A DNA stretch of 64,000 nucleotides from Ostrea edulis (GCF_947568905.1 NC_079166.1:46314001-46378000), one strand, 5' to 3'. Positions 1 through 64,000 are shown, numbered from the stretch's first letter. Numbers and translations: made by a program. Notes: a model not told the origin generated them from the sequence alone.

Positions 1-573
1 AATGTAAGTTTATCAACGGCGCCTCACATATGGAACCCTGACGTGAAAAGATGAAAACGTTAACTATGATTTTAAAAATCCACCGGGCATCGTGTACAGC
101 GACAAGGAATAGGCCTGCATCAAATTCTTTTAAAATGAATACCAATGGACGTTTTCTTATCTGATTCTAGCGAAATTGCATTTATCTGAATCAAATAATT
201 TGACTCTAGAATTCTACTTACTTTACTTACCTTCTCTTTCATTGATTTATATAGTACGTTATTAATAACGGTCTATGAATATTTATTTGAAGAATTGAAA
301 GAAAATGATAATCTAAGACTTGATAATATATTAGATGCAAGGAAACCGATATCGATTAATAAGGAACCACTACATGCACAATGAAATTGAATGATCGCAT
401 AAAAGTTTCGATGTGAATGTCGTGGATTTTTTCTCTAAATATCAGCTTTATAATTTACCGCACTTTTGCAACTGTGACGTCATGCCGTCAACACGGCTCA
501 TATCTGAAAGCCTGTGGCAGCGATGATATTGGAGTTGTAGCGTAACGGAACATACTGAGCTGACCGGAGCTTG

Positions 574-3241
574 GGTGACGGGAAAGCTTACTAACCAAAT
601 TAATGATAAACAAGAAAATTCAGTGCCCCCAAAGATGAATCTAACATTCTGTAATCTCATATATCGCTGACATTTGGACAATATAAGTTTAGAGATGATA
701 ATTATGATAGCGAATTCAAAAGGTATTTGATTAATTTTTCATGATAAAATTCGTTTTTACAGTTATCCTCCCCCAGTAGAAAAAACAAACGTTAAACAAA
801 ACACGCACAAAATAATGATCCGGAGTACCGCGGTTTCATTCAGGCGAGTTCTCATCTCTGGTGTGTCGAGGGATCCGTGTTGGCTCTACTCTTAATTTTG
901 AATTATAAGATTTATTAGATTGATAACTGTAAGTTATCTTCACGTTTCATAAAATGTGATCTTCAACATCTTGAGACAAATACATGTGTAGCGGTAAAAA
1001 AAAAAAAAAAAAAAAAAAAAAAGCTTCTAATTTGTGATTGCAAAAATTGCAGCCACCGAGGGGCATTTGAAATGTAATGTACCTCAACAATATTTGAATT
1101 AGAATATCAGCAGAAAAACCAAGCCGTGCAGCGTGAAGTAGGGTATTTTTGAAGAATTATTGCATTTTCACTAAATGATCTATAACCCACATGAATTGTA
1201 ATCGTATAACAAGGTACTATATAATTCTTCCATGATTGAAATTACTCCCACTTCGGCAGTTAAAGATGGAATAAAATGCCCCAACTTGTTCTTTCTATTT
1301 TCTGGAACACCGGCTTCTTTATACCTTGTTTGATGTTAAACGATGAATTGCTTGAAAATGCATCCGTCAACCCGAAAGAAAGGGAGGCGAATTTCATTTA
1401 GTTGTGTAAACTTTCACAGGGGCCTAAGATGCTCGTCCATACTACCATATTTTTTTTTATAATAAAAGATCTATTCTTTTCGTTTTGCTTCGTTACATTT
1501 CGTTTCGATTTGGTTTCGTTTTATTCCGCTTTGGTAAGATTTGTTTCGATTTCATTTCACCATTTATAGGTACCCCAAATTGAATGTTTAAATTACAAAT
1601 TGCACTTTAGAGTCTTTTAACATTTTTTTCCATTTTGCTAATCAAATTTAAAACTCAAATAACAAACAACTAATGCATCAATTAATCGGAACTCCGGATC
1701 CTTGTGTGGCTTTGTATGAATTACAATGGAGACAGCCGACCGAGGATACCGATATTTGTACGAAATGGTGGCGCCCTCACGACTCACATAATATTCATAG
1801 AATGTATATTGAGATTATCTATGTTCTTTTGTCGATTTTATCATTTTTCTTTCACTTACGTGTTACCTTTAAAGCCTTGCTTCGCTGACGGGCCAAAATT
1901 TGCTCGGTATTGTCTGGATGTTACTGGACGCTAAAGCGTCAGAGAAATTTCATAGATATTATCTATAAAAGTAAGAGAATATTGTTGTTTCTAATCTACT
2001 GTAATTTACTGAATATGAGTACCACTTTGGGACACGTTAATGACCATTTCATTCTTTTCTCGGTCCAACGGTCACATCATTACACATTACAACTCGATTA
2101 TCGCATCGTTATGCATATTAGATCTCGATTAACGATAAATTCAATCCCTAATTATGTACGTATTACATTAATTTTGGAAATATTTTTTATAACGCAGTTC
2201 TAAATGAAAACCTTAATTCTGCAGAAATGTATGTGCAGTCTGAAAACCCTGATTAGAACAGACCGCGCTCTTGCGCGGCAGTAATAAGGTTTATGTGATA
2301 AAATGACTATTAGTCATGTATGTAGCATTAAAAACACGGTACCTGGACTATTGCCTTAGTGTTGGCGTAGTTCGGTCATCAACCTTAGTAGTTGTCTAGT
2401 TGACTTCCAAAACTTCATTGCCCATGCCTAGCTTGCTTCCAGACCTTCAATGCGCATTTCTGGTTACTAAAGTTCAACCATTCTGGCCAAGTTCGATCAT
2501 CAGCTGCAATAGTAACTAGAGTTGAACCAAAGTACGATCGAACTGCCTTTGGTTGAAACCGGAAGGGGTGTCACTCCACATGTTTGGTCTACCACACAGC
2601 AACATATGCTTACAAAGTGGTTGCCAGACATGCACACTGAAGGTCTGGAAAGAAGTTAGGCATGCGCAATGAAGTTTCGGAATTCGACTAGACAACTACT
2701 ATGGGTAATAATCGAACTACGCCCATTGCAAGCATAGGTTGCGATGTGGTAGACCAGACATGCGTAGTGACACTTCTTCCGGTTTCAACCGAAGGCAGTT
2801 CGATTATACTTTGGTTCAACTCTAGTTACTATAGTTGATGATCGAACCAGGCCCTAGTTGCATTCGGTCCCTCGTGGTATTTAGAGGGTTTGCAACTCTT
2901 TTTCAAGCGTCAGCTTTTATAAAGTTGAAAGAAAAGAAATTTTTGAATGAAGACCGTGACAGCGAAAACAAACAGACAGTCATCCAAAAGAACTTGGTGT
3001 GCCACCTTTGTGACTTTCAATATCCAAAGATGACAAATGATTGAGAGAGAGAGGGGGGGGGGGGGGCATTTAATAGGAGTGTAGAGAAAGTCTCACGCGT
3101 TATTCACTTTGAATTAATTTGCATGATTAGCATCACATTATCATTTATTACACCGTGCTAAAACACTTATTTCATAATATGTATGTTAACCTTATATTCA
3201 TAACTCCTCGGTAGTATAGTGGTAAGTATCCCCGCCTGTCA
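574..3241 (+). repeat. Local segmental duplication, copy 1 (ends inside tRNA-Asp)
   Basis: Begins ggtgacgggaaagcttactaaccaaatt, as does 5765, and is colinear with 5765-10497 through to the tRNA 5' half. Many substitutions and indels, so not a very recent duplication. Confidence 0.95.
2364..2847. repeat. Interleaved inverted repeats A-B-A'-B'
   Basis: 2364-2464 is the imperfect reverse complement of 2623-2723, and 2491-2615 is the imperfect reverse complement of 2726-2847. Confidence 0.8.
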
Positions 3242-3276
3242 CGCGGGAGACCGGGGTTCAATTCCCCGCCGGGGAG
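3205..3276 (+). tRNA. trnD-GTC: tRNA-Asp(GTC), intact
   Basis: 72-nt TCCTCGGTAGTATAGTGGTAAGTATCCCCGCCTGTCACGCGGGAGACCGGGGTTCAATTCCCCGCCGGGGAG, a near match to canonical metazoan tRNA-Asp. Anticodon GTC at 3238-3240, A and B boxes present, Pol III terminator TTTTT at 3283-3287. Confidence 0.97.
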
Positions 3277-3460
3277 GAGAAATTTTTGCGGTCTTCTTAT
3301 ATGTTATAACAAAGGAAATGAACGTCAAAAAATTTCGTCTTCGTTTTTAAGCTGTTTCAATGTATATATAATACTGAAACAGCTTAAAAACGAAGACGAA
3401 ATTTTTTTGACGTTCATTTCCTTTGTTATAACATATAAGAAGACCGCAAAAATTTCTCCT
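3275..3460. repeat. Near-perfect 186-bp foldback palindrome
   Basis: Arms 3275-3359 and 3375-3460 are reverse complements apart from one extra T in a homopolymer run; 15-nt loop. Confidence 0.95.
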
Positions 3461-4419
3461 ACATGTACTTCATACTGACAGTCAGATCGAGACACGGTAA
3501 ATATCAGTATATTCACTAATTGAGAGAGCCATTTTACAACAAATTTCGATATCATATCTGAGATAAAATGGTAAGTTTTCAGCCAACGGTTTTTTCATAA
3601 AAATACCCGAACTTATGGGGTTTTTTTTCCATTAATTCTTTTATTTTTACTATGAATGAAAAAGTGACTTTACAAGAATTTTGTCTAAAGAAAGGTACAT
3701 GCTTCTGAAAATGATGTTTTAGGTCTGAACATGTTTTGTTACTTGACATACTAGTAGTATCGATCTCGTTAGTGAGTTACTGAATATGCATGCTAACTGA
3801 ATGCACGACCATTGATTTGTCTACAAAAACATGATACTATTATAATACACGTATCAACACTTTGTCGCAAGTTACGTCCCTTGTCCGCCATTTTGCAGTG
3901 AAAAACTCGCCTTTGTAATTTTCTGATCTGTACCTTTTGATGTTGCTTTTTTTCATCAATTCCAATCAACTACAAAATAATGTCTCAGGGTTGAGCAAAC
4001 CATAATCTTCTATCAAAACGTAATGCTTTGCTTTAACTTCCAGTTGTAATCTTTTACAAAGAAGGAAAACTTTTTACCGATTGACCTTTGCTTAACTCTG
4101 CAAAGGGACGTAACTTACGGTAAGAAAAGTTTCGCTTCTCTCGTGAACTCACTCTTTCTCCCTCCTAAAAGATTAATGACAATAGTTAGTCTGTTTTGTG
4201 GAGCACTGACCTTAGACAGCATTGTATCACTTATATATATATATATACATAATAAAAGTTCCCTTTTGTTTATACCAACTGGTATATATATATATTAAGC
4301 TTTTTCTTCCATAGATTTTCTCTATATTTCCGGTAAATATCGCTCTTGTACAGTTTTTCAAAAATTACACATAATTTGTGCCAATAGTATACATCCCAAT
4401 ATTCAACTCGACTTACGTT

Positions 4420-5368
4420 TTTTCAAAAATCAAAATAGAGTTTCTTGATGTTTTAATTTCTTTTGATAGCGGATTCCTTTCAACAGACGTTTACTGCAAA
4501 ACCTACCGACAAGCATATGTATCTCAACAAAGCCTCCAGCCATCCCGAATCCACCAAAAGCGCGATTCCATTCAGTCTTGGCCTACGAGCACGCCGAATA
4601 TGCTCCACCGATAGACAGTAAATAAAAACAAATTTAAAGAAACGCGATTACTCAAACAAAGAAGTGGAAAAACAACTTTTAAAAGTAGATAAACTAAATC
4701 GTTCAGATCTGCTGAAATACAATAAAAAGAAACAATGTGATCGTGTTCCCTTAGTACTTACCTATTCAAAAGGACTTCCAAATATTCACAACATCTTAAA
4801 GAAGCGTCACCAAATCCTGGAAAATTCTGATCGTCTAAAAGACGCGTTTAAATCCAAACCTATTGTTGCCTTTAGAAGAGACAAAAATCTGAAAGACATT
4901 CTAGTTCATAAAAAACATAATAATTTATTTTTTAAGAAAGGAAATCTGTGCGAGCCGTGTGGTGCTAAGAAGTGTATTCTTTGTAAATATGTTGTCAAAA
5001 CAAGCCAGTTTGAGGATGATAATGGAAACAATTATCACATCAAAAATTATATTAATTGTAAATCATGCAATGTAGTGTATGGAGTTTTTTGTAAAAAATG
5101 TAACAAGATTGTGTATGTGGGAGAAACTGGTGGGACTTTATATCAGAGACATGTCTTGAATTTATCACTCATCAGAAGGGAAACTAATGACCCTGTGGCT
5201 GTTCATTTTTATTCCGATTTTCACACCATAGATGATTATAGCATAATAGGCATTGAAAAACTGTACAAGAGCGATATTTACCAGAAATATAGAGAAAATC
5301 TATGGAAGAAGAAGCTTAATACATATATACCAGTTGGTATAAACAAAAGGGAACATTACTGTCTATAA
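4420..5368 (+). pseudogene. Penelope RT C-terminus (frameshifted) plus GIY-YIG endonuclease
   Basis: FLDVLI...LSTDVYCK (RT thumb region) upstream of ORF 4664-5368, which contains VPLVLTY, CxxCxxxxCxxC and VYGVFCKKCNKIVYVGETG (GIY-YIG of PLEs). Confidence 0.88.
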
Positions 5369-5644
5369 ACTATCTTAATGAACATTTTTGGGTGTAGTAT
5401 ATGTGTACTATCTTTTTTTTTTTTTTAAATTTTAAAACATATATGTTTATGTATATGCAAGAATTTACTTTACACCAATTAGAGTGCACTTACAGGTATG
5501 ATTTAAAAAGTTATTACAGTAGCTCTCGCAATTTTTCAGATGTTTTTGGCGCAATTTTGATACATGACGTTGCCTTTCAGATGTATGTACATTGTGACGT
5601 CATAATACGTTGTTCAACGTTAGTTGCTATGCATTTTTTATAAA

Positions 5645-5697
5645 TAAACACGACTGATGAAGGCTGGTGAAACGGCTGAAATATTTCGAAAAGTGTT
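5645..5697 (+). ncRNA. Degenerate minimal type I hammerhead ribozyme-like motif in the Penelope 3' region
   Basis: CTGATGA (5654-5660), stem II ggctg/cggct with wobbles, then GAAA within the palindromic GAAATATTTC (5678-5687). Flanks aaacac/gtgttt can form stem I. Minimal hammerheads are an established feature of PLE terminal repeats. Confidence 0.55.
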
Positions 5698-7909
5698 TTA
5701 ATGTTTTTTTAGTATTCTTACAAAATAGAGACTTTGGATATATTTATACATATATATATATATCGGTGACGGGAAAGCTTACTAACCAAATTAATGATAA
5801 ACAAGAAAATTCAGTGCCCTCAAAGATGAATCTAACATTCTGTAATCTCATATTTCGCTGGCATTTGGACAATACAAGTTTAGAGATGCTATGATAGCAA
5901 ATTCAAGTGGTGTTTAGTTAATTTTTCATAATAAAATTCGTTTTTTCAGTTATCCCCCAATAGAAAATAACGTTAAACAAAACACGCACAAAATAATGAT
6001 CCGGAGTACCGCGGGTTCATTCAGGCGAGTTCCCATCTCTGGTGTGTCGAGGGATCCGTGTTGGCTCTACTCTTAATTTTGAATTATAAGATTGATAACT
6101 GTAACTTATTCACACGTTTCATAACATGTGATCTTCAACATCTTGAGACAAATACATACATAATGTATGTAGCGTTAAAAAAAAAAGCTTCTAATTTGTG
6201 ATTGCAAAAACTGCAGCCACCGAGAGGCATTTGAAATGTAATGTACCTTAACAGTATTGGAATATCATCAGAAAAATATAGCAGTGCAGCGTGAAGTAGG
6301 AGATTTTTCAAGAATTATTGCCATTTTACTATATGATCTATAACGCCACATGAATTGTATTCGTATATTACGGTACTACATGTATATATATTTTGCATGA
6401 TTGAAATTACTAAATAAAATGCCCCAACTTGTTCTTTCTATTTTCTTAGACACCGGCTTCTTTATACCTTGTTTGATGTTAAACGATGAATTGCTTGAAA
6501 ATGCATCTGTCAACCTGAAAGACCACATCAAAAGGGAGACGAATTTCAATTAGATGTGAAAACTTTCACAGGGGCCTGAGATGCTCGTCCATACTACCAT
6601 TTTTTATTTTTATGATTAAAGAGTTTGGTTATACAATCTGTTTCTTTTCGTTCTGCTTCGTTACAATTCGTTTCGATTTGGTTTCGTTTTATTCCGTTTG
6701 GGTAAGATTTGTTTCGATTGTGTTTCGCCACTTACAGGTACCCCGGATTAAATGTTTAAATTATAAATTGCATGTTAGAGTGTTGTTGTTTGTTGGTTTT
6801 GTTACAACTAATGCATCAATTAATCGGAACTCCGTGTGGGGCTTTGTATGAATTACAATGGAGACAGCCGACCGAGGATACCGATATTTGTACGAAATGG
6901 TGGTGCCCACACGACTCGCATAATTTTCATAGAACGTATGTTGAGATTATCTATATTCTTTTGCCGATTTTATCATTTTTCTTTCACTTACGTGTTACCT
7001 TTAGATCCTTGCTTCGTGGACGGGTCAAACTTAATTTCTGTGAAAACGAGGAGGTTATTTATATTCGGTCTTTCTGGGAGATAGGAAAGACCGAATATAA
7101 ACTACCCCCTCGTTTCCACAGAAATTAGGTCAAACTTTGCTTGGTATGACCTGGATGTTACTGGGCGCTAAAGCGTCAGAGAAATTTCATAAATACTATC
7201 TATAAAAGTAAGAGAATGTTGCTGTTTCTAATCTACTGTAATTTACTGAATATGAGTACCACTTTGGGACACGCCAATGACCATTTCATTCTTAGCTCGG
7301 TTCAACGGTCACATCGTTACATATTACAACTCGATTATCACATCTTTATACATAATTAACGATAAATTCAATCCCCAATTAAGTACGTATTACATTAATT
7401 TTGTCTATGGAAATATTTTCACGTCATGTTCACGTCAATCACGCAGTTCTAAATGAAAACCTTAATTCTGCAGAAATGCATGTACAGTTTGAAAACCCGT
7501 ATCAGAACAGACCGCGCTATTGCGCGGCCGTAATAAGGTTTATGCGATAAAATGACTATCAGCCATGTATGTAGCATTAAGAACACGCTACCTGAACTAT
7601 TGCTTTAGTGTTGTGCATGTCTGGTTACTAAAGTTCAACCATCCTGGCTTGGTTCGATCATCAACTGTAATTTTGTAACTAGAGTTGAACCCAAGTACGA
7701 TCGAACTGCCTTTGGTTGAAACCGGAAGGGGTGACACTGTGTTTGTCTGGTCTACCATACAGCAACCTATGCTTACAGAGTGGTTGAAAGTTAGTAACCA
7801 GACATTGCGCACTGAAGGTCTGGAAGCAAGTTAGGCATACCAGGTCCCTGGGCATACGCAATGAAGTTTCGGAAATCGACTACATAAGTACTATGGTTGA
7901 TGATCGAAC

Positions 7910-9942
7910 ACTTACTTTGTTTCAACTTTTTTTTTTTTTTTTTTAATTTTTCGAAGTCATAATTATAAATATCATATACAACGTTGATGTAGATATTCCG
8001 GATTTTCGTAATGCTTGCTTGTACGAGTTGTCATTCGTGCGGGACGGTATGTACCCAAAGTTTGGTTGGTTTATATATATATATGCATGTGTTAAATACT
8101 ATGGATAACAACGATTCGCCGGCTAACCGATTATTCGGTTGAAAAAAAAAACTAACTGATTAGAAAATTTGTAACTGATTGGCCGGGTTATTTGTAGTAA
8201 AGTAATACTGTCATGCCTGTATTACAAGTATTTAAAAAAAAAAAGAGGGGGGGTCGTAATATTCAAAAGTCTAGGTGATGTTTAAATATTAACTTTTTAA
8301 ATGACTGATCAGATTCAATAATATTCAAAGTAAAATTTCATACCGATATTTATATTCCATTTTGTAGGTAAACCCTTTTTGAGAGTTCCCAGTCAGGCTC
8401 AATAATGCTTGCGTAAAATAACTGGCCTACCCGGCAAGCAGTACTAGTATCACACTGATAAATTCAACGCTGTCAGCATGATTTCCAGATGGATTTTATA
8501 ATGAGTTCAATGAATCGTACCATTACATAATGCATGGCAATAAAGACATACATCTACATTTCTGTGGCAATGAGGACATACATGTACATTTCCGGTCAGA
8601 GAAACATATATTATTATACATTGTACAAAGTTTGAGGAAGAAAATAAAAATGGAGGGGGGACGCCTAAAATCATGGAGGTCAGACTAAATCATATTTCAA
8701 ATAAAATTTCTGAGTTACTTCTCAATGTTTCACGCATAGTAATACTTAAACGAGAAAGAGGTGAAATGTCAGCTGTGTAGAACGGACTCGCACGTCGAAG
8801 ACAATAGAATTATTTCTTTAACATAGACTTGAAGCCAAATATTGTAATAAAAATAATTATATGATGCACCGTTCTGGCGTGGCTTTGCAAAAAGTGAACA
8901 TTTTGAATTTCTACAAATATCCCTACTTTCATGCAGTTTTTGTTCATGTTTTTACTTATCGAAGCACTCTTCATACTGTTATTTAGTGAATTTAAAAAAA
9001 ATCTGAAGCTAAAATGAAATAAAATAATACAGTATTTGAGAATTATAAGTTTTAACGATTAACTGGTTAATTAGATCTACATGTAATCGGTCAAAAGAAT
9101 TTTAAAACATGACTATTTTCACCCCAGGGCATTGTCATCCCTACTAACTAAATATTACTGCTCTGTTCACAAACAAGATCTTCAGTGTTTGCACCTCTGG
9201 TGTGTTTGCTAAACACTTTCTTTTGTATTCTTTATAGAATCGATGACTATATTCGTTCGTTATATATTTACTTTTTCATACTGCTTACAATTTGTATTGG
9301 GGGGGGGGGGGGGGGGGGGGGCTAGTGGAGAAGTCTGCCTATAAAATAAGATTACTAGTGGGAGAACATGTTATGATTTTTTATTACAGTTTATTTTATT
9401 TCAGGTTTTGTTTTTTATATATTATATTATTGTACAATTTCGACCTCCGATATTTAATTTAAGACCTCAGCTGTACGCAAAATAATCATGCGCCGCAAAT
9501 CGAAGGTTATCATAAGGGATGGATCTGACTCAGTAAATGCATTCGATTTCCTGGGCCAATCTGAATACAAATTCTTTATATCTTTAATATCTGATGTGTT
9601 TATCTGTTAGAATGGAACCAATCTCCGAGTCCCGCATATGTTTTGCAACTTTGAGTTTGTTGCTATTTTAAATGACTTACTCGAGGAAATATTTGGATTT
9701 GCAATGTTTGGAAATCTGTGATGTACATGTATTCAATGGCAGTGTTAGGAGATAATGGCTAGGCTGTAATGTATTTTAAAATAAGCATGTAATTATATAA
9801 ATGTTTGTATTTGGGTGCTTTGTATACTCTTTACCGGAAGTTCATATATACCGTCCCACACGAACGATAATTCCTATATGCAAACATTACGATAAGAGGC
9901 AATATCAACAGTAGAATAACATAGAAATTACTCAACTTTAGT
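7910..9942. mobile_element. Composite non-coding insertion (probably nested non-autonomous DNA transposons)
   Basis: Absent from copy 1. Flanked by a 21-bp imperfect direct repeat (7889-7909 and 9943-9963). Diverged inverted repeats near 8008-8055 and 9847-9891. An internal ...gtcatcccta end near 9143 resembles hAT TAGGGATG termini. Confidence 0.55.
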
Positions 9943-10460
9943 TACTATAGTTTATGATCGAACTACGCCCATTGTAAGCATAGGTTGTTGTGTGGTAGAC
10001 CATACATGCGCAGTGACACCTCTTCTGGTTTCAACCGAAGGCAGTTCGATCGTTCTTTGGTTCAACTCTAGCTACTATAGTTGATGATCGAACCACACCT
10101 AGTTAGTTGCATTCGGTCCGCCATGGTCTTTAGAACATTTGTAAGTCTGTTTCAAGCGTCAGCTTTTGTAAAGTTGAAAGAAAAGAAATTTTTGAATGAA
10201 GACCGTGACAGCGAAAACACACAGACAGTCGTCCAAAAGTACTTGGTATGCCACCTTTGTGTCTTTCAATATCCAAAGGTGACAAATGATTGAGAGAGAG
10301 AAAGAGAGAGAGAGAGACATAGGCATCTAATAGGAGTGTAGAGAAATTTCACGTGTTATTCACTTTGAATTAATTTGCATGATTATCATCACATTATCAT
10401 TTATTACACCGTACTAAAACACTGATTCTATTATTTGTATGTTAACCCTATATTCATAAC

Positions 10461-10497
10461 TCCTCGGTAGTATAGTGGTAAGTATCCCCGCCTGTCA
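10461..10497 (+). pseudogene. 5' half of tRNA-Asp(GTC), broken just after A37
   Basis: Identical to 3205-3241; sequence then switches to LINE ORF1. I found no 3' half elsewhere in the window. Confidence 0.93.
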
Positions 10498-10978
10498 GGG
10501 ACACTATGCAAAAGCATGTAAATCTACCAGATGTAAACAGTGTGAGGAATGGGAACACAGATGTTCGTGCCGGGTGAGTGACCACGGAGACAACGAAATG
10601 AGTGAAGGTGAAATAGATGCATGTGAGGTGAATAACGGGGACGACAATGATGTACACAGCGACGGAGACGCGGAGGCACCAGAAGGGGACCAGGAAATCG
10701 GTGAGCCGATAAAACAGGCCAAAGAAGATGAACAAGGTGTAGTGAAAAAAGACACAGATGAAACAGGGACCAGTGATCAGAATGAAAATGGTGATAACAA
10801 AGAAAAGGAAGAAACAACAACTGAAAACGAACCACCGGATATTACAGATACCGAAATGTGCGATTGTGAAGAGTCTTCAACCGTAGAATCGGAACTTGAT
10901 ACAGAAGTGACCGTGAAAAACGCCAAGAAGAGGAAAAGTAAAGTGAAAAATAAGAGCAAAGTAAAGAAGAACAAATAA
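10498..10978 (+). pseudogene. LINE ORF1 C-terminal part
   Basis: GHYAKAC...CKQCEEWEHRCSC resembles CCHC knuckles, followed by an E/D-rich stretch and KKRKSKVKNKSKVKKNK. Confidence 0.75.
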
Positions 10979-11390
10979 AATGGAAAGCATCATTAACTTT
11001 TTCATTTTTACAATGGTTTTTATAACCTCGTGGAATTGTAACGGTTTGTGTGACGTTGATAAAATGAAAATGGTATTTAGCTTATTTGATGATAGAAAAT
11101 ATGACATTGTAGCTTTACAGGAAACCCATTGGAAAGACAATTTTATTGACAATTATAAACACTTATGGAATGGTGTTATATATTATGATAGTACAAATAT
11201 GTCCTCCAAAGGTGTAGCATTTTTAGTTAAGAATAATATCAAAACAAACATAGAAAAGGTAAAAGGGTTTGATGGGAGGTATTTACATATCAAATACAAA
11301 GAAAATGATAACAATTATGACATAATAAATGTATATGCGCCAAATGATGTAAAGGAAAGGGTATTGTTTTTTAATAATATTATGGAAATA
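10498..11390 (+). mobile_element. L1/Tx1-type non-LTR retrotransposon fragment, truncated at both ends
   Basis: End of ORF1 (zinc knuckle remnants, acidic then Lys-rich tail) followed after a 1-nt gap by ORF2 starting with an APE endonuclease. The 3' limit is approximate. Confidence 0.85.
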
Positions 11391-11426
11391 ATGCCACACT
11401 ATCTATGTCTGCAAGAGTATTATTAA
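10980..11426 (+). pseudogene. LINE ORF2 N-terminus, APE-like endonuclease (truncated)
   Basis: Motifs SWNCNGL, DIVALQETH, SKGVAFLV, GRY and INVYAPN; homology is lost after ERVLFFNNI. Confidence 0.9.
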
Positions 11427-14400
11427 AATCTCCCATAATAATTAAACTTGTAGAATGTGGCATTGTGATTTTTTTTAAAAAAATACATGTACCAAATTTA
11501 ACCAAAATATTTATAACCTATTTTCTGAGTATTAATTGTCTCTAAATGAAGATCGCTGGTCATTTTGCTTTAACATACTGCATGTATCTTCAATCTAATT
11601 AAAATCAGGTCCAAAGATACGCTCACAATCGCTACGCAGAGTATACGGCGCGAATCTAAGAAGTCTGAATTTAATTACATTGCATGAATCTTATAACTCT
11701 TAGTCTAATAAGTCTATATGCATGTGCATGTAACTCAGTATAATGCAAAATTTTACTTGGTTCACGTGGTTTAGAGATTGCTTTATAATTCGGTAATGGC
11801 AGATAGAAAACTAAACTAATACTGAAGGCATATTTCGATTTACTATTTTTCTTACATACATGTATTACATATACGTATTTTTTTTATCACAATTGTACCA
11901 AATCATTCGATGACGTACATTTTTTGGGAGTCAGTAAAGAAATCTATGGGGAAAACCGCCTTTGGACAGGGCCTTAAAGATACGCAAAACCATAAAGGAG
12001 ATTAAAATCTCCACCGACTGAATGTGCGTATGTGGTCCGTTGCAAACCCGTCTCGTGACGTCATTGTCTCCCCACCCAGTTGCCCGTGAGATAACTTTTA
12101 TATCATTTTTTTTTTCTTCAAATCTTTCAAAATAAATCCATAGTGTTTTGTCAAAGCGTACTATAAAATGACATATAGTACATCAGCTGAAGTGTCCGTG
12201 TGGATCCCCCGGCCATTTTCTCATTTGTATGTAGTTACATCTACACATGTACATGTATATTGCTTTGATTTTGTCTCGGTGACTGCATAGCTTTCATGTA
12301 TAAAAATACCTACAGCGGGCCGAACATACACCCCTTTACACATATTTTGAAATGATTCAAATTCTTAAAATCGCAATATATCTTAATTTTGTTCATTTCA
12401 TTTTGATTTCTTTCTTAAAATTATTTGTTTAGTGTATCTTTTTTCTAATCAAATCTTTCTTGAAGATTTTAGTCGTAGATTCTAAAATAGTAAGAAATAA
12501 CGTAGCTTTACAGTTATGAGAGTATCTCATCATCCGCCGTGGACGAGCTCTGTAAGAAAAAAAAAGCAGAGAAAGTTGTTTTACATAGATATGGTTCGCG
12601 AAAATCACCGGCATATAACAAATTCATTACCAAAAAAGTTCATGAACTTCTAAAAGCTTTTGGAGTAAGTTCATATGACCCCGCTATTAGTTAAAGAATG
12701 AAACTTAAGACGTCCTCTAATTCTATTTTTGATAAAATTGCGTAGTTACATGTATCAAAATGAAATAAATCAGATATGCATACAGGTATTACAGGTCTAT
12801 TGTATATTAAATTTGAATATACCTACAAAGCTCAAAAACTGTTTAAAAATCTAATTCAACTTTGTTATCAATACCCGCACAATGAAAGAAAATGAGATGA
12901 TAATTTTCTGTAGAGAACACAATGAATATTAAATATATAGATCTACGCAACAAACAACAAGCATTTGATTTTCCTATTCGTCGAAAACCGAATGTACACG
13001 TGTAATTCGTTGCAAGAGTGTTTTAAGATCCCCCCCCCCCTCCCATTAGATTGTCTCTTTTATTGCACGATGAAGTGACCATAATCGATAGTCGAACAAC
13101 TTACTCCGCAAATGTCCAATAATATGTTCTAATCATTATAAAATACACGAAAATAAAAATTGTGTTACAATGCGAGTCTCTGCCTCCATAGTGTGTCAGC
13201 ATTTTGGGGGCAAAGAAAAATAAATGTATGTAGGTGTTTTGTCTAAAGCAGTGGTACATTTTGCATAGCTTTTGTTACCGTAACAGAACTATAGTGAATT
13301 CATTAGTATGTCGTACTTTAAAGAAAACAAACGTTTAGATGTGAGATACTTTAACAGGCTTAAAATGGAGAGGAAAATGTTGACGTCCACTTCCTTTGTT
13401 TTATCATACGAAGAGCGATGTTAGTTAAGAAATAAAGAGCTGGATACAGTAAGCATAGCATATCGGCCCTGTCCACACGTAAAAAAAAAATAAAGTTATG
13501 CTATCTTCAATTTCATTGCCCCAAATAATTTGTTTAACTCCTCCTGTGTATGGAAATGACATTTGTATATGAAATTGCACGTGCGTCTTAGAAATCTAAA
13601 TCCGAAACCGGAGTCATAATCACTTTTGAAAATGCATGAGGGTATGAACTGCAACCCTTCACACAGACATACTTCATGCAGCGCGTGAGATCAAGATTAC
13701 ACTGAAAATATAAATGTCTTCGTTCTGTTTCTCTGCCGAAGATAGAAATCAATAACTCTTTCAAAAAGGTACAAACTTCTAATTGTCTTCCATTTAATTT
13801 TAGTAAATGAAATGAACGGAAATCAATTAAAGAAAGTACAATTCGAAGATAGCACGTAGCAACGCGTCACTCCGTCTTCCAAGAAAGTTTTGATGGAGTT
13901 CTTGAAATATACGGCACAATAGCTAGCTTTCTCCAGATTTTTTTCACACGTCCACTTCAAAACATATCGCATTTATAAGTTCCACACTATCCCTGTTTTG
14001 TGTGTTATACTTAGGTTAGGATCAGCGATAAATCCGGTAAACGCTATGTACCGACATAAACCCTGCGGTACCGCCATGTCAGTATCATGGGTTTGTACGC
14101 GTTGTCTGTTATATGGACTTTAATGACCAATTCAAATGTTTACGTTCTTGAACACCGGTAGAATATCTAAGGAAGTGTAGATAACGTCATGCTAAAACCT
14201 AGTATTACATGTGAAAAATACGGAACTTGAAGGACACCATTGATCTCTTCTATGTCTTTGATATCCAACTGTGTTTCATCCCTTTGATAAGACTTACACT
14301 GTTTTGTGTGAATTAGACTGATGGGAAAGAGAATGCAAAGGTTCTTTTGAACAAAAGTTTTTACAGGAATAAGTTTACCATATTCTTTATCAGAAAGGCT

Positions 14401-15821
14401 ATAACAACATGTATTTCATAGGAACACGTTTTACACAAAATGATGATCCTTGAGGAAATTAGATCCTCGGCTTTTGAGCTCAACTGCGTGAGATGCTATA
14501 CCTGTGTAGGTACTGACTTCATCCTTACTTCGAGGGTCCAAACATATACATCCATTACTTCAAACATATTATACATTCATTTCAAACCCATACAGTTGGG
14601 GGGGAAAATCTGCGTCATTTCAAATTTTAAAGGTGTTGAAAAGGACTACATTTTGTGACGGAAGCATTGTTTAATCAAAAAGTCCTAAATCTGCATGGTT
14701 TTAATATCCAATATATGAACTTTTAAATGCTGCAAATTCATTAACTTTGTTGATATATTTTTTTCCAAACAAAACAGCAATGCTTAAAAATGTCTATATT
14801 AATTTACCCGACATTTTGTATGAAAATTCAGTATTTTAGCCAATAATTCAAAAATATGATCCATAACCCCTTCTTTTTAAAGTTCCATTTCATATTTTAA
14901 GGCAAGACTTTGTACCTTTAGTGCAGTTTTAAAAATTTACAATACTTTTTGTATGTTCTTTTGAGTTCTCAAATTCTATATCATGATTTTTTCTGTATAC
15001 ATGTACATGTACTAGTATTAAGTGCAAAAAAGTTGCTATCTATTTCCAATGCACTAGCATTAAAACTTTTTATATCTGTATTTTTAGAAGATGTGAGTAT
15101 GTTATATTTAATTGATGTAATTATTGATCTGTGTTGCTTATGTTGTGTTAATCACGTTTATGCAAATAAATCGAAAATAAATTTGTAAGTGCAAAAAGGT
15201 CAAGTTTATCACACTGCACTCAAAAACAAGTACTATCACCCCAGTTTTTTCATTTTAATTTCACAATTTCTCTTCAATGTAGAAATAAGAAATATATTTT
15301 TCTTAAAAATGACAATATTACAAAACTCTTTAAAGCTTGTCTTGAACATATCCCATTGATATGCAATCAAAAAGATACGAAACAAGCTACATTGTATGAC
15401 AACTTACTAATTAACAACTTACTAATTACCTCTCCTTGAATACAACAAATATTTACCATGCAAAGTACTAACAAAGTAAAATCACGTACGTCTTTGATAT
15501 GTGAAAATTATCATACACACTCTTTGAATATGGTAGATTCATCTGTATATTTGAGTATAGCAGCGAAAATGGTGTGGTGTTGCTCCACAGACATTGTCTC
15601 AAAGCAGTTATGTTTAAATGAAGTCTGAAGAGACGATTGAAAAGAACGTTTTTAGAATTGGAGTCATTTTTACAAACAATAAAGTAACGGTATACATCTT
15701 CCTGTTTTCCGTAAGAACATAAAGGATTGTAAATAATATTCCATCTGATATGCAAAATAAGACATATAGATATATCATACATTGATCTTTGTTCAGACTA
15801 TCATGTTTCGAAATTTGATTT

Positions 15822-16310
15822 CTAGTACATGTTTTCTGGTTTGCTCGAGATGATTTAGACTTTATAATAAGTTTAGACTTGTAGATAATCTAATACATGT
15901 TTTCTGGTTTGCTTGGGATGATTTAGACTTGTAGATAATTTAGTACATGTTTTCTGGTTTGCTCGGGATGATTTAGACTTGTTTATAATAAGTTTAGATT
16001 TGTAGATAATCTAGTACATGTTTTCTGGTTTGCTCGGGATGATTTAGACTTGTAGATAATCTAGTACATGTTTTCTGGTTTACTTGGGATGATTTAGACT
16101 TGTAGATAATCTAGTACATGTTTTCTGGTTTGCTTGGGATGATTTAGACTTGTAGATAATCTAATACATGTTTTCTGGTTTGCTTGGGATGATTTAGACT
16201 TGTAGATAATCTAGTACATGTTTTCTGGTTTGCTTGGGATGATTTAGACTTGTAGATAATTTAGTACATGTTTTCTGGTTTGCTCGGGATGATTTAGACT
16301 TGTAGATAAT
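15822..16310 (+). repeat. Minisatellite, 50-bp unit, about 9 copies
   Basis: Unit tagtacatgttttctggtttgcttgggatgatttagacttgtagataatc; units 1 and 3 carry an extra ~20 bp. Confidence 0.95.
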
Positions 16311-16776
16311 GAGGTTCCTCACCTGTATGGATTTTAAACATGTCCCTAAAAGTTATCAAATTTATCCCCGAATGTCGACAACACTGACCCAGCTCTACAT
16401 GATATTAAACTGCGTTTCAAATCTTGGCGATTAAATTAAATCAAATTATATTTATTTTACGAAATACCGTCCTGAAATAGACACAAATACATGCATTCGA
16501 AAAGAATTCTTCGTGTGACAAGGGGTGCTACTTACATTTACCACTATACTGCTGAGATAACTTCCACACCTACTGGAATACAGGTGGGGTGCTTATGATT
16601 AGTTTGTCATATTAGAAGTTTAATTGACCTGTATAAGACCTTAATTGATTTATAACAGTGTAAAACACATCAACTATGGTATTCACATAATATGGTGCTC
16701 GTATTGCGTTTGCTAAAATGAAATTCAGAGGTGGGTAATGTCTAATAGAAGATAATTCACATTATCCACATATTTA

Positions 16777-16779
<3 letters not shown>

Positions 16780-16827
<48 letters not shown>
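16780..16827. repeat. (CT)n microsatellite
   Basis: Direct reading. Confidence 0.95.
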
Positions 16828-16829
<2 letters not shown>

Positions 16830-17375
16830 AAAAGATTAATTTAACAAATATTTATGTGTTTTGTCGGATACTGACCTCAGGCAGCTTACAAATATTAAAT
16901 GTCGGTGAAAGTAAACCATATTTAATGTGCTGAAAATCGTACTTATCAAACCTATGGTACACATTGCGTTCCTATGTCCCCCAACATAATGCCTTATTAT
17001 CTTCTTTTTCGCAGTACTTTTGACATTGACAAAGCGCTATACGATTAACTAACGAAAACAATTTAAAAATTCTGAAAGTTGTAGAATTCCCTTCTCCGGG
17101 CAAGATCAGTAAAATAAACTACTAGTAACTATGATTATAATGGTACCCTAATCGAAATGTTTGATATGGTAATATGGAAATAAATAACACGTAAAAGTCA
17201 ATCCCACATTATGTCACGGTTTATCTTAATTCAAAAATATGAATACACTCTTAAATATACCAAGAGAAAAGGGGGCACTTTCTACATACGTGAGGAGGGG
17301 GAATGTTCGGATTTGTGTTCCGTTTTGGATGGAATTTTCTGATTGAAGACTTGACTTAACCGAAAGACTTCTTTG

Positions 17376-17975
17376 TCAGAAATTTGAAACACTTAGAAAA
17401 TGTTTCCAAACTCCGAACTTACCGTCTCTTCAAAAACCAGTATGGGCTGGAGCAGCACGTCAATATGGACTTACCAAAATCTGTACGATCAGCGATGACA
17501 ATGTTTCGTTGCGGTGTATTACCACTTCGAATTGAAACAGGTCGCTATAAATCTGAGCCACCTCAAGACAGAATTTGCCAATATTGTGATAAAAACGAAA
17601 TTGAAAACGAAATACATTTTCTACTACATTGTAAATTATATGAAAATAAGAGAAAAGACCTCTTCAGCAAAACAGGATTTAAAAATTTGTCAAATATTTG
17701 TCATTAGATAATGCACTCTTCTCATATATTTTATGTATATTTCCTAGGCTAGCCGCTATCTTCAAACTTGATGCTTTTAAAATCCGTCAGAACTTCACAA
17801 AAAGACATTCTAATATCATTCCATCTTCATTTATGTGTTTGTTTAAACATTGTAAAAATATTAATCAGCGACATACAGGTTCTTTGGGCCAGGTGTAAAA
17901 AACTACGTTTATTGTAAAATTTATTGTATAACTGTATCATTACACATGTCACTATAGTAAATAATTTACTTACTT
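17376..17975 (+). mobile_element. 3' fragment of a LINE (CR1/L2-group-like)
   Basis: ORF 17384-17707 KLRTYRLFK...FRCGVLPLRIETGRY...RICQYC...ENEIHFLLHC is the typical post-RT C-terminal zinc-binding region; short (ACTT)n tail near 17965-17975. Confidence 0.8.
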
Positions 17976-18752
17976 ACTCTACTAACCCTGCAATACCAAT
18001 GTCATTGAGTAAGACCTCTTCCATCGTGAGAGTCTGGCTCTAGAGCGAGACTTCTCCCAAAACGTTTGACTCTGTGTGGGACTTTTTAGGGAGCTGTGTG
18101 ACTCCAGAGCAGGACTTCCTCATTATAGGATCACACTTCCAGTGGAAAATATGACTCTAGAGGCAGACTTCCGGAGGATGCCTCACAATGGCGTTTTGCA
18201 ATTGGAACCAGCATTGCCGACCGTAAGATTACCGGCAACGGGTAATACACTGTTGATGCATGTGATAGACAAAGTTATACATGAGCTGAAAGGTCCATAG
18301 ATAGATGTTTTAGTGTCATTTTTGACATGAATGAGTTTTTTAATTTTCTCTCAGATTCCTACAGAAATGCCTCCATCGTCAGCTGTTGACACTCCGATAT
18401 GACCTTCTTCTGAAAGTGATTTTAATGTGTAATCTAATTGAAGAACGAGCTCATATATTTCCACGATAACTCAAACATGCTAGATAAAATAGGGTCATAA
18501 GGTACTCACAAATCTTTTGTCAAAGATTTTGCGATTTGACCTGCTTTAAAGCACTTTCTACATTTTATGCAGAATTATATTTGATTTGTACATGTACATC
18601 TGAGTTTTGATTAATAGCAATGTACTATGTACTGTCATTTAATTATTCGATTCGATATAATAAATGCTTACAATTAAAAATTACAATTTAAGAAAAATGA
18701 TTATAACAAAAATAAATATAGCAATATGCAACATTGAATTTGAAGCAAGCTA

Positions 18753-18796
<44 letters not shown>

Positions 18797-19743
18797 TCCT
18801 TCCATGTATTCAAATTCTCCATCGATTGAATTGTGAAAGCTGTGGTAAAATATTGATAGCTGGCTGTTTTAGAATAAGCTGCAATTTGCTTGTCTTTCTT
18901 TCTCCTTTTAATTTCTTTTATTTTGATAATAACGACCATGTCCATTAACTGATGTGACATTTTGGTGAGTGCAGTCGTCATCATTATAAACTGTGGACGA
19001 TTGTTTTCTTTCCTCGACGTGTGAGTAATACAGATTGTAAACTCATAAATCTATGATGAAAGCAATTTCCATACACCTTTATATGATGCGTCACATATTC
19101 ATTCATATCTTTATTTCGATGATATGTAAATTACTTTGCGGTTTCACTTGTCATGTTGTATGTACCTGTGGTTTGTGTATTCTTACGAGAAATACGACCA
19201 AGGCCTCTTCTGTTGGTACCTCAAACTATAGACTGAAACATATAGACCAGTATCGCAACTGTTGCTTTTATTTCCAAGTTGAATTATTCTTTACATGTAT
19301 ATTTTGATAATATCTTGCAATTGAACAAAATATATATATAAACGCATATGAATTTATTTAAATTTGCAGTCATCAAACTCTTCAGTGAGTCATGGATAGA
19401 AAAAGAAAGAAACGGGGATCCTGCACACATGACAAATCAATACAAATGTACAAAACGAAGGAGACAACTTCGAACTAAAAATATAAGCATTCATGTGCCA
19501 GGGATATTTTCATAGTATACATGTATCCCGTAAAGTGGAAGCACATATTAAATTATACATCCATTATACATCTATATTAAGTTATATTTCACCTGTTTTC
19601 AAATAAAATGAATCTATAACTTTTGACATGGGGGTTTCCGTGTGTCTGTTGGGTTAAAGAGGCTTGTTTGTTTTCTTCCTTTTTAAGAATGACGTTTATT
19701 ATTTAAATTTCTGTGTTGTGTTGCCTGTCAGCGTATGTGAAAA

Positions 19744-19833
19744 CCAATGTAGGCAGACAGCAGTCACGTGATCTAGATAACAGGTAAGCAGCACCTGTCA
19801 ATCATTGAATTCGTCGAGTTACCTTTATATATA
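19744..19833 (+). promoter_or_regulatory. Putative proximal promoter of LURAP-like gene 1
   Basis: CCAAT at 19744, E-box GTCACGTGAT at 19763-19772 and TATA-like TATATATA at 19826-19833, 88 bp before the ATG. Confidence 0.45.
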
Positions 19834-19913
19834 GCTTTTCAGGTGATACAAAATGCATTGATAACTTAAACTGTTCTCCAGTCAGCATTGTTTTAAAATC
19901 TCCGTAATCTAAA

Positions 19914-20724
19914 ATGGAACAAGACTCATCCATTGACAGAGTAACGCGTGCTCTGTCCACGCTCAAATCAGACTTGGTAGGTATTTATCAAAATATTTCT
20001 TTCAATCATTGTTTTTGATTTGAGAATAGTTGTGAAGTGATGCTGACGACGATTCTATTTGCAATTTTTGACAGATGGAGATGAGAAATCAGGATGTTAA
20101 GTTAATGAGGCAGCTGATTTCAATCAACACCACCATTGGAAGTCTTACCAACAAACGAAGTAAGAATGCCGTGCTAAGGAGCGCTAGTTTTGGGTCCATG
20201 AAGCGCCCCAATCTGCAAAGAGTCAACAACAAAAGCAACACTGATATCATCTGTAATCTGAAGAATCCGCTGGTCAGACATAGAAGCGCTCCTCTTGTGG
20301 CCGAGCTGAGGCGGAGTGAGGCATTTGACCATAGTTTTGAAGGTAATCAGTGGTATTCTGATTTTTCTGCCACTTGTGTCAAATCAATCTTTAATAAGTA
20401 AACGTTTTATTCTGCATGCATGACTTTCGTATGAAAAGTGTTTTTCAAAGATATTTTTTCTTTACAGACTCTGTAGAGGAGTTGTCTGGTTCACCTTTTG
20501 AATCTGAGAGCGACCTGGAATCCTTGTCTGTGTCCACAACCTCCCTGCCCCCTGACGAGGAGAGAAAATGCCCACTGTCTTACTTAAGACCCCTCCCCGA
20601 AGAAGACGATATGGACGAAAGGAAATATTATGGAATTCTGATGAAGAATATCAAATTGTGGAAATATTCTCAGGAATCTGTTGATAGCTCGTGTAGTTCT
20701 GACAGCTCGTTATGTGAAGTTTAG
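19914..20724 (+). CDS. LURAP1/FAM89-like small protein, paralog 1 (exons 19914-19976, 20075-20342, 20468-20724)
   Basis: GT-AG introns in phase 0 and phase 1 join into an open frame: MEQDSSIDRVTRALSTLKSDL/MEMRNQDVKLMRQLISINTTIGSL...; C-terminal YYGILMKNIKLWKYSQ. Family call is from remembered motif similarity, not a search. Confidence 0.78.
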
Positions 20725-23700
20725 GACAACATGCTCTTAGGAGCGCATCCAATACGTTATTGTACTACATTTGTATTTCATAGATATCCAAGCTGATATT
20801 ATCTGCTGATCGCAGATACAATGAATTCCCCGGGAGGACTACCTGTTTCTTTATTATTCAGCAGATGGAACTTTGTGTTCGTTTTATGCAGTCCCATTGC
20901 ACATCACTGCCATGTAAATGTACTATAATTATACAAAATGCTTCCTCTTGAAGTTTTGTTTCTATAACCCAGAACTAGGGACAAAGTGAGGATAGTACAC
21001 ATGTTTAAAATTTATTCAATCGGACAAAACTCGAACTTGCAATGAATCTAATTAGCATTAACAGTGTCAAGTGACGTACGTTACTGCCACAGATTCTGAT
21101 TGCTTATTTGCATATCATTTGAAAGTCCTATACGTCATCCAACTGTGCACAATGATGGTGCTTATATTTATTAATTTTTGTATTGTTTTACACTTGTTCA
21201 TATTTATATTAATTGTTTTAATAAAACTGAATCCAGTACTTAAAGGCTTTATTTGGTCTGTATCATCACTTGGTGCATTTTGTCGTTTTAAAAGGTTTTT
21301 AATGCAGGGATTATCTTTGAATTCTGTAGTTACTATGACAGACAGTGAAATATTCAGGTCTTATTTAATAAAACGCAACATTAACTGGGCTGTATCTCGG
21401 TAACACAGATATCATGCCTTTGATAAAGAAAAAAAAACATCCGGAAAGGAAATTCTCACCATTATTGCGTTTCACCTTATACGGCAGTATTTAAGGATGT
21501 TTAGTAGTTTTAAAACTATAGTTTGCATACCAAGATTATCAAGAATTTCAATTTCCAAATATAGGCTTACGTACCTACCAAATTTAAATTCCAACGACAG
21601 ATAAATGAAACTTAAAGTCGGGCTACTTCATCGATCTTTCAGTTATCATAAACAAAATCAAGTTAACTATCTGATACAAAACAAAACAATCATTATAGTT
21701 GATGCTAAACCCGTTCATAAACACATAAAGTAGCTAAATTGCATGTTATAGTGTGTAAAAATTACAGAGGGAAAGTCGCGTGGAGGTAGAGACTCAATGA
21801 GGATTTGTTGTTCCTCTGGTCACTCTTCCGTGTAATAGCAGAGTGTGAATCATGCGCTTCTTGTCTGAATTTTCTTTCATTCCGGAAGTCGTTTATTTTA
21901 AAACACCTTCATCTGCAAGGTGCGAGTTCAGCAGGTGCGCTCATCAGTATTTCTCTGAATTCTCTTTATGTCCACGATTTTGTTTTTCACCGAATTTAAT
22001 GTTTATGTACATTAAGTCACTAAATATAACGGTTATCGTGTGTATCTCAATGCGAAAGTACTCGCTCTTTCTGTTCTTCTTGACCGAGTTTTACTTCCGA
22101 ATAAACATTAAGATCATCATTTGGAGTTGAATTTATTACTTCTACTTAAACATTAAAATTACCAATTGAAAGTTGAAATGAATAGACAAGAAAATACATC
22201 CTTTGTTAGTTTCTTGAAATATATGTTCTTTCGCATTTGGTATGCACATGTACATAATAAGAATTCCAAATAAAACCTCTGTTGATTTGTTGAAATAAAC
22301 CATTTTCTAAATCTTTTGAATTTCCTTTAGTTTTTGGAGATCTTGAACTCATAAATGGCTGAATGTATTCGTTTTAGTGTACATACAGGATACTAATATC
22401 AAATCGATGATACTTTGCTGACGGGAATTTCTCATGTTTATAAACTAACAGTACATACAGATGTAGTTTGCACTCGAGGTAAACAAATCAGAGAAATGGA
22501 ACTTGGTCATGACAATTTAATGAATAGGAAATAAAAATGTTTCATGCACACAATGGTCCAAATTTTCATGCTGGTATACAATGCAAGATACAATTGTAAT
22601 GTAACGACTTTCGATTAGAAAGTCTAGCGTCACCCATTCTTCTTGGTTTATGAGTAAATACTGTTTTATTTTTACTTCAATCTGCCACCTTCGTCACACA
22701 CCCGACTCTTCCTTTTCCTAATGTCAATAAATGTGAATGTCTGTGGGGGAAGTGAATTTAGATGTGTAACTTCTGGTTAGTGGTTGAATCTTCGCCGACG
22801 TTGACCAAATTGAAACCTTACTGGATTTGACGGGAATCAGTTATGACGAACTCTATCTTTCGTCTTACGTAATTATTCAAACGTGTGTGCCTATGTGTGA
22901 ATTTTGTATGAGAATAATGACTGGTTGTGACGGATCATTAAACATGTTTCAGTTTAAGAATCTTATCATTTATAGCATGTATTTATTCAAAACTATTTTA
23001 CAAAAGTAACACAGATTTCTGGTTTATTGTAATCACAAGAAATTAAAAAAAAAAAGATATCTTACATCATCATGCCGTATTTTTCAAGAGGTGATCCGAA
23101 ACTTTGTTCGGAACGATTTATCATAACGCTAGCAGTTCTGACCTGATATTTATAATATTCTAAACATATCCATACATATTTATCTTCAAAAATTGTCAAC
23201 AGGGGCTTAAGTGTGAATTTATCAGTCATAAAGGGAAAGCTTGAATAATTTAATATCATGACTGTACATAATATGCCGGTATATAGAGTGATAGTTTTTG
23301 ATGAAAGGTTCTCGCAGTCAGATCTGCAAACTACGAAGATTCTCTTGAAAACATCTGTCCACGAACGTAAAATTCCAAGGAGATCGGACGCTAATCATCT
23401 TGTAATAAATAATGATTTGACGCAGTCATGGGGTATTCATTAAAAATCAATGTCATTCAAAGATCTTCTATATTCTCATCTTATTTCATGTTACTATTAT
23501 TATTTACATTAAAAAAAAATAATTCATCATTTTTAAAGCTCAAGAAGACAAAAGGACGGTTGTCATAAGTTTTATATTACTTGAACTAGATCTATTCATA
23601 AATGATGGAGGTCAATATTATCTTCTCGCAATCTATAAATACGTTTTGTTTCGTGATTTATTCAGTTTTTAAATCAGAACAGATAGCACACAGAGGTCGG

Positions 23701-25974
23701 GGGGTTCTGACAACACACCTGTTTTGAGGATTATTATCGACCACGTGTTCAACTTTGTCCTCGGTGCCTTTTTCTTCAATCACATGGGAACTCTGTTACA
23801 CGCCAGTATATACCCGTTAGCTCAGTGAACCAAACGAACTTTAAACCCTTTCAGATTCGGATGTAATTTTTGCTTATGAAGAATGACAAATCATTTAAAT
23901 CAGAAAATAGATCGATTTCAATAGATTTTATACATTACATACTTTGTACAAAAATCAATGTGTTTACCAAACCCTGGAATATACGTATATAAAGTGTTAG
24001 AAGATGGAAGAAGAAAAATGCTTGTCCATTTCAGAGTAACACCTCGTACATTCTCTTAAAATAATTCAATGTTATCATTAAGAAAGGAGGAATAGTTTTC
24101 ATTTCCCAATTCATAAACAACACGTGTAGTTTTTAAAAATAAATCACGACAATTTAGTTTGTCACAAAAAACAAAATGCAAAATATCCTGAAGTATAGGG
24201 AACTATCCCATCGGACATTACACTGTTTTCAACTTAAATCATTATCTTCACGACAACCACCTGATTCAATTTAGATCTAAAGTAAATTTTTTATTGATCA
24301 AAGCGTTTTAATTTTCTCGATACAAATCCTATAAAAACTGAAATCCGGGTCTTTATATTGTAATAAATGATTAATCATGACATGTTTAAAATTGACAGCT
24401 TTAAAAAGATACATTGGTTGTATTAGATGCATGATATCTATCAGAATTAATGTAGCGTGAAATGGAAAAGAAAGTTATTAACTTTATGTGGAAATCATAT
24501 TATTGAGTTAACCCAATATCGGAAATGGAAGTAATTAATCTTATCCGCAAATCACATGCATGTATGTCACCAAAAGAAGCCAATATTTGATATTTTGAAA
24601 CCTGCGCTATAGACCAGCTTCAAATTTCGTTCCATAAGTAGTAGATATTATAACCATGAATTACATACCCATTGATAGTTTAGTGATATCAGCAGGTAGT
24701 ATGTAATGTTGAATAAATGTACATGTTAGGCGAATCAATATTGCATAGAAATAAATTAATAATGATGAATACGCGGAATGATTCTAGCTCTTTTGCTTGT
24801 TTTTCGTCGGAATAGATGTTTAATTAAAACCCGAGAGTGTTTATACATCAAGCAAGACCAGACATGCGTATAACGCAATTACCATTGTATGATTTAAAGT
24901 AGGGATGTCAATGAGTGCCGGTTTAACCATCAACTCATTGAAACATTCAATTGTCTTATATCGAAATTGATACTCAGTTACTTGGGACACATATGAAAAT
25001 AAAGTATTATTTCGTTTCGTTATTTAACTTTGAAAAATAGAATAAAATGCCAACTCCAATTCTTAACAGAGAAGTATGAACAATCCAGTCAAATGGGTCG
25101 CTATTTCTTTACATTGACATTTAGCCCTGACAGTTGACGGAAGTCCATCGTGTGATTAAAGTAACGTGCAAATATGGAGCACAATACCCCGAAAGAAATT
25201 TCCCCCAACATTTTGTTTTTCACTTTATATGATCAAACTCTACAGTCTAATATGTTTAAAAGGTTTCACAAAATAATTAAAATTATTTATCACGACAGAA
25301 GCTAATTATAGAGAGTTTATTATTTGTTTTGAAAACAAAGATTGAGGTATGTTATTGTTTACGATGTTTTCAAAATACACATGTAAATGGATATCGATCC
25401 AAGTTTATTATATACATGTATATCACATTTCAAGTATACTTTAGGTAAAATGTGTCATTTAAAAGTTAAATTTGTGACTGTACAATATTTTAAAAATTTA
25501 AAATTAACATTTCACTGATTTGTTTGCATACATAAAAAGACTCGAGTCTTTGTTAACATTACACTGAGTTAAGGTTAAATTATTGCTCTAGTCCTTGCAT
25601 TCAGAAGGTCCACATTTTGGTTGTCAAGATTAAATAAGATAAATATGTATTCTTAATTTTTAACCCAAAAAATGAAGTTTTTTTTTAAAACGTGAACCAG
25701 TCCATTTAATAAAACGTAGTTTTTTTTAAACCAGTAAAATAAATCATAATAAGACACCGACACATTCTCCAAAATCTGGAAATATTCCGTCGTAAGTGAT
25801 TGCTTTTATGCAAGTAAATGTTACTGATTGCTATTACACAAGTACATGTAAATGTTACTGTAAAATGATAAGAATGACAATAATGATTGGTTGTTTTTGT
25901 TTTTGTTTACAAGTAAATAGTACTATAGTCATCGCTGCGGTCGCAGTGGCTCAATGGTGCCAAGAAACCACTTG

Positions 25975-27190
25975 CATCTATCTAGCAGTGCTTGGATTTA
26001 TATATTCTCGGTCAGGCTCTTTCTGTAAAGCAAAAACACATTTTTGTGAACAAGCACAACAAGCGATGTATGGTATTTTGAATAAGATAAGACAATTCAA
26101 TTTACCTATCGAATCTCAGTTTGGTCTTTTTGATAGAATCGTTGTTCCAGTTTTGACATATGGTTGTGAAATTTGGAGTTATGAAAATCTTGATATTATT
26201 GAACGTATACATTAAAAAAAAAAAAAGAAATATATTTTTCATTTAAAGAGTAGTAACCCCCCCCCTATGTGGTGTATGGTGAAACTGGACGTTTTCCATT
26301 ATATATAAATATTTTCACGAGAATGATTTCTTTTTGGACTAATCTACTGACTTGTACAGAAAACAAAATTGTCTGTGTATTGTATAAATTTTTACGTCTG
26401 CAACATTCTAAAAACGGTATTAGCAATTCCTGGATAAATTGTATTCACAAAATCCTGTCTTCATGTAGTGTCCCAAATATACGGGACGGGCAAGATTCTT
26501 TAGACAAAAATATGGTCTTTGCTATTGTTAAACAACGTGTTGGCGATCAATTCATTCAAAAATGGGAAAGTGTTATTAATAATTCATTAAAAGGCCAAAT
26601 TTGTATAATTTTTAAGTCCCTCTTTGGTCGTGAAAAATACCTTGAAAATTTACCTATTAAACTTAGAAAAATATTTATCAAATTCAGAACCTCGAATCAT
26701 CGCCCACCACCCCCCACCCCCACCCCCACCCCCACCCCAGTAGAGATAGGCAGGTGGGCAAATATGCCTTTGCATCAAAGAGTTTGTACACTTTGTAATT
26801 CAGGTCAAATATGCAGACGAGTTTCATTTTATTTTAGAATGCAAATCAATATGTGCCATAAGAAAACAATTTTTACATTCAAGGTATTGTACAAATCCAA
26901 ATATGGTTAAATTTTTTTTTTAAATAATGTCAACTACAAGTGTTAAAAACTTGAGAAACCTATATTTGTTTATAACAAAAATATACGATTTAGTCTGTCC
27001 TCCATAACTCATACATATATTCTATTTTGTTTTATTTTTTCTCGCTTCCTTCTTTTCTGTCTTGCCCTTATGTGAACATGATTATGTATGTGTCTCTTTT
27101 CCCTTTATCTCTTTTCCCATTGGAATGTATCACATGTACTTGACCCCATGTACTACGTATTGTTGGTTTGAGTGAATATAGAAACTTGAC
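25975..27190 (+). mobile_element. Decayed 5'-truncated LINE (RT C-terminal region)
   Basis: LGFIYSRSGSF...LFDRIVVPVLTYGCEIW...IERIH, then frameshifted MVYGETGRFPL...FRTSNH...RVCTLC. Boundaries approximate. Confidence 0.85.
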
Positions 27191-27289
27191 AAATGAATCT
27201 TATTACCTAGACAACACCAGTGATAGGACAAACATGAACAAACGAATGAAACGGATCTGATAGAAACGGATTATATAAATATCATGTAC

Positions 27290-27577
27290 ATTACGACCGG
27301 GACGTCGTGGGTTCGAGTCCCCCTCCAGCCATTATCACGTCTGACGTAAATATAGCTAGTGACTGTTCCTTTGCCAAACGCTAGGTATTTAGGAGTGAGA
27401 GTTTCGGGTCTTTCGGGTGAAACGTTAAAAACCGAGTACCCGGTTCAAGGAAGGCGTTGGCACAGTAACGAACTCTACGGCCTAGCACGCCATCCATAGG
27501 TCTATTTGTAACACTTCACACCATGTCTCAATATGAATGAAAACCCTTCCGAAGGCACGTGTAACAAATAAACAAAC
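27290..27577 (+). mobile_element. tRNA-derived SINE
   Basis: B-box GGTTCGAGTCC at 27310-27320, a central core similar to the other SINE copies, and an aaataaacaaac tail. Confidence 0.6.
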
Positions 27578-28202
27578 ATATCTTTGTATTATTAATATTA
27601 ATTTACACCAGTCATACCGACGATTCTCATTTCAACTGCAAGGGTTGGCAATTAATTTGTTTTTGTGAAATGAATTTTATTTCGCGGTAACGAATTTTAT
27701 TTCATGGGAAGCAGCCATGGTACCTGTAGGACATTTCTAGCAAGTTGTAATTGTAACGACGACTTAATGAAAACCATATCAGTAATAAATGTACAAACTC
27801 ATGGACATCCACCTGAATGAATATTTTCTCGTAATCCTTTTGTGTCCTTGATATGTTGAATTCACCTGAAATCATAAGTACATACACTTGAACTTGTTTT
27901 CCAGTCAAAAAGTACAACGCGCAGTGAGGGGTATGCGAACCCTTGAAAGTACAAATATACAACGAGTAGTAATAGAGCATACAAGGACGTAGTCTTTGAG
28001 TCGAAATACCCCGTATACGTAAGCAAACGTCTGTCGCCTGCTTTCAGACCCCTCCGGAGTTAAAGACAATAACTGCGAGAACTCGATACCTTTGTTGTTT
28101 AGGATATCAAACACATCTAGACCGCTAGTGGTGAAAAGCAAAGCATTGATAATCAATTTTTTGTTTTGTTTTCACTTTCGCCCAAGCGTTTAACGAATTT
28201 GT

Positions 28203-28210
28203 TATAAATA
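28203..28210 (+). promoter_or_regulatory. TATA box of LURAP-like gene 2
   Basis: TATAAATA, 85 bp upstream of the ATG at 28288. Confidence 0.5.
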
Positions 28211-28287
28211 CCAACAAACATCAACAGAAAATATCAAATCAGATTTTCCTTGAAGGCAGCCTGGCTAAATAAGTTCTCATTTTTAAG

Positions 28288-28917
28288 ATGGAGTACACTG
28301 CGAACACGCTGAATGAAGTTGATGCTATCAAAAGTGATCTGGTAAGTTGAACATAGTATAGATAAAATGCATCGTAAATCAAAACTGTCCTTTATTTTTT
28401 GGTAAGTTCACAGTAATGACAGTGTTAATGCAAAACTGACCTATTTTATTTAGACTCTCATCAAACATCAGGACGAGATCTTGATGCAGAACCTTTTACA
28501 GATCAGCAAGACCATCCAAAAAGCAGCCTCTGCCTGTAGACCAGTTCCACGACTAGTCTTAGGTCGAACATACATCTGCAGGCACGGCCACACTAACTGT
28601 CTAGGACACCATGGACCGGAGAGCCACATTCCTCTCAAGAAAACAAGAACCACACAACGGAATGTGTCCGAGTCTCTGAAAAATCTTAAAGGTATATAAT
28701 GCAACACTTCTAGAATTTAAAGAAAACTATTTCAAAGCATTTGAAACTTACACCAGAAATATCGTACAAATCCTGTTGCTTACAAAAATATATAGCTATG
28801 GTTTTTAATTTATAAATTACTTTACTATTTTGTATCCATTTTGCAGACATCACAAGCTCGATCGAGGATATGAGTTTCAGTGACGTTTCAGATTTCTCAT
28901 CGTCGGATACTGACTGA
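28288..28917 (+). CDS. LURAP1/FAM89-like small protein, paralog 2 (exons 28288-28341, 28454-28691, 28847-28917)
   Basis: MEYTANTLNEVDAIKSDL/TLIKHQDEILMQNLLQISKTIQK.../DITSSIEDMSFSDVSDFSSSDTD*; GT-AG introns in the same phases (0, 1) as paralog 1. Confidence 0.72.
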
Positions 28918-30176
28918 GCTTTGATCTTATCAGAGGTAGTGTGTCCGGACTCCAACCAGTCCTAGCAGTCGAGATCTGTCATTTGTTCTCCTATGCTAAA
29001 CTGCATACCTGACGAGGAAAGTTCACAAAGGCAGGGGTTGAAAATCTGTCACGAGCAATCTAGTACACTAAGGAAAACGACAAAATTAACAGTCCTTTTG
29101 TCCATTTGTTGTGCATTACCAGACTCTCTGAAGTTTGAACTCAATGCATAGATCAACAGCAAGTGAAATCAAAAGTTGAAATAATGTTACATATTATAAT
29201 CAATGTTTCAACTAACTGCATTTTAAGAATGAAATGCATGTATATATACATTCAATCTGTTTAATCGAATAAACCACGATTGTATAACTTTGTTGTCTTC
29301 ATGGTTGCACAGTAAGTGGAACTGAATGGTTATGTCCGATAATTAGATTAAGATATGTCCTTGCTATAGGACCATTACTTTCTTTTCTTATGTCACATCT
29401 TTTATAAGTTTTTTCCCTTCAGGGTTATGAAAACCGCGTAATATATTTTTGACAAAGTGAATATCTATCAAATCTTATTGCCAGTGGGGTAAATCTTCTC
29501 TGCTTTGTTACCGTATTATGCCTGTTCTCGTTAAAATTCGTCTGTGAAGTGAAAACATTACAGTATCTTATTTTCAGGGTTAAGGGATTTCTCTGAATCG
29601 GTCTACCTATGTATTTCCATGGATGTTCAGCGTATATCTACGTTACTTTACACTTGAATTGCATATAAATGTAAATATGCTCGCTTGTGTATAAACATGC
29701 ATGTGGCTAGAATATGAACATCATGCCATGTCCAACAATATTAAACAAAAAGTCAATGTGCATGTTTAAATCTTGTAAAATATTTTAATTATAAGAAGTA
29801 CGGTATGCATAATCGGGGTCTGTCCTCTGACAGAAAGTCGGTTATTATAGTAGTGTTTGATCCCGACCTGCACCATTGGCTGCCTCTCAGAAATTCTGTC
29901 TATGAGGCATGGTTGTGTCAAGGAGTACTTTACACTGAAGGTCTGCCCCTATTGCAATTGGTGGGAGAGTTACCAATGCAAAGGTTCAAGTTTCACAACA
30001 ATCAAATTTAAGTATTCTTAAAACAAAGGACGAGCGCGAGCACTTACAATTGTGACGTCATACAGAGGAAACAATCCTCTCCTTTGAATCAATGTAATAC
30101 ATGGTTTGAAGAGATGAAATCGAAAGAAAATAATGTTGTTGAAATAATTGACAGCATTAATTTTTTTACTTTAAAA

Positions 30177-30281
30177 TTATTTTGTTTACTTTGTTATTGA
30201 ATTTTTCATCAGACTACGAAATGCAATACCGGTGTTGCATTTCGTACTGTGGTGAAAGATTGAACAAAGTAAACAAAATAA
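30177..30281. repeat. Imperfect ~105-bp palindrome (MITE-like)
   Basis: ttattttgtttactttgtt...aacaaagtaaacaaaataa with inner arms tacgaaatgcaa/ttgcatttcgta around accggt. Confidence 0.7.
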
Positions 30282-32471
30282 CACTTATCCATACTTCTGA
30301 TAGAAAAAAAACCCATTATAATTTTATTTAACATCAATTATCAACTGTAAAAATTCAAAATCGCTTTCCAGTTTGAATCTGGCAGTATTTTGTTTGAACT
30401 GAACTAGAATAGGAAAACGAATAAGATTATTCACATTCACAACTACTCAATGACCCGAGATGTTACTATTTTGTTTCATGGTTTTATATTTTTGAAAATA
30501 TAGATTAATGTTCCGTCACGAAGAGCTTTCCGAATGATAGTTCCCTCTTTCCAGTGCGGGAAAAATGTATCGAGCAACATTTTTTTTTTCAGTACGATGT
30601 ACATTAAATGCAAAAAAATATAAACATGCCCATTTCGAAAAGGGCTATAAAGATTACTTTAATGGAATTCAAACGTCATAAGATACCTCTCCCATTAACC
30701 TATTGAGTCCAAATCAATTTATCATTTCATATTTTACTTTAAATGCAGAAATAAAATTTTAAAGAAATATTTCTGACATGAAATTAAAGATGTGTTCTAA
30801 ATCTAAAAATCACTAGACCAATGAAGAGATAGGGCGAAATATCTAATTGTTTATTTTAAAAAGAATGTCTCCCATCATTGTTACAACTACTTCATCTAGA
30901 AGAGCTAATGAAATGAAAAAAGGAACATTAATAGTATAGTGATAATTGTTAAAAGAATATCCTCAGAGATAACAAGTAACCAACACGGCTCGTTCGTTGT
31001 GATACCCGGGATACCTCTAATCTATTCATCGTCTTTCGTTAGTGTATGGATACAAATATGCTGCCTAATGTTTGTTCTGTACAGGAATAGTATTGGCCAG
31101 ATAAATTTGGGGGATCTGACGTATTGAATTATTTTGTCATTGTTTACTTTCTTTCTCTATTTCAGTGACACTTTCAGTGGATTGTTTGTGAGTCTGATCC
31201 CCTTGTTAGTAGTTTGTTATCTACTTCGTCATTTGAATAAATATCATTTTTCATACTCAATTTGTCTTATGTTTATATATGATAAAGCAAAAACTAGCTG
31301 CAGTGACCTTGCTCAGCATTTGAAGACATAAATAGTATTGGCCGTCACAGCGTTAGAACAGGGAAATATGCACTCTACTGCTCACCTCTTATCCTGCATA
31401 GCTCCTATCAGTCTGATGAGCGTCGTAACTCAATATGAAATAATGTAGTAGCTAGGAAGTTGTGTTCATCCAATAGTGTATAATGTTAAGGATCAATTTA
31501 CTTAAAATAGTTTTCTTTTTCTCATTCCTTTCGTATACCAGAGATTTAATATTCATAGGTCTGTAGATTGAAGAATCATATTATCCAATACTTAACATTT
31601 GATATGAAGTCAGTCACGGAACTGGAAGTCACGAGAGACTGGTGTCTATATTTCTGATCTCTATGATATTTTGCCTCTGTAGAGTTTCATTTACAATGAT
31701 AAAACAGATATGGAATAGCTCTATTTTCATTTATGTGCTTGGTGTTTGAAGTTAGTATAAACCAGAAGCTCGTCAAAATGTGGGTATTTTTTTAATTTAA
31801 GTTTCTCACATTTTTTTCTAATTTCACTATATGTATTGATCGTATTTGATGATTTTTAAAATAATAATTTATTTACAGTGTCACTAATATCAAGTACATC
31901 ACCTTTCCCGCGTTTTAAATCTATCACTGTCAAAACTAGCACCCATCCGTCGTTGCAAGGCAATTTTAAATTCTAATAAACCTTAAGGGGGCTTTCTTTT
32001 ATAAGTGTCGTCCGTGCATTATTGTGATTTTCATTATCACAGGGAGCTTATGTAATCATACAAAATGCCTTTATTACTGTTGCAATATAAGTTTGTTCTT
32101 TAGTTCCCCAATCTATACGCTGAAGACGTTCAATAGATCTGTCCCTACCACGCAATAAGGCATTAAGTGTAACATTGGCGTGCTCTTTAAATCTGCAATA
32201 AAACGTCGTTACATTGTCACATCTTAATTACAATTTATTTAATATTGATCATAAAACACATTTCGGGAGAGTTTTATCAATTGACTGGGTTTATTTAGCA
32301 GCGCGACAGAGCTTGTGATATTGTCATACTACGAAATGACATGAACAATACCAAAGGAAAGTTGATCTTCTCCTGGTGGTAAAAGTTTGCACTCGAAAAT
32401 ATTTCGCTCCGTGTGGGAACCCACCAGAGCGAAAATCTATTGAATCCCTTCCAGACCTGGCACGCGGGGAC

Positions 32472-32479
32472 TATAAGTA
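32472..32479 (+). promoter_or_regulatory. TATA-like box of LURAP-like gene 3
   Basis: TATAAGTA, 76 bp upstream of the ATG at 32548. Confidence 0.45.
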
Positions 32480-32547
32480 CGGGAGAGCTTCGTCAATTCT
32501 TCACTTAAAATTGTTCTTGCTCACTGAAAAGGACTCGGCGATCTACA

Positions 32548-33084
32548 ATGTCAACTGAAAGAATTAACCTCGCTTTGGCTACCCTAAGAAATGAAATGGT
32601 AAGCTACTTCAAATATTTAGCTTTAAGTAATGCAAGTTTGTAAAATATTTCTGAGAATTTGAATTTGATGATTTTTATTTTGGACTTACAGAACGAAATA
32701 AGAAGTCAGGATGTAACGATTATGAAACAGTTGATTAGTCTGAACAGCACGTTGAAAGAAATGAACAAATTCTCAACAAAGACTCGCCTCAATAGAAACT
32801 CTAGTCGACGTTCCTTGGAACCTTTATCGAGAAAATCAAGCATGGATTCTCTGCTTTCCGCTTCCACTGACAGTCTCAACTCCACCAATTCTGATGACAG
32901 CAATATTTCTATGACGTCACGTATTTTACCGTCTGCTGTTATGACTCTACCTAATAACGAGACTGAACTTTCCGAAAGCCAGTATCGCGGAATCCTGATG
33001 ACAAACATCAAGCTCTGGAAGCTCTCTCAGAATGACGACACTTCATCCATCTATAATTTTTCTGATCAAGAGGGGGATGTGTGA
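32548..33084 (+). CDS. LURAP1/FAM89-like small protein, paralog 3 (exons 32548-32598, 32692-33084)
   Basis: MSTERINLALATLRNEM/NEIRSQDVTIMKQLISLNSTLKEM...; phase-0 GTAAG...ACAG intron at the homologous site; C-terminal YRGILMTNIKLWKLSQ. Confidence 0.8.
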
Positions 33085-33535
33085 CGAAATACCCAAAAAT
33101 CATATTTCCCGACTCCTTGGGAGTTTTGTTACTTCATAGCAGCTACTCGAGATCTCCATAGAGGTAGCAAAGAGGAAACCTGGACAATACAGCCCGGGTA
33201 TACGTAGAAACAGTTGATATCAAATTGAAATACGATAATAACAGTAGGATTTATCAGCTGAATAGTAAACGATGAAAACGCCATTGGACTAGTTGTCAAA
33301 CCCTTGGGACACTGTTGACGTACACATGGAGTCAATGAACAGAACCTCCAGAAATCCAGTTGTGTCTTAATGCCTGTTGTAGAGCTTTGCTACAATAACC
33401 TACTGTATACAAAAATAAAACATGAGTGAAAACCTGTTTTCCATGCTTTATTTTCTGATTGATGAATTGCAATAGTTTTCAAAGTGTAAATGATGTCAAT
33501 AATGTTTAAAAGAAAGAAGTACATGTAGTATGTTG

Positions 33536-33930
33536 AACATTAAGTACATAACAATCACAGAGGGTCAGTGCCGTGTAAAAAGTTAACTGAGAATATTAAG
33601 TACATAACAATCACAGAGGGTCAGTGTCGTGTAAAAAGTTAACTGAGAATATTAAGTACGTAACAATCACAGAGGGTCAGTGCCGTGTAAAAAGTTAACT
33701 GAGAATATTAAGTACGTAACAATCACAGAGGGTCAGTGCCGTGTAAAAAGTTAACTGAGAATATTAAGTACGTAACAATCACAGAGGGTCAGTGCCGTGT
33801 AAAAAGTTAACTGAGAATATTAAGTACGTAACAATCACAGAGGGTCAGTGCCGTGTAAAAAGTTAACTGAGAATATTAAGTACGTAACAATCACAGAGGG
33901 TCAGTGTCGTGTAAAAAGTTAACCGAGAAC
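33536..33930 (+). repeat. Minisatellite, 56-bp unit, about 7 copies
   Basis: Unit attaagtacgtaacaatcacagagggtcagtgccgtgtaaaaagttaactgagaat. Confidence 0.95.
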
Positions 33931-35972
33931 ATAAATAACCGTTCGTACTATTTTGTGTCTATACATGTTACGCGGAGTTAGAGATATTCCACCAGTCGCC
34001 CCACTGTCTCTGTACGTGATGGCTGTGTACATGTAGAACACAGAACGGGGTAAGGAAGTCCACACATTCTATTTCTGATCATGCTTAAAGCTCATAATTT
34101 ACCAACGGTAGTGATTACGACATATAAAGTACCTTCATTATATTGTTAGACGATAAAGCTTAAAAAATAAATCAACGTTACTAATAAATATGTCCCGCTT
34201 CATCGCCTCGTCCACCCCTGCCGTGTATTGTCTTACACTTTCACTTGACAAGGCGTTGATTGTGAATCCATGGGAAGCCCTGTGTATAAATGAACACAAA
34301 ACATCGTACGCGTGTAATTTGAGAAACAGGGGGTAAATATTTAACATGAACGCTCGTTATTTCATAGCCCTTTGATATGCATGAATTTGGATTGAATGTT
34401 TCGCAAAATAGATATTGTTTCTACAAGACGTTTAAGCTGAATGACAGTTCATGACACATATATCGTTAAAAAGCACATGTATTTTTTTCTGGGTTGAAAG
34501 ATCGTTACCTTTGTAAAAGGTGGGTAGACTCAGTGTACAGCGGTGGTTGATAAAGTGTGTATGTACACGGAGGGGGGATATTGGTGTTTACGATCTCTCT
34601 GGAAAACAAAATAAGGAATGGTTTTGGAATATGTAAAATGGTACAGCACGACCCACTAATTACACAATTACACCAGAAACATATTATGGTGTGTCTCTGA
34701 TTACATGTATAATATTACTGATGAATACAATATCATTCACAAACATTTGATAATGTAACTTATCATTATTAATTAGACGAAAAACCACTTTATTCCTTTG
34801 GTAGATCGATACATATACGGTGTTCTTTCCCGAAACGTTTGACTCGGTGTCTTAGTGAATAATTTCGCCATGCTGTCGTTTGGTCTATTGTGTTTCGCCA
34901 TGCTGTCGTTTGGTCTATAGTGTCTTATTGAATAATTTTGTCACGAGGCCGTTTGGTCTATGAATCAAATGGAAAATGGCGGTACTTTACAGGAGGGTTG
35001 GTGGATGCTGTTAATTTACTCTTATAGAAAACATCAGATTATCCTAATTATATGATTCTTTACGATTTACGGTAATAGAGTTATGTAGCTGAATACCAAT
35101 ACATTAAATCAATATTAGCTCTATATCAGAAACTGTATTTTGTTATAAAAAAAAATATGCTTTTGATAGTTTTGTACGTTACGTTTAACAATTATCATTA
35201 AAACCGATGCAAGTTTAAGATTTCATCAAAATAAAGATTTCGGTTCTTAATGTTGTGCGATTATAAATCGTATCAATGTGCAAGTGTCTTTGTGCCACGG
35301 CCCCGGGCCTTAAGCCTTTCTGCCTCATTTTATATCAGAAGTGGAAAGAGAAGTAACTCCAGATTGTGTAGTAGCATAATTCAAATGTCTCGCTCACGAG
35401 ACAAGAAGAAAATATATATGTTGTTAATTAAAAGAAGAAAACATGTGTATGTTACAACATTTTTGTTTCGTAATCCTTTGTCATTTATATACAAGAAAGT
35501 CCACCTGTAATTAAAAAGTTACCTGTAAGTGTCCAATAAGTTGACAATTGCTGTCCAGTACTTGTAAGATAGGACAGATACTGTCTATTCTTAAAACTAA
35601 TGGACAGTGAATGTGAACTTATTGAACAGTGCCAGGTAAACCCGATAACATATCATACACTTACAATTACACTGAAAACAAAGACGATACGTTTTTGTTT
35701 TTGTTTTTGTTTTTTTGTTTGTTTTTTTTTAATATATAGAAACAACTTTAATTTAAATTTTCTAAAAATCAGAAAATCACTGAAAACCTGAAACGAATAT
35801 ATCCCCCTTCTCTTTGCTCCAACTTCAAAATTCACAATTTTATTAATTTCCACTGGTCATTATTATCACATCAAAACTGAAATTTGAAAAACTTATTTCC
35901 ATGCTGAAATTGAATTTCTCTGGATCTGGATGCATGTTCAGAAACCTTCCTATCTTGATGTTTTCTTTATCA

Positions 35973-37050
35973 TCATATTTTTGTTTTCATAATGATTGCA
36001 CTACATTTTTCGAAATGCGCATTTTTGGTTCTTTTATAAGAACGAAGTACTGATGATAGATGTCCGGTTTTTCCCGCAATGAACGGTTCATCCATTCCAG
36101 CACCGTACAGTTGTGTGGCTGCTGTTGGCCTTAGAGAGTGGTTAGTGAAATGGCATTTAAATCCCGCCTGGTCACACAACTTACTGATGGTTTTCTGTAA
36201 ATTCTGAACCCCAACAGGAGCGTCTGCGTACCGGGAGGATACTGTAGTATACAATGCATGTCAGTGATCTTGGGTAAAGAGCGCCACATTTTCCACCTAC
36301 AGGCTTTAAAATATTCAAAAACAAGCTTTTATAAGGAGGAAAACACATCTTTGTCAAAGTGCAAATCAGATAAACGAATAACTAATTTATTTGCCTCACA
36401 CTTAGAATTTATTTGCCTCAGACTTAGATATTTTTCATACATTTGTAAGTCTATCTGAGTATCGTGTAAGTACAATCTTGTTCTGGTAAGCACATGTCAT
36501 TTTCGGTTGAAGGTGTTTATCATGAAGACTTCCCCTGTTAGTTTTGGCTACATCTTCTTTAAATTCCAATTACAATGTATATGGTTCCATCTAGATCTGG
36601 CTCAGAGCATATTCTAATTTGACTTATTGCCGCATCGTAGATTTCTATATTCCTGGTCAGCTCGGGGAGCAACATGTAGGTCCAACTAGAAACACAATGT
36701 ATCCAGGAGCTGTTGAGGGGGGGGGGGGGGGTCTCTTCCCAAGAGCCTCTTACATCACTTGATATTTTCTTGTTCTGCTGTCATTATCTCTGCCTTCCTT
36801 TTGTCTAACGCAAGACCGCGACTAGATGGCTAATAGAGTCTAAAACACTTCGTAATCCCTGGTATTTTTATCATCTAGAAAGCTGACAAAACATCTCTCC
36901 TTTCTCCTAAAATGATGAATTGAACAAACGATTTCATATACAGTAAATCATACTTACACTCCTCCCCTGATTTGATTTTTACTTCAGCTACAGAATAACC
37001 CACGACACCTATCAAGTTCCTCATCTTGCATCCTCATAATATCTAGATAC
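35973..37050 (-). pseudogene. Decayed Crypton-type tyrosine recombinase (DUF3504-like)
   Basis: C-terminal FTNHSLRPTAATQLY...KTGHLSSVLRSYKR carries the HxxR, H and catalytic Y motifs. Upstream minus-strand frames give LLG..PQQLLDTL, QEYRNLR and EFKEDVAKTNRG, broken by stops and frameshifts. Confidence 0.82.
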
Positions 37051-37427
37051 GTAAACCTTTCTCGATTACCAAGATACATGTATTTGGTGCCGAGCAAAGC
37101 CAGGGACCAAATTGAGTGGCGAGAGAAAAGTTTACCAACGTACTTAGTACATGTTTCACACCAGTACTTAAACTTGTTGTGGTTTCTGTTTAATGTTCTG
37201 TTTAATGTATTACAACCCTTCTGTATTTTTATCCTTTAATCAAGACCATCAGTATTTATCTCGACTGGTGCAATTCTATATTGGCTGGTTTTAAGTTAGG
37301 AACTTACTACTATTCTTTTTTGGACATTTTCGGGCCTGATAGAAAATATTTTCATGCGCGTTTTGCTGAAAATAACCATGAAAACAGAAAATATGTGGAT
37401 GACCTGGATGACAAACAAAACAAGATT

Positions 37428-37605
37428 ATGGTGGCATCACCACTGCCGATGAATGACTGCATTTAGGCCTATGCTCGGCACTTACGGCCTATGAGCAGGG
37501 AGAGATCTTTATCGTGCCACACCTGCTGTGACACGGGGCCTCGATTTTTGCAGTCTTGTCCGAAGGACCGCCCCATTTATCGCCTCTTACGACAAGCAAG
37601 GGGTA
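37428..37605 (-). mobile_element. SINE fragment (same family as 52676-52944)
   Basis: Reverse complement of the core gtcgtaagaggcga...gtgtggcacgataaagatc. Confidence 0.8.
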
Positions 37606-37819
37606 GTTCGAGCTTTGCTCGATATCATAACGTCATAATCAAGAACCATAAATATTAACAAATCTAATAATACAGCAGTCATTTTTTCATTGTTGCCAAT
37701 GTACATGTAATTACAGCCATTTATGAATGTTGTACGTTTAACAAAGCATCAAGAATGAATAAATGTAGACTTTGCCTTAATGGGGGAATCGCTTGGAATA
37801 AATCTTGTATCAGTACATC

Positions 37820-37920
37820 TAAATTTTGCAGTACTTCACCGGGAAAAGTGACGTCTCCATATGAGTGAAAAATTCTCTAGAGGGACGTTAGTTAAACAAT
37901 ATAAAATCAATCAATCAATC
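37820..37920 (+). mobile_element. SINE 3' fragment
   Basis: gtgacgtctccatatgagtgaaaaattctc followed by an (aatc)n tail, matching the 3' end of 52676-52944. Confidence 0.75.
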
Positions 37921-38005
37921 TTACCATATTGTGACGTCACCGTGTTACGGCAGGCATTGGCACGTGAAAGAACCTGCTACAACCTTTAAAAGCGTTAAAC
38001 ATAGG

Positions 38006-39294
38006 TATGGGCAGCGGAAAGGGCAAAAATACATTTTTACAAAATCAATGGTAATTAAATTCAACAATCTAAAAAACTATAATTGATAGTCCTAAATGCA
38101 AAATCAACTGTCTTCTTTGCAATGTGAATATACATTAAATCAGCACAAAGTATCAATATATATAAATCAAACAAAAAAGTTACACCAACAGACAATGCGA
38201 AACGAATTATCAAAAACGTAATCAACAGACATGAATACAAAACAAGCGGACGAACAAATAAACGCTAGGTGGCGTTTAAATTTTAGCATTCGGTAAACCT
38301 CGGATGATTCCCTACGAATCGGTTTAATGACTCATAAGCCATTCGGAATACATCTAGAGCATGTGCGCCGTTTACTGTGATCCAGACTAATAATACGCCA
38401 TATTCAAATTCGAAAAATTAATCATAATAAAATATGTTCTAATAGATATAAAATACCTTACATATCCAATTACATGATGAATTTTACTAGGTACAATTGG
38501 AATGAAATTACACTGTAATTTTGGTAGGCTATATCAGAGACATATCTATATTATTTCTTCAATCTAGGACTAATATTGACTAAATCAAATTATTTTTTCA
38601 TTACAGTATGCAAGAAAGTTTCCAGAAATTTGACTGAACTTCATTTTTGTTGCACATAAGAATCTTAAGAGCATCAGACACATAGCGTGTTTTTTTTTTT
38701 TTTCTGAAGGGAAAAAGGGGGGATAACTCGTCTAAAATTCTTGTCAATCAAACGAAAATAAAAAAGGGACCAAATATCCCTAAAAGATGTTCTCTATTCC
38801 AAACTTCAACAGCATACATATAAAGAAGGGGGCGGCTTCGTTCTACAATGCAATGTAGGGAAAGGGGGGGGGGGGTAGCCAGTATATCTTAATTTGCAAC
38901 CTAGAGGCTTGTCTAATGACATCAGAAGTGTTTCCCTCCGCTTTTTCCGTCGCCATTTTGGGATGCTGAACCGAGGATTTCGCGCTTTATTGTGTAGAAT
39001 ACAATATTCAATGACGCATAATCTTTCACAAAGAACGCTACCTGGCGTTTATCTTTGTGCGTCCGCTTGTTTTGTGTCGATGTCTGTTCGTTTTGCATTT
39101 ATGTTGGTTGATTTTACTTTTTTCGTTTGATTTGTATATACACACTTTCGGTTGATTTTATGTATATCTATTTTGCAAAGAACACTGTTGATTTTGCATT
39201 TAGGGTCATTTATGATAGTTTTTTGATTGGTGAATTTAAATTGCCATTGATTTTGAAAAAAAATAATTAATTTTTGCCCTTTCCGCTGCCCATA
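38006..39294. mobile_element. Non-autonomous DNA transposon with ~270-bp TIRs
   Basis: tatgggcagcggaaagggcaaaaat... and ...atttttgccctttccgctgcccata; imperfect inverted similarity over about 38006-38277 and 39028-39294; flanked by CATAGG at 38000-38005 and 39295-39300. Confidence 0.8.
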
Positions 39295-39899
39295 CATAGG
39301 CACAGGGGCGTGTCTTCCGGATTGTGGGAAATGGGGAAAAAAATGAATCCTCTTGAACAAAAACCCTTTGAAGTCGTGTGTGTTTTTCTTTGATGGAACG
39401 CGTGTCAACAGGTGACAGGTACATCCTCATTTAGGAAAATCATCGCTGCAGCAAATTTTGCCACGATATTCCAATAAATTATTAGTTAAGAGTACAGAAA
39501 AGGGTGTTGAACTGGGTAGGGGTATTTTTCCAAGACGGCGACTTTTGTCCTTTGTATTGATATGATACTACTTGCAGGGGGTGTAATTTAAACAATGTAA
39601 ACGTCTCGGCATCTTTATCAGAACGACTTCAAAGGGTTTTTTCAAGTAGATTCATATTTTGAAAGTTCATTATGTAGGTTATGGTAAAGGGGAAATTTGG
39701 GGAACGAAGACAGGAATGGTTGGAAATCAACTACTATTCCAGTAGAGACTAGACCAGGAAAAAAGACAAATTTATAACTATAGGTTTAGGTCTTTAACCA
39801 AGTCAATAGACTGTGAAATGTAGGTGATCATGAATAATTTAGCGACATTGTTGTATAATTATGTTAGACGTTTTAATGAGTGTATTACTCTTATCTACA

Positions 39900-40320
39900 G
39901 AAATAAGAAACTTGGATGTGAATTGATCATTCATGCTAATTTTTTAAGTCCAAGGGTCATAACTTAATGAAAAATCAACGAACCGAGACGAAATTCAAAC
40001 TTAATCTCTCTCTTGTTATGGCAAAGCAATGTACCAAATATCAAATGAATATCTGCAAGCTCAACAAAAAAAGTCTGGAAAACTGATAATTCGTGCTAAT
40101 TTTTTTTTCAAGTCCAAGGGCCATACCTAAGTGAAAAATCAACGGACCGAGACGAAATTCGAACTTGATCTGTAACTTTTTATGACAAAGCAATATACCA
40201 AATATCAAATAAACATCTGCAAGAACAGAGAAATAAAGTGCGGAAAACTAAACTGACGGACAGACGGACGGAGTGCAAACCTAAAGTCCCCTTCGACTTC
40301 GTCGGTAGGGGACTAAAAAT
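39900..40320 (+). mobile_element. Helentron-associated non-autonomous element (HINE/pearl-like), 3' part
   Basis: Two ~164-bp tandem units (aagtccaagggtcataac at 39946 and a variant at 40110), a short GACG/GACA microsatellite, and a terminal hairpin agtcccct...aggggact (40285-40314) followed by an A run. Confidence 0.72.
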
Positions 40321-40600
40321 TCTCGACGAGACATAAAAGAAAGAAAGAAACAACCAAATAACTTCCAGTGGGTTTTCTTTATGATGTACTACCAGCACCA
40401 GCTCCGAGGAAATCTAGTGTTAAGCTTGTGACACAGAAAATTGTGAAGAAGCCATGGAAAATCTGGGGAGAATAAATCTGAAGATGATTCTTCATAAGGT
40501 TAATTTTCATGATCTCCGGGGTAGAGGTTCTGACCCTAGGGCGGGGCTAAACTCGGCTCGTAAACAAAGTCGCTGCACTGTATACAAATTCTTGTGAATG

Positions 40601-41370
40601 TGTGGTAGTTGTACTTAGTTTAGTTTTATATTTTTATATTGCCATTCACATTCATTCACTTCAATACATATTGCGCTGCGCTACTTACTAACTTTGTGTT
40701 GTGTGTTAAAGAAACCTAAACACCCTTTTAAATATAATGGTTTAATCCGTAAGGATCCAGTTAGAACATAACTCGGATTAGTGCATGTATCTCTTAGGTG
40801 TCATACTTGTTCTGTCATCTGATTGGTCTTAGTATTTTGTTCTAGCCAATAGGAATTCCTGGCGGGAATTCCTGAGTTCTTTTTATGAAATAGTTCAGGA
40901 AAATCTAGTTTTGAAAGAGATTCCAAAGGGTGTTGCCACTATTGAGTTCTAAATAAGCATAAAATATATATTTAATTTATAGAGGATTTGCTAACACCAA
41001 CAATTGTCATCATAAGAGTTTTAAGCAGTTCACCTTGATTTCGGAAGCTGTAGCTCAGTTCCATAAACTGATATGTACATGTACATATGCAATTCACTGC
41101 AGTACATTATATTCATTTTTTTAATATCAATTACTTATAATTGATGGTTCAGAGAGTTATGTCCTTTGACGATAAAATGATGACCAATATATATATATTT
41201 GTATCGTTGCATATATCATATGTTCGATAGTGTCTTTTGTCTTTGTATTGTATTTGTCCTTATATGTTTTTATTGTTGTTATAGGGTTTGTTTTCATTGT
41301 TTCCAAAAAGTAAACGAATCTACGACCTTAACCATCTTGTGGATTATTCTTATACTCAAGACCGGTTACA
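40601..41370 (+). repeat. 5' LTR
   Basis: tgtggtag...ggttaca; I see only two differences from the 3' LTR (40755/48521 and 41071/48837, both A vs G). Confidence 0.97.
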
Positions 41371-41374
41371 AATT

Positions 41375-41388
41375 TGGCGCCCAACGTG
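41375..41388 (+). other. Primer-binding site, tRNA-Lys(CUU) type
   Basis: TGGCGCCCAACGTG, 4 nt after the LTR, matches the first 14 nt of the known tRNA-Lys1,2 PBS. Confidence 0.85.
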
Positions 41389-42974
41389 TTTTCTACCTGG
41401 AGTCGGCTAATTGGTGGCTTTACCGCGCGCTCCATTTCGTGCACGATGTGAACAAAAATCAGTTGATGACTTTGCGCTTCGTTGGAAACATACCGGAAGT
41501 CGCATTCTAACTGTGGACCATGACGTAAACATTCTTCTCGGACTTCAGTGTTGTGTTATATGTTGTGTTTTGTGATACCTTTTGACCTTATATGTGTCAT
41601 TCATGTCTTTATGTGTTTCTGTGGATATGATTCATTGACAAGACTGGTAAGCTCATACTTTTGTTATCTCACGAATATATTGCATTGTGTGTAAATTTAG
41701 ATTGGCACAATTTTTTGTCACGTGACTCAGATATCAGCTGTTTAGTAGGTCATTTCATTTTTTCAGTCATTTAATTTTTTCCTATTTATTTTGTGTTCAT
41801 CTTTTGTTTACTCATATTTGTATTGTGCTTAAACCTATATGAAATGTGCGAGATTGGTGTTGAGAGAGTATAATACGCAGTTTAACGTTTAAAACTATAT
41901 CCGTAAATATCCGGAAGCTTATTTTCAGGTTAAACTACATCTAAAAATATTTGACCTTGAACTCTAGTAATAACATCCGGTAAAAACAAAACCACGTTGT
42001 TGAAGTTTGCTGGTGATAATCAGGTGGTTGTTTTCTTTCAGCTTGTGGTACGATAGGATTTAGTTTGTCTGTTGTTGATAGTTTGGTTAATTTCAGTGCA
42101 TAAAGCCCAGGTAATAATTATTCTAACTATATAGACAGATACAAGTCAATTTTTGATGTCCCATGACATTTTGTGTGTTTGTTTTGTACTAATATTGCGC
42201 TTACTGACAGCGACACTGCACACATCATCATCATTTAGGTAAGTGATTCAGTATAAGCTAGATTGTAGTGATCTTTGTTTATTTGGGAATTTTTTTTATA
42301 GATTTGCCCATATCATTAGACTGAGTGTTGATATATATCTATAACTATATTGGTATATATTGAACATATATTATCCCAAGAGTCAACATTTGGTACAAGT
42401 GTACTAAGTTATCTTGTCTTTAATTAGGCTAGGGTCCTTGAGTAGTATCTGACAACAATTTGTCTGTCTTCGTCATTCATTCCTGTGTTATTTAACCAGT
42501 GTATATATATATTGAAATCACAATTCAAGTTTGGTATTAACTCAGTACAGTTAAGACTTTGAAAAAAAAAAAAAAAAAAAAAAATTCTGGAGTTTTGACC
42601 AATTGGTCATCGCGTCGGTTTCTTATTATTTGAATCGCGTCGGTTTCTTATTTTATAGTTCAATTCGTGTCAGTTTCTTGATTTTGATAGAACAGTAGAT
42701 TAAGTTATTTCAAATTAGTTAGTAGTAATTAGTACTTTATTTAGTTGATTAGTTAATTAGTAATTAGTTAGTAATTGTAGTTTGTAATCAGTTTATTTTC
42801 AGGTTTAATGTTTTGAATTTCAGGATTTAGTAGATATTTAAGTTATATATTAAGTTTACTTAGCTTTCAGGTAGTTTAAAAATATTTAAGGTATTTAGAA
42901 TTATACATAGATTACTGGTATTAGTTCAGGATTAGAATTAGAACGTTGATTAGGGTTGAAAATAAACAACTAGC

Positions 42975-44108
42975 ATGGATAAGGCAGGTAGAGAGAAAAC
43001 AATAGAGGAATCTGATTTAACTGAGACAGAACTTAAGGAGTTAAATGAGGCATTTAAAGCATTAGGTGTAAAACCAAAGACAAAGTCTGCTGCAGAACTT
43101 AGACAATGGATGGTTAGCTATGCTAAATGGACCACACCTGAATATCGACGATCAGAAGAAACATTTAAGCGAGAGTCTGCATCAAGTGAACCTCTGGGTG
43201 CTACAAGTAGTCCCCATGTGACAAAACACATTACTCCACTTCATGCACCTAAATTACCAGTTTTCTCAGGAGATAAGAAAGGAGATACCTCTTATGACTT
43301 GTGGCGCTATGAAGTCAAATGTTTAATGAAGGACGATGTTAGTGCTGCAACAATTCTACAAAGTATTAGGAGATCATTGCGTTCGGGAGCATCAAGGGTT
43401 CTTATGCGCCTTGGTACAGATGCATCAATTGAGGAAATCCTTCACAAATTTGACAGCGTATATGGCATAGTAGATGATAATGAGAACTTGTTATCACAAT
43501 TCTATAGTGCATCACAGAAGGAAAATGAGGATGTATCTGAATGGAGTTGTAGACTAGAGGATCTGCTAGACAAAGTCATTCAGAGAGGAGAGATAACTCC
43601 TACAAATACAGATCAGATGCTGAGAAACATGTTTTGGAATGGCCTGTCGGAGAAGTTAAAAGATATTACAGGTCACATCTTTAAAGAGTGTGGAGATTTT
43701 GACCAACTTAGGCTAGCAATAAGGAAAGTAGAGCAGGACAAGTTGAGAAAGAAAGGCATTGTTAAGAAAGCAACAATAAACCAGGCGATGCCAAGTAATA
43801 CACAGATAGACGAGTTGAAGGCTATGATACAGAGCATGAGCACTAAGATGAATGAGATGAGAGAGGAAATTAATGAAGTACGCACTAGATATCAAGGAGA
43901 GAGACATAATTCAGATCAAGGGAATTATAGTCGAGGCAAAGATAAACAGCAAGGAAAAGACATAACATGCTTCAAATGTGGTCAGAAAGGACACGTGGCA
44001 GTAGGATGTAGAGTTCGACTTGACCACAAGAAAGATTTAAACTCCAAAGGGCCTACATCGAGACGCGGACGTCAGGCTACAAGACAGAACAGCGTCAACC
44101 AGGACTAA
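42975..44108 (+). CDS. gag: Gypsy Gag (PNMA-like capsid plus CCHC knuckle), 377 aa
   Basis: PKLPVFSG...SYDLWRYEV capsid-like region and CFKCGQKGHVAVGC knuckle. Confidence 0.93.
   Translation: MDKAGREKTIEESDLTETELKELNEAFKALGVKPKTKSAAELRQWMVSYAKWTTPEYRRSEETFKRESASSEPLGATSSPHVTKHITPLHAPKLPVFSGDKKGDTSYDLWRYEVKCLMKDDVSAATILQSIRRSLRSGASRVLMRLGTDASIEEILHKFDSVYGIVDDNENLLSQFYSASQKENEDVSEWSCRLEDLLDKVIQRGEITPTNTDQMLRNMFWNGLSEKLKDITGHIFKECGDFDQLRLAIRKVEQDKLRKKGIVKKATINQAMPSNTQIDELKAMIQSMSTKMNEMREEINEVRTRYQGERHNSDQGNYSRGKDKQQGKDITCFKCGQKGHVAVGCRVRLDHKKDLNSKGPTSRRGRQATRQNSVNQD
44036..44042 (+). other. Probable -1 ribosomal frameshift slippery site T TTA AAC
   Basis: The heptamer is in the gag frame, and the -1 frame stays open from here into pol (…QPGLIGDPMEVSV). 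Confidence 0.75.
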
Positions 44109-44119
44109 TAGGAGATCCT

Positions 44120-47100
44120 ATGGAAGTGAGTGTGCAGATAAATGGAATTCCGGCCACTGCATTATTAGACACTGGGTCAACTGTGTCAACTATTTGCCAG
44201 TCATTTTACCAACAGCATTTTTCAGACATAGAAATCCAGGATATTAAGGAAGTTTTTCAACTTCAATGTGCTGATGGTAGTACTCTACCTTACAAGGGAG
44301 CAGTAGAGCTGGAAGTATTATCTGAGGGTCTCGGAGATAACACAGAACATGCATGTTTATTTCTGCTGGTGGATGATACTAGTTATCACAGCAAGGTCCC
44401 CATACTTTTAGGAACAAATGTCCTTAAGACTGTGATGGAGAAAACCAGAAACGACCATGGAGACAGATTTCTGCAGACTGCACACCTGCATGAACCATGG
44501 TTTTGGACATTTAGATGCATCTCACTGCGAGAAAGGGAATTGCAGAGGAATAATTACAGATTAAGTGTAATTAAATCAGCAGAAAGGAAACCAGTCATCA
44601 TACCACCTAACAGTGAAATAACAGTTAATGGTTATGCAGATAAGATGGTTCCATATGTTCAGACCTTAGCGCTGATACAGGATACCAAGAAATCAGTCAT
44701 TCCTAAGGATTTGGATGTGATATCTAATCTCGTTGATTACCAGTATGGATCCAGGGAACCACTGATGGTTACGATTAGCAATGTCACAACACGGACTGTC
44801 AAGATTGCACCGAAGGCAGTGATAGCTGAACTGCAGCCTGTGACATTGGAGGAAATACCCATATTGCCCAGTAGCCAGGATACTGCAGAACCAACTGTTT
44901 TTAATATACCTGAGGACAGTTTGACCAATGAGGAATTTGCTAAGGCAAATGAGATGATCTCCAAGAATGGTGATATCTTTGCATGGGGAGATGTAGACAT
45001 TGGTCATGTAACAACTGTGAAGCACAGGATTGAGTTGGTGGATCCTACACCTTTTAAGCAGCGATGTAGACGTATTCCCCCATCAATGTTCCAGGAAGTT
45101 AGAAATCACCTACAACAATTAGTGGAGGCAGGAGTGATTAGGAGGTCCAAATCGCCATTCTCCAGCAATGTAGTCCTTGTAAGGAAGAAGAATGGAGACC
45201 TGAGAATGTGTGTGGACTACAGGCAGCTGAACAACAAGACGAAAAAAGATGCCTATGCCTTGCCCCGTATTGAGGAGATCTTGGACAATTTATCAGGGAA
45301 TCGCTACTTCACTGTACTTGATGCAAAATCAGGATACCACCAAATTGAAATAGATGAGGAACACAAGGAAAGGACAGCTTTTACTGTGGGTCCTCTAGGA
45401 TTTTTTGAATACAACCGGATGCCCTTTGGATTATCAAACAGCCCAGCTACATACCAACGACTGATGGAGGACTGTCTTGGAGAACTGCACCTCAACATCT
45501 GTTTTATTTTTTTAGATGATATTATTGTTTTCTCTAGAACTTTCGAGGAACATCTCCAACGACTGCAGCAAGTGTTTGATAGACTGAGGGCAACTGGATT
45601 AAAACTTTCGCCAAAGAAATGCACATTTTTCCAGAGACGTGTGAAATATGTAGGACACATTGTATCAGACCAGGGCATCGAGACAGATCCAGATAAAACC
45701 AGCAAAGTTCTTAACTGGCCAACCCCTACAACACCTGAAGAGGTCCGGAAATTTTTAGGATTTGCTGGTTATTACCGGAGATTTATCGCCAACTTCAGCA
45801 AGATTGCGAGACCCTTATCACAAGTCATGCCTATACCTACAGATAGCAAGAAGTCAGCCAAGAAGAAAAATTCTAAGACATGGCAGTGGGGGCAAGAGGA
45901 GGAGGAGTCATTCAGAAAGCTGAAGGAAGCATTAGCATCACCTCCGGTACTAGGATATGCCAACTACAATCTTCCCTTCGAGTTACATACAGATGCCAGT
46001 CTGAATGGATTAGGCGCTGTATTGTACCAAGAGGAAGATGGACAGAAGAAAGTGATCAGTTATGCCAGCAGAGGATTAACAAAAGCTGAAAGGAACTATC
46101 CAGCACACAAATTGGAATTTCTGGCACTAAAGTGGGCAGTCTGCGATAAATTTAAAGATTACCTTACAGGCAGCAAGACCAAGGTTTTGACTGATAACAA
46201 CCCACTTACTTATGTCCTCACGACAGCAAAACTTGATTCCACAGGACATAGGTGGTTAGCTGCACTTGCCAGTTACGATCTAGACATCCAGTATCGTCCA
46301 GGAAAGAACAACTCGGATGCAGATGGACTTTCCAGACTAACAGGACAGACAACCCAAGATTCCTGTACATGTATTTCTAATGAATCTATTAAAGCTTTAT
46401 GTAACTGTGTACAATTAGAAATTCCATGTGTAGAAAATTTGTGTGTTGATTCAGAAATTGTTAATCAGTTAACTGATCAAGTTTCTCAGTTCCAACAGGT
46501 AAACTGGAAGGAAGTCCAAGGAAGGGATCCAACACTCAGGAACTGGATGCATCATGTGAAACTGGGAAAGAAACCCAAGATGAGTGATCTACCACTATCC
46601 CCCAACTCCCTAGCACTCATCAGGAATTACCACTCTCTGTTCTTGAGCAATGGAATACTCCAGCGACAAGTCCAGATAGATGGCACTGACCGGACACAGG
46701 TGGTTGTTCCTGGAGATATGGTCCCAGACATCTTGTGTAGTTTACATAACAACTTTGGACATCCAGGCCGTGATCGTCTGATATCCTTGGTAAAATATAG
46801 ATTTTACTGGAATGGGATGAATAACGACATCGAGAACTGGATTAAGAAGTGCCACAGATGTCTGAGGAGGAAAGTCCCCACCAATCAGAGAGCACCACTC
46901 ATGCCAATAAGGACAACCTATCCATTGGAATTGGTTTGTATGGACTTCTTAACCCTAGAACCATCTAAAGGAGGATACCACCATATCTTAATCATCACAG
47001 ACCATTTTACTAGGTTTGCACAGGCAATTCCTACCAAGAACCAGACGGCGAAGACAACAGCCGAAACGTTTTACAACAGCTTCATGACCAAATATGGGTT

Positions 47101-48283
47101 TCCAACTAGAATACACAGTGACCAGGGAGCCAACTTTGATGGGAACATCATCAAGGAGCTGTGTAACATCACTGGTATGAAGAAGTCCCGAACAACCCCT
47201 TACCATCCTATGGGTAATGGCATGTGTGAGCGTTTTAATAGGACATTGATGGATATGCTCGGAACCTTGAATCCCTCACAGAAGTCCAACTGGAAGGCCC
47301 ATGTACCATCATTAGTTCATGCCTACAACAGTACCCGACATGAGAGCACAGGACAGTCTCCATATTTCCTCATGTTTGGAAGAGAGCCCAGGCTTCCTGT
47401 GGACTTGGCCTTTGGACTTGGAGACAAAGAAGAGAAAACAAGGACAAAGTATGTGGAGGATCTGAGATCCAGAATGAAGACAGCATACCACCTTGCTCGG
47501 AGAGCTGCTGAGAGAGCAAGAGAAAAACAGGGCAGATTCTACGACCTGAAAGTAAGGGGAGCAGATTTGCAGGAAGGAGATCGAGTCTTGGTGAAAGTAG
47601 TAGCATTTGAGGGAAAGCACAAAATAGCAGATAGGTGGGAGGAAGATCCCTATCAGATTGTGCGGCAACCTAATCCAGATGTCCCAGTGTTTGTCGTCAA
47701 ACGGGAGGATGGAACAGGCAGAACACGAATTCTCCATCGGAATTTACTTCTGCCGATAGGTTGCATAGATCCCGAAATGCTAACTACTCCCTTGCGACCA
47801 GTTCCTAAGCCCAGAAGAAAGACACAACCAGAGAAGAAACAAACCACAGACAAGATAGTAGATCGGAGTGATGAATCGGATTCTAGCGATTCTGATGAAG
47901 ATTGTTTGTTTGTAGAGGTACCGGTACTTAACCCGACAGTGACACCCCCTATAGATGACCCACCCATCATCAATGAGGAGGAAGTGCCACTTGATGTACC
48001 ACAGCAACGACCAGAGAGGGAAGCCATGGATACCCTTTCACCCCGAGCTCCAGAGGGTGATGGTCAGATGCCTGTGGAGGAGGAAGTGAAATATTTACCT
48101 CGACGATCTGCTAGGACCAAACAGCCACCAAAGAAGCTTGCTGACTACCATGTATATCAGGTTACCCATGACAGGAGAAGCAAGGATTTAGAGACATTCA
48201 GGGAAATGCTAGAGGTCACACATCGACCTGAAGAGAGAACTCTTTTATTGAAATGCTTTTCAGATTATGTAAATAAAATTTAA
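44120..48283 (+). CDS. pol: Gypsy Pol polyprotein (protease, RT, RNase H, integrase); true start probably via the frameshift near 44040
   Basis: LLDTGS protease, RMPFGL and FLDD RT motifs, TDAS/DNNPL RNase H, H-H-C-C plus DDE integrase; no stops over 1387 aa. Confidence 0.97.
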   Translation: MEVSVQINGIPATALLDTGSTVSTICQSFYQQHFSDIEIQDIKEVFQLQCADGSTLPYKGAVELEVLSEGLGDNTEHACLFLLVDDTSYHSKVPILLGTNVLKTVMEKTRNDHGDRFLQTAHLHEPWFWTFRCISLRERELQRNNYRLSVIKSAERKPVIIPPNSEITVNGYADKMVPYVQTLALIQDTKKSVIPKDLDVISNLVDYQYGSREPLMVTISNVTTRTVKIAPKAVIAELQPVTLEEIPILPSSQDTAEPTVFNIPEDSLTNEEFAKANEMISKNGDIFAWGDVDIGHVTTVKHRIELVDPTPFKQRCRRIPPSMFQEVRNHLQQLVEAGVIRRSKSPFSSNVVLVRKKNGDLRMCVDYRQLNNKTKKDAYALPRIEEILDNLSGNRYFTVLDAKSGYHQIEIDEEHKERTAFTVGPLGFFEYNRMPFGLSNSPATYQRLMEDCLGELHLNICFIFLDDIIVFSRTFEEHLQRLQQVFDRLRATGLKLSPKKCTFFQRRVKYVGHIVSDQGIETDPDKTSKVLNWPTPTTPEEVRKFLGFAGYYRRFIANFSKIARPLSQVMPIPTDSKKSAKKKNSKTWQWGQEEEESFRKLKEALASPPVLGYANYNLPFELHTDASLNGLGAVLYQEEDGQKKVISYASRGLTKAERNYPAHKLEFLALKWAVCDKFKDYLTGSKTKVLTDNNPLTYVLTTAKLDSTGHRWLAALASYDLDIQYRPGKNNSDADGLSRLTGQTTQDSCTCISNESIKALCNCVQLEIPCVENLCVDSEIVNQLTDQVSQFQQVNWKEVQGRDPTLRNWMHHVKLGKKPKMSDLPLSPNSLALIRNYHSLFLSNGILQRQVQIDGTDRTQVVVPGDMVPDILCSLHNNFGHPGRDRLISLVKYRFYWNGMNNDIENWIKKCHRCLRRKVPTNQRAPLMPIRTTYPLELVCMDFLTLEPSKGGYHHILIITDHFTRFAQAIPTKNQTAKTTAETFYNSFMTKYGFPTRIHSDQGANFDGNIIKELCNITGMKKSRTTPYHPMGNGMCERFNRTLMDMLGTLNPSQKSNWKAHVPSLVHAYNSTRHESTGQSPYFLMFGREPRLPVDLAFGLGDKEEKTRTKYVEDLRSRMKTAYHLARRAAERAREKQGRFYDLKVRGADLQEGDRVLVKVVAFEGKHKIADRWEEDPYQIVRQPNPDVPVFVVKREDGTGRTRILHRNLLLPIGCIDPEMLTTPLRPVPKPRRKTQPEKKQTTDKIVDRSDESDSSDSDEDCLFVEVPVLNPTVTPPIDDPPIINEEEVPLDVPQQRPEREAMDTLSPRAPEGDGQMPVEEEVKYLPRRSARTKQPPKKLADYHVYQVTHDRRSKDLETFREMLEVTHRPEERTLLLKCFSDYVNKI

Positions 48284-48356
48284 GTCAACTATTTTTTATG
48301 GAGTATTATCTTTCCTAACTATTTGTAGCAAATGACGAGGCCGTCATTTCTCAACT

Positions 48357-48364
48357 GGGGGGAG
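48357..48364 (+). other. Polypurine tract
   Basis: GGGGGGAG, 2 nt before the 3' LTR. Confidence 0.8.
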
Positions 48365-48366
48365 TT

Positions 48367-49136
48367 TGTGGTAGTTGTACTTAGTTTAGTTTTATATTTT
48401 TATATTGCCATTCACATTCATTCACTTCAATACATATTGCGCTGCGCTACTTACTAACTTTGTGTTGTGTGTTAAAGAAACCTAAACACCCTTTTAAATA
48501 TAATGGTTTAATCCGTAAGGGTCCAGTTAGAACATAACTCGGATTAGTGCATGTATCTCTTAGGTGTCATACTTGTTCTGTCATCTGATTGGTCTTAGTA
48601 TTTTGTTCTAGCCAATAGGAATTCCTGGCGGGAATTCCTGAGTTCTTTTTATGAAATAGTTCAGGAAAATCTAGTTTTGAAAGAGATTCCAAAGGGTGTT
48701 GCCACTATTGAGTTCTAAATAAGCATAAAATATATATTTAATTTATAGAGGATTTGCTAACACCAACAATTGTCATCATAAGAGTTTTAAGCAGTTCACC
48801 TTGATTTCGGAAGCTGTAGCTCAGTTCCATAAACTGGTATGTACATGTACATATGCAATTCACTGCAGTACATTATATTCATTTTTTTAATATCAATTAC
48901 TTATAATTGATGGTTCAGAGAGTTATGTCCTTTGACGATAAAATGATGACCAATATATATATATTTGTATCGTTGCATATATCATATGTTCGATAGTGTC
49001 TTTTGTCTTTGTATTGTATTTGTCCTTATATGTTTTTATTGTTGTTATAGGGTTTGTTTTCATTGTTTCCAAAAAGTAAACGAATCTACGACCTTAACCA
49101 TCTTGTGGATTATTCTTATACTCAAGACCGGTTACA
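48367..49136 (+). repeat. 3' LTR
   Basis: 770-bp direct repeat of 40601-41370. Confidence 0.97.
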
Positions 49137-49595
49137 AATTCATGCTTTGTTGAGATCATGCATTGTCTCTACAATGATTTCTCGTGACGTTAAATGCGAT
49201 TGTACACATGAACTGTGATGTTCCAACGCGAGGAAGCCGAACCAAGAAGGACGGGTTCTTCGAATAATGTACAGATTGCAGATTGATTAATAGATTGAGT
49301 TAAATGATGCTAAATGAACGATCGGGCTAGGTGTAGGAACTACATCGTTGAACCTAGTCGAATCCCATACAATATAGCGTAATAAAGAATTATCGCAATT
49401 CACCTTTGAATTAGAACGCTTTGGCCGATATAGTATTGCGTTGTGTGACGACACAATTGAATCTGTTTGTAATACAATTGCGAAATGCAACAGAAACTCT
49501 CATTGGTCCATATGTATAAGTCCGCCCAAATTCCCTTATACGGGAGAAACATGACGGCCAAATGGAAACAAACTTCAAAGGAAGAAAGAGAAAAA

Positions 49596-50297
49596 GTTGT
49601 ATTTTCTTGTGTTGTTGTCTCATAAATTTAATATAAAAAAAATTCCTAAAATATTTTCCTACTACACTTGTGTCCAAACATACCTCCTTCAAATATTTAT
49701 TAAAGCCTCATACGACCCCAAAACTCACAGTTTTTGATGATTTCCATACTCGCACAATAGCGTCTAGATGTGAACTAATACCCCCCAGATATTTTAGCTA
49801 AATATTTTAAATTATATATCATCCCAGTTCCATCAAATGATAATTATTTAAATAGCTAAACTCACGACAATGCGGCTTTCATTAGTCTGGGCCAGTCTCC
49901 ATCTCTGCCACACGAGTGTTAAGGACCATAATGGGCTTATATAGCATTTTCGTTAATCAAGAGCTTATTTTACCTTTACAAAAACTATATTCTTTAATTT
50001 CTATTAATTATTCGTGTTGATAATAAATGAAGAGCGAATACATAACTTACAACCAATTTTATGAATAGATACCAATAGCAATAAAGTTCGAATTGACGGC
50101 TACCTAACATGGCTACGTCTATTCTCTTTAGAGAATAGGCTACGTCAACAAACGAAATTATTTGAAGCTGCGAGTTTTCAGGTCGTGTGTGGCTTTAATG
50201 AATAGTTGAAAGTATATTTGGACACAAGTCTAGTAGGAAAATATGTTAAGATTTTTTTTTATATTGAATTTATGAGACAGCAACACAAGAATACACC
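49596..50297. repeat. Pair of ~90-bp inverted repeats (49596-49692 and 50206-50297), probable DNA-transposon end sequences
   Basis: gttgtattttcttgtgttgttgtctcataaatt...gtgtccaaacatacctccttcaa versus ttgaaagtatatttggacacaag...gagacagcaacacaagaatacacc. Confidence 0.65.
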
Positions 50298-51130
50298 GAT
50301 ACCAGGCCTCAACGTGCGCAGCTTTTTGTGCCCCGTAAACCGAAGGTTTTTATAAGAGGTGGATCTGTAGCTCTCTGTTCCGTCACAATATTTTTTCAGA
50401 GTTCCAGTCCGTCCATCTTATCCGCTCGAGAAAGTGGGCGGGCTGTATTCGACCAATGAAAACTCTTATTGTATTACATCAAACATGTCATTCAAACTGT
50501 TCAATCGTCTCATTCAATTGTGTCGTCACACAACGCAATAGTATATAGGGTCAAGCGTTCTAATTCAAAGGTGAATAATCCCTCGGCCTTAGCGGAGTCA
50601 CAGTTTATATGTATATGATTTCATTGTAGCTTGTTATATTAATTCTTCAAGTTTTAAGATTTTTTTTAATATCTCAAAGTAGTGCTCCAAGCGAGAGAAG
50701 GGATGTCATAAGTTTCAGGGAACAATACAGTATATAGTAGACTTACGACCAACTTTAAATAATGTACATCCGGAATATTCATGTATATCATCAGGTCCAA
50801 GCTCCGTATATTCCGTTACGCTACATGTACAACTCCAATATCATTATTCGTAGGGGAAAGTAGTCCCGGAGAACTGACACTGCACGGAGTTTGTTATCAG
50901 GTCATGCATTCCGATGCAAGTTACATGTAGTAAAAAAATAACAATTCTTGAAAATCAAGGCTCAGCAAACTTTTAATTCAATCATTTACGGTAAACTAAG
51001 AACTGTGCAATACAATCTAAGACTTGCCACTTTCCCATAAGTTGTTTTGTAAAACGAGACCTTGGGCCGTTGCAGTGAGGGTCGTTTAACGTGCCAACGC
51101 CAGCCGCGATAATGGGGCCTCCGTTTTAAA

Positions 51131-51371
51131 GGTTGGTTGATTGTATATTGTTTGACGTCCCTCTAGAGATTTTTTTCAGTAACATGGAGTCGTCACCACT
51201 GTCGGTGAAGGGCTGCAAAATTTAGACCTAAGTTCGGCGCTTATGGCGGCCTTTGAGCAGGGAGGATCTAAAAGTTATCGTGCCACACCTGCTCGGTTTT
51301 TGCGGTTTCATCTGAAGGGCCGCCCAAATTAGTCGCCTCTTACGACAAGTAAGGGGTACTGAGGACCTATT
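51131..51371 (-). mobile_element. SINE copy
   Basis: Reverse complement of the family at 52676-52944, with a ggttggttgattg tail. Confidence 0.85.
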
Positions 51372-51412
51372 TTTCTTTTTTTTTTTCTTTTTAAAGTAAA
51401 CGGTAATCTTTA

Positions 51413-51766
51413 AAGGGATTTAAAGGGGGCACAGCCGGTGCGCGCCCCCTCTAAAATTTTCAAATTTAAGGTATAAATTGTGGTCTTTTGTTTAGAAAAA
51501 TGTAAACGATAAAAGAAGCAATAATTTCTTCCACTCTTGGAGAAATAAATGTCAAAAACTTTTGATATATTGAATTACTTTTATTGGGAGAACTTACTTT
51601 TTTTTTTCAAAAACCCTTAAATTTTGCGTCATTTTATTAATTTCAGAAAATAGTAAAAATAACTACATAGGAGACATATTTCAAGCCCTATAAAATCTGT
51701 AAAATCCAGGGCCCCAGCCTCATATAGTTGCGCCCCCTCTAACCGCAATTCCTGGATCCGCTCCTG
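51413..51766. mobile_element. MITE-like element with right end cctggatccgctcctg
   Basis: Internal gcgccccctctaa occurs near both ends; right end CTG is followed by TA (TACATGTA). The left end is degenerate. Confidence 0.35.
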
Positions 51767-51991
51767 TACATGTACATACATGTACTACATAGCGGTAGTC
51801 TTTACAGAGTATTTTTGGGGAAATAATGTTGATATCAGCAAAACAGTAAAGTTTTGACGGACTCGGTATTTTCTTTGTTTAAACTTCATATCAATTTATA
51901 AAAAATAGCCGACATTATAAGAATTGAACGAGCATTCAGGTGTTGTAATTAAAACACCACCAAATCTGCAAAAAATGACGTACCAAGATGC

Positions 51992-53459
51992 GGGGTGTTG
52001 CTAAAACGCGGAAGGGAACGGAAGACGGAATGGAACATAATTTAATATAATTAGAATGATTAATGTGGCTAAGATAACACCAAAAATTGGAAGGAAATAC
52101 GTTATTATGTTTAAAATCTAAATTGTGGGAATTTGTTTACAAGCGATAAAACAATATTATCTTGAAATTCTGCATCATAAATTGATTTAAGCGAAGTTAA
52201 ACGTCTGTGTAAGAATTTACAACGCTTTTTACTAGAATTTGGAAATGACAGATGTGTTAGCGAGCAGCTAGAGAATGGAAAGAACACATATGCCCCCCAC
52301 CCCCACCCCCCTCCCCCGTGACATAACGTAATTAACGCACATTTACATGTAAATTTACACATAATACAGTGTATGTGTGTACCTACAACAGGGGGTGTGG
52401 TATGTATATAACAACGACAATTCATGATCTTATTAAGTCAGCAAGTTAAACATCTCGCGTTTGATATATCATTTTTAAGTAACAGAGACTTTGTGACTGT
52501 AGCACTCAAATCCTAAAGAGGGAGGACTTCTAACAGTTTATATTATTTTAACTAAATACTTGTATCTTAACATTTAGATTAATAATGAGATGACCTTTTA
52601 ATTCCATTCAAGCATAAATTGTCTGTTAGTATTTTAGCTATTTCATATAGATCTGTTAATTTCTCATACTATGGGAGTCCCGTGGGAATCTGGGTTTGAA
52701 TAATCCTCAGTACCACTTGATTGTCGTAAGAGGCGACTAAATGGGGCGGTCCTTCGGATGAGACCGTAAAAACCCAGGCCCCGTCCCACAACAGGTGTGG
52801 CACGATAAAGATCCCTCCCTGCTCAAAGGCCGTAAACGCCGAGCATAGGCCTAATTTTGCAACCCTTAAATCAAGGCAGTTGTGACGTCTCCATATGAGT
52901 GAAAGATTCTCGAAGGGGATGTTAAACAATATTCAATTAATCAATCATACTATGGGTTGTAATCTTCACCCTTGTTTTCATTGGTTCTGCTTCAATCTTT
53001 CTTTTCCCGATTTGAGGTGATACAATCATGTATTATACCTGATGTAGATCTAAATTACGAATAAAAGCAAGTTCGATTTAAGAAGGCTACATGTATGTTT
53101 TGGGGAAATTGTTAAAAAAATTATTTTAACTTTTACTATGTTGTTTTCGGGGTGGTTCTTCATTGGATATAGAATTTGAAAATTCGAGTCTTTTTCAGTA
53201 TGATTATTTTTTCTTCTTTATTAATATTTTTTTCATGGCAAGTTAACAATTTTAAAATACTTATAAATGCATTAGTATGAAGGATATGAAACGGTGGATA
53301 CTGTGGATGACTTCCCACTCTCTCTGTAATTTCTGCTTTCCTTGTTCATGATAGACCTTTTATTTTGCAAAATGCTGACCTCCTCATTAAATTATTGCAT
53401 ACAATATTTTCCGTTCCGGCTTCCCTTTCATTTTCCGTTCCGTGTTTTAGCAATACCCC
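51992..53459. mobile_element. Non-autonomous DNA transposon with GGGG termini and 8-bp TSD
   Basis: ggggtgttgctaaaacgcggaa... and ...ttccgtgttttagcaatacccc; TSD CAAGATGC at 51984-51991 and 53460-53467. Confidence 0.85.
52676..52944 (+). mobile_element. 5'-truncated SINE nested in the TIR element
   Basis: SINE core and tail flanked by TCATACTATGGG at 52664-52675 and 52945-52956. Confidence 0.88.
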
Positions 53460-54429
53460 CAAGATGCGATATATAACGACCCCCTCGGTAATTATAAACA
53501 TAATAATAATCAAAGCCAATAATTTAATTGGTACCAAATGAAGAATTCAAACATAACCTTCCGAAATTTCGTCGCATTTAGAAGGGTCATTTCATCAGTC
53601 ATTTACTGCAAAAGGAAAATTAAAACTTTTAAAAACTGGTAATCGCATATTCCCAGACCCATGAAAAACGTGCAACATGCAGAAAGCCAGAGAGGTCAAG
53701 TGACAAAAACACGTGTACACAACACATGTGCTAGTCACGGTATCATATAATATGACAGTCGATTCATTTCAAAGAGCATTGCCTCGATGAGGGAACTGTA
53801 GATCGCGGGTTCGAGTCCAAGAGGGGTTTTAATTTTTTATCGGATTGTTTTCTACTAAAACTGCATTTTTTGGTTAAATAAAGTAAATTTGAAAGTTTTC
53901 AATTTCAAAATAAAATATTGTTGCACATATCCTCCACTTTTCATCCATATCAAATTTCTTTGGTGTAGTATACCTCCTTAATTAATGATAGATTTGAACA
54001 AGAAATATCTGACTACCTTTAGAATGTTTATTTAAATGTTGGATGAATTCTAGAACAATAAATGGATTTTGAGTACATTTCAGTCGTTAATGGTCCAGGA
54101 TTAGAATCAAAATATATTTACAAAACATCGTGGTTAATAAATAGTACACAGTGAAGAGAAAAAGCATAAACGTAAATATCATAAACATAACAAAATGATT
54201 GCGATCTACATATCAACACATTTCTAATGTACAATGTATATATGTAGTGTATTTGTAACTTTAAAATATAGAAATTAAAAAAAAAAGAAAAAAGAAAAAA
54301 AACCGGAATGAAAATGAAATAAATAGTAATCTCCATCAAACTTCTAAATAATTGAGCAACAAAAAATATATATGTACATATGTAATTAAATTTTAAGTTC
54401 TATAGTGAGAATCACATCACCTATACAGA

Positions 54430-56539
54430 TTAGAGTGCAATACCAAGATTGTATGGCGAATCGTTGCACATGGGATCAGAAGAGCGAGATGTAGAGCCTA
54501 GGATTGAATCGTGGTCACTGGAGAAGTCAGACTGGGAGTCCGTACCAAGGTCAACAGAAAATGATTCAAGGTCACGCTGGAAAGACGCTGTGTGGGGTTT
54601 GTTACTGGCGGATTGAAATATCGGCTTTTCTGCAAGATTGCACTGGGTATTGTTTTCACTTGTTGCGGTGTAAGGGGCTGTGGTTTGTAGATATTTGGTG
54701 AGTCCTAATAAAGAAAGCAGCTCGGGAGGTGCTGGCGACACGTGGATTAATCCAAACGTTGGATCCAAGATAGAGAAAGGTTGGACAGATTTTTGGTTTG
54801 GACTTGTACCTTCTGCAGATTTTGCTTCTTTGCTCATGTTTTCTTTATAATGAAATGATGCGGAAGAAGCAATCTGAAGAGAAGAACTGGTATGGAAAGA
54901 AGACATTGTTACATTGTTTGCAGTAACTTTTGGTGACTCATTAAGTGGCATTTGCGGAGCAACATGTTGACTTGGAACAGAGTTTAGAATCACCTCTTCG
55001 GGGTTTGCAGTAATGTTTTGTAAAATCCCGGAATGAGTTGCATGTGACGTAATCCCGGGATGAGCTGTCTGTGACGTAATCCCGAGATGAGCTGCCTGTG
55101 ACGTAATCCCGGGATGAGCTGCCTGTGACGTAATTCCGAGATGAGCTGTCTGTGACGTAATCCCGGGATGAGCTGCATGTGACGTAACCCCGGGATGTGC
55201 TGTCTGTGACGTAATCCCGAGTTGAGCTGCCTGTGACGTAACCTCAGGTTGAGCTACTTGTGACGTAATCCCGGGATGAGCTGTATGTGACGTAATCCCG
55301 GAATGTGCTGTCTGTGACGTAATCCCGAGTTGAGCTGCCTGTGACGTAACCTCAGGTTGGGCTACTTGTGACGTAATCCCGGGATGAGCTGCCTGTGACG
55401 TCTTAGTTTCTTGTGGTCCCTGGATTTTCTTTCCGTTTTGCGATGCAACTGTGACGTACTGGTTTACTTTGAAGTGTTGGTATTCATATGATGAATCTTC
55501 TGGTCGTGGTCGAATTGGGACGGGATTTCTCGTCTGTGTTTTTCTAGAACTTCTGTTTTGAGGTCTTCTGCTTGTTGATGAATCAGCAGATCTTTTTATT
55601 TGTTGAGCAGTCACTCCTGTCCTTTGGACCTTTGCGGAGTTTGTGATGTCTTCGGGTTCCTGTTTTCTCTTTGAGGATTGCATTAATTGATTATTTCCAG
55701 CTTGTGACGAGACACAGAGGTCTTGTAGTTGAAGTGTTGCAATTCGTTTGCAGGTGGTTTTGTTTCCTATAAAGTTATTCTCCTCTGATAGCGTGCTAAA
55801 TCTCTCCACCATGTTTGATCCCATAGGTAGAGATTTCGTTCCCATGTCATTCCGTCTTAGAATTCGATTGATGGAACTTACGCTGGGAACATTATCTTCA
55901 GAGCAGATGCCATTTTGGAGAAGAACTTGTCTGATTTCACGCGCAAACATCTCCGGATTTTTTGTCTTATATTTGACGACCATGTCCACCACGACGTTAG
56001 TAGACACCTTTGGCCTGGATCCACCCGCAACAGAAGGAGCTATCGATCCTGTATTTTGATATCGGTTTAAAAGCTTGCTTACACATCCATGAGATACTTT
56101 TGTAAGGCGGGAAATTTCGCAGGACTTTACGCCATCATGATGCAGTTTCAGTATCATTTGGCGGACGCTCTCCGGAAGCGGTCGACCGTTAGTAAACGTT
56201 CCTCCCAGCTGATTTAAACCACGTAAACCTGCAATTTATCATAGTATAATATAGAATGTTTATAAATAATGAAATCGAACTGGATAGTGGATTTTTAAGA
56301 AAAAAATTAGATCTCACAAAAAAATTAAAGGAATTTATGCTTAAGAATTTTGATGATTTTCAGGGGAAGTTGATTTCATGTGATTCTTTAATTGTGAGTT
56401 TAAAATTGTGTGATATTAAATAAAACATACCATTTGTGTCAGAAGTTAGAGTTTGGATCGTTTCACCGGAAGGATTCTGATCAAGTGTTTGAATGTTGGG
56501 GTCTTCCATTATGTCTTGAAAATCGATGCAGGCTTCCAT
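54430..56539 (-). CDS. Divergent paired-box (Pax-like) transcription factor, about 624 aa (exons 56539-56467 and 56228-54430)
   Basis: Phase-1 GT-AG intron joins MEACIDF...QNPS to [24 protein letters not shown]...VSHGCVSK...[11 protein letters not shown], a complete paired domain. No homeodomain or octapeptide recognisable. Confidence 0.9.
55024..55401 (-). repeat. Coding tandem repeat, 27 bp / 9 aa x 14 (TSQAAHPGI-like)
   Basis: Direct reading of the protein and DNA; every unit contains GTGACGT on the plus strand. Confidence 0.95.
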
Positions 56540-57283
56540 ATTGAGATATTCTTGGGGTATGACTGAATCATTTTGATACGATTTTTTTATATCTATTCCT
56601 GAAATTAAAACTGGCCAATCGCGTCACTTAATTTTTGGCACGAGAAATGCATTCTTCCGGGCACGAGAATTGCACCTCCCCGGGAACTATAATTAAATTA
56701 TTCAGAACATGTCAGGTGTAAATTGGCGAATGCACGCGTGTTTTTCGTTAATTGTTGCAGTGACACTTTATCCATCTAGCTGTAGGATAATCTCCACCAG
56801 AACTTCGTCACTCAAAATGACAATTAAAAGATAATTGTGTGATAACGATCAGTTTCTATGACTTGAGTCCCCCCCCCCTCTCTCTCTCCAAAAGACACGA
56901 TATATGGCGTTTTTATTGAAAATAATTATTCGTATTTCTTTTACAACCCACCATTGAAATATTTAGTGCAAAGTACAATAACGATAGAGTAGTGAGAGAA
57001 AAATGTCTTAATGCCAACTTATAATCACAACTAATTTAAATTCAGAAATTAATTTATTTTAGTTAGCTGTTCATTTTGTTAGTTATGTAACTTGTGGTTC
57101 ATTTTGTTTATGTTGACTTGATGTATACCAATATGTTTGGTGAAATCAATAGAATAATTGATGAAACAATAGTAAATAGAAAACCATTTTCTGGAGCGTG
57201 TCGCAAAGCAGATGGGATCGGGCTCAACATTTAGTTCAGTAGGCATAGGTGGCGGCGGCAACCAAGACGACAACAAACGAAAG

Positions 57284-59622
57284 ATGGCGGCCGAGGCCTC
57301 GGCGAAAAAACAAGTTAAAATTACCACGCCTGATATAGAGCAGGAAATTAGAGACGAAAGTTCTGACGTATGTTGTCATACACACACTTCTTATATCTTA
57401 CTTTAGGAGAAAGTTTAAATTCCTGCAAAATAGTTTACTTGAGAATTTTGTGACACTGTTTACAGTTCGAAATGACTCAGTTATTGCAAGCACATGTTTT
57501 ACTGAAATGTTTGTTTATAAAAGAGAATAAAGAAAAGACACAAGGTAATCTTAACTGTGTATTAACATTACTCATTAGTCATCGCTTTCAAAATTAGATT
57601 GAAATACAGTAAAATTACTGTTATCTGAATTTAGCCTTGTAATTGTATTTCTTGTGAAAGTTGAACCCGATGACTTAAATATTTTTCTAGCTTCATTTAT
57701 GCAATTATTCTGAAGTATGGTAGTTAAAAATTTTTTGTAAATATATAGTAAACATCTAACACAATAAATAAAAAATCCCCGATAACATCATTAACACTAG
57801 AGAGATACTGACAGCTTACATTGATTCAAATGGTTTATACTGCAGCCATGACCAGTTACATTTAATGCTTCTATTTTTGTTTAATTCTAATGTAAGCATA
57901 TGTATGCCAATATTAGCATAATCTTACTCATTATCATTTTAACAGCTACATAAATGCTTTTGGTGGAAGCAAAATGCTTTTAGTGGAAGTATCATTCTTC
58001 CAGTAACCTAAAGTTTGTAATTCTTATTAATTTTTTTTCCAAATTATTAATTTTAGAAGAATTTTGTTCCTAAACGTTATTTGATTTTGATGCAAATTTT
58101 AAGTTCAATGTGTTTACTCTTTAAAATCCAAATGGACATTTACTAATGAGGAGCATTATATTGTGCATTAAGAGAATAATTGGTACTGCTAACATAAAAG
58201 TATATACATGATACATGTATATATATATATATATTCATTACATTAGGCGCTATATATTGATATTAATAATTATGTATTTTAATTCTGGCACTATGAATAT
58301 TTTATTCACATGTATGTGCACATCGATTTATATATTATCTTTTCTTTCACATTTGTAAAGCGCTTTAGAGAACTAATGTTGATAGGGCACTATATATTTT
58401 TTTTAAATTGATATAGGATGAGACAATTAAAGATGACAGGGGCTCAGAAATTCCTACTACCTCCAATTCCCAGAGAGTAGACATTTCACGAATTCAGAGT
58501 GCTTATTCTGACAGGTGTCACTCACGATCAAACTTCCCCCTAGTGCTGGATGAATATGGAGAGGAAAGAGACCCCAGGGTCAGTAAAACAGCAAAAGTCC
58601 ATCATTGAAAACATCAGAATTTTACACCTTTGTTTACATAATTAATCAATTGAATGGTACTACATGTGGTTAAAGGTGTGAGGCCTAAATTCTTGAGTCT
58701 TGAACATTAAAAGAAAAAATGAATCTACCGCTGATTTTTATTTTACCATATGATAGTCGGCATGAAAATTTTGATTAATAACGTACTTAGGAATTTTACA
58801 AACAAAGTGACTATTAGAATTGGTGATTAATCATCATCAGATCTGGATATTTTTGCCTTGGTTAGTTTCTGTATATTCTATAACAGCTGATCTAGAAACC
58901 TGATGAGGTAATTCAGTAATATGTTTTAACATGGAATTTAGGAAGCTAAGTATATATATATGAGCAACAGTAAATACTTTCATAAATACACAGTGTCAAC
59001 CACAGAGACTTAAGTTATCCCTATTCTGAATATGATTAACGAAAATTCAGATATATAAGTAAGAGGATTAAGAAGTTAATCCTGATTTTGTTGCCTTCAC
59101 CACACAGTTTTTCATAGTTCTTTACATCTACTTGGTTTTGTAAATTCCAATTCTAGTAACTACTTTACATAGAACTTTCCTAAGGAGAGTAAATTTTAGT
59201 CCTATATGCATGTAAATATTTTACCCAACTTTGAATTTACTGGGCATTTGTATAAGATAATTAACACTATCTTCATGGTGTTACTCACAATATGTCAATG
59301 ATAAATCCTCTTTCAGAAAATGAATCTGCATTTCGAATTGTTAACTTCATTACAAAACTGCCACTTTACCATCACCATGTACTCAAACAATTTGTTTCTT
59401 TAATTTAATAAAAATCTAGATAAAAGGTGATGATAAGTGTTTCATCAAACTTGAAGTATACATAGTACATGGTACATATACAGTGCAAAACACTTTTATT
59501 TCTATAATGATTATGAATTCTATGGAAAGATTCTATTCATCATGGGAGAAAAGTAACTTGACAAAATGGACAATTCTGCCATAGATAAGTATAGAATGAT
59601 TTGGTTCTTAATGAGTTCTTTT

Positions 59623-59675
<53 letters not shown>

Positions 59676-62600
59676 TTGCATTATGATATTTTAACAGCAA
59701 TATGCAGTACTAACTGTATGAGCATTGTGTTTTCAACTAGGTAATTTTTTTGTTACAGGATAAAGAAAACAAGAAGAAGAAGATTACTAAAAAGGTGACT
59801 AAATCTGAGACACACGATGATGAGGTGCAGGAGAAGAGGAGGAAGAAACAAGAGGAGGTAACCTGATAAAATCCAATTCAAAACATTCTTTATTTCATGG
59901 TCTTTAAATCATTTATTTTTGTAAACTTGTGTGATTGTTTTTCTATGTAATTATCACATATTGCAGCTGCTTAAACTCTTTAGATTTGTATAGATGTTGT
60001 TTTGGGTCGTTTTCAAATTAGTAAACAGGTTGTGGAAAATTCCATTGTGAAGTGGATTTTATTCAATTTGGTAAAAGGAATATACAGTTAGGTCAACTAG
60101 TAAATTTTGACTAATACATGTATATGGTTTTGCAGTATGATTAATGGTAGGATGGGACTAGCATTAATAATCTAATTGTAAAATAGGATGAAAATTGTAT
60201 TCCCCCCAAGGGGTTTTCAACTGAAATATTCATTTCTAACTGTTGTACAATTTTTATTGATTGCTTGATTTTTGTCCCTTGCGTGTAGCTGGAATCTCGC
60301 ACTGCCCATGAGGTAATGGATAAGCTGTGGTGATTTTTGTTGTGAAGTTAAGCAGATTTCTGGAGATTTTGAGTCTGATTTGTGTGTATTAAGAAAACAC
60401 CAATATGCTGCCCTATCAGGCTGTGCACATTTCTGTTCTGTGCAAAAATGTGAGCTTCTTAAAGATTAATGTAATGTTGAAAAAACTTCTTAATTTTTAC
60501 ATGGCATTCTAAACCCGGTTGTATATTTTGAAAAGATATGGACACACTTCAGTGAATGGCAATCTACTTCGAATTTAGGACCATTATAATCTGCTTAATT
60601 TGCAAAGATGATTGAAACAGATGCATGCCAATAATTAAGTTAATCCATGGACTAAACAAGCTCAAGTCTAACATTGATGGTGTGCATGTTATGTATGATA
60701 AATACAAAAGGAGTACTTTAATGTTCTGTAGTAGCTGTGCTGTACACATGCTTTTTATGTGTTTTGGTTGTCAACATGAATGAATTTAAATATGGCAGAC
60801 ACCAAAATTGGTATATGATTTGAATAAGCTCTTTGTCAGTAATTTAAAAAAAAACAACCCACATTATATAGACTTTATGATATTTTTATTCACAAATAGT
60901 TAAGGGATTGGGCAGCAGGCATAGCCTATTTTAACCCTCTCCCATTTGACTTGCATTGCAGAGATTTTTGAATCACACAAATTTCAGACTTATTTTTCAA
61001 TGAATTCTGTGGATGACTATACAGTTCTTGTTTTTGTCAATATTTTCAGAGTTTTAAGATTTACAAGGTGAAAATGACACCTAGCTAGCATGTAACTTAC
61101 TAAGACAATTTAGAAAAAAAGTTTTCCACTCAGCATGCCTTTAGGAGACCATTTAAAATTAAGTACAGACTAGTGTTCCCAAAATAACATCATCTGTATA
61201 ATTATTTACTAGATCATTAATTTAAAATAAATACTGAGCTAGTTTTAGTGCTTTCATTTCTGAGTTATGTGTCATTATTCTCATCAAACTTTACATATTT
61301 AACAAACTTTATTATATATAAATGTTGTTTTAGGAGTAGTCGATCATAATGATATGTAATTTGAAATCAGTCCAGATAGTTAGTGAAGCATGATCAAACT
61401 TGTTCCATTAATCTGCTACATGTATGTTATATATTCATATTAAAGCTTCTGAAAGTTGCAGAAATTTAAGATGTTGATCTTTACTGGATAAAATAGAACT
61501 TTAATATTGAAATAATCAAACAATATAGGTGTAAGGAATGTCCTATAAATGGTGGATATCTGATAAATGCACTGAACAGGTGCAGAGTATAAATCACATT
61601 CTAGCTTTATTAGTACATTTTATGTTCTGTTTTGTTAAATTGTTGTGGGTTTTTTTTTTGTTTTTTTGTTTTGCTTTTGCTGTTGGTGTGTGATGTGAAA
61701 GTAGAAAATGCTTTTACATTGCTGATATTTGTTTTCAGATTGTGGAATGCAAGCTGGAGAAGTTTTCAGTATGTTTGTGAAATAGTGATGTGCAATTTTA
61801 TATGAAAAAAAAAATTGTTTCAGTTGTAGGTTCTAATCATTTCATTCGTCATCATCATAAATTTCATTTGATATATCATGTTAATGTCAATATATTTACA
61901 ATAGTGATACAATTCTTGTTGACATTAGTAGAATTTGCTTGTGGTTACAGAGATACGTACAAGTAATGGACGACTTGAACAATCGACCAGTTGGGGACCG
62001 CTTCTACTCCAAAAAAATGGGAGCCATTGCGACATCAGTGGACAAGTTTCAGGACAGGAATGTAAACTCTCCAACGAAATCGCCACGGATTGAAATAATG
62101 GAGGTTGCTAATGCAAACAAGGTGAGAGTGATCAATGTATTATGTAATATGGTTAAGATTTTAAAATTCTGAGTGTTAAAAAATAATGGTCACTGACAGT
62201 CACTGTTAACATTGGTCTGTAACAACGCATGTGACCTTTAATGAGCTGAAATTGTTCCATTCTAGGAGTCATCTCTATCCGATATTTCTTAATTAATCTT
62301 TTAAACTTGTGTGAAATAGTTAACTTTCATTTGATATTAAAATGCTGCATTTTCAGAAAAAGAAGAAAGTAAGTGTTAGTTCAGAATTAGAATTATAGTG
62401 TGGTATAGGGTGCTAGATCCCTGTGTCAGGTAATGCATGCAACATGTTGTAGTTCTCCAAATATTCATTTTCTGTAGATGATAATGTCAACTTTTTGTCA
62501 CATTAGCTTCAAGTCCAAGAGCATTATTCTAATGAATTGCAGTATTATCTAAAAAAAAAAAAAAATAGCTACATGTCATTTTTTTTTTACTAATGATCAC

Positions 62601-63860
62601 ATTTAGCATTCTGCTTATATCATCCTTATTTTGTTAAGGTCATGAATGGATTGGCCCCCTTATTGATTTGAGGATGTCTATCTATTAACTCGACAATGCA
62701 CACAATTATACATGCATGCACATAATTATTTATATATGTATATTTAGAATACAAATGCCTGCCTAGCAATGCTGGCTCTGTGGGGCCACACCATCAAGAC
62801 AAGCTCACCTTATATCAGCTTGCAGTCTCACTTTTTACTGTATACATGTTCCTGTTATGAACATATTTAGACTTAATGGATCAGAAGTACCTGGAAGCTC
62901 AAATTTGTCTCAGTTTTATGGCTGCAGAGTTCAGCTGTCTTATATACCTCATATTACAGAACTTTAAAAATTGATTATGACCTTCCTATTACAAGTATTC
63001 AGTATAATTTGCTGCTGAGGTACATGTAGTCATTTTGTTTTCTCTAGAAGGCCCAGAAAAAGAAAGAAAAGTACGTCTTGACCACAAATAATGAACACTT
63101 GAAGAACATAACAAAGACGGAAACAGCAAAGGTACACCATGTATCATCATAAAAACGAGATTCAGTAGACTTCTAGTAATACACCATGTATCATCATAAA
63201 AACGAGATTCAGTAGACTTCTAGTAATACACCATGTATCATCATAAAAACGAGATTCAGTAGACTTCTAGTAATACACCATGTATCATCATAAAAACGAG
63301 ATTCAGTAGACTTCTAGTAATACACCATGTATCATCATAAAAACGAGATTCAGTAGACTTCTAGAAATACACCATGTATCATCATAAAAACGAGATTCAG
63401 TAGACTTCTAGTAATACACCATGTATCATCATAAAAACGAGATTCAGTAGACTTCTAGTAATACACCATTTATTATCATAAAAACGAGATTCAGTAGACT
63501 TCTAGTAATACACCATGTATCATCATAAAAACGAGATTCAGTAGACTTCTAGTAATCTTCATGCAGAATGTATTTATCAAGTATAATTATTTCCATGCCG
63601 ACCAAGTGGGGATTAGACACATGTACTGTATGATAGGGAATTTTCATTCCCATTAGAATCTTGTTTTTATAAAATTCAGGTGATTTATCTTCTATTTGTA
63701 CTACTATTTTTAAAAACCAATTTATAGATAATAGAGATTCAGGACCGGCTCATTAAGGAGGGTAAATTAAAGACACAGGCTGACATTGATAAGTTCAGAG
63801 AAAGTGCAAAGGATCCAGTTGTACTCAACTCTTACATTTCGAAACCCTCCAGTAAACAAG
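57284..63860 (+). CDS. Unidentified Lys/Glu-rich multi-exon gene, 5' part (exons 57284-57367, 58417-58581, 59759-59857, 61739-61768, 61951-62121, 62357-62368, 63048-63131, 63728-63860); probably continues past the window
   Basis: aagATGGCGG start context; all exons flanked by AG/GT and open in phase 0 (last ends in phase 1); MAAEASAKKQVKIT...IQDRLIKEGKLKTQADIDKF. The exon 2 donor (tca/gtaaaa) is the least certain. Confidence 0.7.
59625..59673. repeat. (TC)n microsatellite, intronic
   Basis: Direct reading. Confidence 0.95.
63132..63556 (+). repeat. Intronic minisatellite, 47-bp unit, about 9 copies
   Basis: Unit tacaccatgtatcatcataaaaacgagattcagtagacttctagtaa, beginning at the splice donor 63132. 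Confidence 0.95.
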
Positions 63861-64000
63861 GTATGCTATGGCCAGCTTGTACGGGGAAATAGTGTTAACA
63901 AAATTTCATTCACAAGCGAGAAATATATGTGAAAGTTTCATGATCGAGCACCCTTTTCTCATGAATATTTGTTGTTGCCAAACCAGCCATTTAGTTTATT

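What the first reader, a model, noticed from the sequence alone, without database searches (positions are those of the whole stretch)
10461..11390. Candidate tRNA-Asp-targeting LINE joined exactly after the anticodon
Seen: the duplicated tRNA-Asp gene reads ...CCTGTCA (anticodon GTC plus A37) and then switches to L1/Tx1-type ORF1 inside a zinc knuckle (GGA CAC = GH), followed by ORF2 APE endonuclease in the same orientation. The upstream flank matches the intact paralog at 3205, so this is a disrupted genomic tRNA locus, not a tRNA-LINE retro-chimera. Established: several Tx1-clade elements insert sequence-specifically at multicopy small-RNA loci (Keno in U2 snRNA, Dewa in tRNA arrays). Inference: this may be a family whose endonuclease targets the tRNA-Asp anticodon loop. 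It is a single junction and the 3' end is lost, so specificity is unproven.
Basis: partly seen in the sequence, partly recalled or inferred. Interest (0 to 1): 0.75.

Follow-up and report, generated by a model that had tools for sequence, protein, structure and literature searches.

The report
tRNA-gene-targeting LINE hit in oyster
A flat-oyster tRNA-Asp gene was cut right after its anticodon by a young jumping gene (LINE) from a bivalve lineage that lands inside tRNA genes at a fixed position, but this copy has lost its 3' end in a rearrangement, so Asp-specific targeting is not shown.

Summary
Window 10461-10497 is positions 1-37 of tRNA-Asp(GTC), lying in an old segmental duplication of the intact gene at 3204-3277. 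From 10496/10498 to 11398 the sequence is 903/903 identical to an intact, roughly 10-copy LINE of this species (L012, ORF2 = P0180). It enters inside the ORF1 zinc knuckle, at a 2-nt CA microhomology. The LINE does not simply stop: 11399-11464 is the next ~66 nt of the element in reverse complement, so the 3' side is a fold-back rearrangement and not a normal LINE end.

In four related families, the DNA after the poly(A) tail is a tRNA gene starting at D-arm position 19-22 (Arg, Tyr, Leu, Ile/Lys). Three 5' flanks besides the window's are tRNA 5' parts ending in the anticodon loop. One family gives an 11-bp target duplication. None of 59 distant loci scanned held a tRNA gene, and none of the 40 whose poly(A) flank could be read showed a tRNA arm. 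So the anticodon-loop junction looks like the lineage's usual second-strand join, and the first nick is in the D-arm. Asp specificity rests on two junctions only. Two unchecked notes of this scan describe Tx1 LINEs inside tRNA-like units elsewhere in this genome.

The parts
3204..3277 (+). Intact tRNA-Asp(GTC) paralog. The tRNA proper is 3205-3276 and A37 is base 3241.
   Evidence: ARAGORN; sequence.
574..3241 (+). Copy 1 of an old segmental duplication. Its homology to copy 2 ends exactly at tRNA position 37.
   Evidence: the repeat finder and BLAST; about 90-92% substitution identity.
5765..10497 (+). Copy 2 of the duplication (5765-7909 and 9943-10497), interrupted by about 2 kb of unrelated DNA at 7910-9942.
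10461..10497 (+). tRNA-Asp positions 1-37 (A box, D-arm, anticodon GTC, A37), 37/37 identical to the intact gene.
   Evidence: Given 10.3% flank divergence, the chance of no change in 37 nt is 0.018, so the gene was probably intact until recently.
10496..10497 (+). CA shared by the tRNA (GTCA) and the LINE (AACAGGG): a 2-nt junction microhomology.
   Evidence: Window compared with L012 and with the loose end of run X19.
10498..10978 (+). C-terminal 159 codons of LINE ORF1 (frame from 10499; stop at 10976-10978). The piece enters inside the CCHC zinc knuckle and continues into an acidic/basic tail.
   Evidence: 100% identical to L012 853 onward.
10980..11398 (+). LINE ORF2 start: the first ~139 residues of the APE endonuclease, identical to P0180 over residues 1-137.
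   Evidence: Pfam; BLASTP 137/137 to P0180; BLASTN 903/903 to L012.
11399..11464 (-). Inverted piece: reverse complement of the element's next bases (L012 1747 to about 1812). It joins the forward arm through a CCACA microhomology at 11394-11398 and repeats the forward arm's last 9 nt in inverted form.
   Evidence: The read laying joint '11389->11464 opposite strands' comes from full-length copies.
11465..11563 (.). Low-copy non-LINE DNA that follows the inverted piece. It has no homology to the DNA downstream of the intact tRNA.

Best explanation
What happened at this locus: a functional second copy of tRNA-Asp(GTC) was recently hit by a 5'-truncated copy of a young LINE family. The family is an L1/Tx1-type element of about 5.35 kb, with a 365-aa ORF1 carrying a CCHC knuckle and a 1297-aa ORF2 carrying APE, RT and a zinc finger. 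It has roughly 10 near-identical copies in this species.

How the lineage works: the family belongs to a bivalve lineage that integrates inside tRNA genes, in the same orientation as the tRNA. The bottom strand is nicked at the end of the D-loop (position 19-22), and reverse transcription is primed there from the poly(A) tail. The top strand is cut or joined 11-20 nt downstream, in the anticodon loop (position 33-38). The result is [tRNA 1-37] LINE-A(n) [tRNA 22-73], with a duplication of the D-stem-to-anticodon segment.

This copy: the window keeps only the left (5') junction of such an event. The element beyond ORF2 residue ~139, its poly(A), the tRNA 3' part and some host DNA were replaced through a fold-back, microhomology-mediated template switch. 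This happened either while the insertion was being resolved or soon after.

Shown: the anatomy of the locus, the youth and copy number of the family, and the junction geometry in related families.

Inferred: that this family shares that geometry, that the D-arm nick comes first, and how the 3' part was lost.
For: The window piece belongs to a young, intact family:
- It is 903/903 identical to the full-length element L012, whose ORFs are intact.
- Contig depth is 230 against about 25, and 340 against about 47. Raw reads give about 15x against about 1x. This indicates roughly 10 copies.
- A sister species carries the family at 97.4% identity.
- The flanking duplication is 10% diverged, yet the tRNA half is 37/37 identical.

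3' junctions in related families, read after the poly(A):
- L096 (63% identical ORF2): tRNA model positions 21-71, E 3.5e-4, anticodon TCT.
- L016: model positions 21-71 with an intron; it matches a Mytilus tRNA-Tyr gene from position 22.
- L011: model positions 22-71, 31.2 bits.
- L004/L007: Ile-type tRNA from position 19. L005: Lys-type from position 22.
- L015 (89% identical subfamily): a tRNA-like 3' part with a CTGTCAC loop, a T-arm and a T6 terminator.

5' junctions in related families:
- L016: tRNA-Lys 1-38, with the same upstream flank as an intact paralog.
- L006: tRNA model positions 1-37.
- L011: tRNA-Leu up to about position 34. Removing the element with an 11-bp overlap restores a tRNA-Leu(TAG) that ARAGORN calls.

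Control and tree:
- The 59 distant loci scanned (about 27-35% identity) held no tRNA gene.
- In the 40 of them whose flank after a poly(A) run could be read, none showed a T-arm.
- In the ORF2 tree the five tRNA-linked elements lie in one 73-row clade. A 100-support branch separates it from the 38 tRNA-free loci.
Against: - For the window's own family there is no canonical 3' junction in hand. The two informative flanks are one tRNA-Asp and one odd tRNA-like unit whose anticodon stem does not pair. Infernal recognises only the T-arm of that unit.
- The first 33 nt of L012 are not recognisably tRNA.
- One clade member in a real genome assembly lies between two tRNA arrays with both junctions in spacers, not inside a gene (Mytilus edulis, L098).
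- L016 has different tRNAs on its two sides. Its flanks, and those of the Logan contigs, may come from different copies joined by the assembler.
- The window's 3' structure cannot come from simple target-primed reverse transcription.
- The tRNA/LINE junction was not seen bridged in independent reads.
Confidence: 0.68

Rival explanations
1. One reading: the family's endonuclease is specific for tRNA-Asp and makes its priming nick in the anticodon loop after A37.
For: Both junctions available for this family involve a CTGTCA(C) anticodon loop: the window, and the flank GACGCCTGACTGTCACC after the poly(A) in L015.
Against: In every relative with a readable 3' junction, the flank after the poly(A) starts at position 19-23, not 38. 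In L015 the flank also starts about 15 nt before the loop. Related families use Arg, Tyr, Lys, Ile and Leu genes. There are only two junctions for this family.
Confidence: 0.12
2. A chance event: an untargeted LINE insertion, or capture of LINE cDNA at a double-strand break that happened to lie in a tRNA gene. A later deletion is possible. The family would have no tRNA preference.
For: There is one junction only. It has a 2-nt microhomology, no poly(A) and no target duplication. The piece is 3'-truncated with an inverted templated tract, as in endonuclease-independent or break-repair insertions. L098 shows that a clade member can sit outside a tRNA.
Against: The break is at A37, the same loop where three related families have their 5' junctions. 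The nearest sampled families have tRNA or tRNA-like 3' flanks. Distant controls have none.
Confidence: 0.12
3. A retro-chimera: reverse transcriptase switched from the LINE RNA to a 5' tRNA half, as in U6-L1 chimeras, and the product was inserted elsewhere.
For: The tRNA part ends in the anticodon loop, where tRNA halves end.
Against: The tRNA half sits in its genomic context. About 2.7 kb of upstream flank is homologous to the intact paralog's flank. L016 shows the same layout. L011 shows a true target duplication.
Confidence: 0.02
4. An assembly artefact: a multi-copy, identical LINE and a multi-copy tRNA were mis-joined, and the fold-back is a chimeric-read artefact.
For: No listed independent contig or read bridges 10497/10498 or 11464/11465. 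The LINE piece is identical to other copies.
Against: A mis-join would not be expected to fall at A37, which matches the clade's geometry, nor to carry short microhomologies at both switches. The inverted tract is short and asymmetric, unlike a strand-flip read artefact.
Confidence: 0.06

Closest known systems
Tx1-clade target-specific LINEs (Tx1L in Tx1D, Keno in U2 snRNA genes, Mutsu in 5S rRNA genes, Kibi/Koshi in microsatellites)
   Same: They are APE-type L1-group LINEs with a CCHC ORF1 that insert at fixed sites in multicopy sequences (PMC4494074, PMC3706591). The best solved match of this element's endonuclease is 2v0r 'LTX' (E 9.5e-18), ahead of wild-type human L1 endonuclease 1vyb (E 2.3e-14). 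From memory, LTX is L1 endonuclease carrying the Tx1L hairpin loop.
   Different: The target here is the inside of tRNA genes, and related families use different tRNA species at the same structural position. Placement with Tx1 reference sequences was not possible with these tools.
Dewa (zebrafish Tx1-clade LINE)
   Same: A Tx1-type LINE associated with tRNA gene arrays.
   Different: Dewa is described as targeting the spacer of tRNA-Leu (PMC3706591). The elements here split the tRNA coding sequence between the A and B boxes.
NeSL-1_TV, LIN15_SM and LIN25_SM (tRNA-Pro, tRNA-Arg and tRNA-Glu gene-specific LINEs)
   Same: LINEs reported as specific for tRNA genes (PMC4640811).
   Different: They belong to the NeSL group and carry a restriction-like endonuclease. 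This lineage carries an APE endonuclease.
Dada DNA transposons (Dada-tD, -tV, -tA, -tL and others)
   Same: [quoted passage not shown]
   Different: They are cut-and-paste DNA transposons with 6-bp duplications. The anticodon-region Dada families insert opposite to the tRNA; here there is an RNA intermediate and the element has the tRNA's orientation.
Pol III-guided retrotransposons (Dictyostelium TRE5/TRE3, yeast Ty3)
   Same: They use tRNA genes as safe landing pads.
   Different: They land at set distances outside the gene by binding the transcription machinery (PMC5391098) and leave the tRNA intact. Here the gene is split.

Membership tests
APE-type LINE of the L1 group | N-terminal APE endonuclease followed by a reverse transcriptase in ORF2 | tested here: met
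   Window fragment: Exo_endo_phos E 7e-10. Full family ORF2 (P0180): Exo_endo_phos E 1.6e-15 and RVT_1 E 4.3e-33.
APE-type LINE of the L1 group | C-terminal zinc-binding motif after the RT | tested here: inconclusive
   zf-RVT scores 24.2 bits, E 5.6e-5, below Pfam's cut-off of 27.5.
Tx1 clade | Groups with Tx1L, Keno and other references in an RT/APE phylogeny | not testable with these tools
   No Repbase reference sequences were available. The evidence is indirect only: the best PDB hit is 2v0r 'LTX', ORF1 has a CCHC knuckle, and the lineage shows target specificity.
Target-specific LINE (the lineage as a whole) | Independent elements at the same position of the same kind of target | tested here: met
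   3' flanks start at tRNA position 19-22 in L096, L016, L011 and L004/L005/L007. 5' flanks end at position 33-38 in the window, L016, L006 and L011. Controls are negative. L098 is an exception.
Target-specific LINE (the window's own family) | Many copies of this family with the same flanks on both sides | tested here: inconclusive
   Only two junctions are available: the window 5' junction in tRNA-Asp, and the L015 3' junction in a tRNA-like unit. The 5' end of L012 is not recognisable as tRNA.
Target-specific LINE (the lineage as a whole) | Target-site duplication consistent with staggered nicks | tested here: met
   L011: an 11-bp overlap, GGCGCTGGTTT. Joining the flanks across it restores tRNA-Leu(TAG). 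In the other families a 16-20 bp duplication is inferred, not seen on a single copy.
Dewa | Insertion in the spacer of tRNA-Leu arrays | tested here: not met
   The junctions here lie inside tRNA coding sequence. The definition is taken from PMC3706591.
NeSL/LIN tRNA-specific LINEs | Restriction-like endonuclease downstream of the RT | tested here: not met
   The endonuclease is an N-terminal APE domain, and Pfam finds no restriction-like endonuclease domain.
Twin-primed LINE insertion | An inverted 5' segment followed by a direct 3' segment ending in poly(A) (divergent arms) | tested here: not met
   The arms are convergent: forward 853-1755, then reverse 1812-1747 (L012 coordinates). There is no poly(A).

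The most novel reading that the evidence does not exclude
A whole lineage of bivalve Tx1-like LINEs has evolved to integrate inside tRNA genes at one structural position, with a nick after the D-loop and a join in the anticodon loop. Individual families have moved between tRNA species (Asp, Arg, Tyr, Lys, Ile, Leu) and tRNA-like Pol III units. The flat-oyster family is active now and is inactivating functional tRNA genes. Target recognition would then read a feature common to tRNA genes, such as the 3' part of the A box or D-loop, or bound TFIIIC, rather than a single sequence.
Probability: 0.45. Interest if true: 0.75.

Novelty: new variant of a known kind. Interest (0 to 1): 0.62.

Why it matters
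Target-specific LINEs are natural examples of programmable, RNA-mediated, site-directed gene insertion, and only a few target types are known. An APE-type lineage that splits tRNA genes at a fixed structural position, across many tRNA species, would add a new target class. The literature I could search lists the Tx1-clade Dewa in a tRNA-Leu spacer and restriction-like-endonuclease LINEs in tRNA genes. This lineage would also offer a set of closely related endonucleases with different tRNA preferences for studying how APE enzymes acquire specificity. It would show that oysters carry currently active elements that erode their tRNA gene arrays. The window itself adds a dated example: an old duplicate tRNA gene, conserved until recently, was then destroyed, and the insertion was resolved aberrantly.

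Tried and rejected
- Second LINE in the window: the large ORFs at 42975-48283 belong to a Gypsy-type LTR element and are unrelated.
- Rest of the LINE or the tRNA 3' half elsewhere in the window: absent.
- Twin priming: rejected because the arms are convergent.
- Simple snap-back of a single broken copy: it does not reproduce the order of the pieces. Hairpin deletion between two convergent copies is possible but less economical. I settled on an unspecified microhomology-mediated template switch.
- Word search with the 148-aa fragment: it found only short, 65-74% identical fragments on short contigs.
- Exhaustive representative search: the best full-length relatives were only 46% identical. The true family appeared only after searching with an alignment that combined the fragment with long relatives.
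- P0276, P0274 and P0192 contigs (L014, L097, L099): none reaches a junction.
- L012 first 33 nt: looks like a D-arm by eye, but Infernal finds no tRNA.
- L015 flank: I could not fold it as a canonical tRNA. The anticodon stem CCTGA/CATGG is mismatched, and only the T-arm scores.
- 3'-UTR pattern scans: the genome-contig scan gave a chance match in a bacterial MAG with no LINE homology (L100). The viral-contig scan gave nothing.
- Literature searches: no report of a mollusc LINE inside tRNA genes. The library lacks most subscription papers and Repbase Reports, so absence is weak evidence.

Full report
**The locus**

ARAGORN calls one tRNA in the window, tRNA-Asp(GTC), at 3204-3277. Its first 37 nt (the tRNA proper starts at 3205) recur without a mismatch at 10461-10497. 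The 3' half occurs only in the intact gene.

The two loci share far more than the tRNA. Region 574-3241 is duplicated as 5765-7909 plus 9943-10497, with about 2 kb of unrelated DNA inserted at 7910-9942. The homology ends exactly at tRNA position 37. Nothing after 10497 resembles the 2.5 kb that follows the intact gene.

The duplicated flanks differ at 8-10% of aligned bases, yet the tRNA half is 37/37 identical. At the flank's divergence this has a probability of 0.018. The second gene was therefore very probably intact and under selection until recently.

**The LINE piece**

After A10497 the frame reads GHYAKACKSTRCKQC..., then an acidic/basic tail, with a stop at 10976-10978. An ORF then starts at 10980 and matches the first half of an APE endonuclease (Pfam Exo_endo_phos, E 7e-10).

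An exhaustive search with the fragment found only 46%-identical full-length relatives. A word search seeded with an alignment of the fragment and long relatives found P0180, a 1297-aa ORF2 identical to the fragment over 137 residues. Its contig L012 carries a complete element:
- ORF1 of 365 aa, with a CCHC knuckle at residues 199-215.
- ORF2 with APE, RVT_1 and a weak zf-RVT match.

Window 10496-11398 equals L012 853-1755 at 903/903. The break falls at about ORF1 residue 205, inside the knuckle (CFKCKKQGHYAKAC in full copies).

The tRNA (..GTCA) and the LINE (..AACAGGG) share CA, a 2-nt microhomology typical of LINE 5' joins.

Reads and contigs laid on the window show the family is young and multi-copy:
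- Contig depth is 230 against about 25 in one run and 340 against about 47 in another, with 0-1 mismatches.
- Raw reads give about 15x against about 1x.
- A sister species holds the family at 97.4% identity.
- ORF2 variants differ by 0.1-0.2%.

**The 3' side**

The forward LINE ends at 11398 (...AATGCCACA). The next 66 nt (11399-11464) are the reverse complement of the element's following bases, L012 1747 to about 1812. They are entered through a shared CCACA, and they end by repeating the forward arm's last 9 nt in inverted form. Low-copy non-LINE DNA follows.

The arms are convergent, whereas twin priming gives divergent arms and keeps the poly(A). This is therefore a fold-back, microhomology-mediated template switch. 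It removed the remaining ~3.6 kb of the element, its poly(A), the tRNA 3' part and host DNA. Because the retained piece has no substitutions, the loss was concurrent with the insertion or soon after it.

I could not reconstruct a unique pathway. None of the records listed by read laying bridges the window-specific junctions, so an assembly error is not excluded.

**Is the family tRNA-targeted?**

The tools could not fetch more genomic copies from this species, so I examined relatives.

The flank after the poly(A) in related families:

| Locus (relation to P0180) | Flank after poly(A) | Evidence |
|---|---|---|
| L096 (ORF2 63% identical) | Rfam tRNA model positions 21-71, E 3.5e-4, anticodon TCT | |
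| L016 (46%) | Model positions 21-71 with a 19-nt intron; aligns from position 22 to an ARAGORN-called Mytilus tRNA-Tyr | |
| L011 (38%) | Model positions 22-71, 31.2 bits, long variable arm, anticodon TAG | |
| L004, L007 (P0005 family, 46%) | Ile-type tRNA from position 19 | |
| L005 (P0005 family, 46%) | Lys-type tRNA from position 22 | |
| L015 (subfamily, 89% identical) | GACGCCTGA-CTGTCAC-CATGG..GTGGGTTCGAATCCCAT-GGAATCC, then T6 | |

The L015 flank is a tRNA-like Pol III unit with an Asp-type loop and a non-pairing anticodon stem. Only its T-arm scores in Infernal.

The 5' side in related families:
- L016 repeats the window's layout. An intact tRNA-Lys(TTT) is followed by a duplicated flank with tRNA-Lys 1-38 running straight into the element's 5' UTR.
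- L006 has tRNA model positions 1-37 in front of the element (E 0.07).
- L011 has a second element preceded by tRNA-Leu up to about position 34. Joining that 5' part to the first element's 3' flank across an 11-bp overlap restores a tRNA-Leu(TAG) that ARAGORN calls.

Controls:
- The 59 more distant ORF2 loci from the same metagenome scan that were run through ARAGORN contain no tRNA gene.
- In the 40 of them whose flank after a poly(A) run could be read, none shows a tRNA arm.
- In a 149-sequence ORF2 tree, the five elements with tRNA junctions fall in one 73-row clade (support 99). A 100-support branch separates it from the 38 tRNA-free loci.

Counter-example: in the Mytilus edulis assembly, L098 lies between a tRNA-Tyr array and a tRNA-Ser-like array, with both junctions in spacers.

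Caveat: most contigs come from short-read assemblies of multi-copy elements, so the two flanks of one contig may come from different copies. L016 has Lys on one side and Tyr on the other.

**Reading**

The lineage integrates within tRNA genes in the tRNA's orientation. The primed junction lies at the end of the D-loop. The second-strand junction lies in the anticodon loop, 11-20 nt downstream.

The window's junction after A37 fits that second-strand site. This is why I read it as the surviving half of a targeted insertion, not a chance hit. The Asp preference of this particular family rests on two CTGTCA(C) junctions.

How an APE enzyme finds the same structural position in different tRNA genes is open. 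Candidates are the conserved 3' part of the A box and D-loop, extra DNA-binding domains, or Pol III factors.

**Known relatives and novelty**

- The APE domain's best solved match is 2v0r 'LTX' (E 9.5e-18), ahead of wild-type human L1 endonuclease (E 2.3e-14). From memory, LTX is L1 endonuclease bearing the Tx1L hairpin loop. This hints at Tx1 affinity, but no reference phylogeny could be run.
- Among Tx1-clade elements, Dewa is described as targeting the spacer of tRNA-Leu (PMC3706591).
- The tRNA-gene-specific LINEs NeSL-1_TV, LIN15_SM and LIN25_SM carry restriction-like endonucleases (PMC4640811).
- Dada DNA transposons hit the anticodon and A-box regions of tRNA genes, including Asp-GTC (PMC8869645).

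I found no report of an APE-type LINE lineage inside tRNA genes, or of any such element in molluscs. The searchable library is incomplete, so this absence is weak evidence.

Two unchecked first-reader notes of this scan (s1-302330, s1-311913) describe Tx1 LINEs between the A and B boxes of tRNA-like units elsewhere in this genome. The scan has therefore met this phenomenon before on other DNA.

I rate it a new variant of a known kind, of moderate to high interest. The decisive test is a straightforward genome-wide junction census.

Noticed in passing
window 3275-3460: A near-perfect ~186-bp palindrome starts at the last bases and terminator of the intact tRNA-Asp. Its arms are 61 nt at 98% complementarity, and the whole is 95.7% self-complementary. 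It may be a foldback or MITE insertion at the tRNA 3' end. It is absent from the second copy.
   Followed up: partly
window 574-10497: An old direct duplication with an offset of about 5.2 kb (574-3241 against 5765-10497), at about 90-92% identity. About 2 kb of unrelated DNA is inserted at 7910-9942 in copy 2. Copy 2 begins at 5765, 2.5 kb after the end of the shared homology in copy 1 (3241).
   Followed up: partly
window 11564-11731: An extremely high-copy short repeat. Contig depth is about 55,000-107,000 against about 25-45 for single-copy DNA. It has many inverted joints around 11608-11638, which looks like a MITE or foldback element.
   Followed up: no
window 9800-10135 (also 2499-2615 and 7675-7777, inverted): Another high-copy repeat, with depth in the thousands, lies within the flank upstream of the tRNA. 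Inverted copies of it occur inside both duplication units.
   Followed up: no
window 42975-48283: An apparently intact Gypsy-type LTR retrotransposon coding region. It has a 377-aa PNMA-like gag with a CCHC knuckle and a 1387-aa pol with protease, RT, RNase H and integrase.
   Followed up: partly
L015 2356-2420: The tRNA-like unit after the poly(A) has an Asp-type loop (CTGTCAC), a good T-arm, an acceptor strand and a T6 terminator, but a non-pairing anticodon stem (CCTGA/CATGG). It could be a tRNA-derived Pol III unit, of the kind other readers note in TRIMs and MITEs of this genome, or a hybrid.
   Followed up: partly
L016 390-462, 1427-1466 and 7634-7701: One contig carries an intact tRNA-Lys(TTT), a duplicated flank with tRNA-Lys 1-38 joined to a full LINE, and tRNA-Tyr(GTA, with intron) from position 22 after the poly(A). 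The two sides are different tRNAs. This could reflect recombination between copies, a deletion within a tRNA cluster, or an assembler join.
   Followed up: partly
L098 (Mytilus edulis CAJPWZ010002714.1) 619-3434 and 9962-15400: A full LINE sits exactly between a 1363-bp-period array of tRNA-Tyr genes (with intron) and a 600-bp-period array of 82-nt class-II tRNA-like genes. ARAGORN labels the latter 'Phe (aaa)'.
   Followed up: partly
L004/L006 5' ends, L005 start, L098 3748: Elements only about 50% identical in ORF2 share the first bases of the 5' UTR (TCGAACGCAC). This suggests a conserved 5'-terminal signal.
   Followed up: no
window 15821-16316: A tandem array of a ~50-bp unit. It was seen only as BLAST self-hits.
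   Followed up: no
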